A stretch of DNA of 64,000 nucleotides from an uncultured Actinomycetota bacterium. Lineage in GTDB: Bacteria > Actinomycetota > Actinomycetes > Mycobacteriales > Mycobacteriaceae. Positions within the stretch are counted from its first letter, which is position 1. Each line of letters opens with the position of its first letter. The DNA lies in NCBI GenBank assembly GCA_963724165.1, contig CAVRTL010000006.1, positions 200,466-264,465 on the forward strand, given 5' to 3'. Position numbers and translations under genes: made by a program. This document shows, in pieces, positions 1 to 64,000 of the stretch. Under the pieces are notes generated by a model. That model was not told where the DNA came from. It searched no databases and saw only the letters and a program-made list of their open reading frames with translations.

Positions 1-107
1 GGTCTCGGGCCAGCGCTGGTCCAGCAGGTGCTCGACCTGCCACAGGGACGCGATCTCGTCCGGGGTGGGTGGGGCGCCGTCGGGGCCTCCCCACTCGGCC
101 TGCTCGG

Positions 108-2771
108 TCATGAAAGCCCGGCCAGCCTCGCGGTGATCCGCTCGGCTTCCTCGCGGGCCACGCGCTGGCGGTCGCGGATCTTCTCGACGACGTTCTGCGG
201 GGCCTTGGCCAGGAAGTCGGCGTTGTCCAGTTTCGCGGCGGTCGAGGCCAGCTCCTTTTGCGCTGCGGCCAAATCTTTTTCGAGGCGGCGGCGCTCGGCG
301 TCGACGTCGATGGCGCCCGAGGTGTCGAGTTCGACGACGACGGTGCCGGCACCGAGCCGCACCTCCAGTGACGCCGACGGACTGAACTCCGGCCCCGGCG
401 TGGTCAACCAGGCCAGCGAGGAGGTCAGGGGGGTCACCTGTGCGCTCAGCTCGCCACCGCCGCGCAGGCGGGCCGACACCTTCTGCCGATCGGCCAGACC
501 TTGGTCGCTGCGGAACCTCCTGACCTCGGTCACCAACTTCTGCACATCGGTGATCCTTTGTGCGGCAACCGGATCCAAGCCAATACCGGACGGCTTCGGC
601 CACTCGGCGATCACCAGCGACTCGTTGCCCGTCAGCGCCTGCCACAGGGCCTCGGTGACGAACGGGATCACCGGGTGCAGCAGCCGCAGCAGCGTGTCGA
701 GCACCGCGGCCAGCACGGCGGTGGTGTGCGCCTCACTCTGGGCACCCTCGGCGAGTTGCACCTTCGCCACTTCCAGGTACCAGTCACAGAACTCGTCCCA
801 CGTGAAGTGGTACAGCGCCTCGCAGGCGCGGCCGAATTCGTAGTCGTCGAGGGCCGAATCGACCTCGCCGCGCACCTCTTCCAGCCGGCCCAGGATCCAG
901 CGGTCCTCGTGGGTCAGGTCGGCGAGGTCGGGCAGTGTCTTTTCGGGGCGCCGCATGGCCCCGTTGAGCAGCGCGAAGCGGGTGGCATTGAACAGCTTGG
1001 TGACGAAGTTGCGCGAGGCCCGGACGGCGTCCTCGCCGACGGCCAGGTCACCGCCGGGGCTGGCGCCGCGGGCCAGCGTGAAGCGCAGTGCGTCGGCCCC
1101 GAACATCTCGACCCAGTCCAGCGGGTCGATCACGTTGCCCTTCGACTTGCTCATCTTGCGGCCGGACTCGTCGCGGATCAGGCCGTGCAGAAACACGTCG
1201 GTGAACGGCACCTGCGGGCCGCGTCTGCCGCCGAGGGTGATCGCGTCGTCGCCGCCGACAAAGGTGCCGAACATCATCATCCGGGCCACCCAGAAGAACA
1301 GGATGTCGTAGCCGGTCACCAGAACACTTGTGGGATAGAACTTGTCCAGCTCCGGGGTGGTCTCGGGCCAGCCCAGCGTGGAGAACGGCCACAGCGCCGA
1401 CGAGAACCAGGTGTCGAGCACGTCGGGATCCTGCTCCCAACCCTCCGGGGGCGTCTCGTCCGGGCCCACGCACACCCGTTCGCCCCCCGGCCCGTACCAG
1501 ATCGGGATGCGATGCCCCCACCACAGCTGGCGCGAGATGCACCAGTCGTGCATGTCGTCGACCCAGGCGAACCAGCGCGGCTCCAGGCTGGCCGGGTGAA
1601 TCACCGTGTCGCCGTTGCGGACCGCGTCGCCGGCGGCCTTGGCCAGCGACTCCACCCGGACCCACCACTGCAGCGACAGCCGTGGCTCGATCGGTTCGCC
1701 GCTGCGCTCGGAGTGCCCCACGCTGTGCAGGTAAGGACGCTTCTCCGCGACGATCCGGCCCTGCTCCGCCAGGGCTTCCCGCACCGCCACGCGCGCCTCG
1801 AAGCGGTCCATGCCGTCGAAATACGTTCCGGTGTCGATGATCCGGCCCTTGGTGTCCAGGATCGGAATCATCGGCAACTGGTGGCGGAGCCCGATCTCGA
1901 AGTCGTTGGGGTCGTGCGCGGGCGTGACTTTGACGGCGCCGGTGCCGAATTCGGGGTCCACGTGCTCGTCGGCGACGACGAGGAGTTGCCGGTCCACGAA
2001 CGGGTGCGGCAGCCGCGTGCCGACCAGGTGGCGGTAGCGCTCGTCGTCGGGGTGGACCGCGATCGCGGTGTCGCCCAGCATTGTCTCGACCCGGGTGGTG
2101 GCGACCACGATGTGGGGCTGCGAGTCGTCCAGCGAGCCGTACCGGAACGACACCAGCTCGCCCTCGACGTCGAGATAGTTGACCTCGAGGTCCGAGATCG
2201 CCGTCTGCAGCACCGGCGACCAGTTCACCAGCCGCTCGGCCTGATAGATCAGCCCGGCGTCGTAGAGCCGTTTGAAGATGGTGCGCACCGCGCGCGACAG
2301 GCCCTCGTCCATGGTGAACCGGTCGCGGCTCCAGTCCACCCCGTCCCCGAGCCGGCGCATCTGACCGCCGATGGCGCCGCCGGACTCGCGCTTCCAGTCC
2401 CAGACCTTCTCGACGAAGCGCTCGCGGCCGTAGTCTTCCTTCGTCTTGCCGTCGGTCGCGAGCTGCTTTTCCACCACGCTCTGCGTCGCGATGCCCGCGT
2501 GGTCCATGCCCGGCTGCCACAAAACCTCATAGCCCTGCATGCGCTTGCGGCGGGTCAGCGCGTCCATCATGGTGTGTTCCAGCGCGTGGCCCATGTGCAG
2601 GCTGCCGGTCACGTTCGGCGGCGGCAGCACGATCGAATACCCGGGCTTGGTGCTGGCGGCGTCTGCCGCGAAGTAGCCGGCATCCAGCCAGCGCTGGTAG
2701 ATCACACCCTCCAGAGCACCGGGATCCCACGACTTGGGCAGGTCGGTGGCGGAGCTGCGGCTGGCGGTCAC
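108..2771 (-). CDS. valS: Valyl-tRNA synthetase
   Basis: 887 aa. Contains the class I HIGH-like motif (HMGH) and KMSKS, a [11 protein letters not shown]-terminus and a C-terminal coiled coil. Confidence 0.98.
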
Positions 2772-2777
2772 CCGTCA

Positions 2778-2783
2778 ATTCTA
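2778..2783 (-). promoter_or_regulatory. SigA-type -10 (TAGAAT), leaderless valS transcript
   Basis: TANNNT hexamer 6 nt before the GTG, with no SD sequence. Confidence 0.7.
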
Positions 2784-2805
2784 GGAAGCGCCGCGCGCTC
2801 AACGA

Positions 2806-3363
2806 TCAAGGGATGGTGAGCACCTGCCCGGGGTGGATCAGGTCGGGGTTGGGGATGCCGTTGGCCTCGGCGATCGCCTGGTCCTTGCTGCCGTCGCCGT
2901 AGAAGCGGTCGGCGATGGCCGCCAGGGTGTCACCGTGGATGACCGTGTACGTGCGTTCGGCCGTCCCCGCGGAGTCCGGCTCGGAGCCGGTGGCGTTCGT
3001 CACATCGCCGGCCTCCGGCGGCGGGGAACCGGCGGCCTGCGTGTGGCTGGCCCACACCGGCCCGTCGTCGGCGTAGAGCACCAGGTTGCCGTCGTCCTGC
3101 AGCACGAGCCTGGGGTTGCCGCCGCCCGTGGCGTCGGCCTGCCAGACCGGTTCGTCGGGCGTGTACAGAACGAAGTCGCCGTCGCGCTGCACTTCGGCGC
3201 GCACCACGTCGCGGCCGGCGGTCGCCGTGGTCCACAGCGCCCGCCCGCGCCCCGCCAGCACCAGGTTGCCGTCGTCCTGCAACGTCAGGGTGTAGGCCCC
3301 GTTGTCGGAGGTGAGCGAGTCGCCCCGCTCGAGTCGCTGCCCTTCAAAAAGCGTGTCTGACAT
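2806..3363 (-). CDS. Bulb-type (B-) lectin domain plus C-terminal LysM protein
   Basis: Start reassigned to MSDTL (ATG 3363, GAGAGG SD). Two QDDGNLV(L/Y) motifs plus QRDGDFVLY. C-terminal YTVIHGDTLAAIA...NGIPNPDLIHPGQVLTIP is LysM. Confidence 0.9.
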   Translation of the reverse strand: MSDTLFEGQRLERGDSLTSDNGAYTLTLQDDGNLVLAGRGRALWTTATAGRDVVRAEVQRDGDFVLYTPDEPVWQADATGGGNPRLVLQDDGNLVLYADDGPVWASHTQAAGSPPPEAGDVTNATGSEPDSAGTAERTYTVIHGDTLAAIADRFYGDGSKDQAIAEANGIPNPDLIHPGQVLTIP

Positions 3364-3488
3364 GGCTTTACCTCTCGTCGCCCGCGCGTTGTCGCCTCGT
3401 CGTGGCCCGACGGAGTAGGCGTACCTCCCCCGGCGCGATTGAAACTGGGGGAAGCGTGCAGAGGTGAAAGCCGTTGCGGCGAAATGCT

Positions 3489-4742
3489 CTACAGGCGATC
3501 GGTGCGCAGCGACACGCCGGCGGCCGGGAACCGCGCCAGCAGCGCCTCCCCCATCGCCGCCGCGGGTGTCAGGACGCCGCGCAGCTCGGAAAGCTTGTCG
3601 CGGTCGGTGGCCAGGGCCAGGCCGCACTCCCCCAGCAGCACCGACGTCGCCTTGTAGCCGGGATCGCCCCGCTGTTCCATGCGCGCCACGTAGCGGGCAC
3701 CGGTGCTCGTGGTGGTGTAGGTCTCGATGCGGTAGAAACCCCGCTCGCGCGCGGCCGCGCTGGGGCCGGTGCCGGGCTTGGGCACGATGCGCTCCAGCAG
3801 CCGGCGCGGCAGCAGCCGGAAGTAGCGGCTGCCCAGACCGAACGTGGCGCCGGCGATCCCGGTGACGGCGGCGGACGCCAGGGGGGCGACCGGCGACGAC
3901 CCCACGCTCATGGTCTCGCTGTAGCGGAACCGGTGGCCGTAGGCCCAGTCCAGCAGCGCGTTGCTGCGGCGCACGATCCGCGTGTTGTAGGGCGCCATGA
4001 CGAACCCGGCCGTCCACAGCCCGCTCAGCTCTGGCGCGATCTGGCGGCCCCGTCGCCAGGGCAGGTCGGGCTGGGGGCCGAGGTCGGGCTCGGCGTGGCG
4101 GTCGGGGCTCAGCGTGTAGGGGTCGGCGAGCTGGCGACGCGCGTCGGGGTCGTGGGAGGCGGTGTTGAGGACTTCCATCATCGACGCGATGGTGCCGCCG
4201 GAGAAACCCCCGGAGAAGGACTTCACCACCAGGTCGGTGTCGGTGAGCTCACCGGCGTCCGCCTCTTCGGCCGCGCGGTGGAGCGCATACACGCTCAGGT
4301 CCGACGGAACGGAATCGAAGCCGCAGGCGTGCACGATGCGGGCGCCGGTGTCGGCGGCCTGCTTGTGGTAGCCGTCGATGCTGTCGCGGACGAACATCGC
4401 CTCACCGGTCAGGTCGGCGTAGTCGGTGCCCGCCGCGGCGCAGGCGGCCACCAGCGGCAGCCCGTAGCGGGTGTAGGGCCCGACAGTGGTGATCACGACC
4501 TGCGTGCGCGCGGCCATCTCGTCGAGCGTCGACGGCGACGAGGCGTCGGCGACCACCACCGGCCAGGATTGCGCGGCCTCGCCAAGGGTGTCGCGAACGG
4601 CGCGCAGGCGTTCGGCCGACCTGCCGGCGAGCGCGATGCGCGCGTGCGCGCCCGCCCGCGCCAGGTATTCGGCGGTCAGCTTCCCCACGAAACCCGTCGC
4701 CCCGTAGACGACGATGTCGAATTCGCGCGGCGTTGCGGTCAC
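3489..4742 (-). CDS. Saccharopine dehydrogenase-like / trans-acting enoyl reductase (Rv2449c-like)
   Basis: GATGFVG Rossmann motif, VGPY..YG, DLTGE and CGFDSVPSD. TAGCGT -10 at 4751-4756 suggests a leaderless transcript. Confidence 0.9.
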   Translation of the reverse strand: MTATPREFDIVVYGATGFVGKLTAEYLARAGAHARIALAGRSAERLRAVRDTLGEAAQSWPVVVADASSPSTLDEMAARTQVVITTVGPYTRYGLPLVAACAAAGTDYADLTGEAMFVRDSIDGYHKQAADTGARIVHACGFDSVPSDLSVYALHRAAEEADAGELTDTDLVVKSFSGGFSGGTIASMMEVLNTASHDPDARRQLADPYTLSPDRHAEPDLGPQPDLPWRRGRQIAPELSGLWTAGFVMAPYNTRIVRRSNALLDWAYGHRFRYSETMSVGSSPVAPLASAAVTGIAGATFGLGSRYFRLLPRRLLERIVPKPGTGPSAAARERGFYRIETYTTTSTGARYVARMEQRGDPGYKATSVLLGECGLALATDRDKLSELRGVLTPAAAMGEALLARFPAAGVSLRTDRL

Positions 4743-4764
4743 GGGTCCCGACGCTACCCGCTAA

Positions 4765-4800
4765 TGAGTAATGCCGGGCCCGCAGGCCCGGCATTACTCA
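4765..4800. terminator. Perfect 16-bp hairpin downstream of rpfE
   Basis: TGAGTAATGCCGGGCC-cgca-GGCCCGGCATTACTCA, about 20 nt after the rpfE stop. Confidence 0.8.
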
Positions 4801-4820
4801 CCGCATGCGTGCGACGGGCG

Positions 4821-5528
<708 letters not shown>

Positions 5529-5778
5529 CTACTGTCCGCCGGACGGGGGTCGGCTGGCGCCGTCCCCACCCCCCGCTCACACGCGGGGCCGTGGATTCAA
5601 TTGTGTTTGCCCGTCGCGGGCCACCTGGGACGGTACGAGAATCGGGAATGTTTTTCATCCGCAGAAAACGGATATCTCGTTCCTATAACGAACCCATCAC
5701 GGAGCGGGCCGTCAAATATCTTTGCAGGTCAACTGTAGGATTTGCGCCCGGGCCATCGCGCGCCCACCGCGCGGCAAC

Positions 5779-5794
5779 AGTGAGCCGAATCACG
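5779..5794. promoter_or_regulatory. Candidate CRP (Rv3676-type) site
   Basis: AGTGA-gccgaa-TCACG matches TGTGA-N6-TCACA with 2 mismatches, upstream of rpfE. Confidence 0.4.
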
Positions 5795-6398
5795 CTCAAA
5801 TTGTGAGCCAGGACACGCCCATCTGGTGTTTGGCGTCTACGTCGACGCCCCATACCAGCCGGGCCCCGAGGGTCGCAAGGCGACACTCCGCAACGCAGAT
5901 TCAAAGCTGCTGTTGGATATCGGTTTTCATAGCCGCGTATTGCTCACGCCAAGAACAACTTACGCATTGCAAGATCGAGTTAGTCATGTGTGCAACCTGT
6001 TTCGTCACGCGTGCGGCCAATCGCAGACGGTCACTGGGCGACCCGCGTCGCTGGGCGGGGGAGAGCCACCGCACGCCGGCCCGGAGGGCTGCGGCGGACC
6101 GTCGTTTTGCCGCGAATCCCGCGCCGCCGTCCACGCCGTGACCCGATACCGGCGGCCACCGACCCCATGCTTGATGACCCCAAATCGACGCTGCGGCAAC
6201 GCACTACACCGGTGCCGATAATCCCGCACGCCATATGTCGCTTCGATAAATTTCCGGAAATGAAGAAATTTGGCAGAGACGGCAAGAATTGCCGAAAAAT
6301 TATTAGATGGAATTAGCCAATGGCCGAATAGCGCATCAAACTGGTTAACGGCGATCACGGGGCCGCGCCACGACGGGCGCGGTGCGGCGGGAAGGCGG

Positions 6399-6995
6399 CT
6401 ACGCCAGCGCGCGCAGGTCGGCTTCGCTGTTGACGTTGGTCAGCGCGCGCGAATCGGGCAACACGATCCGCTGCGTGTCCGAAACGTCGACCAGGGCGCG
6501 CATCTTGCGCTCGCCGGCGGCCACCAGCGCGCCGGCCCGCTCGGCCAGGTCCGTCCGGTACACCGCGGCCAGGTAGTGGTCCCGCCCGTCCCAGGGCAGC
6601 ACCACTTCGGCGTTGGTCTCGTTGGCGCGGCCGACGAGATCGTCGATGACGTCGGCGGCCAGTAGCGGCATGTCGACGGCGCAGACGAAGGCCAGCCGGG
6701 CACCCGCCTCCGCGGCCGCGCGCAACCCGCGGGCGGTCGCCGGCAGGGGCCCCAGACCCCGTAGCTCGTCGCGCACGATGCGCGCCGGCAGCGCGGGCAG
6801 CGGTTGGCCTTGGGCGGCCATGACGAAAACCGGGTCGCAGCGCTGTGCGACGACGTCCACCACGCGCTCGATCATCGTGCGGGCGCCGGAGTCGCCCCCC
6901 GGCCCGGGGATGGTCAGGTTGGCCTTGTCGCGGCCCATGCGCTGCGATGCCCCACCGGCAAGTACCACCCCGGCCAGTGACACTGCGTCCGGCAC
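6399..6995 (-). CDS. mobA: Molybdenum cofactor guanylyltransferase
   Basis: [20 protein letters not shown] and NVN motifs. Syntenic with Rv2453c. Confidence 0.93.
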
Positions 6996-7009
6996 TCGCG
7001 TCGCTCCCT

Positions 7010-8101
7010 TCAGTCCACGGTCCAGGTGTCGCGCCCACGCAGCAGCGACTGCAGCGCGACACGGTCGAACGGGGTCGAATCCTGGGCGGCGCGGACCTGG
7101 GAGCGGGCCGCATCGTCGTAGGTGGGGCGGCTGACATCGCGGAAGATGCCCAGCACGGTGTGGTCGAGGTTCTGGTCGGACAGCCGCGACAGCGCGAAGG
7201 CATAGGCGGAGTCGTCGGAGTGGGCGTCGTGCACGACGATCTCATCGGCGGCCACGTCGGCGGTCTTGGCGACGTCGAGCCCGAAACCCGACTTCACCGC
7301 GCAGTATTCGCCGTTGGCGCCAAACACGATCGGCTCGCCGTGGCGGACGTTGATGACCCGCTCCTCGGCGCCCTCCTTGCGCAGCGCGTCGAACGAGCCG
7401 TCGTTGAAGATCGGGCAGTCCTGCAGGATCTCGACCACGGCGGCACCGCGGTGCTCGGCGGCGGCGCGCAGCACCTCGGTCAGGCCGTTGCGGTCGGAGT
7501 CCAGCGCCCGGCCGACGAAGGTCGCCTCGGCGCCCAGCGCCAACGACACCGGGTTGAACGGCTGGTCCAGCGACCCCATCGGCGTCGACTTGGTGATCTT
7601 GCCGACCTCAGAGGTGGGCGAGTACTGGCCCTTGGTCAGCCCGTAGATCCGGTTGTTGAACAGCAGGATCGTGATGTTGACGTTGCGGCGCAACGCGTGG
7701 ATCAGGTGGTTCCCGCCGATCGAGAGCGCATCGCCGTCGCCGGTGACCACCCACACCGACAGGTCCTCGCGCGCCAGGGCCAGACCGGTCGCGATGGCCG
7801 GGGCACGGCCGTGGATCGAGTGGAAGCCGTAGGTCTCCAGGTAATAGGGGAAGCGGCTCGAGCAGCCGATGCCGCTGATGAACACGATGTTCTCGCGACG
7901 CAGACCCAGATCGGGCAGGAAGTTGCGGATGGTGTTGAGGATGACGTAGTCACCACAGCCCGGGCACCAGCGGACCTCCTGGTCGCTGGTGTAGTCCTTG
8001 GCCTTTTGTGGCTGATCCGTGGTGGGCACGTGTGTGTTCTTGGTCGGCCTCGGGGTCACCCCGAGGTCCGTGCCCACCAGGTTGTCGATCACGTCAGTCA
8101 C
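7010..8101 (-). CDS. korB: 2-oxoglutarate:ferredoxin oxidoreductase beta subunit
   Basis: [19 protein letters not shown] and the TPP motif GDGD...NN..YGLTKGQ. Confidence 0.95.
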
Positions 8102-8261
8102 GAGCGCTGCTCCTCCTCATCGCTTCGCTCTGCATCGTCGCTGCGCGTGTCACGAGCGCCAATGCTCCTCCTCATCGCTTCGCTCTGCATCGTCGCTGCG
8201 CGTGTCACGAGCGCCAATGCTCCTCCTCATCGCTTCGCTCTGCATCGTCGCTGCACGCATG
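8098..8261 (-). repeat. Three tandem MIRU-type units (52/55/57 bp) between korA and korB
   Basis: TCCTCCTCATCGCTTCGCTCTGCATCGTCGCTGC at 8111, 8166 and 8221. The minus strand reads GCGACGATGCAGAGCGAAGCGATGAGGAGGAGC, the MIRU core. Confidence 0.93.
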
Positions 8262-10217
8262 TCACGCACCCGCTCCAACCGTTGCTGCCGCCATTCTGGC
8301 GACCATCGTCTTGTCCTGCTCGATTTCGGCCAATGTTCCGCCCAGCGCGGCGTTGATGAGTCGACTCACCTCGTCGGCCAGGAACGCGACGCCCTGAACC
8401 TTGGTAACCGATTGCACGTCGACCAGGTACTTGCCGCGCAGCACCAGCGCCAGCTGACCCAGGTTCATCTCCGGCGCCACGACCTGCGGATAGCGCCGCA
8501 GCACGTCACCGAGGTTGGCCGGGAAGGGGCTGAGATAGCGCAGGTGCGCGTGCGCGACCTTGGTGCCCCTGCGCCGCGCCCGCCGGCAGGCTTCACCGAT
8601 CGGCCCATAGGAGCTGCCCCACCCGATCAGCAGCAGCTCGGCGTCTCCTGTCGGATCGTCGACCTCCAGGTCAGGCACGGAAATGCCGTCGATCTTGGCC
8701 TGGCGCAGCCGGACCATCAGGTCGTGGTTGACCGGCTCGTAGGAGATGTTGCCCGAACCGTTCGCCGCCTCCAGGCCGCCGATGCGGTGCTCGAGACCGG
8801 GCGTGCCCGGAACGGCGAACTGGCGGGCGAGCGTCTCCGGGTCGCGGGCGTAGGGCTGGAAGGGCTCGTCCGCCTTCGCGTAGGCGTGCGTGATCGGCGG
8901 CAGCGCGTCGACGTCGGGGATCCGCCAGGGCTCCGAACCGTTGGCGATCGCGCCATCGGACAACACGATCACCGGCGTGTGGTAGGAGACCGCGATGCGC
9001 ACCGCCTCGAGCGCGGTCTGGAAGCAGTCGGACGGCGTGCACGGCGCCAGCACGGCCACCGGCGATTCCCCGTTGCGGCCGTACAGCGCCTGCAGCAGGT
9101 CGGCCTGCTCGGTCTTGGTGGGCAGCCCGGTGGAGGGGCCGCCGCGCTGCACGTCGATGACGATCAACGGCAGTTCGGTCATCACGGCAAGGCCGAGCGC
9201 TTCCGACTTCAGCGAGATGCCCGGCCCCGAGGTGCTGGTCACCCCGAGCGCGCCACCGTAGGCGGCGCCGATCGCCGCGCAGATGCCGCCGATCTCGTCT
9301 TCGGCCTGGAAGGTGATGACGTCGAAGTTCTTGTGCTTGGACAGCTCGTGCAGGATGTCCGACGCGGGCGTGATCGGATAGCTGCCGAGCACGACGGGAA
9401 TGTCGGCCATCCGTCCCGCGGTGACGATGCCGTAGGCCAGCGCGGTGTTGCCCGAGATCTGCCGGTATTCACCGGCCGGCAGGTTCGCCCGTGGCACCTC
9501 GTAGCTGGTGCCGAACGCCTCGGTCGTCTCACCGTAGTTCCAGCCCGCCTTCAGGGCGAGCACGTTGGCCTCGGCGACGTCGGGCTTGCGGACGAACTTC
9601 TCCCGGATGAAGTTCTCGCTGGTCTGGATCGGCCGCCCGTACATCCACGACAGAAGGCCAAGGGCGAACATGTTTTTGGCGCGCTGGCCGTCCTTCTTGG
9701 AGGCGCCGATCGTCTCGACCGCACCGAGAGTCAGCGTGGTCATGGCGACCTGGTGCACCACGTACTCGGACAGCTCGCCGGACTCCAGTGGGTTGGTGAC
9801 GTAGCCGACCTTGGTCAGGTTGCGTTTGGTGAACTCGTCGGTGTTGACGATCACCATGCCGCCGCGCGGCAGGTCGCCGATGTTGGCCTTGAGCGCCGCC
9901 GGGTTCATCGCGACGAGGACGTCGGGCCGGTCGCCGGCGGTCAGGATGTCATGATCGGCGATCTGGATCTGGAAGGACGAGACCCCGGGCAGGGTGCCTG
10001 CCGGGGCCCGGATCTCGGCGGGGTAGTTCGGCTGGGTCGCCAGGTCGTTGCCGAAAAGCGCGGCCTCGGAGGTGAATCGGTCACCGGTCAGCTGCATGCC
10101 GTCGCCGGAGTCCCCGGCGAACCGGATCACTACTTGTTCTAGACGCTGGCGGTCGGTCCCGACGTGCGACGCCCCGCTATGAGAATCTGATCCGGCTCCG
10201 CTGCCGTTCGGATCCAC
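8262..10217 (-). CDS. korA: 2-oxoglutarate:ferredoxin oxidoreductase alpha subunit
   Basis: FAGDSGDGMQL, YPITPASD, EDEI and DVQRGGPSTG motifs. GTG start (MDPNG) follows GGGAGG. Confidence 0.95.
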   Translation of the reverse strand: MDPNGSGAGSDSHSGASHVGTDRQRLEQVVIRFAGDSGDGMQLTGDRFTSEAALFGNDLATQPNYPAEIRAPAGTLPGVSSFQIQIADHDILTAGDRPDVLVAMNPAALKANIGDLPRGGMVIVNTDEFTKRNLTKVGYVTNPLESGELSEYVVHQVAMTTLTLGAVETIGASKKDGQRAKNMFALGLLSWMYGRPIQTSENFIREKFVRKPDVAEANVLALKAGWNYGETTEAFGTSYEVPRANLPAGEYRQISGNTALAYGIVTAGRMADIPVVLGSYPITPASDILHELSKHKNFDVITFQAEDEIGGICAAIGAAYGGALGVTSTSGPGISLKSEALGLAVMTELPLIVIDVQRGGPSTGLPTKTEQADLLQALYGRNGESPVAVLAPCTPSDCFQTALEAVRIAVSYHTPVIVLSDGAIANGSEPWRIPDVDALPPITHAYAKADEPFQPYARDPETLARQFAVPGTPGLEHRIGGLEAANGSGNISYEPVNHDLMVRLRQAKIDGISVPDLEVDDPTGDAELLLIGWGSSYGPIGEACRRARRRGTKVAHAHLRYLSPFPANLGDVLRRYPQVVAPEMNLGQLALVLRGKYLVDVQSVTKVQGVAFLADEVSRLINAALGGTLAEIEQDKTMVARMAAATVGAGA

Positions 10218-10449
10218 GTCTCCGCCTCCCATTTGTTAACCGGACAGGCACTCCGCCGCAGCATCAGATTACGCGCAGTCGGAGCAATTACCGCGCCCAC
10301 GCTCATTTATGTCACTCGTAGTACCAATTATGGCACTGCATTTCGCGCCACATGGCCGTCTTGGGCGCCTGCCACGCGGCAGCTTTTCGACGAAAACCGG
10401 TAGTCAGCGGGGGGATCGCGGCGCGGCCGGCACAAAACTGTGGCATTGG

Positions 10450-11739
10450 TCACGTCGGCCCGCTAAGGGGCCGCCGCCCCGTCTCGGATAGCGAGTTCCC
10501 GGCGCCCGATTCGCCACCTTTATCCATGGATGCGGTTTCGGGCATCGCGACCAGATACAACACGAAGCCCGCCGCAGCGAGGGTCCCCAGCGAAACGAAG
10601 GCGGCGTCGTAACCCACCGCGACCACGATCGAGCCCGCGGCGAGGTTGGACACCGACGCCCCGATCCCCGTCGCGGCCGTGACCGCCCCCAGGCTGACGT
10701 TGAACCGGCCGCTGCCGTGGGTGACGTCCTGGACGACGAGCGGAAACAGCGCGCCGAACACCCCGGCGCCCACCCCGTCCAGCAACTGCACGCCGACCAG
10801 CCAATAGGAGCTGTCCGACACGGTGTAGAGGAAGCCGCGGGCGGCCAGCACCGCGAACCCGAGCAGGAAGATCGGCTTGCGCCCCCACGAATCGGCCTTG
10901 GCCCCTGCGAGATAGGCCACCGGCACCATGACGACCTGGGCGGCGACGATGCAGGCCGCCATCAGGGCGGTCCCGACGTCCCGGTTTTGCAACGCCAGCA
11001 ACTGGCCGACCAACGGCAGCATGGCCGCATTGGCGAAGTGGAACGCGACGACCGTCGCGGCGAAGGTCATCAGCCTCCGGTTGTGGAGCAACACCGTCAC
11101 CCGCGACGGCTGCGGGTGCGGCGCGCCGCGCGCGTGGTCCATGCCGCGGGCGACGTCGTGGTCGATCAAGTCGCCGGGAATCCGCAGGGTCGCGACCACG
11201 CTGCCCACCGCCATGGCCGCGAGCACCCAGAACGCCGCGGCCGGGCCGAAGAAGTAGGCCAGCCCCCCGGTGATGGCGGCGGCCGACGCGTTCCCCGCGT
11301 GGTTGAACGATTCGTTGCGTCCGATGCGCCGCGAGAACAGGCGCGGACCGACGGCGCCGAGGGTGACCGCGGCCAGCGCCGGCGCGATGACCGATCCGGC
11401 GATACCGGTGACCGCCTGCAGAGCCGAGATCGTGTAGAGGCTGGGGAACACCGGTATCGCCAGGGATCCGGCGGTGATGGCCAGCGCGCCGCCGACGAGC
11501 AGCGCCCGTTTGGCCGTCGTCCTGTCCACCCATGCGCCGGCGGGAGCCTGCGCGACGATCGCGGCGACGCCGCCGACCGCCATCACGAACCCGATCGAAG
11601 CCTGGTCCCAGTTGCGCGTCAGCAGCAAATAGATCGACAGGTACGGCCCGAGCCCATCGCGGACATCTGCCAGCAGGAAGTTCAGTAGGTCGAGCGCACG
11701 AGCCAGCGGGCGTGGGACTGCCTCAGCGCCGGCGGGCAC
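10450..11739 (-). CDS. MFS transporter (Rv2456c-like)
   Basis: About 12 hydrophobic segments with GAWVDRTTAKR and ADSWGRK loop motifs. Synteny supports the call. Confidence 0.88.
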   Translation of the reverse strand: MPAGAEAVPRPLARALDLLNFLLADVRDGLGPYLSIYLLLTRNWDQASIGFVMAVGGVAAIVAQAPAGAWVDRTTAKRALLVGGALAITAGSLAIPVFPSLYTISALQAVTGIAGSVIAPALAAVTLGAVGPRLFSRRIGRNESFNHAGNASAAAITGGLAYFFGPAAAFWVLAAMAVGSVVATLRIPGDLIDHDVARGMDHARGAPHPQPSRVTVLLHNRRLMTFAATVVAFHFANAAMLPLVGQLLALQNRDVGTALMAACIVAAQVVMVPVAYLAGAKADSWGRKPIFLLGFAVLAARGFLYTVSDSSYWLVGVQLLDGVGAGVFGALFPLVVQDVTHGSGRFNVSLGAVTAATGIGASVSNLAAGSIVVAVGYDAAFVSLGTLAAAGFVLYLVAMPETASMDKGGESGAGNSLSETGRRPLSGPT

Positions 11740-11790
11740 GCGCGCTCAGGACGTCTACTGACGGGGCTCGGCGCGCAGCCCGCGCATCGG

Positions 11791-13071
<1,281 letters not shown>

Positions 13072-13345
13072 GGTGCTGAGGGCCTACTTCCTGTTCGCCG
13101 TTTGGTCGTGCTGTGCTGCATGTAATCCCCGACGCTACCCGCTTGCTCGGGCCCCACGCGACAATTGGCGCGAATCGCGTCGTTGATATTCATGGGTGTT
13201 CGTGCCGGTCCGTCTGAATGCAACATATAAGCAGACGGGGCCCGCCGCTCGCCGGGACGCGCCAGGCGTGTCGCGGTCGTTACCCGACCGAGGCTCCACG
13301 ATTGCCGGACCCTGCTGCGGGTGGTGCCCACCCTACAGTGGCCCT

Positions 13346-14254
13346 GTGGGAGTGGCCGCGTTCGGCGAAGCCGTGGTGATCGGCGACGGCGGCCTGGCCA
13401 CCGAGCTGGAGGCACGCGGTCACGACCTCTCCGACCCGTTGTGGTCGGCGCGGCTGCTGGCCGACGCCCCCCAGGAGATCGCCGCGGTGCACGCGGCGTA
13501 CTTTCGCGCCGGCGCGGCCGTCGTGACGACGGCCAGCTATCAGGCGTCATTCGAGGGCTTCGCCGCCCGCGGAATCGCCCGGGACGACGCCGCCGGGCTG
13601 CTGTGCCGCAGCATCGAACTCGCCAGGGCCGCGCGTGACGGGGCCGACGCGCCCGGCCTGGTCGTCGCCGCCTCGGTCGGGCCGTACGGGGCGGCGCTGG
13701 CCGACGGCTCCGAATACCGCGGGCGCTACGGGTTGTCGGTCGCGGCCCTGGCGCGCTGGCATCGGCCCCGGCTGGAGGTCCTGGCCGACGCCGGCGCCGA
13801 CGTGCTGGCTCTCGAGACGGTGCCCGACGTCGACGAGGCCGAAGCACTGGTAGCCCTGGTGCGCTCGGTGGGCGTGCCGGCGTGGCTCAGCTACACCGTC
13901 GAAGGAACCCGGACGCGCGCGGGGCAGCCGCTGGACGACGCGTTCGCCGTGGCGGCCGGTGTTCCCGAGATCGTCGCTGTCGGCGTGAACTGCTGCGCAC
14001 CCGACGACGTGCTCCCCGCGATCGCCCTTGCCGCCGGCGCCGGAAAGCCGATCATCGTCTACCCCAACAGCGGCGAGCGCTGGGACGCCGGGGAGTGGAC
14101 GGGTCCGCGCCGGTTTTCCGCGGAGCTGGCGGCGCAGTGGGTGGCCGCCGGAGCCCGCATCGTCGGCGGCTGCTGCCGGGTGGGGCCGGCGGACATCGCC
14201 GCCCTGCGCCCAGCGTGCATCCAGGGCGAAAAATCAGGCGAAAACTCGCCGTGA
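13346..14254 (+). CDS. mmuM: Homocysteine S-methyltransferase
   Basis: IGDGGLATELE, GPYGA, GVNC, YPNSGE and GGCCRVGP. Start moved to GTG 13346, 6 nt after TACAGT (13334-13339), consistent with a leaderless transcript. Confidence 0.93.
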   Translation: MGVAAFGEAVVIGDGGLATELEARGHDLSDPLWSARLLADAPQEIAAVHAAYFRAGAAVVTTASYQASFEGFAARGIARDDAAGLLCRSIELARAARDGADAPGLVVAASVGPYGAALADGSEYRGRYGLSVAALARWHRPRLEVLADAGADVLALETVPDVDEAEALVALVRSVGVPAWLSYTVEGTRTRAGQPLDDAFAVAAGVPEIVAVGVNCCAPDDVLPAIALAAGAGKPIIVYPNSGERWDAGEWTGPRRFSAELAAQWVAAGARIVGGCCRVGPADIAALRPACIQGEKSGENSP

Positions 14255-14275
14255 GTACACGCTCGGCGACGAAAG

Positions 14276-14911
14276 CTAGGCCGTTTGCGCCGACAGCTTC
14301 CGGTACTCCAGAACGGTGTCGATGATCCCGTAGTCCTTGGCCTCTTCGGCGGTCAGGATCTTGTCCCGGTCGGTGTCCTTGCGAATCACCGAGGCGTCCT
14401 TGTTGGTGTGGTGGGCCAGCGTGGTCTCCATCAGCGTGCGCATCCGCTCGATCTCGGCGGCCTGGATCTCCAGATCGGAGAACTGGCCCTGGATCACGCC
14501 CGTCAGCGACGGCTGGTGGATCAGGACGCGCGCGTTGGGCAGCGCCATGCGCTTGCCCGGCGTCCCGGCGGCCAGCAGCACCGCCGCGGCCGACGCGGCC
14601 TGGCCCAGGCACACCGTCTGGATGTCGGCGCGCACGTACTGCATGGTGTCGTAGATCGCCATCAGCGAGGTGAATCCCCCGCCGGGCGAGTTGATGTACA
14701 TGGTGATGTCGCGGTCGGGATCCAGCGACTCCAACACCAGCAGCTGCGCCATGATGTCGTTGGCCGAGGCGTCGTCGACCTGGACGCCGAGGAAGATGAT
14801 GCGTTCCTCGAACAGCTTGTTGTAGGGGTTGGACTCCTTGACGCCGAAGCTCGAGTGCTCGATGAACGACGGCAGGATGTACCGCGCCTGGGGCTGGATC
14901 TGAGGATTCAT
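14276..14911 (-). CDS. clpP2: Clp protease proteolytic subunit 2
   Basis: YINSPGG, AASAAA (catalytic Ser) and HQP. Overlaps the clpP1 stop (ATGA). Confidence 0.98.
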   Translation of the reverse strand: MNPQIQPQARYILPSFIEHSSFGVKESNPYNKLFEERIIFLGVQVDDASANDIMAQLLVLESLDPDRDITMYINSPGGGFTSLMAIYDTMQYVRADIQTVCLGQAASAAAVLLAAGTPGKRMALPNARVLIHQPSLTGVIQGQFSDLEIQAAEIERMRTLMETTLAHHTNKDASVIRKDTDRDKILTAEEAKDYGIIDTVLEYRKLSAQTA

Positions 14912-15501
14912 TGCGCTTCTCCGTTGACGTGGGCGCGGGTGATGATGTGGTCGACGAAACCGTATTCCAGGGCTTCCTCGGCGGTGAACCAGCGGTCCCG
15001 GTCGGAGTCCGCCTCGATTCGTTCGATGGGCTGTCCGGTGAACTCGGCGTTGAGCCGGAACATCTCCTTCTTGATGACGTGGAACTGCTCGGCCTGGATG
15101 GCGATGTCGGCCGCGCTGCCGGTCACCCCGCCCAGCGGCTGGTGCATCAGGATGCGTGCGTGCGGCAGCGCGTAGCGCTTGCCCTTGGTGCCCGCCGCGA
15201 GCAGGAACTCCCCCATCGAGGCGGCCATGCCCATCGCGTAGGTAGCGATGTCACACGGCGCCAGCACCATGGTGTCGTAGATCGCCATGCCCGCGCTGAT
15301 CGAGCCGCCCGGGGAGTTGATGTAGAGCGAGATGTCCTTGGTGGCGTCCTCGGCCGAGAGCAGCAGAATCTGCGCGCACAGCCGATTGGCGATCTCGTCG
15401 TTCACCTCCGAGCCCAGGAAAATGATGCGCTCGGAGAGCAAGCGCTCATAGACCGAGTCCGTGAGGTTGAGACCCTGCGAGTTCGAACGCATGTCAGTCA
15501 C
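14908..15501 (-). CDS. clpP1: Clp protease proteolytic subunit 1
   Basis: YINSPGGS, AASMG, HQP and DRDRWF. Confidence 0.98.
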   Translation of the reverse strand: MTDMRSNSQGLNLTDSVYERLLSERIIFLGSEVNDEIANRLCAQILLLSAEDATKDISLYINSPGGSISAGMAIYDTMVLAPCDIATYAMGMAASMGEFLLAAGTKGKRYALPHARILMHQPLGGVTGSAADIAIQAEQFHVIKKEMFRLNAEFTGQPIERIEADSDRDRWFTAEEALEYGFVDHIITRAHVNGEAQ

Positions 15502-15596
15502 GACTGGGTTACCTGCTTTCTCGAGTTCTTCTCTGTTCCGACCCTAACCAACCGAGCCCGCCGTGTGGCGGTCGCGCACCCCGCCAACAGGGCGCG

Positions 15597-15610
15597 TTCG
15601 CTCAGAGCGT
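15597..15610 (-). promoter_or_regulatory. ClgR activator site upstream of clpP1P2
   Basis: Minus strand ACGC-TCTGA-GCGAA matches the ClgR CGC-N5-GCG consensus. It lies upstream of a TAGGGT -10 at 15541-15546. Confidence 0.75.
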
Positions 15611-15621
15611 CATGAGTCGGG

Positions 15622-17106
15622 TCATTCTTGCGTGTCGGCGCCCACGGCTTCCGCTTCGACCGCCGCCCCGGCCTCCTCGGCCTCGGCCTCGCCGGCGTCG
15701 ACCGCCTCGTCTGCCTCCGCCCCGGCCTCCTCGGCCTCGGCCTCGCCGGCGTCGACCGCCTCGTCTGCCTCCGCCTCGGCCTCCGCGCGCTTGCCGAAGA
15801 AGTCGCTGGTGTCGATCGTGTTCCCGTCGCTGTCGGTGACCGTTGCCGCTTCGACCACGGCGGCCATCGTCAGCCCGCGCCGCACATCGGCGAACATGGC
15901 CGGCAGCTGGTTGTTCTCCTGCAGGTAGGCCAGCAGCTGCTGCGGCTCGATGCCGTACTGCCGGGACGTGGCGACCAGCCGCTCGGTCAGGTCGTCCTGG
16001 CCCACCTGGATCTCCAGGTCGTCGGCCAACGCGTCCAACACCAGCTGCCTCTTGACGTCATCCTCCGCGGCGGCGCGGGCCTCGGCATCGAACTCCTCGC
16101 GGGTCCTGCCCTGCTCGGCGAGCGTCTCGGCGAGCTTGGCCTCGTCGTGGTCCAGGCTGCTGAGCGCGTTGTGCACGGCACTGTCGTACTGGCTCTGCAC
16201 GACCGCCTCCGGTAGCGGCACGTCGACCTGCCCGAGCAGGGCCTCCATGGCGGCATCGCGGATCTTCTCGGCCTGCTGGGCCCGCTTGGTCTGGCGCACC
16301 TGGTCACGCAGGTTGGCGCGCAGCTCCTCGATGGTGTCGAACTCGCTGGCCAGCTGGGCGAACTCGTCGTCGGGCTCGGGCAGTTGGCGTTCCTTGACCG
16401 ACCGGACGGTGACGGTCACCTGCGCGTCCTGCCCCGCGTGCTCGCCGGCCGCCAGCTTGGCGGTGAACTCGCGGGACTCGTCGACGGACAGGCCGACCAG
16501 CGCGTCGTCGAGCCCCGCGATCAGCCGGCCCGAGCCCACCTCGTGGGACAGGCCCTCGGCGGCGGCGTTGGGAACCTCCTCGCCGTCGACGGTGGCCGAC
16601 AGGTCGATCGAGACGAAGTCACCCGTTGCCACCGGCCGCTCCACCCCGGTCAGGGTGCCGAAACGGGCTCGCAGCGACTCCAGCTCGGCGTCGACGTCCT
16701 CGTCGCTCACCTCGATCGGGTCCACCGAGACCCGTAGCGCGCTCAGATCCGGGAGGTCGATCTTGGGGCGGACGTCGACCTCCGCGGTGAACGCGAGCTC
16801 CTCGCCGTACTCCTTCTTGGTGACCTCGATCTCGGGCTGACCGAGCGGCTGGACCTCGGAGTCCATGACGGCCTGGCCGTAGCGGGCGGGCAGCGCCTCG
16901 TTGACCACCTGGTCGAGCATCGCCTCCCGGCCGAACCGGGCCTCGAGCAGCTTCGCCGGCGCCTTGCCGGGCCGGAAGCCCGGCAGCCGGATCTGCTTGG
17001 CCAGCTCCTTATACGCCCGCTGGAAATCGGGCTCGAGTTCTGTGAAAGGCACCTGCACGTTGATGCGCACCCGGGTGGGGCTCAATTGCTCGACGCTGCT
17101 CTTCAC
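15622..17106 (-). CDS. tig: Trigger factor
   Basis: PGFRPGKAP ribosome-binding motif, FKBP domain and acidic tail. Confidence 0.97.
15665..15772 (-). repeat. 54-bp tandem duplication in the tig acidic tail
   Basis: Two copies starting at 15665 and 15719, encoding [18 protein letters not shown] twice. Confidence 0.9.
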
Positions 17107-17203
17107 GGGCGTGCTCCTCGGTGGTCGTTCCTGGCTTGTCTCTAAGGCTCGCTATTGGTGGCTTTTGGGTGCCCGCGCAATTGCGGCGCGGTGCCGGTCG
17201 CGC

Positions 17204-17280
17204 TGGTCGGGGTGACAGGATTTGAACCTGCGGCCTTCCGCTCCCAAAGCGGATGCGCTACCAAGCTGCGCTACACCCCG
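17204..17280 (-). tRNA. tRNA-Pro (TGG), CCA encoded
   Basis: CGGGGTGTAGCGCAGCTTGGTAGCGC...TCCGC-TT TGG GA-GCGGA...GGTTCAAATCC...CCCCGACCA. Confidence 0.97.
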
Positions 17281-17413
17281 CACTGACCAGGCGATCCTAC
17301 GGCCCGACCGTGCCGGCGTCGCAGCCGCCCACAGCCTCACAGAACCATCACGAAACCGCGTCGATTAGATTTGATCTACGCGGACCGATACAGTCTCGCT
17401 CGACTAAAACAAT

Positions 17414-17484
17414 GCGGGCGTAGCTCAATGGTAGAGCCCTAGTCTTCCAAACTAGCGACGCGGGTTCGATTCCCGTCGCCCGCT
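17414..17484 (+). tRNA. tRNA-Gly (TCC)
   Basis: GCGGGCGTAGCTCAATGGTAGAGC...CTAGT-CT TCC AA-ACTAG...GGTTCGATTCCCGTCGCCCGCT. Confidence 0.97.
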
Positions 17485-17515
17485 CGGGCTGATATCTGCT
17501 CGATAGAAAGGCGCC

Positions 17516-18715
17516 ATGAACGACGCCGGACCACACACTGACATCCATGGCTCGTGCGCGCCTGACTTCGTCCGGGTACGCGACGCGTTCGAGCGCAACT
17601 TCGCGCAGCACAGGGAGGTCGGCGCGGCGGTTGCCGCCTGGGTGGACGGCGACCTGGTGGTCAACCTGTGGGGCGGCTGGGCCGACGCGGCCCGCACCCG
17701 GCCCTGGCGGGAAACCACATTGACCACCGTGCTGTCCGGCACCAAGGGTCTGACGTCCACCTGCGTCCACCAGCTCGCCGACCGCGGCGAGCTGGACCTG
17801 CACGCCCCGGTGGCCCGCTACTGGCCCGAATTCGGGCAGGCGGGCAAGGAGGACATCACGCTCGCGATGGTGATGAGCCACCGCTCCGGCGTGATCGGGC
17901 CGCGCAACCGGATGAGGTGGGAAGAAGTCGCCGACTGGGACTTCGTCTGCGATCGGCTGGCCGCCGCGGAGCCGCGCTGGGAGCCGGGCACCGCCCAGGG
18001 CTACCACATGACCACCTTCGGTTTCATCCTCGGCGAGGTGTTCCGCCGGGTCACGGGTCGCACGGTCGGCCAGTACCTGCGCACCGAGATCGCCGAACCG
18101 ATCGGCGCCGATGTCCACATCGGCCTGTCGGCGGCCGAACAGCGCCGCTGCGCCGAGCGGGTGAACAAGCCGCACGCCCGGGGTCTGTTGGCCGAAGCGG
18201 ACGCCCCCGGCTATCCGACCAGCCTGACCGAACATCCCAAGGCGGCGCTTTCCATCTCGATGGGCTTCGCCCCCGACGACGAGCTGGGCTCCCACGACCT
18301 GCAACTGTGGCGGCAGCTCGAGTTCCCCGGCACCAACGGGCAGGTCTCGGCGCTGGGCCTGGCGACGTTCTACAACGCGCTCGCCCAGGAAAAGCTGCTG
18401 AGCCGCGAGCACATGGATCTGGTCCGGGTGTGCCAGGGCGGATCCGAAACCGACCTGGTGCTCGGCCCCCGCGTCGCCGACCACGGGTGGGGCCTGGGCT
18501 ACATGCTCAATCAGCGCCGCGTCAACGGGCCCAACCCGCGGATCTTCGGCCACGGCGGGCTGGGCGGGTCGTTCGGGTTCGTCGACCTCGAACACCGCAT
18601 CGGCTACGCGTACGTGATGAACCGCTTCGACGCCACCAAAGCCCATGCCGATCCGCGCAGCGTCGCCCTTAGCAACGAGGTCTACGCGGCGCTGGGCGTT
18701 CCGCTGGACGAGTAA
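17516..18715 (+). CDS. lipP: Beta-lactamase-family esterase/lipase (LipP-like)
   Basis: SxxK (SGTK), EPGTAQGYH and FGHGG motifs. Position matches Rv2463. Confidence 0.85.
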   Translation: MNDAGPHTDIHGSCAPDFVRVRDAFERNFAQHREVGAAVAAWVDGDLVVNLWGGWADAARTRPWRETTLTTVLSGTKGLTSTCVHQLADRGELDLHAPVARYWPEFGQAGKEDITLAMVMSHRSGVIGPRNRMRWEEVADWDFVCDRLAAAEPRWEPGTAQGYHMTTFGFILGEVFRRVTGRTVGQYLRTEIAEPIGADVHIGLSAAEQRRCAERVNKPHARGLLAEADAPGYPTSLTEHPKAALSISMGFAPDDELGSHDLQLWRQLEFPGTNGQVSALGLATFYNALAQEKLLSREHMDLVRVCQGGSETDLVLGPRVADHGWGLGYMLNQRRVNGPNPRIFGHGGLGGSFGFVDLEHRIGYAYVMNRFDATKAHADPRSVALSNEVYAALGVPLDE

Positions 18716-18908
18716 AGCCCGCGCCAGTTCTCGTGGCAGTGATTACCGTCCCAGTTCGGGCGCCAGGCGGGGTCCCAGAAGTTGCCCGGGCACCACTGCG
18801 GAAGGGGCCCGGCGCAGCGTTGACCTCCGCCGCCGCGCCAGCACCGGCGAGCCCCAGACCGAAGATCAGCGCGAAACCCGTTGCGGCCAAACGTGATGGA
18901 GTTTTCGT
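18682..18908 (-). pseudogene. Degenerate small secreted W/C-rich protein
   Basis: Signal peptide (T)KTPSRLAATGFALIFGLGLAGAGAAAEVNAAPGP starts at ACG after a GGAG SD. A 1-nt shift near 18800 joins it to PQWCPGNFWDPAWRPNWDGNHCH. Confidence 0.7.
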
Positions 18909-18978
18909 GCTCCAGCTCTACCCGCGCAATCTGAAGTGAAGCTGAAGTGGCCGGGTGACGGGCCAACAGTGGCCGAGG

Positions 18979-19782
18979 TTACTTCTGACAAGTCTTACAC
19001 CAGAACACATTTCGGCCCTCCAGCACCGCGGTGCGGACCGGCGAGCCGCACGCCCGGCATGGCTCGCCGGCGCGGCGGTACACATAGGTGCGGGGCCGCC
19101 CGGGCCGATACGAAGGAGGACCGTGATCGTGCTCGGTGCGCACCACAATGATCTTGCCGCGCGACAGCCCGACCTTCATCAGCGCCACCAGGTCGGCCCA
19201 CGCCGCGGCGAACTCCGCCTCGCCGACGTCGCGGCCCGGCCGGAAAGGGTCGATGCCGTGGCGAAACAACAACTCGCTGCGGTAGACGTTGCCGACGCCG
19301 GCGATGACGGCCTGGTCCATCAGCAGCACGCCAATGGGCCTGCGGGACTTCGCGATCCGCGCCCACGCCCAGGACGGATCGGCGTCCTTGCGCAACGGGT
19401 CGGGCCCGAGCTTGGCGATGACATCAGCGACTTGCCCTTCGTCGATGACCTCGCACACCGTCGGGCCGCGCAGGTCGGCCCCATGATCGGCGCCCACCAT
19501 CCGCATCCGCACCTGTCCGACCGGCTCGGGCAGCGCGGCGTCGTCCACCCGGGGCCATTCGGTGAACGTGCCGTACAGGCCCAGGTGCACGTGCACGATC
19601 GGGCCGCCGGCGTAGTGATGAAACAGGTGCTTGCCCCAGGCGCTGGCGCGGCGCAACTCCCGCCCGTCGACCACGGCCGCCGCGTCGAACCGCCCCTGTG
19701 GGCTGGACACCGCGACCGGTGCGCCGGCGAATCGCCGCTGGTGCAGCCTGGCCAGCCGGTGCAGCGTATGCCCTTCGGGCAT
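18979..19782 (-). CDS. nei1: Endonuclease VIII / Fpg-Nei family glycosylase Nei1
   Basis: N-terminal PEG, H2TH motif LLMDQ..IAGVGNVY and C-terminal zinc finger CRAC...CKTC. Confidence 0.93.
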   Translation of the reverse strand: MPEGHTLHRLARLHQRRFAGAPVAVSSPQGRFDAAAVVDGRELRRASAWGKHLFHHYAGGPIVHVHLGLYGTFTEWPRVDDAALPEPVGQVRMRMVGADHGADLRGPTVCEVIDEGQVADVIAKLGPDPLRKDADPSWAWARIAKSRRPIGVLLMDQAVIAGVGNVYRSELLFRHGIDPFRPGRDVGEAEFAAAWADLVALMKVGLSRGKIIVVRTEHDHGPPSYRPGRPRTYVYRRAGEPCRACGSPVRTAVLEGRNVFWCKTCQK

Positions 19783-19785
19783 CTC

Positions 19786-20265
19786 TTACGCCGGGGCGCC
19801 GGGCACCGGCGGCGCCTGATGCGTGCGCTCGTAGTCGGCAAGTATGTCGATACGACGTTGGTGGCGTTCGGCTTTCGAGAACGGTGTGGTCACGAAGGCG
19901 TCCACGAAGGTCAGCGCTTCCTCGACGGTGTGCATGCGGCCACCGATGCCGATCAACTGCGCGTTGTTGTGCTGCCGGGCCAGCGTCGCCGTCTCGACGC
20001 TCCACGCCAGCGCGCAGCGGGCGCCGGGCACCTTGTTCGCGGCGATCTGCTCACCGTTGCCCGAGCCGCCCAACACGATGCCCAGGCTGTCGGGGTCTGC
20101 GACCGTGCGCGTCGCGGCGGCGATGCAGAAAGCCGGGTAGTCGTCCTCGGCGTCGTAGTCGAAGGCACCGCAGTCGATCGGCTCGTGCCCGGCCTGCTCG
20201 AGGTGCTCGATGATTCGCTGCTTGAGCTCGAATCCGGCGTGGTCGGAACCCAGGTAGACGCGCAT
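19786..20265 (-). CDS. rpiB: Ribose-5-phosphate isomerase B
   Basis: GSDHAG, DDYP, GGSGNGE, ANKV and RHQRRI. Confidence 0.97.
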   Translation of the reverse strand: MRVYLGSDHAGFELKQRIIEHLEQAGHEPIDCGAFDYDAEDDYPAFCIAAATRTVADPDSLGIVLGGSGNGEQIAANKVPGARCALAWSVETATLARQHNNAQLIGIGGRMHTVEEALTFVDAFVTTPFSKAERHQRRIDILADYERTHQAPPVPGAPA

Positions 20266-20309
20266 GCCCGCAATCCTTACACAGCCGCGCGCGGGCGCAA
20301 CGCCGCCGG

Positions 20310-20420
20310 TTCGGTCGGCGATCGCAAGCGCGGCAAACCGGGCGCAGCGGGTCGCCGCCCATGGATTCGGTCGGCGATCGCAAGCGCGGCAAACCGGCGC
20401 AGCGGATCGCCGCCCATGGA
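20310..20420 (-). repeat. Two tandem 56/55-bp MIRU-like units between mrx2 and rpiB
   Basis: TTCGGTCGGCGATCGCAAGCGCGGCAAACCG(G)GCGCAGCGG.TCGCCGCCCATGGA at 20310 and 20366. Confidence 0.88.
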
Positions 20421-20421
20421 T

Positions 20422-21045
20422 TCAGTCGTATTCGGGCTTCTCGGTGCGGGTCCGCTTGAGCTCGAAGAAGTGCGGGTAGGACGCGAAGATCACCGAGGCG
20501 TCCCACAGCTTGCCCGCTTCCTCGCCGCGCGGAATCTTGGAGAGCACCGGCCCGAAGAACGCCACCCCGTTGACGTGGATGGTCGGCGTGCCGACGTCGT
20601 CGCCGACCGCGTCCATCCCGGCGTGGTGGCTCTTGCGCAGCGCCTCGTCGTAGGCGTCGCTGTCGGCGGCCTTCGCGAGTTCGGCCGGCAGGCCGGCGTC
20701 GGCAAGTGACAGCTTGATCACCTCGGGGAGGTCCTTGTTGTCCTCGTTGTGGATCCGGGTGCCCATCGCCGTGTACAGCGGGTCCAGGACCTTGGCGCCG
20801 TGGGCCTGCTCGGCGGCGATCGCCACCCGCACCGGTCCCCACGCGTGCTTCATCATCTCGCGGTATTTGTCGGGCAATCCCTCGCGGTTCTCGTTGAGGA
20901 TCGCCAGGCTCATGACGTGAAAATTCACCGTGATGTCGCGAACCTTCTCCACCTCGAGGATCCAGCGAGAGGTGATCCAGCACCATGGGCACAGCGGGTC
21001 GAACCAGAAATCGGCTTGGGATTTGGCGGGGGCCTCGGCAGGCAT
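20422..21045 (-). CDS. mrx2: Mycothiol-dependent reductase / mycoredoxin-2 (Rv2466c-like, DsbA fold)
   Basis: [10 protein letters not shown] (CPWC), VGTPTI and FFGPV motifs. Confidence 0.92.
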
Positions 21046-21096
21046 AACGGCAGTCCTCTCCTAGAGATCTCGAGACGCGCACAACACCGTCCAGCA

Positions 21097-21123
21097 CAAC
21101 CGTAGTCGCCGCGCATGTGTTCC
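21097..21123 (-). promoter_or_regulatory. SigH-type promoter of mrx2
   Basis: Minus strand GGAAC-N17-GGTTG. The Rv2466c ortholog is an established SigH-regulon gene. Confidence 0.8.
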
Positions 21124-21163
21124 GACCCGCCACTGCACGGCTCCTGCACGTAAGTTAGGAACC

Positions 21164-23749
21164 GTGGCCCTTCCAAACCTGACTCGGGACGAAGCTGTCG
21201 AACGCGCCGCTCTGGTCACCGTCGACAGCTATCAGATCAGCCTCGACCTCACCGACGGCAGCGGTGCGCCGGGCGAACGAACCTTCCGCTCCACGACCAC
21301 CGTGGTGTTCGACGCGCTCGCCGGCGCCGAAACGGTCATCGACATCGCCGCCGACACCATCCGCGGCGCCACGCTCAACGGCCACGACCTCGACGTGTCG
21401 GGGTATGACGAATCGACCGGGATCCCGTTGCGCGGACTGGCCGACCGCAACGTCGTGGTCGTCGACGCCGACTGCCGCTATTCCAACACCGGCGAGGGGC
21501 TGCACCGCTTCGTCGACCCGGTCGACGACGAGACCTACTTGTACTCGCAATTCGAAACCGCCGACGCCAAACGCATGTTCGCCTGCTTCGACCAGCCCGA
21601 CCTCAAGGCCACTTTCGACGTGAAGGTGATCGCGCCCGACCACTGGAAGGTCGTCTCCAACGGCGCCGCCGTGTCCGTGGAAAACGGCGTACACAGCTTC
21701 GCCACCACGCCCCGGATGAGCACCTACCTGGTGGCCCTGATCGCGGGCCCGTACGCGGAATGGAACGACGCCTACAGCGACGAACACGGCGAGATCCCGC
21801 TGGGCATCTACTGCCGCGCCTCGCTGGCGCAGTACATGGACGCCGAGCGGCTGTTCACCCAGACCAAGCAGGGATTCGGCTTCTACCACAAGAACTTCGG
21901 GATGCCGTACGCGTTCGGCAAGTACGACCAACTCTTCGTCCCCGAATTCAATGCCGGCGCAATGGAAAACGCCGGCGCGGTGACGTTCCTCGAGGACTAC
22001 GTGTTCCGCAGCAAGGTCACCCGCGCCTCCTACGAGCGGCGCGCCGAGACGGTCCTGCACGAGATGGCGCACATGTGGTTCGGCGACCTGGTCACCATGA
22101 CCTGGTGGGACGACCTGTGGCTCAACGAGTCGTTCGCGACGTTCGCCTCGGTGCTGTGCCAGGCCGAGGCCACCGAGTTCACCGAGGCGTGGACGACCTT
22201 CGCCACCGTCGAGAAGTCGTGGGCCTACCGCCAGGACCAGCTGCCCTCGACGCACCCGATCGCCGCCGAGATCCCCGACCTGGCCGCCGTCGAGGTGAAC
22301 TTCGACGGGATCACCTACGCCAAGGGCGCTTCGGTGCTCAAGCAGCTGGTGGCCTACGTCGGGCTGGAGCATTTCCTGGCCGGGCTGCGCGACTATTTCC
22401 GCGCGCACGCGTTCGGCAACGCGAGGTTCTCCGACCTGATCGCCGCGCTGGAGAAGGCGTCCGGGCGCGACCTGTCGGATTGGGGCGGCCAATGGCTCAA
22501 GACCACCGGCCTGAACACGCTGCGGCCCGAATTCGACGTCGACTCCGAGGGCAGGTTCACCCGGTTCGTGGTGACGCAGGGCGGCGCCACGCCGGGTGCC
22601 GGCGAGACCCGGGCGCACCGGCTGGCGGTCGGCATCTATGACGACGATGGCTCCGGCAAGCTGGTGCGGACGCACCGAGAGGAGCTCGACGTCGAGGGAC
22701 CGGAAACGGAACTGCCTGCGCTGGTGGGCGTTTCACGCGGCAAGCTGGTCCTGGTCAACGACGACGACCTGACGTACTGCTCGCTGCGCCTGGACGGCGA
22801 GTCGCTGCGGACCGCGCTGGATCGGATCGCCGACATCGCCGAGCCGCTGCCCCGCTCGCTGGTGTGGTCGGCGGCGTGGGAGATGACCCGCGAGGCCGAA
22901 CTGCGTGCCCGTGACTTCGTGGCGCTGGTGACGGGCGGGGTGCACGCCGAGACCGAGGTCGGGGTGGCCCAGCGGCTGCTGATGCAGGCGCAGACGGCGC
23001 TGGCGTCCTACTCCGAACCGGGCTGGTCCCGCGAGCACGGCTGGCCGCAGTTCGCCGACCGGCTGCTGGAGCTGGCGCGCGGCGCGCAGCCCGGGTCGGA
23101 TCACCAGCTCGCGTTCGTCAACACGCTGTGCTCGTCGGTGCTGTCGGGCCGGCACGTCGCGACGCTGGCCGACCTACTCGATCGCGACCCCGCCGAGCTG
23201 GGCCTGCCCGGCCTCGAGGTGGACACCGACCTGCGCTGGCGCATCGTGACGGCGCTGGCCACTGCCGGGCACGTCGACGCCGACGGGCCCGCAACGCCGT
23301 TCATCGACGCCGAGGCGCAACGCGACCCGACGGCCGCCGGCCGGCGGCACGCCGCCCAGGCCGCGGCGGCGCGGCCGCAGCCCGGAGTCAAGGAGGAGGC
23401 CTGGACCAAGGTCGTCGAGGACGACACCCTGGCCAACATCACCGCCCGCTCGATGATCGCGGGCATCGCGGCGCCGGGCCAGGGTGAGCTCCTCCAGCCG
23501 TTCGCCGCGCGCTACTTCGAGGCAATACCCGGCGTCTGGGCGCGCCGGTCCAGCGAGGTCGCCCAGACCGTGGTGATCGGCCTGTACCCGCACTGGGACA
23601 TCAGCGAGGCCGGCATCGCCGCGGCCGACGAGTTCCTGCGCGCCCCCGAATCGGAGGTGCCGCCGGCGCTGCGCAGGCTGGTGCTGGAAGGCCAGGCCGG
23701 GGTCAAGCGGGCCCTGCGGGCCCGCACGCTGGACGCGGCCGGCGCTTAA
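21164..23749 (+). CDS. pepN: Aminopeptidase N (M1 family)
   Basis: GAMEN and HEMAH...E zinc motif. TAAGTT -10 at 21151-21156, 7 nt before the GTG (leaderless). Confidence 0.97.
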   Translation: MALPNLTRDEAVERAALVTVDSYQISLDLTDGSGAPGERTFRSTTTVVFDALAGAETVIDIAADTIRGATLNGHDLDVSGYDESTGIPLRGLADRNVVVVDADCRYSNTGEGLHRFVDPVDDETYLYSQFETADAKRMFACFDQPDLKATFDVKVIAPDHWKVVSNGAAVSVENGVHSFATTPRMSTYLVALIAGPYAEWNDAYSDEHGEIPLGIYCRASLAQYMDAERLFTQTKQGFGFYHKNFGMPYAFGKYDQLFVPEFNAGAMENAGAVTFLEDYVFRSKVTRASYERRAETVLHEMAHMWFGDLVTMTWWDDLWLNESFATFASVLCQAEATEFTEAWTTFATVEKSWAYRQDQLPSTHPIAAEIPDLAAVEVNFDGITYAKGASVLKQLVAYVGLEHFLAGLRDYFRAHAFGNARFSDLIAALEKASGRDLSDWGGQWLKTTGLNTLRPEFDVDSEGRFTRFVVTQGGATPGAGETRAHRLAVGIYDDDGSGKLVRTHREELDVEGPETELPALVGVSRGKLVLVNDDDLTYCSLRLDGESLRTALDRIADIAEPLPRSLVWSAAWEMTREAELRARDFVALVTGGVHAETEVGVAQRLLMQAQTALASYSEPGWSREHGWPQFADRLLELARGAQPGSDHQLAFVNTLCSSVLSGRHVATLADLLDRDPAELGLPGLEVDTDLRWRIVTALATAGHVDADGPATPFIDAEAQRDPTAAGRRHAAQAAAARPQPGVKEEAWTKVVEDDTLANITARSMIAGIAAPGQGELLQPFAARYFEAIPGVWARRSSEVAQTVVIGLYPHWDISEAGIAAADEFLRAPESEVPPALRRLVLEGQAGVKRALRARTLDAAGA

Positions 23750-23756
23750 CGCCTCC

Positions 23757-23816
23757 GCGAGCGTGCGTGGTTGTACGCCCGTGAGCGGCGTGTCTCGCAC
23801 AAACACGCACGCTCGC
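23757..23816. repeat. REP-like palindrome / probable bidirectional terminator
   Basis: 13-bp perfect arms GCGAGCGTGCGTG (23757-69) and CACGCACGCTCGC (23804-16), between convergent genes. Confidence 0.8.
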
Positions 23817-23834
23817 CGGCGGCGCTGCGCGCCG

Positions 23835-24302
23835 CTACGCGGGTGAAATGCCCGCGCTGAGCACGCGGATCGCGCTGACCAGCCCGTCGACCAGATCACC
23901 CTGCTCGAACGCCGACGCGGCGGCGGCCACGCCCAGCGGCGCGGCCGACTCGGCGCCGCGACCGCGGACCTGCGAGCCGTAGACCACCTCGATCGCGCAC
24001 TGGTCGGGCGAGACGGCCAGCAGCACCGCGTTGTCCGGCGTCGGGACCTTGGCCAGGATCTCGCGCGCCCGCGCGGCGGTGTCGCTGCCCAGGTCGCCGA
24101 GGTAGATGGCGAACCGCGCCTTGGACGCCCGCGAGCCGTACTTCAGCGCGTCGTCGATCGCGACGAGGTCCTTGATCGGGAACGGGTAGTGCACCGACAG
24201 CTCGCCGGGCTCGGTGATCGCCGAGATCCGTCCGCTGCTGGTGATGACCGCACCCTCGGGCAGGTTGTTCGGGTCGATCGTCGCGAGCTCACCATGTCCC
24301 AC
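23835..24302 (-). CDS. DUF5130 protein, cytochrome bcc-aa3 supercomplex subunit (Rv2468c / CtaI-like)
   Basis: [20 protein letters not shown]...[16 protein letters not shown] matches the recalled Rv2468c sequence. Confidence 0.88.
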
Positions 24303-24525
24303 TGGCGCCACCTCCCACCGAGAACGTCGCCGCTCCGTGCCCGCCGTGCGCGTGGCCGACGTCTTCGTCCGTGGCGGCCCACAGGATCGGCGGATGTGTC
24401 CACCGCTCCGAGAGCTTGTAGGTCGCGGGGTGCGGCCCCTTGCGCGACCAAATCGGCACCGCCAGCAGGATCACCAGCAGCAACGGGACTCCGATGAAGA
24501 ACAGGTGGATCTGAAGAAGACTCAC
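24289..24525 (-). CDS. ctaJ: Small membrane subunit CtaJ of the respiratory supercomplex (Rv2468A-like)
   Basis: [38 protein letters not shown]...[14 protein letters not shown] -10 7 nt before GTG 24525. Confidence 0.85.
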
Positions 24526-24583
24526 GAGGCAAACCGTATCCCACCCGGCCGGCTTTCGGAGCGCCAGGACCGGCCCGGAATTA

Positions 24584-25249
<666 letters not shown>

Positions 25250-25391
25250 AGATCCTCCGCGGATAGTCCACCATGATTCGCCGCCAATCGCACGCCTATT
25301 GCAGGTGTAGGCCGTGTCGAACCGGTGAACACCAGGCGAGGTTGTGGCCCGGCTCGCCTCGCCGCGCCGCCGATGCATCACAATGGAGGGG

Positions 25392-25781
25392 ATGGATCAG
25401 GAGAGCTTTTACGACGCCGTCGGCGGTGCCGAGACCTTCAACACGATCGTGTCCCGCTTCTACGCTCAGGTTCCCGAGGACGAGATACTGCGCGAGCTGT
25501 ACCCCGCCGACGACCTGGCGGGCGCCGAGGAACGGTTGCGGATGTTCCTCGAGCAGTACTGGGGCGGGCCGCGGACGTACTCCGACCGGCGCGGCCATCC
25601 GCGGCTGCGGATGCGGCACGCGCCGTTCCGGATCACTCCGATCGAGCGCGACGCCTGGCTGCGCTGCATGCACACCGCCGTCGCCTCGATCGACTCTCAG
25701 ACCCTCGACGACGAGCACCGCAAAGAGCTGATCGACTACCTCGAGATGGCCGCCCACTCCATGGTGAATTCCACGATCTGA
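25392..25781 (+). CDS. glbO: Group II truncated hemoglobin HbO
   Basis: [20 protein letters not shown] and [18 protein letters not shown]. Confidence 0.96.
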
Positions 25782-27352
25782 TGTCCGGAGAAAACATGCG
25801 CAAGCCGTGGTGGTCGAGCGCGGTCTTCTACCAGGTGTATCCGCGGTCGTTCGCCGACAGCAACGGCGACGGGGTCGGCGACCTGGACGGCCTGGCGGCC
25901 CGGCTAAACCACCTCGAAGAACTCGGTGTCGACGCAATCTGGCTCAACCCGGTCACCGTCTCGCCGATGGCCGACCACGGCTACGACGTGGCGGACCCGC
26001 GCGACGTGGATCCGCTGTTCGGCGGGATGGCCGCCATCGAACGGTTGATCGTCGCGGCCCACGAGCGGGGCATCAAGGTGACCATGGACGTGGTGCCCAA
26101 CCACACGAGTTCGGCGCATCCCTGGTTCGAGGCGGCCGTGGCCGCGGGCCCCGGCACCGAGGCGCGGGATCGGTACTTCTTCCGCGACGGACGCGGGCCC
26201 GACGGCGCGCTGCCGCCCAACAACTGGAACTCGGTGTTCGGCGGGCCGGCCTGGACGCGCGTGGTCGAACCGGACGGCAACCCCGGCCAGTGGTATCTGC
26301 ACCTCTTTGACGCCGAGCAGCCGGACCTCAACTGGGACAACCCGGAGGTCTTCGGCGACTTCGAGAAGACGCTGCGGTTCTGGCTGGAACGCGGGGTGGA
26401 CGGCTTCCGCATCGACGTGGCGCACGGCATGGCCAAGCCGCCCGGGCTACCGGACGCCAAGGACGAGGTCAAGGTGTTGCAGCACAGCGACGACGATCCG
26501 CGCTTCAACAACCCCAGCGTGCACGAGATCCACCGCGGGATCCGCACGATCGTCGACGACTATCCGCAGGCGGTGACCATCGGCGAGGTCTGGGTCCTCG
26601 ACAACGCCCGCTGGGCCGAATATTTGCGGCCCGACGAACTGCATCTCGGCTTCAACTTCCGGCTGACCAAGATTGCATTCGCCGCGGCCGAGATTCACGA
26701 CGCGATCCAGAATTCGCTGGCGGCAACCGCGATCGAGAACGCCACGCCGACGTGGACGCTGTCCAACCACGACGTGGGCCGGGAGGTCACCCGCTACGGC
26801 GGCGGCGAGGCCGGGCTGCGCCGGGCGCGCGCGATGGCGATGGTGATGTTCGCCCTGCCCGGCGCCGTATTCGTCTACAACGGCGAGGAGTTGGGCCTGC
26901 CCGACGTCGCACTGCCCGACGAGGTGCTGCAAGACCCGACGTGGGAACGGTCCGGGCGCACCGAGCGCGGCCGCGACAAGTGCCGGGTGCCGATGCCGTG
27001 GTCGGGCGAGGCTCCCCCGTTCGGGTTCTCCAGTTCCGCCGACACCTGGCTGCCGATGCCCCCGGAATGGGCGACGCTGACCGTCGAAAAGCAGCGCACC
27101 GACCCCGACTCCACCCTGTCGTTCTACCGGCGGGCGATCGAATTACGCAGGGACCGAAGCGAGTTCGACGGCATGCTGGATTGGCTGACCGCGCCCCGCG
27201 ATGCGCTGACCTTCCGCCGCGCCGGTGGCCTGGTGTGCGCCCTCAACGCCGGGGCCCGCCCCATCCCGCTGCCGGGCGGCGAGGTAATCCTGACCAGCGC
27301 GCCGCTGGTCGACGGCGAACTGCCCCCCGACGCCGCGGCCTGGCTGGTCTAG
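25781..27352 (+). CDS. aglA: GH13 alpha-glucosidase
   Basis: YQVYPRSFADSNGDG, DVVPNH, GFRIDVA, GEV and NHD. ATG overlaps the glbO stop (TGATG). Confidence 0.93.
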   Translation: MSGENMRKPWWSSAVFYQVYPRSFADSNGDGVGDLDGLAARLNHLEELGVDAIWLNPVTVSPMADHGYDVADPRDVDPLFGGMAAIERLIVAAHERGIKVTMDVVPNHTSSAHPWFEAAVAAGPGTEARDRYFFRDGRGPDGALPPNNWNSVFGGPAWTRVVEPDGNPGQWYLHLFDAEQPDLNWDNPEVFGDFEKTLRFWLERGVDGFRIDVAHGMAKPPGLPDAKDEVKVLQHSDDDPRFNNPSVHEIHRGIRTIVDDYPQAVTIGEVWVLDNARWAEYLRPDELHLGFNFRLTKIAFAAAEIHDAIQNSLAATAIENATPTWTLSNHDVGREVTRYGGGEAGLRRARAMAMVMFALPGAVFVYNGEELGLPDVALPDEVLQDPTWERSGRTERGRDKCRVPMPWSGEAPPFGFSSSADTWLPMPPEWATLTVEKQRTDPDSTLSFYRRAIELRRDRSEFDGMLDWLTAPRDALTFRRAGGLVCALNAGARPIPLPGGEVILTSAPLVDGELPPDAAAWLV

Positions 27353-27371
27353 TCGCGCTTCCGGTTTGGAT

Positions 27372-28409
27372 ATGGGGCCATACGCGTGGACCGTGGTCGG
27401 GGCCGGGCCCGCCGGCATCGCCGCGGTGGGAAAGCTGCTGGATCGGGGGATAGCGGGCGAGGAGATCGCCTGGATCGACCCGGCCTTCGCCGGTGGCGAC
27501 ATCGGCGAAAGGTGGCGGTCGGTGTCGAGCAACACGCAGGCCGGCCACTTCCTGGACTATCTGAGCGGCTCGGAGGCTTTCCGGTTCTCCGAGGCGCCGC
27601 CCATGCCACTGCGGGAGGTCGACCCCGAAGAAACCTGCGCACTAGCCCTGATCGCCGACCCGTTGGCCTGGGTCACGCAGCAGTTGCGTCAGCGCGTCCA
27701 GGTTTTCCAGACGACCGCGACCGCGCTGTCCCTGCACGGCCGGCAGTGGACGATCCAAACCGAGCAGCAGCAACTGGTCTCAGAGAAAGTGATCCTGGCT
27801 GTGGGCGCGGTTCCCAAGAAACTTTCGTATCCGGGCCTCGAAGAGATTCCCGTGGAGGTCGCACTCGACATCGAGAAGCTCTCGGACCAGCCACTCGAGG
27901 GTGCGACGGTCGGCGTGTTCGGGTCCTCGCACACGGCGATGATCGTGGTACCGCACCTGTTGCGCCAGCCCGTCGAAAAAGTGATCAACTTCTACCGAAG
28001 TCCGCTCAAATACGCCATCTACCTAGATGATTGGATCTTGTTCGATGACACCGGACTCAAAGGCCGCGCGGCCGTCTGGGCTCGGGAGAACATCGACGGG
28101 GTGCATCCGGAAAAGCTGGAAAGGTGCCTGGTTTCCGGACCCGGGTTCGACGACAAACTCGCCGAGTGTGACCGCGTCGTTTATGCCGTGGGCTTCGCAC
28201 GCAGACGGCTGCCCGAAACCCCACAGTGGGGCGAGCTGGACTACAACTCGAGCAACGGCATCCTCGCCCCCGGGCTGTTCGGTGTGGGGATCGCGTTCCC
28301 GGAGTACGTGATCGACCCCTACGGCTATGGGCAGTATCGGGTTGGCCTGAAGAAATTCATCGAATACCTGCAGTGCGTCCTGCCCTTGTGGGCGGCCTAC
28401 GGAACCTGA
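27372..28409 (+). CDS. FAD-dependent pyridine nucleotide-disulfide oxidoreductase-like protein (accessory)
   Basis: N-terminal VVGAGPAG, LAVGA, second Rossmann-like GVFGSSHTA, and YAVGF. More A/T-ending codons than its neighbours. Confidence 0.75.
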   Translation: MGPYAWTVVGAGPAGIAAVGKLLDRGIAGEEIAWIDPAFAGGDIGERWRSVSSNTQAGHFLDYLSGSEAFRFSEAPPMPLREVDPEETCALALIADPLAWVTQQLRQRVQVFQTTATALSLHGRQWTIQTEQQQLVSEKVILAVGAVPKKLSYPGLEEIPVEVALDIEKLSDQPLEGATVGVFGSSHTAMIVVPHLLRQPVEKVINFYRSPLKYAIYLDDWILFDDTGLKGRAAVWARENIDGVHPEKLERCLVSGPGFDDKLAECDRVVYAVGFARRRLPETPQWGELDYNSSNGILAPGLFGVGIAFPEYVIDPYGYGQYRVGLKKFIEYLQCVLPLWAAYGT

Positions 28410-29072
28410 TCAGCGCAGCACGAGCGCCGGGTCGCCGCGGCGCCGGTACACCGAGCCGAACCGGGCGTCAACCCGCAGCCACGTCGGCATGACGCGGACC
28501 CGGATGATCTCGTCGTCGGCGATCGCATCCGGTTGCTGCGGCAGGAAACCCATCGCGGTCAAGGCGAACACGCAGCGCATGGGGAGCCCCACGCTTTCGT
28601 CACCGGAGCTGACCCGGATGACCTCCTGGTCCAGCAGCGACACCGGCGGGCCGTGGGAACTGCTGTGCTCCTTGGCCAGCCGGGTGCCCCGCTCGGCGAG
28701 GTCCAGCAGGACCCGGGCGGGCACGTCGTCGAGATGGGTGAAGCCGGATTCCGGGGGTAGGGCCCCCCGCCACGCCGAGTCCATCGAGAAACCCGGGTCG
28801 ACGTAGCCCGAGTCGTCCATCGCGGCCAGACCGCGCGCCAACGAGTCCGCGGCCACCGACAGGTCGTCGGGCCGCACCGCGCCCACCACCACGCGGCAGG
28901 CCAGCACGTCGAAACCCGTTGCCACCCAGGACGTCACCAGCCCGCCGGCCCGGGTGCGCAGCCGGATCACGGCGGCGTCGTCGAGCCGCATCGCGCGCTC
29001 GACGAACGTGGCCAGGTCGGCGCGCTGCGCAGCGCCGCCGTTGGGACCCAGCCACAGTCCGCGCTCGGCCAT
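28410..29072 (-). CDS. Conserved hypothetical protein (Rv2474c-like)
   Basis: MAERGLWL...RADLATFV...SMDSAWRG.LPP...DARFGSVYR matches the recalled Rv2474c sequence. Confidence 0.85.
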   Translation of the reverse strand: MAERGLWLGPNGGAAQRADLATFVERAMRLDDAAVIRLRTRAGGLVTSWVATGFDVLACRVVVGAVRPDDLSVAADSLARGLAAMDDSGYVDPGFSMDSAWRGALPPESGFTHLDDVPARVLLDLAERGTRLAKEHSSSHGPPVSLLDQEVIRVSSGDESVGLPMRCVFALTAMGFLPQQPDAIADDEIIRVRVMPTWLRVDARFGSVYRRRGDPALVLR

Positions 29073-29080
29073 GCCGCCTC

Positions 29081-29497
29081 CTAGTCCCGCATCCACCGCG
29101 CCAGGTACTCCTTTTGCTGTGGCGAGAGCCGCTCCAAGCGCTGCTCTTCGATATGGACCGCGGCCAGCTGCGACTCGGCGATGACGGCGGGCCTGGAGTC
29201 GGGATCGGCGTTGACCGACCGCACCTCGTAGCCCAGGGTGAAATCGACCGTCCGCAGCCGCTTGGTCCAGATGGTCACCTGCAGAGGCGAATCGGTGAGC
29301 CGCAGCTGGGCCTTGTAGGTGACCCGCACATCGGCGATCAGCAACCCGACGGTGGCGATGTCGAGGGCGAACGGCTCGGTGAGGAACGGCACCCGCGCCT
29401 CTTCGAGGATGGTCACCATGGTGGCGTGGTTGATGTGCTGGTACATGTCGATATCCGACCAGCGCACCGGCACGGGCGCGACGTAGCCAACACTCAA
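29081..29497 (-). CDS. Acyl-CoA thioesterase (4HBT-like, Rv2475c)
   Basis: [15 protein letters not shown] motif. TTG start overlaps the gdh stop. Confidence 0.88.
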
Positions 29498-32400
29498 CTC
29501 GACGAACCTCTTCCACTCGTGCGGGTCATGCGACGGATCTGTCGCGCGGCCACCGACAACGTCGCGAGATCCTTGGACCCGGTTTCCTGGATTTCGGCGA
29601 GCGTCCGGCGGGCCCGCTCCACCCGCGAGGCGCTGATGTGTTCCCACTCCGCGATCTTCTCCTCGCCCGTTTCGTCGGGCTCCCCCACGGCCAGCACGTC
29701 GAAGCACAACGAGCGCAGCGACGCGTAGATGTCGTCGCGAATCGCCAAGCGCGCCAACGAATGCCAGCGGTCATTCCGCGGCAGCTCCGACACCGCCGTC
29801 AGCAGGCCGTCGGTGCCCAGCCGATCCATCAGCGCGAAGTAGGTGTCGGCGACCTCGGCGGCGTCGACATCGTTGATGTCGGCGATGTCGATGATGTCGA
29901 GCAGGCTGAAGCGGTACAGGCCGGCGGCGACGAGGTAGGCCAGGTCCTGCGGGGTGCCCTGGGAGGCGAATTCCGCAGCCTCCTTCTCGACGATCGCCTT
30001 GTCGTCACCGCGCAGCCACTCCGACATCCGCGGGGTCAGCTCCTTGACCTTGGCGGCGAACCGGTTGATCTCGGCGCCCACGGCCAGCGGCTGCGGACGG
30101 TAGTTGAGCAGCCAGCGTCCGGCGCGGTCGATCAAGCCGCCTGGTGTCCAGCGTCAGCCGGTCCGACAGGGCGACCGGCACGTCGGCCGAGCGGATCCAC
30201 CGCCACAGGTGGTCCACGTCGAAGATGGCGTCGGTCGCGACATAGGTGCGCACCGCGTCGACCGGCCGCACGCCGACGTCCTCGGCGAGCCGGAAGGCGT
30301 AGCTGATGCCCCCGGTGTCCACCAGGTCGTTGATCAGCATGGTGGTGACGATCTCGCGGCGCAGCTGGTGCGTTGCGGATCTCGGGGGTGAACCGGTCCC
30401 GCAGCTGCGTCGGGAAGTACTGCGGCAGCCGGGAGGCGAACACGTCCTGTTCGGGCAGCTCGGTGGCCAGCATGTCTTCCTTGAGGCCCAGCTTGACGTG
30501 GGCCATCAGCGTGCACAGTTCGGGCGAGGTGAGCCCGATACCCGCCTCCGCGCGGCGGCGGATCTCCTTTTCCGAGGGCAGCGCCTCCAGCTCGCGGTTG
30601 AGCCCGCGCTCGTCCACCAGGAACTTGATCTGCCGTTCGTGCACCGGCAGCAGGCTGGCCGAGTTGGCGCGGCTGGTTCCGATCAGGTCGTTCTGGTCCG
30701 CGTTGTCGGTGAGCACCAGCCGCGCCACCTCGTCGGTCATCGACTCCAGCAGGTCTTTGCGCTCGCCCGCCTCGACCTTGCCCGCGGTGACCAGCGAGTC
30801 GATCAGGATCTTGATGTTGACCTCGTGGTCGGAGCAGTCCACGCCGGCGGAGTTGTCCATGGCGTCGGTGTTGATGCGCCCGCCGGACAGGTCGAACTCG
30901 ACGCGGCCCCGCGCCGTCACGCCGAGGTTGCCGCCCTCGCCGATCACCTTGGCGCGCACCTGGTTTGCGTTGACCCGCACCGGGTCGTTGGCGCGGTCGC
31001 CCACGTCGGAGTCGGATTCGGACTCGGCCTTGATGTAGGTGCCGATGCCGCCGTTGAACAGCAGGTCCACCGGCGCGGCCAGGATCGCCTTGATCAGGTT
31101 GGGCGGGGCCATCTCGTCGGCCCCTCCTTCACCCTGGACCTCGATGCCGAGAGCGGCGCGGACCTGCTCGCTGACCGGGATGGCCTTCTGTTCGCGGGCG
31201 TAGACCCCGCCACCCTCGCTGATCAGCGACTTGTCGTAGTCGTCCCAGCTGGAGCGCGCCTGCTCGAACAGCCGGCGGCGCTCGGCGAAGGAGGCCTCGG
31301 CGTCGGGGTCCGGGTCGAGGAAGACGTGCCGGTGGTCGAAGGCGGCGATCAGCCGGATGTGCTTGGACAGCAGCATGCCGTTGCCGAACACGTCGCCGCT
31401 CATGTCGCCGATGCCGACGACGGTGAAGTCCTCGGCCTGGGTGTCGACCCCCATCTCCCGGAAGTGCCGCTTGACGGCCTCCCACGCGCCCTTGGCGGTG
31501 ATGCCCATCGCCTTGTGGTCGTAGCCCACCGATCCGCCGGAGGCGAAGGCGTCGCCGAGCCAGAACCCGTAGGACTTGGCGACGTCGTTGGCGATGTCGG
31601 AGAACGTGGCGGTGCCCTTGTCGGCGGCCACCACCAGGTAGGCGTCGTCGCCGTCGCGCCGCACCACCCCGGGCGGCGGATTGACCTTACCGGTGGCGTG
31701 GTCGACGTTGTCGGTGAGCTCGAGCAGCCCGGAGATGAACAGTTGGTAGCAGGCCACGCCTTCGTTGCGGGTGGCGTCGCGGTCGGCGGCGGCGTCGCCG
31801 GTGGGCAGCGGCGGGTCCTTGACGACGAACCCGCCTTTGGCCCCGACCGGCACGATGACGGCGTTCTTCACCGCCTGCGCCTTGACCAGACCCAGGACTT
31901 CGGTGCGGAAGTCGTCGCGGCGGTCCGACCAGCGCAGGCCGCCGCGCGCCACCGGACCGAACCTCAGGTGCACGCCCTCGACGCGGGGCGAATAGATGAA
32001 GATCTCGTAGCGGGGACGCGGCAGCGGCAGCTCGTCGATGAGCTGCGCGTCGAGCTTGAGCGCCAGGACGTTGCGGTCCCGGGCCGAATCCTTCCGGGTG
32101 ACAAAGTAATTGGTCCGCAGCGTGGCCTGGACCAGCGACGCGAAGGCACGCATGATGCGGTCGGTGTCCAGGCTGCGCAACGCGTCGATGTCCGCGGCGA
32201 CCGCGTTGGCCGCCGCCTGCGCCTCGCGGCTGCCCGACGACCCCTCGGGGTTGAACAGCGCCTCGAACAACGCGACGAGGGAGCGCGCCGTGGTGGGGTG
32301 GTCGTTGAGCACCGCTTCCATGTGGGACTGGCTGTAGGGAAAGCCCGCCTGCCGAAGGTATTTGGTGTAGGCCCGCAGCAGCACGACCTGCTGCCAGGTC

Positions 32401-34358
32401 AGGTTCGCGCGCATCACCAGCTCGTTGAAGCGGTCGATCTCGACGCGGCCCTGCCAGATCGCGGTGACCGCGTCGGCGAACCGCTGCGCGGTCGCATCCC
32501 GTTCCTCGGCCGACGACGCCTGCGGGATGGTCGGGTGCGGCGAGATCTTGAACTGGTAGATCCACACCGGCAACTCGTCGGGCCTCATCACCGAGAACGG
32601 CCGCTCCTCGAGCACGACGACGCCCATGCTCTGCAGCATCGGCAGCAGCTGGCTCAGCGACGCGGTGTGCCCGCCCAGGAACCAGGTGAGTTGGGCGAGC
32701 CCCTCTTCCCCGGTGTCGGAGAAGACCAGCTTGACCGAATCGTCGGTGAGCCCGTTGATGATGCCGATCTGCTCGATCGCATCTGCCGGCGCGACGGCCT
32801 GCTTGTAGGCCTCGGGGAAGGCGCCCGCGTAATGCTCGGCGTCGACTTGGTCGACCGAGCCTTCCATCGCGGCGCCGAGCAGCCGGTCGGACCAGGTTTG
32901 GGCGGCGTCGCTCAGCAGGCCCTGGATGCGGACGCGGTTGCGTTCGGAGACGTCGACCGGGGCCGCCGCAGCTTCCTCTTTCGAGGGCAGGCGGACCATG
33001 AAATGCATCAGCGCCCAAGGGGATTCGCTGACGCGCGCGGTGAACTCCAGCCGCGTGCCGCCGAACTCGCGCACGAGGATGTCCTCGATGCGCCGCCGCA
33101 CCTGCGTGGTGTAGCGGTCGCGGGCCACATAGACCAGGCACGAGACGAAGTACTGCAGCCGGTCGGCGCGCAGGAACAGCAGCGCGCGTCGCTGGGAGCC
33201 CAGGTCCACCACGGCCTTGGCCAGGTGGAACAGACGTTCGGCGCTCAGCGTGAACAGCTCCGAGCGCGGCACGGTCTGGATGACGTCGAGGAGCAACTGA
33301 CCGGGGTGAGCGGGGTCGCTGTCGGCCATCGTGAGCGCTTCGCGGACCCGGTGCGAGACCATCGGGATCTCCAGCACGTCGGCGTTCATGGCGGCGACCG
33401 TGAAGAGCCCGACGAAACGATGCTCGACGATGGCCGCCCCGTCGCCGTCCGGGACGTACTCGCGCACCGCGACGGCGTACGGGTAGGCGCCATAGCGCAG
33501 ATAGCTGCCGACGACTGACTGGGCGAGGACCAGCATGGTGTCGTCGTCGGTCAACCGGGGCCGCGAACCGGTGCGGGTCCGCAGCACGCCGAGGCCCGGG
33601 GCCCCGTCGCCGGAAACCTCGCTGCCGTGGACCCGGCACCGCTGGTAGCCCAGCAACAGGAAGTTGCCGTCGGCCAGCCAGCGCAGCAGCGCGGCGACCT
33701 CGTCACGGTCGGGCGCCGCGAAGTGGTCGTCGGTGTTGGCCTCGACGTCGGCGGCGACATTGTTGAGGGCGGCGATCAACTCCGAGGCGTCGCTGCCGAC
33801 CTGTTGGACGTCGGCCAGCACCTTGGCCAGCAGCCGCTCGACCTCGGTCAGCGCCTTGCTGTCGACGGAGGGGGAAAGCTGCACGTGTATCCACGCCTCA
33901 CCGACGTACGGCGGCGCGCCGGGGGGCTTGGGTCCGACGCTGCGCAGGTCGCCCTCGGGGCCGCGATGCACCTCGAACACCGGGGTCATGATGGCGGTGT
34001 AGGCGACGCCGAGTCGGTGCAGCAGCACCGTGACCGAGTCCATCAGCATGCCGCCCTGGTCGGTGACCACCTGCAGCGCGGGACCGAAACCGGCGGGATC
34101 GTCCGGGGGGTAGATCGCCACGACACTTTCGCCGGCCGGGCGGCGCTGGCCGAGCCGGTAGTGCGCGCCGAGCATCTCGGGGGTCACGATGGCGCCGGGC
34201 AGGCCCGCTTCGGCCGGTCCGGCCTCGCCGGGTTCGTCGGTGTGCGGGCCGCGATAGCTCTCGAGGTAGGCCTGCGAGATCCACTCGGGGATGTCGTCGT
34301 CCCGAGCAAACGCGGTCCACGGCTTGGTGTCCTGCTTGGCCCCGGGATCGATCGTCAT
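29494..34358 (-). pseudogene. gdh: Large NAD-specific glutamate dehydrogenase, interrupted by two +1 frameshifts
   Basis: [36 protein letters not shown] and [10 protein letters not shown]. The C-terminus continues in two other frames after extra bases at 30373-74 and 30134-35. Corrected length would be 1620 aa. Confidence 0.85.
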
Positions 34359-34428
34359 GCCGATTGCTCCCAACTCGCGACGGATGCCAGCACACCACCA
34401 GGGGCGCCGGCGCTGGCTCAGGCTGACA

Positions 34429-36105
<1,677 letters not shown>

Positions 36106-36195
36106 GCCCCGGTTGTGCCTTTCTGGTCTTGCAGAATGCTCTCGCGGACCATCCTAGGCATCGCCGACGGGGCCGAGCCGACCGCGGGCCGACCG

Positions 36196-36666
36196 CTACG
36201 CCGACAGCTGTAGCGGGCTACCGCCCGCGCCGGCGGCCGCGTCGGCCGGTTCGCCGGCTGGGGCGGCCGGAGAAATCGAAGCCGGGGCCGGATCCGCGTT
36301 GGGACCGGTGTAGGCGGGCTTCTCGATGCGCACCAGGCAGCGCGAGAGGTCCGGTCCCACCGCGATGGCCCGCATTTCCAGCGACGAACGGCGGTTACCG
36401 TCGCGGTCCTCGTACTCGCTGGTGTAGACGTGTCCCGTCACCACCACCGGCGCGCCCTTTCCCAGGGCGGCGCCCACACCGGTGACCAACTTCCCCCAGC
36501 AGTTGACGGTGACGAACAGGGAGTTGCCCGGCTCCCAGCTGCCGTCGGCGGTGCGGCGGCGCGAATTGCTGGCCACCCGGAATTTGATGAGCTCCTGGTC
36601 GCCGACCTGGCGGCGCTGCGGGTCGTTGACGATGTGACCGACGACGGTGAGCGGGGTTTCGAACAT
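36196..36666 (-). CDS. ssbB: Second single-stranded DNA-binding protein (SsbB / Rv2478c-like)
   Basis: OB-fold signature VVGHIVNDP..FRVASNSRR..W...V.CWG..G..V.V.G. Lacks the acidic PF tail. Confidence 0.85.
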   Translation of the reverse strand: MFETPLTVVGHIVNDPQRRQVGDQELIKFRVASNSRRRTADGSWEPGNSLFVTVNCWGKLVTGVGAALGKGAPVVVTGHVYTSEYEDRDGNRRSSLEMRAIAVGPDLSRCLVRIEKPAYTGPNADPAPASISPAAPAGEPADAAAGAGGSPLQLSA

Positions 36667-36852
36667 GGGCTGATCCCTTTCTCGGTAGCGTGCGGGCCGG
36701 TGAACGCGTCACCGCCCGTTTCCTGCCGCCATTGGGCCCGGCGCCGCCGACGGGAACCGCGCCGCGGCGGGCCGCGCCTCGGGTTCCTGTGGAGAAAGTC
36801 GTGACTGTGGATCGGGGCACGGGCGGCGCGCACCGCGGTCAGGGCGCCCCGT

Positions 36853-39240
36853 TCAGGGCGTTGCGGCGTCCCGGCGGTCCTGACGCGCCCGGAACTCGCG
36901 GGCCACGAATTGCTCGCGCGCGATCCGCTCGACGTAGTCGAAGTCGCGCAGGATGTTCCGCAGCTCCCGACGGAAGGCGATCCGCCGTGCGGCGAGGTCG
37001 TCGGCCCGGTCACCGACGGGGCCGATGAGATCCTGGTCGACGACGACCTGGCGGGCGGTGGCGAACAGCAGCGTGGAGACCGACTCGTTGCTGCGGACCC
37101 GGGTCTGCGCGACGTACTGCCGCCCCACCCCGAGCGCGCGGTCCGTCAGGTCCTGCTGGCCGATGTCGGGCGGCGCGTCGCGCAACACGTCGGCGACGAT
37201 CTCGTAGGCCTCGAAGAACACCCGCAGCATCGCGTCGGACATCAGCGGGCGCTTGGCGAACAGCATCGCGTCGATCTCGGCGCCGCCGGCGCCGACGTGG
37301 GCCTGCCAGTCGTCGTGCCAGGCCATCTCCTCGGCGATGTGGTCCCGGAACGCGGCCGAGTCGGCGAAATAGAAGTCGAATTTGAGCAGGTCGCGCAGCC
37401 GCATCGCCTGCGTCCAGAACGCCTCCATGCGGTCGGCTTCAGCATCCGGGGTGTGGCGGGCGTGCGCGAGCGCGAGCTCGACGATCGAGGTCTCCAGGAA
37501 GGCGTGGATGACGGAGTTGCGGTAGAACGCCGCGGCGTGCTCGTCCTGGGGCTCGATGTGCCATACCGGCTCGCGGCCGCCGTCGACCCGGGTGATCGGG
37601 TGACGGCCCGACAACGCGTCGACCGCCGCGCGCACGCCATCGCGCGAGCGCAGCCGCAGCGCGCTCGTCGATACCGGGGTGCGCTTTCGTTCCAGGTAGT
37701 CCAGCGAGTCCTGCAGGGTGTGGTGCAGCTGATCCAGCGTCAGCGCCGCGCCGCGCGTGGTCAGCAGCAGCGCGCAGACCAGACCGGTCGCGGTGACCGG
37801 CGTGGACTGCAGGATCCGCCACGCGACCTGGAACGACATCTTCTGCAGCGCAAGGCGTTTGGCATCCTGGTCGTGGGCCAGCGCGCCATTGGGTGGGCCG
37901 AGGTACTGGCGCATCGACACCGCTTCGGGGAAGCGGACATAGATCTTGCCGTAGTTGCGTTCGCCCTGCGCACGGATGAAGTTGTACAGCCAGCCGATGC
38001 CCTCGGGGGTCTTCTCCCCGCCGCGTGCATACGCGGCGTACTCGGCCGTCTCGTGCAGCTGGTCGAAGCTGATCGACACCGGCTGTAGCAGGATGTCCTC
38101 GCTGCGGCCGTCCAGGTAGGCGTCGGCCACGTAGGCCAGCAGACCGAGCTTGGGCGGCAACATCTTCCCGGTGCGCGAGCGGGTGCCCTCGATGGACCAG
38201 CTCAGGTTGAACCGCTTCTCGACGATGTAGCCGACGTATTGCCGCAAAACGTACTTGTAGAGCGCGTTGCCGCCGATGTTGCGGCGGATGAAGATGACGC
38301 CCGAGCGGCGCAGCAACGGCCCCATCAGACCGAACGACAGGTTGATGCCGGCGAACACGTGCACCGGCGGCAACCGGTTCTCTTGCATCGCCACCGGCAC
38401 CACCGCGCCGTCGATATAGGACCGGTGCGAGAACAGCAGCACCGCGGGGTGCGTCTCCAGGCCCGAGCGCACCGCCGCCACCTGGTACTCGTCGTAGTCG
38501 AGCTCGGGGTCGAACCCGCGGCTGATGGCCCTGCCGAGGACGGAGACGAGGTCGACGGACACCCTGCTCCACCCGGTGGAGAGTTCGTCGAGCATCGCCC
38601 CGGCTTCTTCGACGGTGGCGCCCGGGATCTGCTGCAGGCCGGCGCGGAACCGCGCGGAGGCCAGGATCTCCGGCTTGACCAGCCGCGGCGACTTGTACTG
38701 CGGCCCCAGGATGCGGTATTCGACGCGTTCGATCGCCAGAATCGCGCGGCGCACGACGAACTCGGCGAAGTCACGCGGATCCTCGCCGACCGTGGTGTCG
38801 CGCCACTGCTGACGGAGCTCGGACAGCTTGGCCGCCTCGCCGGCCACCACCCGCGCCCGGCGCGGGGCCTCGCGCCGGATGCGCCGCTGCTGGCGCTCGT
38901 TGGGGTGGTAGGGGTCCCGGCCGGGCAGCAGGCCGGCCACCTTGGCGAGCCTGCTGCGATCCGGGGGCGGCAGCCAGAACACCCGCACCGGCACGATCGA
39001 GCGGTCGTCTTTGGATTCGGGTCCGGAGTCGAGCTGTTCGGCCAGCGCCGTCAGCGCCGCCGGGGGCGCGTCCGGGTCCGGCAGCCGCAGCACGTCGACC
39101 CTCGCCCCCGGGTTGTCGGCGCGCTGCTGGCCTACCCAGGCCGTCACCAGCTCCACTTCGACCGACGAGGTCATGGACGCCAATACCAGCGAATCCTGCG
39201 CGGTGAGCACTGCGCTGGTATCTGCGGCCGGTTCGGTCAC
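36853..39240 (-). CDS. plsB2: Glycerol-3-phosphate acyltransferase PlsB2
   Basis: FSHRSYID (HX4D), [14 protein letters not shown] and VSISFDQ. Confidence 0.93.
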
Positions 39241-40931
39241 GCGCGTCCTCGGGGCCGGGGTTTGGGCGCTTCGGCGTCGGGCGGGGTCTTCTTCGCGGCG
39301 GCTTTCTTCGCCGGCGCCTTCTTGGCCGCGGCTTTCTTCGCCGGGGCTTTCTTCGCCGGGGCCTTCTTCGCGGGCGCCCGCTTGGCGGCCGTCTTCTTCG
39401 CCGTCTTCTTCTCGGTGTAGAGGTCAACCTGGGGCAGCTCGCCCAGCTCGCCGGAGGGCCAGTTGGCCAGGGTGTCCAGGTACAGCTGACGGATCTCGGC
39501 CATGCGCTCGGGCAGCGTGTCGACGGTCCAGTCGTCCACCGGGATCGGCGGGAACACCGCAACGTCGACGGTGCCCGGGTTGATCGTGGTGGAGTTCCGC
39601 GCGGCGACGAGTTCGGCGTTGCGGATGACGATCGGGACGATCGGGATGCCGACCGCCATCGCGATGCGGAACGCACCCTTCTTGAACGGCCCCACCTCGG
39701 TGGTGTCCATGCGGGTGCCCTCGGGGGCGATCACGACCGAAAGCCCTTTGCGGGCAAGCTCCTCGATCTGGTGCAGCGACTCCACGGCGGAGGCCGGATC
39801 GTCGCGGTCGATGAACGCGGCGTCCATCGCCTTGCCGATGGTGCCCATGATCGGGTCCCTGGCCAGTTCCTTCTTGCCGACCGCGGTCCAGTTGTCGCGC
39901 ACCAGCGCGCCGGTGATCACCGGGTCGACCTGGTTGCGGTGGTTGAAGATGAACACCGCCGGGCGCTGGGCGGTCAGGTTCTCCTGCCCGATCACGTTGA
40001 GCTGCACGCCGGTGGTCGCCAGCAACATCTGGGAGAACGTCGAGGTGAAGAAGTTGACGCCGCGGCGCCGGCTGCGGGTCAGCAGGCCGATGCCCATCGC
40101 GCCCGCCGCGACCGGGAAAAGCGAGCCGAAGCCGGCGAGGGTGCGCAACTGCCGCCGCAGGCCCACGGGTCCGCGACTTTTGAACCGCAGGATCGGCCAG
40201 CCGCGGCGCTTGGCCACCGCGGCCATCTTCCCTTCGGGGTTGGTGGGGCGCGGGTTGCCGACCAGATACATCAGCGCGACGTCCTCGTCGCCGTCGGCGT
40301 AGAAGTAGCTGTCCTTGAGGTCGATGGTGTTCTCGGCCGCGAATTTCTGCACCGCGGCGGCCTTGCCCGGCCCCCACAGGATGGGCTTTTGCACGCCGCC
40401 GGTGAGCAGCCCGTCTTCGGTGGTCTCGAACTTGTTGGTGAGCATGTTGGTGATACCCAGGAAACGCGCCACCGGGTTGACCTGGATGGTCAGCGCCGAC
40501 GAGCTGAGCACCACGGTGTGACCGCGCGCCACGTGCGCGCGCACCAGCTCACGCATCTCCGGGTAGATCCGGGACTCGATGCGCTGGATGAACAGCCGCT
40601 CGCCGATCTCCTCGAGGTCATCGATCAGGCGCCCGGCCAGCGCCGAGGCGGCCTTGCCGATGAGGTCTTCGAACTCGATGCGTCCCAACGTATGGCTCAG
40701 GCCGGCCTGAACCATGCCGAGCAGCTCGCCCACGCCCATGTCGCGGCGCAGCAGGCGCTCCTGGGTCAGGATGACCGCGGTGAAGCCGGCGACCAGCGTC
40801 CCGTCCAGGTCGAAGAAGGCCCCGATCTTGGGCCCGGGCGGGCTGGCCATGATCTCGGCGACCGAACCGGGCAACCGGAGGTCGGCGGCGGGCTTGCCGC
40901 GGTCCTGGGCCCCCTCTTCGGACGCGCTCAT
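39237..40931 (-). CDS. plsC: Bifunctional HAD phosphatase / 1-acylglycerol-3-phosphate acyltransferase
   Basis: FFDLDGTL (HAD), NHRNQVD and APEGTR. K/A/P-rich tail. Confidence 0.93.
39288..39412 (-). repeat. 15-bp-period repeats encoding a PAKK/AAKK tail
   Basis: Encodes [41 protein letters not shown]. Confidence 0.85.
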
Positions 40932-42418
40932 GATCCCGACACCGATCGCGACGCCGAGCTGGCCGGCTCGGTAAACGAGGCGGGCACCGCGCGCGGCGCC
41001 GGGTCACCCGCCAGGGACAGGATCTCGTCGAAACCCTCCAGCAGGCATTGGGCGAACAACGGTTCGTTGCGGATCGATGCCCTGTCGTAGCGCGCGGTGA
41101 TGGTGCACCACCCTCCCCTCGAAATCAGCACCACCATCATGGCCACGCCCGGCAGCGGTCCGATGCCATACTGCCGCAGGATCTTCGCACCGGCGATGTA
41201 GGTGTCCCCCGGGTAGACCGGGAGGTTGCTGGCCTGTACGTCGGACCCGATCACCGAGCCGGTGATCCCCTCCAGCACGGCGGTCGGCAAGACACTCAGC
41301 ACCGGCGCGAGCGAACCGACGATGTTCATCGCGGGCTCGTCGCGGCGCAGGGTCATCTGCGCGCGGATCTTCTTCATCCGGGCGACCGGGTCGGCGGTGC
41401 CCAGCGGCGCCGCCAGGTTGACCCCGGTGAACCGGTTGCCGCCGGCCGTGTCGGCCTCGGCCCGCACGTTCACCGGCACCGCCATCGGCAGCGTGCTGAC
41501 CGGCATGCCGAGGGCGTCGTGGTAGCGCCGCAGGGCCCCGGACAATCCGGCCAGGTAGGCGTCGTTGATCGATCCCCCGCCTGCCTTGGCCGCCTTGTGC
41601 AGATCGGAGAGCCGGATGTCGATCGCTTCGGTGCGAGTGGCCAGGCTGCGCCGGCGCAGCAGCGGCGACGGCTCGGCGGCCCGGTTGAGCACCCGCATCC
41701 CCGACGTCGCGTACGCCACGATGCCCGAGACCGTGGCGGCGGGTTCCAAAACCACGCGCCCGGCCGCCGATACCACCCCGGACACCGCACCCAGGACGCC
41801 GCCGACCACCGCCAGAGGGAGGCGGTTGAGCCCCTGCCGCATCAACTCGTTGGGCGTCAGATCCTGCGGGACCGGCAACGCCGGCGTCGGCCTGGGCGGC
41901 GGGTCGCGCTCGAGGTCGTAGATTTCGGCGAACATCTCGACACTGCCGACGCCGTCGGTGACCGCGTGGCTGACGTGCAGCAACGCCGCGGCCCGGCCGT
42001 CGGGCAGGCCCTCGACCAGGGTGGCCGTCCACAGCGGCCGCGAGATGTCCATCGGCGACTGCAGGATCACCTCGGCGAGGTCGAACACCTCCCGCAGCGT
42101 GCCGGGTTCGGACACGTGCACCCGACGCACGTGGAAGTCCAGGTTGAAATCGGGATCGACGACCCAGCGCGGCGGCGCCGTCGGCAACGTCGGCACGACG
42201 ACCTTCTGCCGCAGCCGCAGCACCCGCCGGGACGCGTTCTCGAACCGGGACCGAAACGCCTGCCAGTCGGGGGTGGTGTCGAGGACCTCCAGCGCCATGA
42301 TTCCCGACCGTGTCCGGGGATTGGCCTCGCCCCGGTGCAGCAAGTAATCGACCGGTCCCAGCTCGTCGGACAGCCGCACGGCGGCCAGGGACTCAGTGGA
42401 TCCAGCGGGCTCAGCCAT
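40928..42418 (-). CDS. WS/DGAT family triacylglycerol synthase (Rv2484c-like)
   Basis: SHAVTDG catalytic motif, RPLW, PVN.R and SNLP. Confidence 0.92.
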   Translation of the reverse strand: MAEPAGSTESLAAVRLSDELGPVDYLLHRGEANPRTRSGIMALEVLDTTPDWQAFRSRFENASRRVLRLRQKVVVPTLPTAPPRWVVDPDFNLDFHVRRVHVSEPGTLREVFDLAEVILQSPMDISRPLWTATLVEGLPDGRAAALLHVSHAVTDGVGSVEMFAEIYDLERDPPPRPTPALPVPQDLTPNELMRQGLNRLPLAVVGGVLGAVSGVVSAAGRVVLEPAATVSGIVAYATSGMRVLNRAAEPSPLLRRRSLATRTEAIDIRLSDLHKAAKAGGGSINDAYLAGLSGALRRYHDALGMPVSTLPMAVPVNVRAEADTAGGNRFTGVNLAAPLGTADPVARMKKIRAQMTLRRDEPAMNIVGSLAPVLSVLPTAVLEGITGSVIGSDVQASNLPVYPGDTYIAGAKILRQYGIGPLPGVAMMVVLISRGGWCTITARYDRASIRNEPLFAQCLLEGFDEILSLAGDPAPRAVPASFTEPASSASRSVSGS

Positions 42419-42559
42419 GTTCATCAGTTCGACGCGCCAAACCTGTCACCGCCGACCAAGCCTCCTGCCCAGGACTAATCGGGACCACTCGCCAACACAA
42501 CGCTAGTCGCGTTGACGCGCTGGTGAAAGGCACGGTCCGGTCGCGGATCCGGGCGCCGT

Positions 42560-43807
42560 TCAGCTGGCGGACGTCACCGGCACCGACAACGGGTCCATCA
42601 ACGACCGCGAGCGCCGGCCGTAGACGACGCCCAGGAAGTCAGCGACCGCGTTGGCGGCCAGCCGGCATCGAACGGTCGGGGTGATGTCGAAAGCGTGGTG
42701 GGCGTTGGCGAGTTCCGCGTAGGCGACCGTGGGAGCACCGGCGGCCCGCAGCGCCGCGCAGAAGGCGCGGGCCTGCCCGCACGGAACCACCTCGTCCTTC
42801 TCGCCGTGCAGCACGAAGAACGGCGGGGCTTCGCGGTGGACGTAGGAGATCGGCGAGGCGGACTGGAACCGCTCGGGGGCGTCGGCGTAGCGGGTTTTCA
42901 TGACGAACTGCTCGAGGAACGGCAGCATCAGGTCGTGCATGTGCTCGGCGTTGACGAAGTCGTAGACCCCGTAGTAGGGCGCCACCGCCTGAACCGTGGT
43001 GTCGGCACGTTCGAAACCGGGCTGAAAAACCGGGTCGTTGGGGGTCAGAGCCGCGAGCGACGCCAGGTGCCCGCCGGCCGATCCGCCGGTGATCGCGATG
43101 AAGTCGGGGTCGCCGCCGTAGTCGGCGATGTTCTCGCGGACCCAGGCGATCGCCCGCTTGACGTCGATCAGGTGCGCCGGGAACGCGCAGCGTGGACTTT
43201 TGCTGTAGTTGATCGAGACGCAGATCCAGCCGAGCTCGGCCATGCGGCCCATCAGCGTGTAGGCCTGAACCCGCTTGTCGCCGACGGTCCACGCGCCTCC
43301 CGGCACCTGGATCAGCACAGGGGCGCGGCTGCCGGGCGCCACGTCCGGACCGCGCCAGATGTCGAGCAGGTGTGCGGTGCCGCCGGGACCGTAGGAGATG
43401 TCGGACGTTTGCGCCGCGTAGCGGCGGTGCGGCCCGGGCCTGTTGAACAGTCCGCCGCGCCGGGTGCACTCGGACTGCTGCCAGGCCGGGTGGCGCACCC
43501 GGTCGCGGTACTCCGCGCCGAGGGATTCCTCGAGCGCGGCGGTGAGCGCCTGATCGGCTCGCTGCGCCGCCCAGGTGGTGCCGACGCGGCCGAGAGACGG
43601 GTGCGAGACCCGCTTCAACGCGTGCCCCGTCACGACATGCGGGGGAAATTCCGCAGACAGCCAGCCGGCCACCCACCCGACCGCGAACGGCGAGCCGCGC
43701 AGCAGCAAGGCACCGGCTCGGCAGGTGTCCTTGGCGTCGGTCGCCAGTCGCAGCGCGTGGGCACCGGCCCGCGAACACTGCGAAGCCACGCTCATGGCCA
43801 CGCTCAT
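42560..43807 (-). CDS. lipQ: Carboxylesterase LipQ
   Basis: PGGAW, GGSAGG nucleophile motif, HGEKD and HHAFD. Position matches Rv2485c. A 12-bp tandem duplication at the start (ATGAGCGTGGC twice) makes the start ambiguous. Confidence 0.88.
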   Translation of the reverse strand: MSVAMSVASQCSRAGAHALRLATDAKDTCRAGALLLRGSPFAVGWVAGWLSAEFPPHVVTGHALKRVSHPSLGRVGTTWAAQRADQALTAALEESLGAEYRDRVRHPAWQQSECTRRGGLFNRPGPHRRYAAQTSDISYGPGGTAHLLDIWRGPDVAPGSRAPVLIQVPGGAWTVGDKRVQAYTLMGRMAELGWICVSINYSKSPRCAFPAHLIDVKRAIAWVRENIADYGGDPDFIAITGGSAGGHLASLAALTPNDPVFQPGFERADTTVQAVAPYYGVYDFVNAEHMHDLMLPFLEQFVMKTRYADAPERFQSASPISYVHREAPPFFVLHGEKDEVVPCGQARAFCAALRAAGAPTVAYAELANAHHAFDITPTVRCRLAANAVADFLGVVYGRRSRSLMDPLSVPVTSAS

Positions 43808-43993
43808 AGCAACGCCACCCCTCGACTTCAGGCACACGCTTCGTTGCGGTTAACGGCTCATGTACAGCCGATGTTGTACGTGTGTCGAGGATCTCACCTT
43901 AACCGATAATCGCGGTGGCGTAAGCCTTTTCGGGCGCGTCGTGTTGCCGGACGGATCTCCTGGGAGCCCGTTGGCTAGACTGACCTGCACATT

Positions 43994-44067
43994 GCCTCCG
44001 TAGCTCAGGTGGATAGAGCAAGGGCCTTCTAATCCCTAGGTCGCACGTTCGAGTCGTGCCGGGGGCA
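43994..44067 (+). tRNA. tRNA-Arg (TCT)
   Basis: GCCTCCGTAGCTCAGGTGGATAGAGC...CT TCT AA...GTTCGAGTCGTGCCGGGGGCA. Confidence 0.95.
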
Positions 44068-44566
44068 CCGAAACAAGCCGGCAACGGCCGCGGTTGTCGC
44101 GGCGGGTCCAACGGAGCCCCGACATTGAAGTCGAGCACGCCCCCGCCCGGGGCAGGACTTCACACAGCCGGAACGACGGCCAGGGTCCCCTATTCCCGTG
44201 GTGCGTGCCCGGCGAACAACCGGAATGACTGGCGCATTCGCCGTCAAGAATCGATCGAAAGTGACCCGTGAACCATCACCCGAATCTGAATGCACATGTC
44301 AGCACCTACATCATGCGCCAAAACTCCCCCGGGCCAGGTCGAGTTGACATCGCCGATCCGCCGCGTCGTAAACTGTCGAAAAGAGGGTCGTAGCTACCGA
44401 AAAGAACGTTGTGTCTTCCCTAACCAGTGCGTCAATGGCGGCTTCTGATCAGGCGAACGAGGCTTCAGATTTCCCTCGGGAAGGTCCGTCCAGCTACGAC
44501 TCATTCGCCGCGTGTCATCGTCGATTGGAATCGGCTGTGTTAATTCACAGGCTCAGGGGACTCGAG

Positions 44567-44890
44567 ATGAAGGTCAAGCCTGCTCGCTTTGGCGCTGCGA
44601 TATTGGGTTTTGCTGCGGCGTTTGTGCTTTCCACTGCGGTTGCCACCGCTGATCCGCCCGATCCGCACAAGCCGGACATCACGAAGGGCTACTGCCCGGG
44701 TGGCCGATGGGGTTGGGGCAATTTGGCCGTGTGTGACGGCGAGAAGTACCCCGACGGGTCGTTTTGGCACCAGTGGATGAAAACCTGGATGGTCGGCCCT
44801 CAGTTTTACTACGACTGCGTCAGCGGCGACGAACCAATGCCGGGTCCGCCACCGCCCGGTGGGTGCGACGGGGCGATTCCGCCCGAGTAG
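44567..44890 (+). CDS. Small secreted Cys/Pro/Trp-rich protein
   Basis: Signal peptide MKVKPARFGAAILGFAAAFVLSTAVATA-DPP, four Cys (CPGG, CDG, DCV, GCDG). GGGGA SD. Confidence 0.8.
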   Translation: MKVKPARFGAAILGFAAAFVLSTAVATADPPDPHKPDITKGYCPGGRWGWGNLAVCDGEKYPDGSFWHQWMKTWMVGPQFYYDCVSGDEPMPGPPPPGGCDGAIPPE

Positions 44891-44970
44891 CCTGCCCGCC
44901 CGCAGCCTCGACTGGGCGCCTATGACCGGCTGGATCGGTGCAGTTAGGGCCGACAGTTCATGACGCGCTC

Positions 44971-45975
44971 CTACTGGCCGGCGTTGCGGGCCAGGTCGAT
45001 CGCGTACTGATTGACGAACGTGCCCGCCGGCGGATCACCCTTGCCGCACGTTCCGTCGGATTCACCGGGCCGTTTGATCCACAGGTAGGCGTCGGCGTGT
45101 GCGCCGCCGGTGGCCGCGGTGGGCGCAGTGCCCAGCGCCCGGCCGGCCGGGTTGCACCAGTTGAGCGCGGAGTCGGGCGCCGGTCCGGCGCCGTTGCGCG
45201 ACGTGTCGATCACATAGTGCGAACCGTTGGTGAGCCCCGAGATCGCCTCTCCGTAACCGATTTCGTCCCCGGTGGTGAAGAAGTTCGCGGTGTTGAGGCT
45301 GAAGCCCCGCGCGCGGCCGACACCGACCTGGTTGAGTCTTGCGGCCATGTCCTCGGCGCTGTGCCAGCGCAAATGACCACCGTCGACGTATACGGCCGTG
45401 GCCGGATTGCGTGTCAGCGTGTCCACGGCGTAGCGAATCAAGTCGTAGCGTTCTTGGCGCTGCGCTGCCGACAGGCAGTCGGCCATGGCGAGCGCGTCGG
45501 GTTCGAGGATGATCGCCGTTCGCGAAGCGCCCACGTCGGATGCGATGCCGTCGATCCACGCGCGGTATTGGTCGCCCGTCGCGAAGCCGCCCGCGGCGAA
45601 GCTGCCACAGTCGCGGTGCGGGATTCCGTACAGCGTCAGCACCGGGATGGCGCCGGCCGCCTGCGCGTCGCCGGTGTACTTCGCGACCGTGGCCGCGGAC
45701 GAACCCGGGACGATCCAGTACGCCTGCGGTGTGTTGGCGATGGCCGTCAGCTCCGGACTCGGCGGATCGGCGTGCTGCGCGGCGCGCATCGCAGCCGAAG
45801 CGGGATTGACATAGAACGGCGCGCCGGCCAGCGGGTTGGCCGCATCGGCCAGGCGCACCGCCGGGGCGTGGCCGACCTGCCCCGGATCGGCAACAAAGCC
45901 CAGGCCGGCGACGGTCGCAACCGTCAGGAAGGGGGCGATCCACCGCGCGACTGCACTAGCAGCTGAGAACGTCAC
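44971..45975 (-). CDS. celA: GH6 endoglucanase (CelA1/Rv0062-like)
   Basis: YGIPHRDC, ILEPDAL (catalytic acid), DGGH, NFFT, IDTSRNG and WIKRPGESDG. N-terminal signal/TM segment, no CBM. Confidence 0.92.
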   Translation of the reverse strand: MTFSAASAVARWIAPFLTVATVAGLGFVADPGQVGHAPAVRLADAANPLAGAPFYVNPASAAMRAAQHADPPSPELTAIANTPQAYWIVPGSSAATVAKYTGDAQAAGAIPVLTLYGIPHRDCGSFAAGGFATGDQYRAWIDGIASDVGASRTAIILEPDALAMADCLSAAQRQERYDLIRYAVDTLTRNPATAVYVDGGHLRWHSAEDMAARLNQVGVGRARGFSLNTANFFTTGDEIGYGEAISGLTNGSHYVIDTSRNGAGPAPDSALNWCNPAGRALGTAPTAATGGAHADAYLWIKRPGESDGTCGKGDPPAGTFVNQYAIDLARNAGQ

Positions 45976-46214
45976 CCCAGGGAAATTAGTGCTCCGGAGC
46001 ACCGAGCGCCAATCCCCGGCGGCAGCTCACCGCGCGATCTGCGCGAGGGTCGGCAAGGTGCACGACGTCCGTGGGCGAGCGGCGACCTGGCTTTGTCCGC
46101 ACCTTCCTGGGCCATGGCACCGTTCAGCGTGCCGTCGGGAAGAACGGAGAAGTCGGCCTGCACCAGCAGCGCCGGCGTGGTCGAAATCGGCGTTCCCCGC
46201 TGCCGGTTCCCCGC

Positions 46215-46329
46215 TGCCGGGTAGGTGCGCGACCGGGCACTGGGCGCGCAGGTACTCGTAGTACGGATGGGGATGCGCCACCAGTCCCGGATCGCTGAAG
46301 AAGTTGAGGGATTCCTCGTCGACTTTCAC
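46215..46329 (-). pseudogene. N-terminal remnant of a cytochrome P450
   Basis: LNFFSDPGLVAHPHPYYEYLRAQCPVAHLP resembles mycobacterial P450 N-termini. No heme-binding region follows. Confidence 0.6.
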
Positions 46330-46341
46330 GGCTCGTGTCAG

Positions 46342-46566
46342 ATGCGCGGCCTCATCGAGATCGAGCCGGGCCTGGTGCTCGAGCAGATGGGCCGGGCATT
46401 GCCCGAGTTGGTCCGGCTGATCGCCCCGCTGCCGGCCGTACAGACCTCGGATCCGGAGGCGCCGGCGATGACGCTGGTGCGCCTGGCGGTGTGCCACTAC
46501 CTGGTACGCGGCCACGACGACGATCGACTGCTCGACCAACTTCGCGTGGCGGCGGGCATACCGTAG
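46342..46566 (+). pseudogene. C-terminal remnant of a TetR-family regulator
   Basis: LIEIEPGLVLEQM...LVRLAVCHYLV...DQLRVAAGI is helical and TetR-C-like. The HTH is absent. Confidence 0.5.
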
Positions 46567-46571
46567 CTGTG

Positions 46572-47005
46572 ATGGGACGAGCGGACGCCAAAGTGGAACT
46601 GATCAGCGGCGGCGCCAGCGGGGGGCGCCGCCCAAGCCGAGGCCCTGGCGCCGGCAGGCGCGCAGGTGGTGGTCGGTGACCTCCTCGACGGGGAGGGCGG
46701 ACGGTCACCGAACGCCTCAGCGCGGCAGCGTGTTTCATAGCGGCGTCGTCGGGCCGATGATCAACGCCGACGCCGGATCGACCGTCAACATCTCGTCCGT
46801 GCGGGGCATGGTTGCCCCCCGAACACCACGCCTACGTCGCCTCCAAGTTCGGCCTCCGCGGCCAAGGCTGCCGCGATAGAGCTGCCCGCCAACGGAATTC
46901 GGGGTTTTAGCCGCGTGCGTGCTCTTCCTCGTCACCGACGAGTCGTCCTATGCCACCGGGGCGGAGTTCGTCGTCTACGGCGGCTCGACCAGCTATGTAC
47001 CGGTC
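46572..47005 (+). pseudogene. Fragmented SDR dehydrogenase (3-alpha/20-beta-HSD-like)
   Basis: Fragments in shifting frames: MGRADAKVELISGGAS, AQVVVGDLLDGEG, GSTVNISS, YVASKFGLRG (YxxxK at 46833-47) and [20 protein letters not shown]. Confidence 0.8.
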
Positions 47006-47042
47006 TGGAACACGATCCTGGCCGCGCAGTACTCTGACGGCA

Positions 47043-47813
47043 ATGACCGCCACCGAACCCGTGCTCGTCCACGTCGACAACCACGTCGCCCTCATCACCG
47101 TCAACGATCCCGACCGGCGCAACGCGGTGACCGCCGAGATGTCGGCACAGCTGCGCGCCGCGGTGGAGCGAGCCGAAGACGACGCCGACGTGCACGCCGT
47201 GGTGGTAACCGGGGCGGGCAAGGCCTTCTGCGCCGGCGCCGACCTGAGCGCGCTGGGCTCCGCTGGCACCGAGGGGGCGGAGTCCGGCCTGCAGCGGCTG
47301 TACGACGGCTTCATGGCCGTCGGCAACTGCCGCCTGCCCACCATCGCCGCGGTCAATGGCGCGGCCGTCGGCGCAGGGCTGAACCTGGCGCTGGCCGCCG
47401 ACGTGCGCATCGCCGGGCCGGCCGCCCTGTTCGACGCCCGATTCCAGAAGCTCGGGCTGCATCCCGGCGGCGGCGCGACCTGGATGCTGCAGCGCGCGGT
47501 GGGCCCGCAGGTCGCCCGCGCGGCGCTGCTGTTCGGCATGCGCTTCGACGCCGAAGCCGCCGTGCGCCACGGCTTGGCGCTCAGCGTCGCCGACGATCCG
47601 GTCGCCGCCGCGCTCGAACTGGCTGCCGGTCCGGCGGACGCCCCGCGTGACGTGGTGCTGGCGACCAAGGCCACCATGCGCGCCACCGCCAGCCCGGGAG
47701 CGCTCGACAACGAGCAACACGAATTCGCCATGCGGACCGAGTTGGGGCCGCAGGCGCACACCATCCAATCACCGGAGTTCGCAAGCAGGTTGGCCGCCGC
47801 CCGGCGACGGTAG
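47043..47813 (+). CDS. echA14: Enoyl-CoA hydratase EchA14
   Basis: [29 protein letters not shown] and HPGGG. TACTCT -10 7 nt before the ATG. Confidence 0.88.
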
Positions 47814-47877
47814 TGGTCGCACCGCACCCGAAAAAACTTGCGTCACTGTGGTTTCAGTGGTCACAAGGCGGGGTTTC

Positions 47878-47900
47878 TTGTCGGTGGTCGCCGATAGTTT
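47878..47900 (+). promoter_or_regulatory. PafBC-dependent (RecA-NDp) DNA-damage promoter
   Basis: TTGTCGGTG-N8-TAGTTT exactly matches TTGTCRGTG-N8-TANNNT. It lies 6 nt before the GTG. Confidence 0.82.
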
Positions 47901-47906
47901 CGTGGT

Positions 47907-49283
47907 GTGAGTGTTGATCGCGACGCGTTGACCGCGGACTGGGCGGCGCTGGAAGCCGCCTTGGCCGCGGTGGCCGGCCACGACTGCGCCGCGCTGACCA
48001 CGCCCGAGTTGCTGGCCTGGCTGGCCCAGGTGGAAAAGCTGCGCCGCCGCCTGCCCGCTCTCGAGCACACCGTGATCAACACCCTGGCCCGCCAGGCCAC
48101 CCCGGAAGAATTGGGCGGCAAGCTCTCCCACGCCATCGCCGAAGCCACACTCATTTCGCGCAAGCAAGCCGCCCGCCGCATCGCTGAGGCCGCCGACCTG
48201 GGACCCCGCCACGGGCTGACCGGCGAACCCCTGCCCCCGGTGTTGGCCGAGACCGCCCAGCGCCAGCGCCAGGGCACCCTGGGTTCCGAACACGTCACCG
48301 TGATCCGCAACTTTTCTCACCGGTTGCCCGGGTGGGTCGACCAAACCACCCGCGAGCGCGCCGAAGCCGACCTGGCCAAATTGGGCGAAGACATCCGTCC
48401 CGAAGAACTGGCCGGGCTGGCCGACAAACTCGACAACACCATCAACCCCGACGGCAACTACACCGACGACGACCGCGCCCGCCGGCGCGGGGTGATCCTG
48501 GGCGCCCAAGGTCCGGACACAATGTCGCGCCTGAGCGGCTGGATCACCCCGGAACTACGCGCCACGATCGAGGCCGTATTCGCCAAACTTGCCGCGCCGG
48601 GCATGTGCAACAACCTCGACGAAAGACCCTGCATCGACGGGACACCGAATCAAGAGGCCATCGAGGGCGACACCCGTGGACCGGCCCAACGCCAACACGA
48701 CGCCCTGCTCGCCGGCCTACGCGCGCTGCTGGCCTCCGGAGACCTCGGCCAGCACAACGGGTTACCCGCCTCGATCATCGTCACCACGACATTGGCCGAC
48801 CTGCAGTCGGCCGCCGGGTGCGGGTTGACGGGCGGGGGTTCCCTGCTGCCGATAAGCGACGTGATCCGCCTGGCCCGCCACGCCCGCCACTACCTGGTGA
48901 TCTTCGACAAAGGCAAAGCCCTGGCCCTCTACCACACCAAACGCCTGGCCTCCCCGGCCCAACGGATCGTGTTGTACGGCAAAGACCGCGGCTGCAGCGC
49001 CCCGGGCTGCACCGTGGGGGGCTACTACTGCGAAGTCCACCACGTCATCCCCTACGCGAAATCCGGGCGCACCGACATCAACGAGTTGACCTTCGGCTGC
49101 GGCGGGCACCACCCGATCACCGAAAAAGGCTGGACCACCCGCACAAACACCATCGGCGAAACCGAATGGATCCCACCGCCACACCTGGATCGCGGCCAAC
49201 CCCGCACCAACACCTACTGGCACCCCGAAAAACTCCTCCGCAACGACGACGACGAAGGCGACGAAAGTGATTGCGGCAGTTAG
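47907..49283 (+). mobile_element. DUF222/HNH protein of the REP13E12 repeat family
   Basis: [51 protein letters not shown] and [21 protein letters not shown]. Confidence 0.9.
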
Positions 49284-50098
49284 CCCGTGGCTTCACCCGC
49301 CCGCCGCAGCAGCATTGCCGCGTGCTTGAGCACCGGGGAGTCGACCATCTGCCCCTCGAACGCGAAGACCCCGCGCTCGTTCTGGGCCGCCGCCGAGACC
49401 CTGCGCGCCCAGTCGAGTTTCTCCTCGCTGGGCCGGTAGGCCTCGCGCACCACCGCCACCTGGGTGGGGTGGATGCACACGGTCCCGTCGAACCCCACTG
49501 CGACGCCGTCGTCGGCCTCGGCCCGCAGGCCGTCGAGGTCGCGGATGTCCAAATGCACGGCGTCCAAGGCGATCCGGCCGAACGCCGACGCCGCCAGCAG
49601 CGCAGTGGATCGCACATGCCGGGCGACATCGCGATACCCGCCGTCGGCGCGCCGGCTGGAGCTGCCACCGAGGTCGGCCACCAAGTCCTCGGCGCCCCAC
49701 ATCAGCGCGACCGTCCCGTCGGCCGCGGCGATCTCTCTGGCGAACACCGCTCCCCGCGGCGTCTCGATCAGCGCGACGACGTCGCGCGGCGCCAGCGCGC
49801 TCACCTGGGCCGCCGATTCGGTCTTGGACAGCATCACCGTCGTGTACGCGGTGTCGGCCAGAGCCGCCAAGTCCAACGGGTGCTCGTCGGTGTCGGCCGC
49901 GTTGATCCGCACCACGGTGCGCTCGGGGTCCAGCGGGGTGTCCCGCAGTGCCTCGCGGGCCGCGGCCTTATCAGCCTGGGCGACACCGTCTTCGAGGTCG
50001 AGGATCACCACGTCGGCCGCGTCGGCTGCCTTGGCGAAGCGCTCGGGACGGTCGGCCGGGCAGAACAACCAGGCCGGGCCGGCGGCGCGCAGGTTCAT
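49280..50098 (-). CDS. citE: CitE-family acyl-CoA lyase (Rv2498c-like)
   Basis: [30 protein letters not shown] and CIHPTQV. Start is MNLRAAG. Confidence 0.93.
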
Positions 50099-50589
50099 CG
50101 TCCGCCCTCCGAGTCCGGCCGCTTCTGCACCAGGGTGGTCCGCACCGCCCGCGCCACGACGTCGCCGTGCTGGTTGCGGCCGGTGTGCTCGAGGGTGACG
50201 ATGCCTTCGCCTGGGCGGCTTTTCGACTCGCGCTTGGCGGTGCACACGGTCTCCGCGTACAGGGTGTCGCCGTGAAAGACCGGCTTGGGGAACGACACCT
50301 CCGAGAAGCCGAGGTTGGCGACAATGGTGCCCAGCGTCAGCTGCGACACCGACAACCCCACCAGCGTAGAGAGGGTGAACATGGAGTTCACCAGCCGCTC
50401 TCCCCCGAACCCCGGCTGCTCGGCGGCCCACGCCGCATCGAGGTGCAGCGACTGGGTGTTCATCGTCAGCGTGGTGAACAACACGTTGTCGGCCTCGGTG
50501 ACGGTGCGGCCGGGCCGGTGCTGGTAGGTGGTGCCGATCTCGAACTCCTCGAACCACAAGCCGCGCTGAATGATCGACCTGCCGCTCAC
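50095..50589 (-). CDS. MaoC-family dehydratase (Rv2499c-like)
   Basis: [20 protein letters not shown] and PVFHGDT. GTG start overlaps the fadE19 stop. Confidence 0.9.
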
Positions 50590-51749
50590 GACAGCCCCAG
50601 CGATCGCGCGATGAGCATCAGTTGCACCTCGGTAGTGCCCTCCCCTATCTCGAGGATCTTGCTGTCGCGGTAGTGCCGCGCCACCGGATACTCGTTCATG
50701 AAGCCGTATCCGCCGTGGATCTGGGTGGCATCGCGGGCGTTGTCCATCGCCGCCTCGGACGCGATCATCTTGGCGATCGCCGCCTCCTTCTTGAAGGGCT
50801 TGCCGGCCAACATCTTCGCGGCCGCATCGTAGTACGCCGTACGGGCCACGTGGGCACGGGCCTCCATCCGCGCGATCTTGAAGCTGATCGCCTGGTAGGA
50901 GCCGATCGGCTGGCCGAATGACTGCCGCTCGTTGGCGTACTTGACGCTCTCGTCGACGCAGCCCTGCGCCGCGCCGGTGGCCAGGGCGGCGATGGCGATG
51001 CGGCCCTCGTCGAGGATGGACAGGAAGTTTGCGTAGCCGGTCCCGCGGGCGCCCAGCAGGTTCTCGTCGGGCACCCGGGCGTCGGCGAAGGTCAGCGGGT
51101 GCGTGTCCGACGCGTTCCAGCCGACCTTGTTGTAGACCGGTTCGACGGTGAATCCCGTTGTGCCGCTGGGCACGATGATCGTCGAGATCTCCTTCTTGCC
51201 ACCGTCCAGCGTCCCGGTGACCGCGGTGACGGTGACCAGCGAGGTGATGTCGGTGCCGGAGTTGGTGATGAACTGCTTGCTGCCGTTGATCACCCACTCC
51301 CCGTCGTCGAGGCGGGCCGTGGTGCGGGTGGCACCCGCATCGGAGCCGGCGCCCGGCTCGGTCAGCCCGAACCCGGCCAGCGCGCGGCCGGCCGTCAGGT
51401 CCGGCAGCCACCGACTCTTCTGTTCTTCGGTGCCGAACCGGTAGATCGGCATCGCGCCGAGGCTGACGCCGGCCTCGAGCGTGATCGCCACCGACTGGTC
51501 GACCTTGCCCAGTTCCTCCAACGCCAAAGACAGCGCGAAGTAGTCGCCGCCCATGCCGCCGTACTCCTCGGGGAACGGCAGCCCGAACAGCCCCATCTCG
51601 CCCATCTTGGCCACGACTTCGTACGGGAAGCTGTGCTCCTCATCGTGTTTCGCCGAGACCGGGGCGACCACTGTGCGCGCGAAGTCGGCCACCGTGGCCC
51701 GCAGGTCTTCGTATTCCTTGGGTAATGTTCCCGCGGTAATTGTCGTCAT
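50586..51749 (-). CDS. fadE19: Acyl-CoA (isovaleryl-CoA-type) dehydrogenase FadE19
   Basis: [25 protein letters not shown] and QIHGGYG...IGEGT. Confidence 0.93.
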
Positions 51750-53719
51750 GATTCCTGATCCTTAATCCGCGCCAGCACCTGGTCGACTTTGACTTGGTCG
51801 CCGACGGACACCAGCACCTCCACCTGTCCGGCAGCCGGGGCGGCCAGCGAATGTTCCATCTTCATCGCCTCGACGACCACCACCACGTCGCCCTCGGCAA
51901 CCTCGGCGCCGGGCTCGACCTGAACGGCGATCACGCTGCCGGGCATCGGGCTGACGATGTCGGCCTGTCGCACGCCCGCCGCGCGGTGAATCTTTTGCTC
52001 CTCGGCCTCCCGCAGGTGCCAGGCGCCGCGCTCGTCGGCGATCCACAGGTGACGGCCCGCCTCGGCCCACACGTAGTCGCGCCGCACTCCGCCCAGCGTC
52101 ACGGTGAGCCGCGTACCATCGAGCTCGGCACTGGCAGAACGGGTCTCACCGTCACCGACCCGCACCTCGGCCGCATCGGGTGGTCCCCACACCGAGACCG
52201 TCTCGGTGCGCAGCGCGGTGTGCATCTCGGTGCGAACCGGCGCCGCACCCCCACCGATCCGCCATCCGGTCGGCACCGCCCACGGGTTGGCGCCGGCGTC
52301 CCGGGCAATTCCGCACTGCCGGTAGAGACCCCCGGCGGCCAGCACATCGTCGGGCGGGGCCAGCGGCGCGAAGTCCGCCACCCGCTCGTCCAGTAACCCG
52401 GTATCGAGGTCACCGGCGCGCACCCGCTCGTCGGCCAGCAGGAACCGGAGGAACTCGATGTTGGTCTGCACGCCCAGAACCGCAGTCTGTGCCAGCGCCC
52501 GGTCGAGCGTTGCCAGCGCCTCGTCACGGTCGGCCCCGTGGGCGATCACCTTGCTCAGCATCGGGTCGTAGTCGCTGCCTACCACGGTGCCGGCCAGCAG
52601 CGAGGAGTCCACCCGCACGCCGGCGCCCGACGGCTCGAGCACCTCCAGCACCCGCCCGCCGGTGGGCAGGAACCCGCGGGCCGGGTCCTCGGCGTACACC
52701 CGGGCCTCGATCGCGTGGCCGCGCAGCTCGACGTCGTCCTGGGCGAAAGCCAGCTTCTCGCCCGCGGCCACCCGCAGCTGCCACTCGACGAGGTCCAGGC
52801 CGGTCACCGCCTCGGTGACCGGATGCTCCACCTGCAGGCGGGTGTTCATCTCCATGAAGAAGAACTCGTCCGGGCGCTCGGCGGAAACGATGAACTCGAC
52901 CGTGCCGGCGCCGACGTAATCGACGCTGCGGGCGGTGTTGCACGCCGCCGCCCCGATGCGGGCCCGGGTCTGCTGGTCGAGCAGCGGCGAGGGCGCCTCC
53001 TCGATGACCTTCTGATGGCGCCGCTGCAGACTGCACTCCCGCTCGCCGAGGTGGACGACGCTGCCGTGGGCGTCGGCGAGCACCTGCACCTCGATGTGCC
53101 TGGGCCGCAACACGAAACGCTCCATGAACAGCGTGTCGTCGCCGAACGAGGACGCGGCTTCGCGGCGGGCGCTCACCAGCGCGTCGCGCAGCCGGGCCGG
53201 GTCGTCGACCAGCCGCATGCCCTTGCCGCCGCCACCGGCGGACGGCTTGATCAGCACCGGGTAGCCGATCTCGTCGGCCGCCGCGGCGAGCTGCTCGTCG
53301 GTCAGCCCGGGCTTGGCCACGCCGGGCACCACCGGAACGTCGAAGGCGGCGACGGTGTTCTTGGCGGCGATCTTGTCGCCCATCACCTCGATGGCACGGG
53401 CCGGCGGTCCCAGGAACACCACCCCGGCGCGATCGCAGGCGGCGGCGAAAGCCGCGTTCTCGGAGAGGAATCCGTAGCCGGGGTGGATCGCCTGGGCGCC
53501 GGTGCGCGCGGCCGCGTCGAGCACCTTGGCGATGTCCAGGTAACTCTCGCGCGCCGGCGCCGGGCCCAGCCGGACGGCCGTATCGGCCTCACGCACGTGA
53601 CGTGCCTGCGCGTCGGGATCGCTGTAGACGGCGACCGACCGGATGCCCAGCCGGCGCAGGGTCCGGATCACCCGCACCGCGATCTCGCCGCGGTTGGCCA
53701 CCAACACGGTTTCGAACAT
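51746..53719 (-). CDS. accA1: 3-methylcrotonyl-CoA carboxylase alpha (BC/BCCP)
   Basis: [34 protein letters not shown] and biotin site EAMKME. An alternative GTG at 53743 is coupled to the accD1 stop. Confidence 0.94.
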
Positions 53720-53739
53720 TCCCGTCACATCCATTGCCG

Positions 53740-55326
53740 TCACATCCGGAAGACGCCGTAGGAGACCGGTTCCAGCGGCGCGTGGGCGCACGCGGAAAGC
53801 GCGAGCCCGACAACCATTCTGGTATCGGCCGGGTCGATGATCCCGTCGTCCCACAGCCGGGCCGTCGAATAGTACGGGTTGCCCTGGTCCTCGTACTGCT
53901 CGCGGATGGGCGCCTTGAACGATTCCTCCTCGTCGGACGACCATGGTTTACCCGCCGCGGACAGTTGTTCGCCGCGCACGGTGGCCAGCACCGACGCGGC
54001 CTGCTCGCCGCCCATCACCGAGATCCGCGCGTTGGGCCACATCCACAAAAAGCGCGGCGAATACGCCCGGCCACACATCGAATAGTTACCCGCGCCATAG
54101 GATCCGCCGATCACCACGGTCAGCTTGGGCACCCGGGCGCAGGCCACCGCGGTGACCATCTTGGCGCCGTGCTTGGCGATCCCACCGGCCTCGTAGTCGC
54201 GGCCGACCATGAACCCGGCGATGTTCTGTAAAAACAGCAGCGGGATCCTGCGCTTGTCGCACAACTCGATGAAATGCGCCCCCTTCAACGCCGATTCCCC
54301 GAAGAGCACGCCGTTGTTGGCGATGATCCCGACGGGGTGGCCGTGGATGCGCGCGAAGGCCGTCACCAGGGTCTTGCCGTAATTGGCCTTGAACTCGCTG
54401 AAGGCCGACCCGTCGACCAGCCGGACGATCACCTCGTGCACGTCGTAGGGCACCCGCGGATCGGGGGGCACGACGTCGTAGAGCTCGGCCTGGGCGTGCC
54501 TGGGCTCGACCGGCGCGCGCACCTCCCATTGGCCGGGCTCCCGCGGGCCGAAGGTGGCCACGATGTCGCGGACGATGCGCAGCGCGTGCTCGTCGTCGTC
54601 GGCGAGGTGGTCGGTGACACCGGAAACCCGCGAGTGCAGGTCGCCGCCGCCGAGCTCTTCGGCCGAGACGATCTCGCCGGTGGCGGCCTTGACCAGCGGC
54701 GGCCCGCCCAAAAAGATGGTGCCCTGCTCGCGGACGATGACGGCCTCGTCGCTCATCGCCGGCACGTAGGCCCCGCCCGCCGTGCAGGAGCCGAGCACGG
54801 CGGCCACCTGCGGAATGCCTTGGGCGCTCATGGTGGCCTGGTTGTAGAAGATCCGGCCGAAATGCTCGCGGTCGGGGAATACCTCGTCCTGCCGGGGCAG
54901 GAACGCACCCCCTGAGTCGACCAGGTAGATGCACGGCAGCCGATTGTGCAGTGCGACTTCCTGCGCGCGCAGGTGCTTTTTGACCGTCATCGGGTAGTAG
55001 GTGCCGCCCTTGACGGTGGCGTCGTTGGCGACGACGACGCATTCGCGGCGCGCGACCCGGCCGACACCGGTGATGATCCCCGCCCCGGGGGATTCGTCGT
55101 CGTACATTCCGTTGGCGGCCAACGGGGTCAACTCCAAGAATGGGGTGCCCGGATCGAGCAGCCGGTCCACCCGTTCGCGGGGCAGCAGCTTGCCGCGGCT
55201 GACGTGGCGTTCCCGCGCCCGCTCGTTACCGCCCAGGGCGGCCGCCGCCAGCTTGGCGTTCAACTCCTCGACCAGCCGGCGGTGCTCGTCCGCGAACGAG
55301 GGCGCCGTCATCACAGACGAACTCAC
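53740..55326 (-). CDS. accD1: 3-methylcrotonyl-CoA carboxylase beta (carboxyltransferase)
   Basis: [34 protein letters not shown] and MCGRAY. Confidence 0.95.
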
Positions 55327-55973
55327 GAAAGCCTCCCGGTGGTCGCCAGTACTAGGGGCGGTTCCGTTTTATCCTGCACCTCGTCGACCGAGACGTCGGG
55401 CGCGGTCTCGACCAGGTGCAGGCCGTCCTCGCGGACGTCGATGACGGCCAGGTTGGTGATGATGCGGTCCACGCAGGCCACACCGGTCAACGGAAGCGTG
55501 CACCGCTCAACGACTTTCGGGCTGCCGTCGCGGGCTGTGTGCTCCATCATCACGATCACCTGGCGGGCGCCGTGCACCAGGTCCATCGCCCCGCCCATGC
55601 CCTTGACCATGGCGCCGGGGATCATCCAGTTGGCCAAATCGCCGCTCGCCGAGACCTGCATGGCGCCGAGCACCGCGACGTCGAGGTGCCCGCCCCGAAT
55701 GATGCCGAAGGAGGTCGAGGAGCCGAAGAACGCGGCGCCGGGCAGCGTGGTCACCGTCTCCTTGCCCGCGTTGATCAGGTCGGCGTCAACGTCCTCGCGG
55801 CGGGGATACGGCCCGACGCCCAGAATCCCGTTCTCCGAATGCACGACGACGGTGACGCCGTCGGGAATGTGGTTGGGCACCAACGTGGGCATGCCGATGC
55901 CGAGGTTGACGTACTGCCCATCCTCGAATTCGGCGGCCACCCGCGCGGCCAACGCGTCACGGTCCCAACTCAT
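55323..55973 (-). CDS. scoB: CoA-transferase beta subunit
   Basis: [12 protein letters not shown] (catalytic Glu), [10 protein letters not shown] and GMGGAMDL. Confidence 0.95.
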
Positions 55974-56050
55974 CTGGCGCCGCTCTCCCCCGCAAGCGGG
56001 AGGTGCCCCCACCTCATCGCTACGCTCTGCATCGTCGCCGGCGTGCTCAT
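55970..56050 (-). repeat. Single long-type MIRU encoding a 26-aa linker ORF
   Basis: ATG overlaps the scoA TGA. Encodes [26 protein letters not shown], whose TGA overlaps the scoB ATG (81 nt). Confidence 0.9.
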
Positions 56051-56799
56051 TCGGCCCGCACCGTCACCTTCTCGATCCGCTTGGCTGGGTTGGGCGCGTG
56101 CACGATTCGCTGCACGAAGATGCCGGGCGTGTGCACCGCGGCAGGCTCGACCTCGCCGGGTTCGACGAGATGCTCGACCTCGGCGATCGTGATCGCGCCG
56201 GCCTGGGCGCAGTCCGGGTTGAAGTTCGCGGCGGACTCGCGGTAGACGAGGTTGCCATGCCGGTCGCCCTTCCAGGCGTGCACCAGCGCGAAGTCGGTGC
56301 GGATCGCCCGCTCGAGAACGTAGGTGGCGCCGTCGAACTCTCGGGTCTCCTTGGGCGGCGACACCACCGCCACCGCGCCGGAGGCGTCGTAGCGCAACGG
56401 CAGTCCGCCGTCGGCGACCGCGGTGCCCACCCCGGCGGCGGTGTAGAAGGCCGGTATGCCCATTCCGCCGGCGCGCAACCGCTCGGCCAGCGTGCCCTGC
56501 GGTATGAGCTCCACCTCGAGCTCGCCGGCCAGGAATTGCCGGGCGAATTCCTTGTTGTCACCCACATAGGAGGCGATGGCGCGGCGAATCCTGTTGTGCT
56601 GCAGCAGCATACCCAGCCCGACACCGTTCGCGCCGCCGCAGTTGTTCGACACCGTCTCCAGGCCGCACACCCCACTGTCGACCAGCGCCGCGATCAGCGC
56701 CTCGGGGATGCCGCAGAAGCCGAACCCGCCGACCGCCAGCGAGGAGCCGTCGGTTATGTCAGCGACGGCTTCAGCGGCCGTCGCCACCACCTTGTCCAT
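56047..56799 (-). CDS. scoA: CoA-transferase alpha subunit
   Basis: [29 protein letters not shown] and HTPGIFV. Confidence 0.95.
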
Positions 56800-56840
56800 C
56801 GCCGCAGCAGCCTCCTTGCCGTCCGGGCGGTCCGGAATTC

Positions 56841-56858
56841 AGTTAATCTTCATTAACT
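56841..56858. promoter_or_regulatory. BkaR operator 1
   Basis: Perfect inverted repeat AGTTAAT-cttc-ATTAACT, fitting GTTA-N8-TAAC. Confidence 0.82.
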
Positions 56859-56970
56859 CAAGGCGGAGAATACCACCGCGTCCACCGCCGCGTCCAGGCT
56901 GGGAACAGCCGCTCCGCCAGGGTCACGCGCGCTCGATCGCACGGAAACGCACCGCCGCCGGCGCGTGCTA

Positions 56971-56988
56971 GGTTAGTGGCGATTAACC
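56971..56988. promoter_or_regulatory. BkaR operator 2
   Basis: GGTTAGT-ggcg-ATTAACC, upstream of the TetR gene. Confidence 0.78.
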
Positions 56989-57019
56989 GGATGGACGAGT
57001 TGTGCGCGGGAGGTGCGTC

Positions 57020-57676
57020 GTGACGGCGTCCGACCCGCATAGCCAGACCGGCGATCCGGACACCCCAAATCGTCGCAGCCGGTTGAAATCCGACCGGCGC
57101 ATGCAGCTCTTGGCCGCTGCCGAGCGGCTGTTCGCCGAACGCGGCTTCCTGGCGGTACGGCTGGAAGACATCGGCGCTGCGGCCGGTGTCAGCGGTCCCG
57201 CCATCTATCGCCACTTCCCCAACAAGGAGTCGATGCTGGTCGAACTGCTGGTCGGGATCAGTGCCCGCCTGCTGGCCGGGGCCCGCGACGTGACGGCTCG
57301 CAGCGCCGCCGCGGCCGACGCACTGGACGGACTCATCGATTTCCACCTCGACTTCGCCTTCGGTGAGCCCGACCTGATCCGCATTCAGGACCGCGACCTG
57401 GCGCACCTACCTGAGGCTGCCGAAAAGCAGGTCCGCAAGGCGCAGCGCCAGTACGTCGAGGTCTGGGTCGCGGTGCTGCGCGAACTGAACCCCGAGTTGG
57501 TCGAGGCCGATGCCCGGCTGGCGGCCCATGCGGTGTTCGGTCTGCTGAATTCGACGCCGCACAGCATGAAGTCCCCCGACAATTCGCGCGCCAAGCCCGG
57601 ACGCACGTCGAGGTCGCGTGCCGTCATGCGGGCGATGACCGTCGCCGCCCTGCGGGCGGGGAATCAGTGCCCCTGA
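57020..57676 (+). CDS. bkaR: TetR repressor BkaR (Rv2506-like)
   Basis: HTH AAERLFAERGF...EDIGAAAGVSGPAIYRHFPNKE. Divergent from scoA. GGGAGG SD. Confidence 0.9.
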   Translation: MTASDPHSQTGDPDTPNRRSRLKSDRRMQLLAAAERLFAERGFLAVRLEDIGAAAGVSGPAIYRHFPNKESMLVELLVGISARLLAGARDVTARSAAAADALDGLIDFHLDFAFGEPDLIRIQDRDLAHLPEAAEKQVRKAQRQYVEVWVAVLRELNPELVEADARLAAHAVFGLLNSTPHSMKSPDNSRAKPGRTSRSRAVMRAMTVAALRAGNQCP

Positions 57677-57743
57677 GTCGGATGTCCCCCGGTGAGGCCC
57701 GCTCCCGAGTGCCGCCCGGTACCCTGCAACCCATGAGGTGGAC

Positions 57744-58541
57744 ATGAACGATCCACGTCGATCCGGGCGGTTCAGTCCCCCTCAAGCGGGGTCGGAACCC
57801 ACCGATCCGCAGGGTCGCTGGTACTCGCCGCCCGTCGATCCGGCCTACGCCGACCAGGCACCGTTCGCGCCGACGTACGGCGGCCACATCCCACCCTGGG
57901 CGCCCGGCCCCGACGAGGCCAACTCGACCGCACGCCTGCCGGCCTACTGGCAGTACGACCAGCCCCCGCCGGGCGAGGCTCCCCCCGAGGGGATGGCTTC
58001 CCCACCGCCAAAGGGTTCGAAAACGCCACGCTGGCTATTGGTGGCCGGGGGCGTCGCGGTGCTGCTGGTCGCGGCGCTGGTGGTCGCGCTGGTACTGGTC
58101 AACGGCACGATCCAGACCCAGACCGCCGTGCCGCCGATGCCCGAGCCGAGCACGTGGGTCCCGACGCCCACCACGGCACCGCCGACGCGCACGTCACGGT
58201 CGCCCATTCCGGTGCCGCTGCCGCCGACCCCCGGCCCCGAGACGCCGAGTGAGACGACGACCGGCCCCCCGGCCGCGATGCAAGACGTCGTCTACGACGT
58301 CACCGGCGAAGGCCGCGCGCTCAGCATCATGTACGTCGCCACCGGCGGCCTCATCCAGACCGAGTTCAACGTCGCCCTGCCGTGGAGCAAACAGGTCAGC
58401 CTGGCGAAGTCGGCGACTCGCCCGGCGAACGTCACGATCGTGAACTTCGGCCACGACGTCGCCTGCACCGTCACCGTCGCCGGCGTGCAGGTCAGCCACC
58501 GCGTCGGGATGGGCCTGACGATCTGCGACTCCCGGGGCTGA
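57744..58541 (+). CDS. Proline-rich membrane protein with MmpS-like C-terminus (Rv2507-like)
   Basis: Pro-rich N-terminus, one TM helix, YDVTG...LPW...C.V.V.G...C. Confidence 0.85.
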   Translation: MNDPRRSGRFSPPQAGSEPTDPQGRWYSPPVDPAYADQAPFAPTYGGHIPPWAPGPDEANSTARLPAYWQYDQPPPGEAPPEGMASPPPKGSKTPRWLLVAGGVAVLLVAALVVALVLVNGTIQTQTAVPPMPEPSTWVPTPTTAPPTRTSRSPIPVPLPPTPGPETPSETTTGPPAAMQDVVYDVTGEGRALSIMYVATGGLIQTEFNVALPWSKQVSLAKSATRPANVTIVNFGHDVACTVTVAGVQVSHRVGMGLTICDSRG

Positions 58542-58547
58542 CCGCCG

Positions 58548-59873
58548 CTACGGCTGTTCGGCGAGCACTGCGCCGCGCTGCGGAGCACGCACCACCAGCA
58601 TTCCCAGCAGCCCGGCCATCAGCACCAACGCGATACCGCCGAGGCCGGCGCGGACGGCACCGAAGGCGTCGACGAACACCGAGAACAACCAGGGCGCCAC
58701 GAACGACACCGCCCGCCCGGTCATCGTGTAGAGGCCGAACGCAACGCCTTCCCCGCCGTGCTTCGCCAGGTGCAGCAGCAGGGCGCGCGATGAGGACAGC
58801 GACGGACCGACGAACAGGGCCAACAGCAATCCCGACACCCAGAAGGCGTGCGGACCAGACAACGCCAGCAGCGCGATCTCCACGCCGATGATCGCGATCA
58901 GCGACCCCATGATCACGGTCTTGGATCCGATGCGGTGGTCGACGAACCCGCCGACCACCGCTCCCACCGCGGCCACCACACTCGCCGCCACGCCGAACAC
59001 CAACACATCGCCCTGGGAGAGGCCGTACACGTTGACCCCGAGCACGGCACCGAAACCGAAGATGGCCGCCAGCCCGTCGCGGAACAGCGCGCTGGCGCCC
59101 AGGAAGTACACCAGGTTGCGGTTGCGGCGCCATTCGGCACTCACCTCCGCCCACAGCTTGCGGTAACCGCCCAGCATGGTCGTCGGATGCGACGTCTCGC
59201 CGGAGTCCGGCAGCCGCTGGGCGACGAACAGCAGCGGTAGCGCCAGCACCGCGAACCACGCCGCAGTAAGCAGCATCGCCGCCCGGACGTAGAGCCCGTC
59301 ATGGACGGGCATCCGCAGCAGCCCGCGCACCGGGCCGGTGCCGGAGATGAAACCGACGTAGACCAGGAGCAGCAGCATGACGCTGCCGGCAAACCCCGAG
59401 GCCGCACCCAGGCCGGAGATGCGCCCCACCGTCTGCGGCGTCGAGATCTGACGGAGCATGGCGTTGTACGGAACGCCGGCCAGATCGCCGCACGCGGCCG
59501 TGGCCGACAGCAGCACCAACCCCGCCCAGAGATAGCTCGGGTCGTCGCGGATCAGGAACATCGCGCTGGTCGACGTCACCGCCAGACCGCTCAAGACGGT
59601 CAGCGCCACCCGCCGGCGGTGTGGCGCTTCCACCCAGACCCCGACGAGCGGCGCCAACACCGCGATGGTCAACCCCGAGACGGCCAGCGCGCGACCCAGC
59701 CAACTCGCCGGCGACGTTCCCGACATGCCCGCCCCCACGCTGCCGGTCAGATAGACCGAGAAGACAAAGGTCGCGACGACGGCGTTCATACCCAGGGAGC
59801 CGCAGTCCCACAGCGCCCACGCCACCACCCGAGACCGCAGGGGCCTGACCGCCGGCGAACGTCGCTGACTCAT
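58548..59873 (-). CDS. MFS transporter, UMF1/Atg22-like (Rv2508c)
   Basis: AWALWDCG...FVFSVY, YNAML, GRISG and FGLYTMTGR. Multi-TM. Confidence 0.87.
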   Translation of the reverse strand: MSQRRSPAVRPLRSRVVAWALWDCGSLGMNAVVATFVFSVYLTGSVGAGMSGTSPASWLGRALAVSGLTIAVLAPLVGVWVEAPHRRRVALTVLSGLAVTSTSAMFLIRDDPSYLWAGLVLLSATAACGDLAGVPYNAMLRQISTPQTVGRISGLGAASGFAGSVMLLLLVYVGFISGTGPVRGLLRMPVHDGLYVRAAMLLTAAWFAVLALPLLFVAQRLPDSGETSHPTTMLGGYRKLWAEVSAEWRRNRNLVYFLGASALFRDGLAAIFGFGAVLGVNVYGLSQGDVLVFGVAASVVAAVGAVVGGFVDHRIGSKTVIMGSLIAIIGVEIALLALSGPHAFWVSGLLLALFVGPSLSSSRALLLHLAKHGGEGVAFGLYTMTGRAVSFVAPWLFSVFVDAFGAVRAGLGGIALVLMAGLLGMLVVRAPQRGAVLAEQP

Positions 59874-59949
59874 GTCGGCACTCTATTTGTTCGGCGGGAC
59901 GTGTTCGGGGGGCGCCCCGCCGCGCCAGCCGCCTGTCTACGATTGGCGC

Positions 59950-60756
59950 ATGCCGGTACCCGCTCCCAGTCCCGACGCGCGCGCCGTGGTCACCGGGGCG
60001 TCGCAGAACATCGGGACGGCGCTGGCCACCGAACTCGCCGCCCGCGGACACGGGCTGATCATCACCGCCCGGCGCGAAGAGCTGCTCAATGAGCTGGCCG
60101 CGCGTCTGGTCGACAAGTACCGCGTCGCCGTCGATGTGCGTCCCGCCGATCTGGCCGACCCGTCCGATCGGGCCAAGCTGTGCGACGAGCTCGCCGTGCG
60201 ACCGATCTCGGTCCTGTGCGCCAACGCGGGTACCGCGACGTTCGGACCGGTGGTGGGCCTCGACCCGGCGGGTGAAAAAGCTCAGGTGCAGCTGAATGTT
60301 CTTGGGGTGCACGATCTCACGCTGGCGGTACTGCCCGGCATGGTCGAGCGCAAGGCCGGCGGCATCCTGATTTCCGGTTCGGCGGCCGGCAATTCGCCGA
60401 TCCCCTACAACGCGACGTATGCGGCCACCAAGGCGTTCGTGAATGCCTTCAGCGAATCGCTGCGGGGTGAACTGCGCGGCTCCGGCGTGCACGTCACGCT
60501 GCTGGCACCGGGTCCGGTGCGCACCGAGCTGCCAGACGAGGCCGAAGCCTCGCTGGTGGAAAGACTGGTGCCCGATTTCCTGTGGATCTCCACCGAGCAC
60601 ACCGCCCAGGCCTCGCTGGATGCGTTGGAGCGCAACAAAATGCGCGTCGTTCCCGGCCTGACGTCGAAAGCGATTTCGCTGGCGAGCGGTTATGCCCCGC
60701 GCGCCATCGTCGCGCCTATCGTCGGCAGCTTCTACAAGAAGCTCGGCGGCGGATAG
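59950..60756 (+). CDS. cmrA: SDR mycolate reductase CmrA (Rv2509)
   Basis: MPVPAPSPDARAVVTGASQNIG, NAG and YAATK. TACGAT -10 6 nt before the ATG. Confidence 0.9.
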   Translation: MPVPAPSPDARAVVTGASQNIGTALATELAARGHGLIITARREELLNELAARLVDKYRVAVDVRPADLADPSDRAKLCDELAVRPISVLCANAGTATFGPVVGLDPAGEKAQVQLNVLGVHDLTLAVLPGMVERKAGGILISGSAAGNSPIPYNATYAATKAFVNAFSESLRGELRGSGVHVTLLAPGPVRTELPDEAEASLVERLVPDFLWISTEHTAQASLDALERNKMRVVPGLTSKAISLASGYAPRAIVAPIVGSFYKKLGGG

Positions 60757-60759
60757 CCG

Positions 60760-62310
60760 TCACTTCCGGCGGCGACTGCGGCCGGTGCCGAAGATGTTGC
60801 GGACGATCTCGCGTACGCCGGTGTTGACGGCGCTCTTCACGGTCGGATTGTTCAGCACTTCTTCCCACATCGCGGGGCCTTTCGGCTCAAAGGGAGCGGG
60901 CATCGGCGGAACCGGGCCGTCTGACAGGACCGGCGGGTCGTCGGACTGGGCTCGCGGCGGCTTCGGCCCGGGCTCGGGCTGCGCCGTTTGTTGCATCGTT
61001 CGGCCGTACTTCTCCTGCAACGAACTGTGTTTCGCCGCATCGGCGATCGCCTCGATCCCGATCGAAGCCATCAGTGACCGGGGCGCCCGCATCCGCGTCC
61101 ACGCGACCGGGGTGGGCGCACCCTTCTCCGAGAGCACGGTGACGATGGCCTCGCCGATCCCCAGCGACGTCAGCGCCGACTCCAGGTCGTAGACATCGGT
61201 TTTCGGATACGTGCGGACGGTCCTGCTGAGCGCCTGCTGGTCGTCGGGCGTGAACGCGCGCAGCGCGTGCTGAATTCGCGCGCCCAACTGGGAGAGCACA
61301 TCATTGGGCAGGTCCGTCGGCAGCTGGGTGCAGAAGAACACCCCGACGCCCTTGGAGCGGATCAGCTTGACCGTCTGCTCCACCTGCTCGAGGAACGCCT
61401 TGGAGGCGTCGGCGAAAAGCAGGTGCGCCTCGTCGAAGAAGAAGACGAGTTTGGGCCTGTCCACGTCGCCGACCTCGGGCAGCACGGTGAACAGGTCCGC
61501 CAGCACCCACATCAAGAACGTGGAGAAGATGACCGGGCGCAACGACTGCCCGCCGAACTCCAGCAGCGAGATGACGCCCTGACCGTCCTGGACGCGCAGC
61601 AGATCCTGCGGGTCGAGCTTCGGGTCGCCGAAGAACGTGTCGCCGCCCTCGCCGGCCAGGTTCACCAGCGCGCGCAGGATGACACCCGCCGTCGTCGACG
61701 ACACCCCGCCCAGATCCTTCAGGGCGGCCTTGCCCTCGTCACCGCTCAGATGGCTGATCACGGCGCGCAGGTCGCCCAAAGTGACCAGCGGGCGGTTGTT
61801 CTGGTTGGCCCAATGGAAGATGAGCCCCAGCGTCGACTCCTGGGTCGCGTTGAGCCCCAGCACTTTCGAAAGCAGGACCGGACCGAAGCTGTCGACGGTC
61901 GCGCGCACCGGCACGCCGAGACCCCCGGTGCCCAGCGAAAGGAACTCCACCGGGAACCCCGTCGGCGCCCAGGTGTCGCCGGTGTCCGTGGCCCGCGCGG
62001 CGGTCTTCTCGTTGTCCTCCCCCGGTTGGGACAGACCCGACAGGTCGCCCTTCACGTCGGCCATCAGCACGGACACACCCGCGGCGCTGAGCTGCTCGGC
62101 AATCAGCTGCAGGGTCTTGGTCTTGCCGGTGCCGGTCGCGCCGGCCACCAGCCCGTGCCTGTTGATGGTGGCCAACGGGATGCGGATCTGCGCGGACGGA
62201 TCGACGACGCCGTCGACGACGACCGTGCCCAGTTCGAGCGCTTGACCTTTGACGGCGTAGCCGTCGGCGATTCGCCGCGTGGGCGTCGTTTCGGCCGATT
62301 CGGTGCTCAT
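60760..62310 (-). CDS. DUF853 / HerA-like ATPase (Rv2510c)
   Basis: NRHGLVAGATGTGKTKT, DVKGD, FFDEAH, IRSKGVG and R.QHALRAFTP. Confidence 0.9.
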   Translation of the reverse strand: MSTESAETTPTRRIADGYAVKGQALELGTVVVDGVVDPSAQIRIPLATINRHGLVAGATGTGKTKTLQLIAEQLSAAGVSVLMADVKGDLSGLSQPGEDNEKTAARATDTGDTWAPTGFPVEFLSLGTGGLGVPVRATVDSFGPVLLSKVLGLNATQESTLGLIFHWANQNNRPLVTLGDLRAVISHLSGDEGKAALKDLGGVSSTTAGVILRALVNLAGEGGDTFFGDPKLDPQDLLRVQDGQGVISLLEFGGQSLRPVIFSTFLMWVLADLFTVLPEVGDVDRPKLVFFFDEAHLLFADASKAFLEQVEQTVKLIRSKGVGVFFCTQLPTDLPNDVLSQLGARIQHALRAFTPDDQQALSRTVRTYPKTDVYDLESALTSLGIGEAIVTVLSEKGAPTPVAWTRMRAPRSLMASIGIEAIADAAKHSSLQEKYGRTMQQTAQPEPGPKPPRAQSDDPPVLSDGPVPPMPAPFEPKGPAMWEEVLNNPTVKSAVNTGVREIVRNIFGTGRSRRRK

Positions 62311-62409
62311 GGCGCTGCGCCCCTCTCCCCGAGTGGTCAGGCAAAGCCTCACACTACTTGCCCGGGCGGCGACGGGCGCAGTCCTCGCGTGGGCCTAGGG
62401 TGAGACGCT

Positions 62410-63057
62410 GTGGTTGACGAATTGGTGTGGATCGACTGCGAGATGACGGGCCTGGACCTGGGCTCGGACAAGTTGATCGAAATCGCGGCGCTGGTCACAG
62501 ACGCCGACCTGAACATCCTCGGCGACGGTGTCGACGTGGTGATCCACGCCGACGACGCCGCCCTGTCGTCGATGATCGACGTGGTCGCCGACATGCATTC
62601 GCGGTCGGGGCTGACCGACGAGGTCAAGGCGTCCACCGTCGACCTGGCGACCGCCGAGGCCATGGTGATGGATTACATCGGCAGCCAAGTCAAGCAACCC
62701 AAAACCGCGCCGCTGGCGGGCAACTCCATCGCCACCGATCGGTCGTTCATCGCCCGCGACATGCCCGTGCTGGACGCGTTCCTGCACTACCGGATGATCG
62801 ACGTCAGTTCCATCAAGGAGCTCTGCCGGCGCTGGTACCCGCGCATCTACTTCGGCCAGCCGGCCAAGGGCCTGGCCCACCGGGCGCTGGCCGACATCCA
62901 CGAATCCATCCGCGAACTGCAGTACTACCGCCGGACCGCATTTGTTGCCCCGCCGGGGCCCTCTACCAGCGAAATCGAGACGGTGGCCGCGCATCTCATG
63001 GGCAACCACGATGCACCCGAACCCAGCGATTCGGCCCCCGAGCCGCCGAGCCGCTAG
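62410..63057 (+). CDS. orn: Oligoribonuclease
   Basis: [10 protein letters not shown] (DEDDh), GNSI..DR.F, HYR.IDVSS and HRALADI.ESI.EL. Confidence 0.97.
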
Positions 63058-63107
63058 TATCGACAGTCGCCGCTCGTTGGCCCGGATCCGGGCCGGCCCG
63101 CGGCCAC

Positions 63108-63181
63108 GGTGAGTGTAGTTCAGTTGGTAGAGCACCAGGTTGTGATCCTGGGGGTCGCGGGTTCGAGTCCCGTCACTCACC
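63108..63181 (+). tRNA. tRNA-His (GTG), with genomically encoded G-1
   Basis: G-GTGAGTG...CCAGG-TT GTG AT-CCTGG...GGTTCGAGTCC...CACTCAC-C. Confidence 0.97.
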
Positions 63182-63359
63182 CCGACGAGAAACGCCGCCG
63201 CGCCCGGACATACGCGGGTGGGGCGGTGTTGGTTGTCCGGTCTCACCCAACGAGCCAGGCAAGCGCGTTCAGAACATCCAGCCCTGCGCTTCGACGTGGC
63301 TTATGAGGTCGGGGCACGACACGGCGCAGTCATTTCAGGCTTGCTCACCATCCATCGGA

Positions 63360-63518
63360 CTAAGCCTGGACTTCGAGCACACCAACGCGCCACAGCGCCG
63401 CGTACACATGGTTCAGCACAATGCCGAACAAGCGAACGGCGCCGTCCAGCAGCATGTCGTTTCCGGCGAAATGCTGCTTGTCAGCGCGGCGCGTTACTCT
63501 CTCGAGCGGCAACACCAT
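63360..63518 (-). CDS. Rv1535-family small protein (52 aa, not in ORF track)
   Basis: MVLPLERVTRRADKQHFAGNDMLLDGAVRLFGIVLNHVYAALWRVGVLEVQA*, preceded by AGAGGAGA SD. The C-terminus mirrors the recalled Rv1535 end (DPLVDGAARLLSIPLRHLYAALWRVGLLEVQA). Confidence 0.85.
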   Translation of the reverse strand: MVLPLERVTRRADKQHFAGNDMLLDGAVRLFGIVLNHVYAALWRVGVLEVQA

Positions 63519-63528
63519 TCTCCTCTAA

Positions 63529-63547
63529 TTAGGCGAGCCTAAGTTAA
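63529..63547. promoter_or_regulatory. IdeR/DtxR-like iron box
   Basis: TTAGGCGAGCCTAAGTTAA matches TTAGGTTAGGCTAACCTAA at 14 of 19 positions. It overlaps a minus-strand TAACTT/TAAGTT -10. Confidence 0.68.
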
Positions 63548-63651
63548 CTTACCCGGCGGAGTGCCGCAAGGGTTCCGACGAAAATTCAGCAGGAACCGTC
63601 GTGACTAGCCCGCAACAGCGGACGAAGATGCCTTTGACCTGCGGCCGTCTG

Positions 63652-63700
63652 TTGACACGGCGGCCGGGGCCTCCTAGTTTGTGACTGACCGTTCAGTCAC
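63652..63700 (+). promoter_or_regulatory. SigA promoter with a perfect palindromic operator at the TSS
   Basis: TTGACA (63652-57), 17 nt, TAGTTT (63675-80), then GTGACTGA-ccgt-TCAGTCAC (63681-63700). Confidence 0.75.
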
Positions 63701-63775
63701 CGGCCGGATGTGCCTACGCGCGCCCCGCCAGTTGTCGCTACACAAGCTTTTGAGCAAACCCTCGAGGAGGTCGGT

Positions 63776-64000
63776 GTGATCGAGAAGATGGCACGCAGCC
63801 ACGACAGTGTTCTCGGCTTCCGGGTCAGCGGAGACGTCACCCGTCAGGATTATGAAATTCTTGAACCCCCAGTTCAGGAAACCATCAAGGCGTCAGGATC
63901 GGTACGGCTGCTACTGGACATGACCGACTTTCGGTGGGAGAAGGTCGAGGCCTGGGGGGCGGACTTCCGCTTCGGCAGGGAATATCACAACTCGATCGAA
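63776..64000 (+). CDS. SpoIIAA-like (STAS/SEC14) protein, partial at window end
   Basis: MIEKMARSHDSVLGFRVSGDVTRQDYE...VRLLLDMTDFRWEKVEAWGADFRFGREY after a GAGGAGG SD. Not in the ORF track. Confidence 0.8.
   Translation, partial: MIEKMARSHDSVLGFRVSGDVTRQDYEILEPPVQETIKASGSVRLLLDMTDFRWEKVEAWGADFRFGREYHNSIE

Follow-up and report, generated by a model that had tools for sequence, protein, structure and literature searches.

The 64,000-nucleotide stretch of an uncultured Actinomycetota genome analyzed here (the window) carries a common reduced variant of the BkaR operon known from M. tuberculosis, and its departure from that operon is a routine gene-content difference. The M. tuberculosis regulon consists of the regulator Rv2506 with Rv2505c-Rv2495c (fadD35, scoA, scoB, accD1, accA1, fadE19, Rv2499c, citE, bkdA, bkdB and bkdC). 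The window resembles it in the divergent TetR regulator, the 16-bp operator core, the scoA-to-citE order and the scoA and bkaR-proximal operators, but is without the first gene (fadD35), the last three genes (bkdABC) and the second of the two operators in the bkaR-fadD35 gap, and has a presumed REP13E12-type repeat after citE. Judged from sequence comparisons, what is left is probably a reduced but working mycobacterial operon repressed by BkaR, which arose by ordinary, recurrent modular gene loss.

Pfam matches and a six-frame reading of the window place bkaR (plus strand) divergent from scoA-scoB-accD1-accA1-fadE19-maoC-citE (minus strand), followed by the DUF222 element, confirming the gene order given in the initial annotation (Table 1). 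A TetR-family gene divergent from an accD1-accA1-fadE19-citE operon is the arrangement of the BkaR operon, and at every related locus the divergently placed regulator shares 69–89% identity with the bkaR product. Orthologues of accD1 show 88–95% identity, and for the MaoC-like hydratase the positional counterparts at nearly all related loci show 88–96% (M. tilburgii, 78%). The gene scoA is present as a single copy in the genome. The longest accA1 ORF encodes 732 aa with its first Pfam domain starting at residue 76, and the true start is probably near 53734-53743. A class I CoA-transferase, a MaoC-type hydratase and an HpcH/CitE-type lyase are encoded together, so that the itaconate-trio gene set (IcT, IcH, CcL) is complete. 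By the measure of substitution ratios, purifying selection acts on the genes that remain: all eight have dN/dS values of 0.05–0.22 when the window is compared with M. helveticum, and fadE19, at 97% identity, has a ratio of 0.047. At the far edge, a minus-strand ORF (46907-47827) was considered as the neighboring gene and discarded since it has no Pfam match; the real gene is the enoyl-CoA hydratase gene on the plus strand.

Table 1. Features of the bkaR locus (positions counted from the first letter of the window).
Feature	Position	Strand	Evidence or remark
Enoyl-CoA hydratase gene	46950..47813	+	Pfam ECH_1 2.5e-48; conserved far edge of the bkdABC slot
Repeat element, taken as REP13E12 type	47828..49283	+	DUF222+HNH ORF 47907-49283, in the slot where relatives carry bkdABC
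citE, beta-hydroxyacyl-CoA lyase, 272 aa	49280..50098	-	Rv2498c position; Pfam HpcH_HpaI 4.4e-29, C-C_Bond_Lyase
MaoC-like hydratase, 164 aa	50095..50589	-	Rv2499c position; frame reading
fadE19, isovaleryl-CoA-type acyl-CoA dehydrogenase	50586..51749	-	Pfam Acyl-CoA_dh N/M/C
accA1, biotin carboxylase/BCCP subunit	51746..53944 (longest ORF)	-	Pfam CPSase_L_D2, Biotin_carb_N/C, BT_MCC_alpha, Biotin_lipoyl
accD1, methylcrotonyl-CoA carboxylase carboxyltransferase subunit	53740..55326	-	Pfam Carboxyl_trans 2.3e-155
scoB, CoA-transferase subunit B	55323..56012	-	Pfam CoA_trans 1.2e-53
scoA, CoA-transferase subunit A	56047..56799	-	Pfam CoA_trans 7.9e-78
scoA-proximal BkaR operator	56842..56857		Exact GTTA-N8-TAAC
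bkaR-proximal BkaR operator, 16-bp palindromic core	56972..56987		Exact GTTA-N8-TAAC
bkaR, TetR-family repressor gene, 224 aa	57002..57676	+	Pfam TetR_N 4.8e-18, TetR_C_24

Neither fadD35 nor bkdABC is present at the locus, where only the repeat lies between citE and the enoyl-CoA hydratase gene. The whole assembly (21 contigs, completeness 98.97%) was searched with M. gastri fadD35, bkdA, bkdB and bkdC, and no orthologue of any of them was found, as the initial annotation had supposed for the operon itself. The best matches (58, 43, 56 and 37% identity, respectively, with an E-value of 1.5e-84 for bkdA) are paralogues: true orthologues in relatives reach 77–85% for fadD35, bkdA and bkdB and 62–69% for bkdC, and bkdA orthologues, present in 105 of the 150 genus genomes sampled, range from 66 to 94%. 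A branched-chain keto-acid dehydrogenase (BCKDH) orthologue was defined by an identity similar to that of the other operon genes, at least about 66% within the genus, and a fadD35 orthologue by at least about 70% or a position between bkaR and scoA. The 58% match, on contig C3, was rejected as a relocated fadD35 because in M. interjectum a counterpart of that gene (79%) exists beside a fadD35 proper, which makes it a separate paralogue. The entry step had been described as lost or relocated; its loss from the locus stands, and a copy relocated under a BkaR operator was not found in the genome, none of the eight GTTA-N8-TAAC sites being near the three other E1 alpha clusters (contigs C16/C18, C5 and C19).

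The gap between scoA and bkaR is short, as first reported, but measures 202 bp and not about 220 bp, and holds two exact GTTA-N8-TAAC sites vs. 0.01 expected from window shuffles. Among the eight such sites in the genome, only these two fit the refined core GTTA-N-T-N4-A-N-TAAC from the work that characterized BkaR and its operators (PMC3920632). The same bkaR-proximal site adjoins bkaR in all relatives checked. The scoA-proximal 16-mer recurs unchanged ahead of scoA in M. gastri, M. interjectum and M. sp. E787, and is the counterpart of the M. tuberculosis scoA motif that was bound by BkaR in EMSA (PMC3920632). Both operators are intact in the sense of two exact sites, but they are the bkaR-proximal and scoA operators and not the pair found in the M. 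tuberculosis bkaR-fadD35 gap. Two operators in a single short divergent gap without fadD35 also characterize the M. smegmatis operon (MSMEG_4718, with accD1-bkdC as MSMEG_4717-4710; Balhana et al. 2013, PMC3920632), which keeps bkdABC and is missing scoAB, whereas the window keeps scoAB and is missing bkdABC.

The layout is not unusual once citE 3′ neighborhoods are compared. At the 80 related citE loci, fadD35, scoAB and bkdABC are present or absent in almost all possible combinations, and the minimum number of changes on the operon tree is 11 for fadD35, eight for scoAB and nine for bkd. The genes for the carboxylase, dehydrogenase, hydratase and lyase are present at every related locus covering them, with one exception. 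The enoyl-CoA hydratase gene bounds the slot in nearly all relatives, either directly after bkdC or, if bkdABC is missing, after citE. Five other loci have exactly the layout of the window (L010, L041, L069, L073 and L084), and bkdA is missing from 45 of the 150 sampled genus genomes (about 30%), each at least 90% complete. L069 (Mycobacterium sp. 1423905.2), L084 (Mycolicibacter sinensis) and L041 and L073 (soil MAGs) have bkaR facing scoAB-to-citE and neither fadD35 nor bkdABC within 10 kb; they differ from the window in having no repeat in the slot and in lying on other branches of the operon tree, and the layout therefore arose independently. Remnants were seen as well: L010 keeps bkdB fragments, with bkdC 2 kb downstream, L078 retains a C-terminal bkdC stub after citE, and scoA or scoB stubs occur in L022, L050, L037, L020, L049 and L058. 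Their differing breakpoints indicate independent deletions.

In the operon tree, which follows the operon's genes and not the species, the cultured species M. helveticum and the window are sisters with a support of 1.0; M. sp. 050134 joins the pair at a node with a support of only 0.50. The M. sp. 050134 locus contains an in-frame stop. The window and M. helveticum have the citE/repeat and hydratase/repeat junctions in common, and a bkdA orthologue was not found in M. helveticum, which indicates that the bkd loss predates their split and that the bkd-less slot with its repeat is ancestral for this small clade. M. helveticum has kept fadD35, and the intergenic region of the window aligns to both sides of it, skipping positions 1576-3260 of locus L032; the lineage of the window therefore lost about 1.7 kb later. 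The suggestion that the layout might be ancestral for the clade thus holds for the bkd-less state with the repeat but not for the absence of fadD35.

The repeat ORF, of about 450 aa, contains both domains (DUF222, PF02720, 2.9e-101; HNH, PF01844, 4.4e-4, slightly below the cut-off for that family). The stop codons of this ORF and of citE overlap. There are nine copies in the genome, the eight others at 83–89% DNA identity, with a common 5′ end at ~47828 bearing a shared motif and a common 3′ end at ~49255-49265. By its Pfam family the element is probably of the REP13E12 type of M. tuberculosis; it is like that family in its ~1.4 kb DUF222/HNH ORF, its multiple copies and its defined, shared ends. 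It had been suggested that the repeat may mark the deletion end, and an unlikely but specific version of this is that a repeat which already separated bkdC from the hydratase gene caused the neighboring DNA to be deleted exactly up to its own 3′ end. The same element is found in the same orientation between bkdC and the hydratase gene in L049 and L058, which retain bkdABC, with a fragment in L055; in the window, some 15 bp separate the 3′ end of the element from the citE stop, and removing bkdABC and the citE-bkdA spacer from an L058-like ancestor gives exactly the arrangement in the window. However, the slot contains no element in at least 15 bkd-less loci, and since citE and the hydratase gene are 6 bp apart in L042 without any element, insertion into an emptied slot explains the tight fit equally well. 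In addition, the L058 and L049 copies are only 73–75% identical to the window copy, below the values for paralogues within the genome, so that orthology of the insertion does not follow. A deletion end at the repeat is possible, but the repeat adjoins the same hydratase gene where bkdABC is present, and many bkd-less genomes are without it.

The initial annotation suggested KorAB or a PDH-type complex as possible substitutes, and a PDH-type complex and KorA, which could in principle serve, are indeed present. korA lies in the window and a second POR-type gene on C19; an accessory 8.5-kb cassette on C18/C16 contains, in order, TetR, amidohydrolase, phenylalanine-dehydrogenase-like, E1 alpha, E1 beta, E2 and E3 genes. 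It is nonetheless improbable that this cassette, KorAB or another oxidoreductase functionally replaces the lost dehydrogenase. A full 2-oxoacid dehydrogenase complex is encoded in the cassette, adjoined by an amino-acid dehydrogenase gene; its E1 alpha reaches 408.9 bits with TIGR03181 (a model also naming M. gastri BkdA), and its relatives are named 2-oxoisovalerate dehydrogenase or branched-chain keto-acid dehydrogenase in their sources. On the flanks of the cassette the DNA is closest to M. helveticum (86%), as elsewhere in the genome, so that it is part of this genome and not mis-binned; nor does it exist in two copies, the end of C18 and the start of C16 being one region assembled twice (98.45% identity over 5.9 kb, 17 gaps). 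On the other hand, the amino-acid dehydrogenase matches Rhodococcus L-phenylalanine dehydrogenase (PDB 1BW9/1C1D) at E 6e-147 vs. 5e-62 or weaker for leucine dehydrogenases, which points to phenylpyruvate as the substrate. The cassette has no BkaR operator, is absent from M. helveticum and three other bkd-less genomes, and was found in only six of the 150 other genus genomes, five of which also have bkdA. As a general BCKDH substitute it was therefore downgraded, having no association with bkd loss and a partner resembling phenylalanine dehydrogenase. An E1 alpha/beta pair on C5 was rejected as a BCKDH because it has no E2 and lies among lipid-type genes (SDR, acyl-CoA synthetase and family III CoA-transferase).

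It is very improbable that the short layout is ancestral and that other lineages acquired fadD35 and bkdABC as inserted cassettes. When the operon tree is rooted on the Mycolicibacter-like group, Fitch parsimony does give a bkd-less root, and M. smegmatis, Rhodococcus and Nocardia are without fadD35 and scoAB (PMC3920632), so both of these modules were gained at some point. But in these same three, citE is followed by bkdABC (PMC3920632), the bkdC stub of L078 and the bkdB fragments of L010 after citE represent deletion, and fadD35 is present in the sister M. helveticum and in most of the clade around it, with the gap in the window matching both of its flanks. It is likewise very improbable that bkdABC and/or fadD35 are in the organism yet missing from the assembly (on an unbinned contig or in a gap). 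With 21 contigs and the imperfect C18/C16 overlap the assembly is unfinished, and relocation of bkdA away from citE does occur: in Mycobacterium sp. IS-1264 it is not within the 10 kb inspected beyond citE but apparently still on that contig, and L081 is a probable second case. But completeness is high, the citE-repeat-hydratase junction is internal to a contig of 530 kb, the cultured M. helveticum shows these junctions too and likewise no bkdA orthologue, and bkdA is absent from 30% of the genus.

Under modular gene loss, comparisons suggest that before the M. helveticum split the bkdABC block between citE and the convergent enoyl-CoA hydratase gene was lost and the REP13E12/DUF222-HNH repeat came into its slot, in either order. 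After the split, a ~1.7 kb deletion would have removed fadD35 almost exactly, which joined the bkaR-proximal and scoA operators in one divergent control region. By orthology with M. tuberculosis, BkaR would repress its own gene and scoA-citE via the two palindromes; upon derepression, FadE19, AccA1/AccD1, the MaoC-like hydratase and CitE would take isovaleryl-CoA to acetyl-CoA and acetoacetate, ScoAB would activate acetoacetate, and itaconate would also be dissimilated by ScoAB, the hydratase and CitE. The Rv2498c lyase acts in both the leucine and itaconate pathways (PMC6689899), and itaconate dissimilation also involves the Rv2503c transferase and the Rv2499c hydratase (PMC11789021). The retained genes and these published roles support the earlier proposal that the lower leucine pathway and the itaconate CoA-transferase, hydratase and lyase remain; the three positional orthologues of the M. 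tuberculosis itaconate module are intact and under purifying selection, and the module is known here from its genes. As the operon no longer supplies a keto-acid dehydrogenase or FadD35, isovaleryl-CoA would have to come by another route, or the module may now serve mainly itaconate and short acyl-CoA salvage.

It is important to understand how this operon varies since in M. tuberculosis it ties leucine catabolism to resistance against the macrophage metabolite itaconate. Tentatively, and with more doubt than confidence, roughly a third of mycobacterial species, that of the window among them, may keep the isovaleryl-CoA-to-acetoacetate pathway under strong purifying selection and BkaR control without a BCKDH of the known type, using an unrecognized feeder (2-oxoacid:ferredoxin oxidoreductase or other E1/E2) or giving the pathway a role in itaconate or short-acid salvage, and REP13E12/HNH elements may promote adjacent deletions. 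That fadD35, scoAB and bkdABC are separable modules, repeatedly lost, helps to define the indispensable core of the operon. Bkd-less cultured species such as M. helveticum are natural knock-outs with which the source of isovaleryl-CoA can be addressed.

The gene order given in the initial annotation is borne out by the ORF calls, the Pfam domains and a reading of the frames, with bkaR facing scoA-scoB-accD1-accA1-fadE19, a MaoC-like hydratase gene and citE. The scoA-bkaR gap measures 202 bp rather than the reported 220 bp or so, and the two intact operators described there were confirmed, both being exact GTTA-N8-TAAC palindromes where shuffled sequences give an expectation of 0.01. There are eight such sites in the whole 5.65-Mb assembly, and the refined BkaR core GTTA-N-T-N4-A-N-TAAC (PMC3920632) is matched by only two of these, the pair in the gap. 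When read along the operon, the 16-mer on the scoA side has the same sequence as the site that precedes this gene in M. gastri, M. interjectum and M. sp. E787, and the second site matches the bkaR-proximal site in every relative checked. The two putative operators are therefore the counterparts of the bkaR-proximal and scoA operators of M. tuberculosis, and they share one gap here because fadD35 is missing between them.

Coordinates of the operon, its neighbors and the accessory cassette (window positions unless a contig is named; G000, genome assembly of the window; C16 and C18, its contigs)
Feature	Position	Strand	Basis or remark
bkaR, TetR-family	57002-57676	+	ORF listing, Pfam, frame reading
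scoA	56047-56799	-	ORF listing, Pfam, frame reading
scoB	55323-56012	-	ORF listing, Pfam, frame reading
accD1	53740-55326	-	ORF listing, Pfam, frame reading
accA1, with methylcrotonyl-CoA carboxylase BT domain	51746 to about 53740	-	ORF listing, Pfam, frame reading
fadE19	50586-51749	-	ORF listing, Pfam, frame reading
MaoC-like hydratase, 164 aa	50095-50589	-	frame reading
citE	49280-50098	-	ORF listing, Pfam, frame reading
DUF222+HNH ORF, 458 aa	47907-49283	+	converges on citE, overlapping stop codons
Enoyl-CoA hydratase gene	46950-47813	+	Pfam ECH_1 2.5e-48
Putative BkaR operators, GTTA-N8-TAAC	56842-56857 and 56972-56987		both inside the scoA-bkaR gap
8.5-kb accessory cassette	G000 C18:23770-29692 and C16:1-8500		loci L007, L091

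The claim that fadD35 (Rv2505c in M. tuberculosis) and bkdABC (Rv2497c-Rv2495c) are missing was upheld by a genome-wide orthologue search, which returned paralogues only. The queries fadD35, bkdA, bkdB and bkdC were taken from M. gastri, whose locus (L066) is complete, and no orthologue of these genes was found in the 21-contig assembly, which is 98.97% complete. The top fadD35 match was 58% (contig C3), and on contigs C16/C18 lay the top matches of bkdA (43%), bkdB (56%) and bkdC (37%), whereas orthologues in relatives score 77%–85% against the same queries for fadD35, bkdA and bkdB and 62%–69% for bkdC. The C3 gene was rejected as fadD35 and is a paralogue, because M. interjectum carries a 79% orthologue of it plus its own fadD35. 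This paralogue (C3:201688-203298; L090:6689-8305; 58% to M. gastri fadD35) adjoins redoxin and DJ-1/PfpI family genes and only some relatives have one of its type. It is unlikely, though conceivable, that the missing genes sit on an unbinned contig of the source organism. As for bkdABC lying elsewhere under a GTTA-N8-TAAC operator, the assembly-wide site search placed no BkaR-type operator near the other E1 alpha clusters.

KorAB or a PDH-type complex had been put forward as a substitute for bkdABC, and genes of both kinds are indeed present. A korA-type 2-oxoacid:ferredoxin oxidoreductase gene lies at about 8760-9398 (-) of the window (POR_N 8.6e-60), a second POR-type ORF of 1206 aa is at C19:457145-457837, and the assembly has three further sets of E1 alpha/beta genes. 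The one on C5 lacks an E2 and is neighbored by lipid-type genes, that on C19 combines a PDH 'y-type' E1 with E2, and that on C16/C18 belongs to an 8.5-kb cassette with genes for TetR, amidohydrolase, amino-acid dehydrogenase, E1 alpha, E1 beta, E2 and E3. For the amino-acid dehydrogenase of the cassette, the match to L-phenylalanine dehydrogenase of Rhodococcus (PDB 1BW9/1C1D) has an E value of 6e-147 versus ~5e-62 for leucine dehydrogenases, which makes phenylpyruvate the more likely substrate, and the cassette is probably a phenylalanine/phenylpyruvate route. It occupies a conserved chromosomal site with a flank closest to that of M. helveticum, itself without the cassette, and in M. europaeum and M. 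scrofulaceum it is present together with bkdABC. Since it occurs in only 6 of 150 genus genomes, five of which also have bkdA, the cassette is an accessory island of rare occurrence and does not systematically replace bkdABC. C18 ends and C16 begins with one and the same 5.9-kb region (98.45% identity, 17 gaps); the two contig ends overlap and are error-prone, and a duplication was rejected. The E1 beta gene is frameshifted in one copy of the overlap.

To place the layout in context, 80 citE loci of slow-growing mycobacteria and allies were fetched with 10-kb flanks and each gene was scored; almost all combinations of fadD35, scoAB and bkdABC presence and absence were seen. Layouts were counted on a tree built from accD1-citE DNA and comprising 71 sequences (70 loci and the window): 14 are of the full type, 14 have fadD35 and scoAB without bkd, 12 scoAB and bkd, 11 bkd only, 6 the core only, and 6, the window counted, have scoAB with neither fadD35 nor bkd. 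This last layout is also found in three soil MAGs (L010, L041 and L073), in Mycolicibacter sinensis and in Mycobacterium sp. 1423905.2, which are scattered over separate parts of the tree. By Fitch parsimony, fadD35 changed state at least 11 times on this tree, scoAB at least 8 times and bkd at least 9 times. When 150 genomes of the genus, each at least 90% complete, were searched in full for bkdA, an orthologue (66%–94% identical) was present in 105 and absent from 45. No claim is based on the unpublished genome G031. The window layout is not unusual, and its operon is a known one in reduced form, one among many mosaic states; the interpretation first offered is partly supported, in that the loss is real but is found in the sister species too and often in the genus. 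Variability of fadD35 and scoAB was previously noted by Balhana et al. (PMC3920632). We found no published description of the frequent bkdABC absence, which follows directly from public genomes.

Remnants of the missing modules persist in several loci. Immediately after citE, L078 keeps the last 47 bkdC codons (10855-10995), and L010, of the window layout, retains bkdB fragments plus bkdC ~2 kb downstream (10883-14223). Among scoAB-less loci, stubs lie between the bkaR-side operator and accD1: scoA residues 14-103 and the scoB tail in L022, scoA 1-86 and scoB 182-229 in L050, scoA 1-44 in L037, scoA 1-32 in L020, and only scoB tails in L049 and L058. Where bkd is missing, the next conserved gene may follow citE after as little as 6 bp or only after several kb. 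The differing remnants show that the losses are deletions, internal ones in the case of scoAB, and that they arose independently. In the very close strains Mycobacterium sp. IS-1264 (L047) and IS-836 (L054), bkdABC follows citE only in IS-836; IS-1264 has an 83% bkdA orthologue elsewhere, apparently ~76 kb off on the same contig, and this is relocation, not loss.

The conserved neighbor of the bkdABC slot is the enoyl-CoA hydratase gene, which in relatives converges directly on bkdC, or on citE if bkdABC is missing. In the window, this slot is occupied by a single copy of a ~1.43-kb repeat (about 47828-49265) that starts 15 bp past the hydratase stop and ends ~15 bp short of the citE stop; we take this DUF222/HNH element to be REP13E12-type. 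The assembly has nine copies (window, C4, C5, two on C6, three on C19, and C21), the other eight with 83%–89% DNA identity, and eight of the nine begin with a near-identical GAAA-A/T-NACTT... end, from which the C5 copy diverges. Several copies are located directly 3′ of a neighboring gene's stop codon. Past the hydratase gene, at ~1 kb, is a glycoside hydrolase family 6 (cellulase-type) ORF (44971-46002, -; Pfam 4.3e-60). L049 and L058 carry this repeat element, oriented as in the window, in the interval from bkdC to the hydratase gene, and L055 has a fragment of it there. The suggestion that the repeat marks a deletion end fits one history, in which an L058-like ancestor lost the citE-bkdA spacer and bkdABC as far as the element's end, but it fits equally well that the element inserted where citE and the hydratase gene already lay close together after the slot had been emptied, as in L042. 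Because most bkd-less loci have no element in the slot, it is not required for bkd loss.

M. helveticum is the sister of the window on the operon tree (support 1.0). Its citE contig stops 133 bp past citE, within the 3′ end of the element, and matches the window across the citE/element junction at 86%; a second contig aligns unbroken from the hydratase gene into the first 270 bp of the element. No bkdA orthologue was found in the M. helveticum genome (top match 44%). Together with the shared junctions, this indicates that the bkd-less, repeat-filled slot is older than the split of the two lineages. M. helveticum has kept fadD35. The alignment of the window intergenic region with that of M. helveticum breaks off 48 bp ahead of fadD35 and picks up again at the last codon of this gene, so that 1,685 bp are passed over, the trace of a later, nearly exact deletion of fadD35 in the window lineage.

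All eight genes from bkaR to citE are intact, and their dN/dS values of 0.05-0.22 in the comparison with M. helveticum, which like the window has no bkd genes, indicate that selection on the lower pathway continues. Rv2498c is a lyase in leucine catabolism and itaconate dissimilation (PMC6689899). From the functions of the M. tuberculosis orthologues, we infer that the module may serve isovaleryl-CoA and itaconate salvage under BkaR control. On general biochemical grounds, the acetoacetate that the lyase sets free would be activated by a succinyl-CoA:3-ketoacid transferase as well. The general point is a modest one: the operon loses its modules one at a time, while a conserved core stays in place.

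Follow-up and report, generated by a model that had tools for sequence, protein, structure and literature searches.

A short Rv1535-family gene preceded by a putative IdeR iron box in uncultured environmental mycobacteria

We describe a small gene of the Rv1535 family which, as judged from its sequence, is rather likely to be an IdeR-repressed, iron-starvation-induced, stand-alone paralog of Rv1535. It lies in the 64,000-nucleotide stretch of DNA analyzed here (hereafter, the window). In Mycobacterium tuberculosis, Rv1535 is a monocistronic gene of unknown function that is induced by low Mg2+ and is one of two M-box loci (PMC12810186). The features on which we build our reading can be seen directly in the DNA: membership of the family, the absence of an M-box, the match and the position of the operator sequence, a comparative footprint over 12 copies, and coexistence with M-box paralogs. 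From intermediates found in relatives, we infer an evolutionary route to the present form. The Rv1535 small-protein family is already known; it is the regulatory variant that is new, and the papers found to mention Rv1535 contained no link to IdeR.

The small protein and its family

The small ORF occupies 63360..63518 on the minus strand (including the TAG stop codon at 63362..63360) and encodes a protein of 52 aa, MVLPLERVTRRADKQHFAGNDMLLDGAVRLFGIVLNHVYAALWRVGVLEVQA. It was identified from the ORF listing and an NCBIfam match, and the uncalled 52-aa ORF that the initial annotation had proposed at 63518..63360 is real. A longer ORF is impossible, because an in-frame TAG lies 9 nt 5' of the ATG. 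On the same strand, a Shine-Dalgarno-like sequence, AGAGGAGA, is found at 63519..63526, 1 nt from the ATG and 4 nt from a GTG. Its GGAG stops just 1 nt short of the ATG (63518), and the GTG (63515..63513), which is the next codon and an alternative start, is better spaced from it. The strong Shine-Dalgarno sequence claimed previously is therefore present as a motif, but it abuts the ATG and its spacing is poor. In the related locus L008, the ATG has become AGG, so that GTG is the sole remaining start, and L168 represents the opposite case, in which the ATG is kept and the GTG is gone. A start at codon 1 or codon 2 is retained in all 12 distinct copies that carry the upstream box described below (iron-box copies), and GGAG or GAGG is retained in 11 of these 12, the copy in L003 having AGAG.

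The protein scored 46.9 bits against the NCBIfam model of the Rv1535 domain (NF040653; cut-off 33), with residues 21-52 aligned to profile positions 1-32, and the assignment to the Rv1535 family in the initial annotation thus passed the domain HMM. This domain (63363..63458, minus strand) is predicted to form one amphipathic alpha-helix. The score against the full-length equivalog NF040652, 'Mbox_reg_Rv1535', was 59.9 bits, which is below the cut-off of 62; the small protein covers profile positions 31-77 of 77, namely the C-terminal two thirds. All six residues that are invariant in a 35-sequence alignment of the family (Y39, A40, L42, W43, R44 and G46; YAxLWRxG) are present in the window protein, for which a Pfam search gave no match. 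In other words, the window gene resembles Rv1535 and the two NCBIfam models in its C-terminal domain (DPLxDGAxRLxSIxLRHVYAALWRVGVLEV), in its small size class and in its restriction to mycobacteria. In contrast to Rv1535, it lacks the M-box, the uORF1/uORF2 leader and the family segment MTAxLYDEVVT, beginning instead with MVLPLERV; it encodes 52 aa and is thereby short of the usual ~80 aa, it falls just under the equivalog cut-off, and it has its own promoter with a predicted IdeR site.

For the 52-aa and 80-aa forms alike, AlphaFold predicted a single C-terminal helix, with pLDDT values of 78-91 within it, and an N-terminus of low confidence. The hydrophobic moment of the helix, 0.48-0.58, indicates that it is amphipathic. 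A transmembrane helix was considered and rejected, given that the best 19-residue Kyte-Doolittle mean (1.2-1.5) was lower than the usual 1.6 and an amphipathic helix fits better. An excisionase-type helix-turn-helix, suggested by eye from the pattern AAxLLxVxxxxVYxLxxxGxL, was also rejected, since it had no Pfam or PDB support and AlphaFold gave a lone helix; a Pfam search of 35 family members at E <= 10 returned nothing relevant, and a profile search of the PDB with the family returned no match. We saw no relationship of the MVLPL leader to the M-box leader or to uORF2, and the protein database held no donor gene for it.

An HMM search of 1.84 billion representative proteins found 32 Rv1535-family clusters in total. 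Of these, 31 are small proteins of 20-107 aa, and the remaining one, of 1001 aa, is a weak match (E = 1.4e-5). A word-indexed search gave 708 clusters at 90% identity, the source names of which are 'Rv1535 family protein' and Mycobacterium species. In the last 32 codons of 84 distinct family sequences, variability at the three codon positions was 0.10, 0.05 and 0.23, and dN/dS among the M-box-type copies was ~0.23. Given this peak of variability at the third position and the low dN/dS of the M-box copies, we conclude that the family is protein-coding.

Upstream types among the relatives

We fetched 172 loci, consisting of 80 from species-representative genomes, 80 from metagenomes and 12 from exact-protein look-ups, and classified 167 copies (166 loci and the window) by means of an M-box profile built from Rfam-confirmed examples. 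This classification gave 141 M-box copies, 13 iron-box copies and two copies with neither, together with 11 that had too little upstream DNA; after five further iron-box loci had been fetched, the iron-box type comprised 18 loci and the window, spread over about eight genomic contexts. The type is rare, being found at two of the 80 genome loci and four of the 80 metagenome loci, and all of its known examples come from uncultured environmental mycobacteria. The window organism is itself uncultured, and its sequence has been seen in soil and salt-marsh metagenomes and in no RNA run. Both of the genome examples are metagenome-assembled genomes (MAGs) in which a separate contig carries an M-box copy (L007 is paired with L020, and L008 with L049). 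Because the two types occur within one MAG, they are paralogs and not alternative alleles, and the earlier description of the window gene as a shortened paralog agrees with the arrangement in these two MAGs.

Rfam searches detected no M-box in 62000..64000 at an E limit of 10, and none in the whole window at the gathering score, in agreement with the initial annotation, which saw no M-box-like leader. The M-box was also absent from the seven iron-box loci scanned, and RF00380 scored 140-152 bits in nine of the 10 other (non-iron-box) loci scanned. In the M-box-type leader of L020 (2703-2783), we observed a 26-aa uORF, MSSSDSPDRSPNYVASLSVLRHDVLG, with Pro at position 7, which fits the description of the conserved uORF2 (Rv1535A/Rv1805A) in PMC12810186. 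No counterpart of this uORF2-like peptide was found in the iron-box copies.

A third upstream type was observed in L081 (2480-2935; M. parascrofulaceum) and L162 (1590-2160). It is AT-rich and ~400 nt long, and the two loci have in common the block TTTTCACYTGATGT..GACGTTTTCG..CGTCAT. These third-type loci showed no M-box, no iron box and no Zur box above background, and no Rfam match at E <= 1. We also considered a Zur box (SNTRWYGAWAAYMRTKKYCRWYADNV) in the window itself, and rejected it because the best match in 63300..63800, 19/26, equals the background mode; the third-type loci were likewise at background. The initial annotation had proposed a family of paralogs dedicated to different metals. 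Two regulatory types were identified, and the wider claim exceeds the evidence; no Zur box rose above background.

The iron box and the promoter

A scan with the IdeR consensus TTAGGTTAGGCTAACCTAA identified a 19-bp iron-box match, TTAACTTAGGCTCGCCTAA, at 63529..63547 on the minus strand, exactly 10 nt from the ATG. It matches the consensus at 15/19 positions on the gene strand and at 14/19 on the plus strand, so that the box described previously, 14/19 and 10 nt upstream, is borne out, with its score being that of the plus strand. The boxes of the relatives score 15-16/19, and that of the window is the weakest variant. Positions 6-19 of the box (63529..63542) are an exact match to TTAGGNNNNCCTAA, the perfectly palindromic 14-bp consensus for one IdeR dimer, and this is the single match in the window, even with one mismatch allowed. 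Among the 172 loci, TTAGGNNNNCCTAA occurs in all 18 iron-box loci, at the same place in each, and in none of the 154 others, and it is absent elsewhere in the 780 kb of fetched DNA. The conservation of the box upstream of orthologs was checked as well, and it was found upstream of every relative of the iron-box subtype. The runner-up iron-box-like match in the window, TCAGGTCGGGCTCACCGAA at 57359..57377, scores 14/19 and lies within overlapping long ORFs; it is probably due to chance.

The IdeR consensus consists of four CCTAA repeats, and one IdeR dimer has been reported to bind, with a KD of 78 nM, to a half site in which two repeats are intact; the 14-bp consensus was proposed in the same study (PMC8464063). 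This half-site binding work used the IdeR of Saccharopolyspora and not a mycobacterial one (PMC8464063). The published minimum for a repeat is a cytosine at repeat position 1 or 2 (PMC8464063). The outer repeat of the window box (positions 1-5; reverse complement GTTAA) has no C at either of these positions. Given that it fails the published minimum, one IdeR dimer is expected rather than two, and the window box is probably bound by one dimer. A similar case is the half site C23S1 in the nuo promoter of Saccharopolyspora erythraea, which binds one IdeR dimer with a KD near 100 nM (PMC8464063). C23S1 shares with the window box the TTAGGNNNNCCTAA core and a degenerate second dimer site; it differs in genus and in target gene, and the physiological role of the half site was left open by the authors (PMC8464063).

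A single iron box over a promoter or transcription start site (TSS) has been associated with repression (PMC9132128), and a putative site with a score of 13/19 was reported to match the consensus about as well as the known IdeR site of fxbA (PMC2170428). The window gene is similar to the IdeR-repressed mbt genes, fxbA and irtA in having a single box over the predicted promoter/TSS region and a match at least as good as that of a known site. Unlike them, it has no evident role in iron uptake, the half sites of one dimer only are intact, and its operator is a predicted one.

A candidate promoter can be read from the sequence. The predicted -10 hexamer, TAACTT (63541..63546, minus strand), fits TANNNT and is overlapped by the box, in agreement with the earlier observation of a box overlapping a TANNNT -10 element (63546..63541). 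A second TANNNT candidate, TAGGCT (63541..63536), lies within the iron box, and TANNNT is kept in all of the iron-box copies. The predicted -35 hexamer, TTGCGG (63564..63569, minus strand), is located 17 nt upstream of the -10 hexamer, within a sequence, CCCTTGCGG, that is invariant in 12 copies. A generic sigma-70 scan with a stricter rule reported no promoter. Across the 12 distinct copies, CCCTTGCGG, AGTTA, TTAGGCT and CCTAAT are invariant, and variation falls on much of the 17-nt spacer and on the nucleotides from the box to the Shine-Dalgarno sequence. Within the box itself, only positions 4, 5, 13 and 14 vary, and these are the four consensus mismatches (hypergeometric P = 2.6e-4, eight copies); the same four positions vary in the 12-copy alignment, and all of them are outside the specified bases of the 14-bp core. 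This footprint fits a putative promoter consisting of TTGCGG, a 17-nt spacer and TAACTT, with an operator over the -10/TSS region. Given that the iron-box copies are 80-95% alike at the DNA level, part of this conservation reflects recent common descent.

We also considered the possibility that the box serves the divergent gene, the 5' part of which lies at 63778..64000 on the plus strand and which encodes a SpoIIAA-like protein (PF11964). This was rejected because the box follows the small gene into contexts without that neighbor. SpoIIAA-like genes are nevertheless found beside the iron-box gene in L004 (2393-2743), L001 (2241-2612), L007 and L167 (3130-3480) as well as in the window, in three arrangements. 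Two of the SpoIIAA-like proteins are 28% identical, and a third, 77% identical to the window type, is encoded at another locus in convergent orientation. No SpoIIAA-like gene was found within ~3 kb of roughly 150 M-box-type copies. The recurrence of this neighbor could reflect a functional link or co-mobilization. About 90 nt upstream of the SpoIIAA-like gene, the window contains a perfect palindrome, GTGACTGA-CCGT-TCAGTCAC (63671..63690), which is also present in L004. Because the SpoIIAA-like gene of L004 is followed by TetR and FAD-monooxygenase genes, this palindrome may be a TetR operator. In L008, a SAM-IV riboswitch (65.7 bits; 4239-4350) was observed ~1 kb downstream of the iron-box copy.

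Origin of the cassette, alternative explanations and meaning

Across contexts, homology extends from GGAACCC(C)TTGCGG to ~20 nt past the stop codon. At the right edge of this cassette, the 17 nt past the stop, TCCGATGGATGGTGAGC (63343..63359, minus strand; from the alignment of the copies), are common to all iron-box copies and have a looser likeness in M-box-type genes. At the left edge, GGAACCC (63570..63576, minus strand) is probably all that is left of a tyrosine-integrase 3' remnant, as seen from the opposite strand of the relatives. In several of these, a putative remnant of a tyrosine-recombinase C-terminus (55-65 aa; ..GVPLRLGRFMGHARVTTTLAIYTHLFDDDH..NVVPL.. and a stop) is encoded directly upstream of the box on the strand opposite to the small gene (L003 2700-2830, L008 2777-2890, L087, L168 and L169); the window retains 7 nt only. 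The remnant matched PHROG integrase families with E = 2.6e-4 to 4e-3, and tblastn with it found only integrase or site-specific recombinase genes and one unannotated record. Pfam and PDB searches with this short remnant gave nothing meaningful. A tRNA-His gene (63109..63183, plus strand), convergent with the small gene, is a possible former integration site, and tRNA genes or fragments adjoin four of the contexts, namely the window, L001, L007 and L172. On the basis of the integrase remnant and the adjoining tRNA genes and fragments, the cassette resembles a leftover of an integrative element that has decayed, and it is present in about eight neighborhoods. Since the remnant abuts the box, the promoter swap is likely to have taken place on such an element.

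The intermediates suggest how this could have proceeded. L003 has the same promoter and box, followed by a 28-codon ORF (MVLPLSCPAPTTVERVERRLLGGIPGAS) and then by the end of an M-box-type leader, the last ~69 nt of which, with their own Shine-Dalgarno sequence, precede an ORF beginning MTAVL. A 76-aa form is found in L001, L007, L008 and L087, and the 52-aa form in the window and four independent metagenome assemblies (L004-L006 and L095). The route would thus begin with a promoter swap that took place beside the integrase remnant and left the translation start of the M-box type unchanged, as in L003. The loss of ~170 nt from the L003 arrangement would then have produced the 76-aa form, and a further in-frame deletion of 72 nt the 52-aa form of the window. 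Other features of these loci were also observed. In L003, a serine recombinase (resolvase) gene (3249-3746) begins 9 nt past the small gene and is followed by transposase fragments. L172 (2391-2950) has a frameshift in its leader ORF; here a gene encoding a zf-CDGSH (iron-sulfur) domain protein begins 8 nt past the stop of the small ORF, and a tRNA 3' fragment is located just upstream of the cassette.

We propose that the M-box leader was replaced by a sigma-A-type promoter with a putative IdeR operator over its -10/TSS region. When iron is sufficient, Fe2+-IdeR would occupy the perfect TTAGG-N4-CCTAA pair of half sites and block RNA polymerase. When iron is scarce, IdeR would leave the DNA and a short mRNA with a 5' UTR estimated at ~20 nt would be made. 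Translation from the ATG or the GTG would give a peptide of ~51-52 aa with a basic N-terminus and a C-terminal amphipathic helix, and this helix, the Rv1535 domain, presumably works through binding a partner.

The main rival to this proposal, which we regard as unlikely, sees the gene as a decaying passenger on an old, degenerating integrative element, with an ORF that no longer works and a box that is a fossil preserved by recent divergence. The integrase 3' remnant that abuts the box in relatives, the two successive deletions and the frameshift in L172 are in keeping with decay. So is the pattern of substitution: pairwise dN/dS inside the iron-box clade ranges from about 0.4 to above 1 on very few substitutions and is near 0.7 for the clade, where the protein seems to be under relaxed selection. 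Among the iron-box copies, that of the window is the most derived (dN of 0.31 relative to M-box copies) and has lost conserved residues, including the near-invariant Pro of the DP motif. However, 11 of the 12 distinct copies, found over about eight contexts, have an unbroken ORF, and the six invariant residues are all retained. Each rearrangement ends just outside the -35 hexamer and just past the stop codon, and substitutions strike the spacer and the UTR but spare the -35 and -10 hexamers and the half sites, with the P value given above for the box. These observations argue against a fossil.

The other alternatives, in which a different regulator or an RNA is at work, are less likely than decay. 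It is improbable that the palindrome is the operator of another protein, be it a different DtxR-family regulator such as MntR, which senses Mn2+, or a protein of the element that acts in repression or recombination; the signal would then not be iron. The site does lie at the junction with the integrase remnant, the IdeR consensus is perfect for one dimer only, and one class of M-boxes in mycobacteria is associated with manganese transporters (PMC12810186). Against this, the match is specific to the IdeR consensus (15-16/19, with the perfect published 14-bp core), and the 780 kb contain no such match elsewhere. Slightly less probable still is that the product that matters is an iron-regulated, MrsI-like regulatory sRNA and that the ORF is incidental. 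The weak protein constraint within the iron-box clade and the poor spacing between the Shine-Dalgarno sequence and the ATG would agree with an RNA, as would a hairpin within the ORF, an imperfect 21-nt inverted repeat at 63439..63487 (81% complementary, 7-nt loop). However, the parent family is clearly protein-coding, and the frame and the start codon survived two deletions, the second of them in frame. In addition, no terminator was found by scanning the 3' region of the small gene, this region folds like shuffled sequence (z = 0.17), and there was no Rfam match. Finally, a chance resemblance to the iron box is very improbable: a 10-base degenerate core would by estimate occur about once per 5-Mb GC-rich genome, but first-order Markov sequences with the dinucleotide transitions of the window would contain 0.005 matches of at least 15/19 per window, all such matches in 760 kb of real mycobacterial DNA fall within the iron-box cassette, and the position over the -10 hexamer is conserved in the 18 iron-box loci and the window.

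If the small gene is indeed repressed by IdeR, it has parallels elsewhere. The diphtheria toxin gene tox is carried by corynephage beta and repressed by the DtxR of the host. The window gene is predicted to be similar in being an element-borne gene under a host iron repressor of the DtxR/IdeR type; in contrast to tox, its element is merely a remnant, and its cargo is a small peptide of a housekeeping family and not a toxin. Mycobacteria also have an iron-induced small RNA, MrsI. The PRI peptide, which is encoded antisense to ideR, binds IdeR itself (bioRxiv 10.64898/2026.07.13.738276). As predicted for the window gene, both are small products switched on by low iron; unlike in PRI, nothing suggests that the window peptide binds IdeR, and it has no sequence relationship to PRI or MrsI.

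A paralog that keeps the effector domain while an iron-repressor operator takes the place of the Mg2+ riboswitch would narrow the function of Rv1535 to something of use under both shortages. We raise, as a tentative and rather doubtful extension, the idea that the Rv1535 domain is a general metal-starvation effector, controlled by the M-box for Mg2+ and by IdeR for Fe2+, with the iron version having been spread on integrative elements. If this is true, then Rv1535 would do something useful under both conditions (it might, for instance, adjust a divalent-cation transporter common to both or spare machinery that depends on metals), and the recurrent SpoIIAA-like neighbor might be the partner of the domain. 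The variant is rare, occurs only in uncultured environmental mycobacteria and is perhaps under relaxed selection. It nevertheless makes a simple system for tests, with one peptide under two inputs. It would also provide a natural 14-bp one-dimer IdeR site, so far shown only in Saccharopolyspora, and would exemplify the exchange of an RNA sensor for a protein sensor, with the intermediates still visible in metagenomes.
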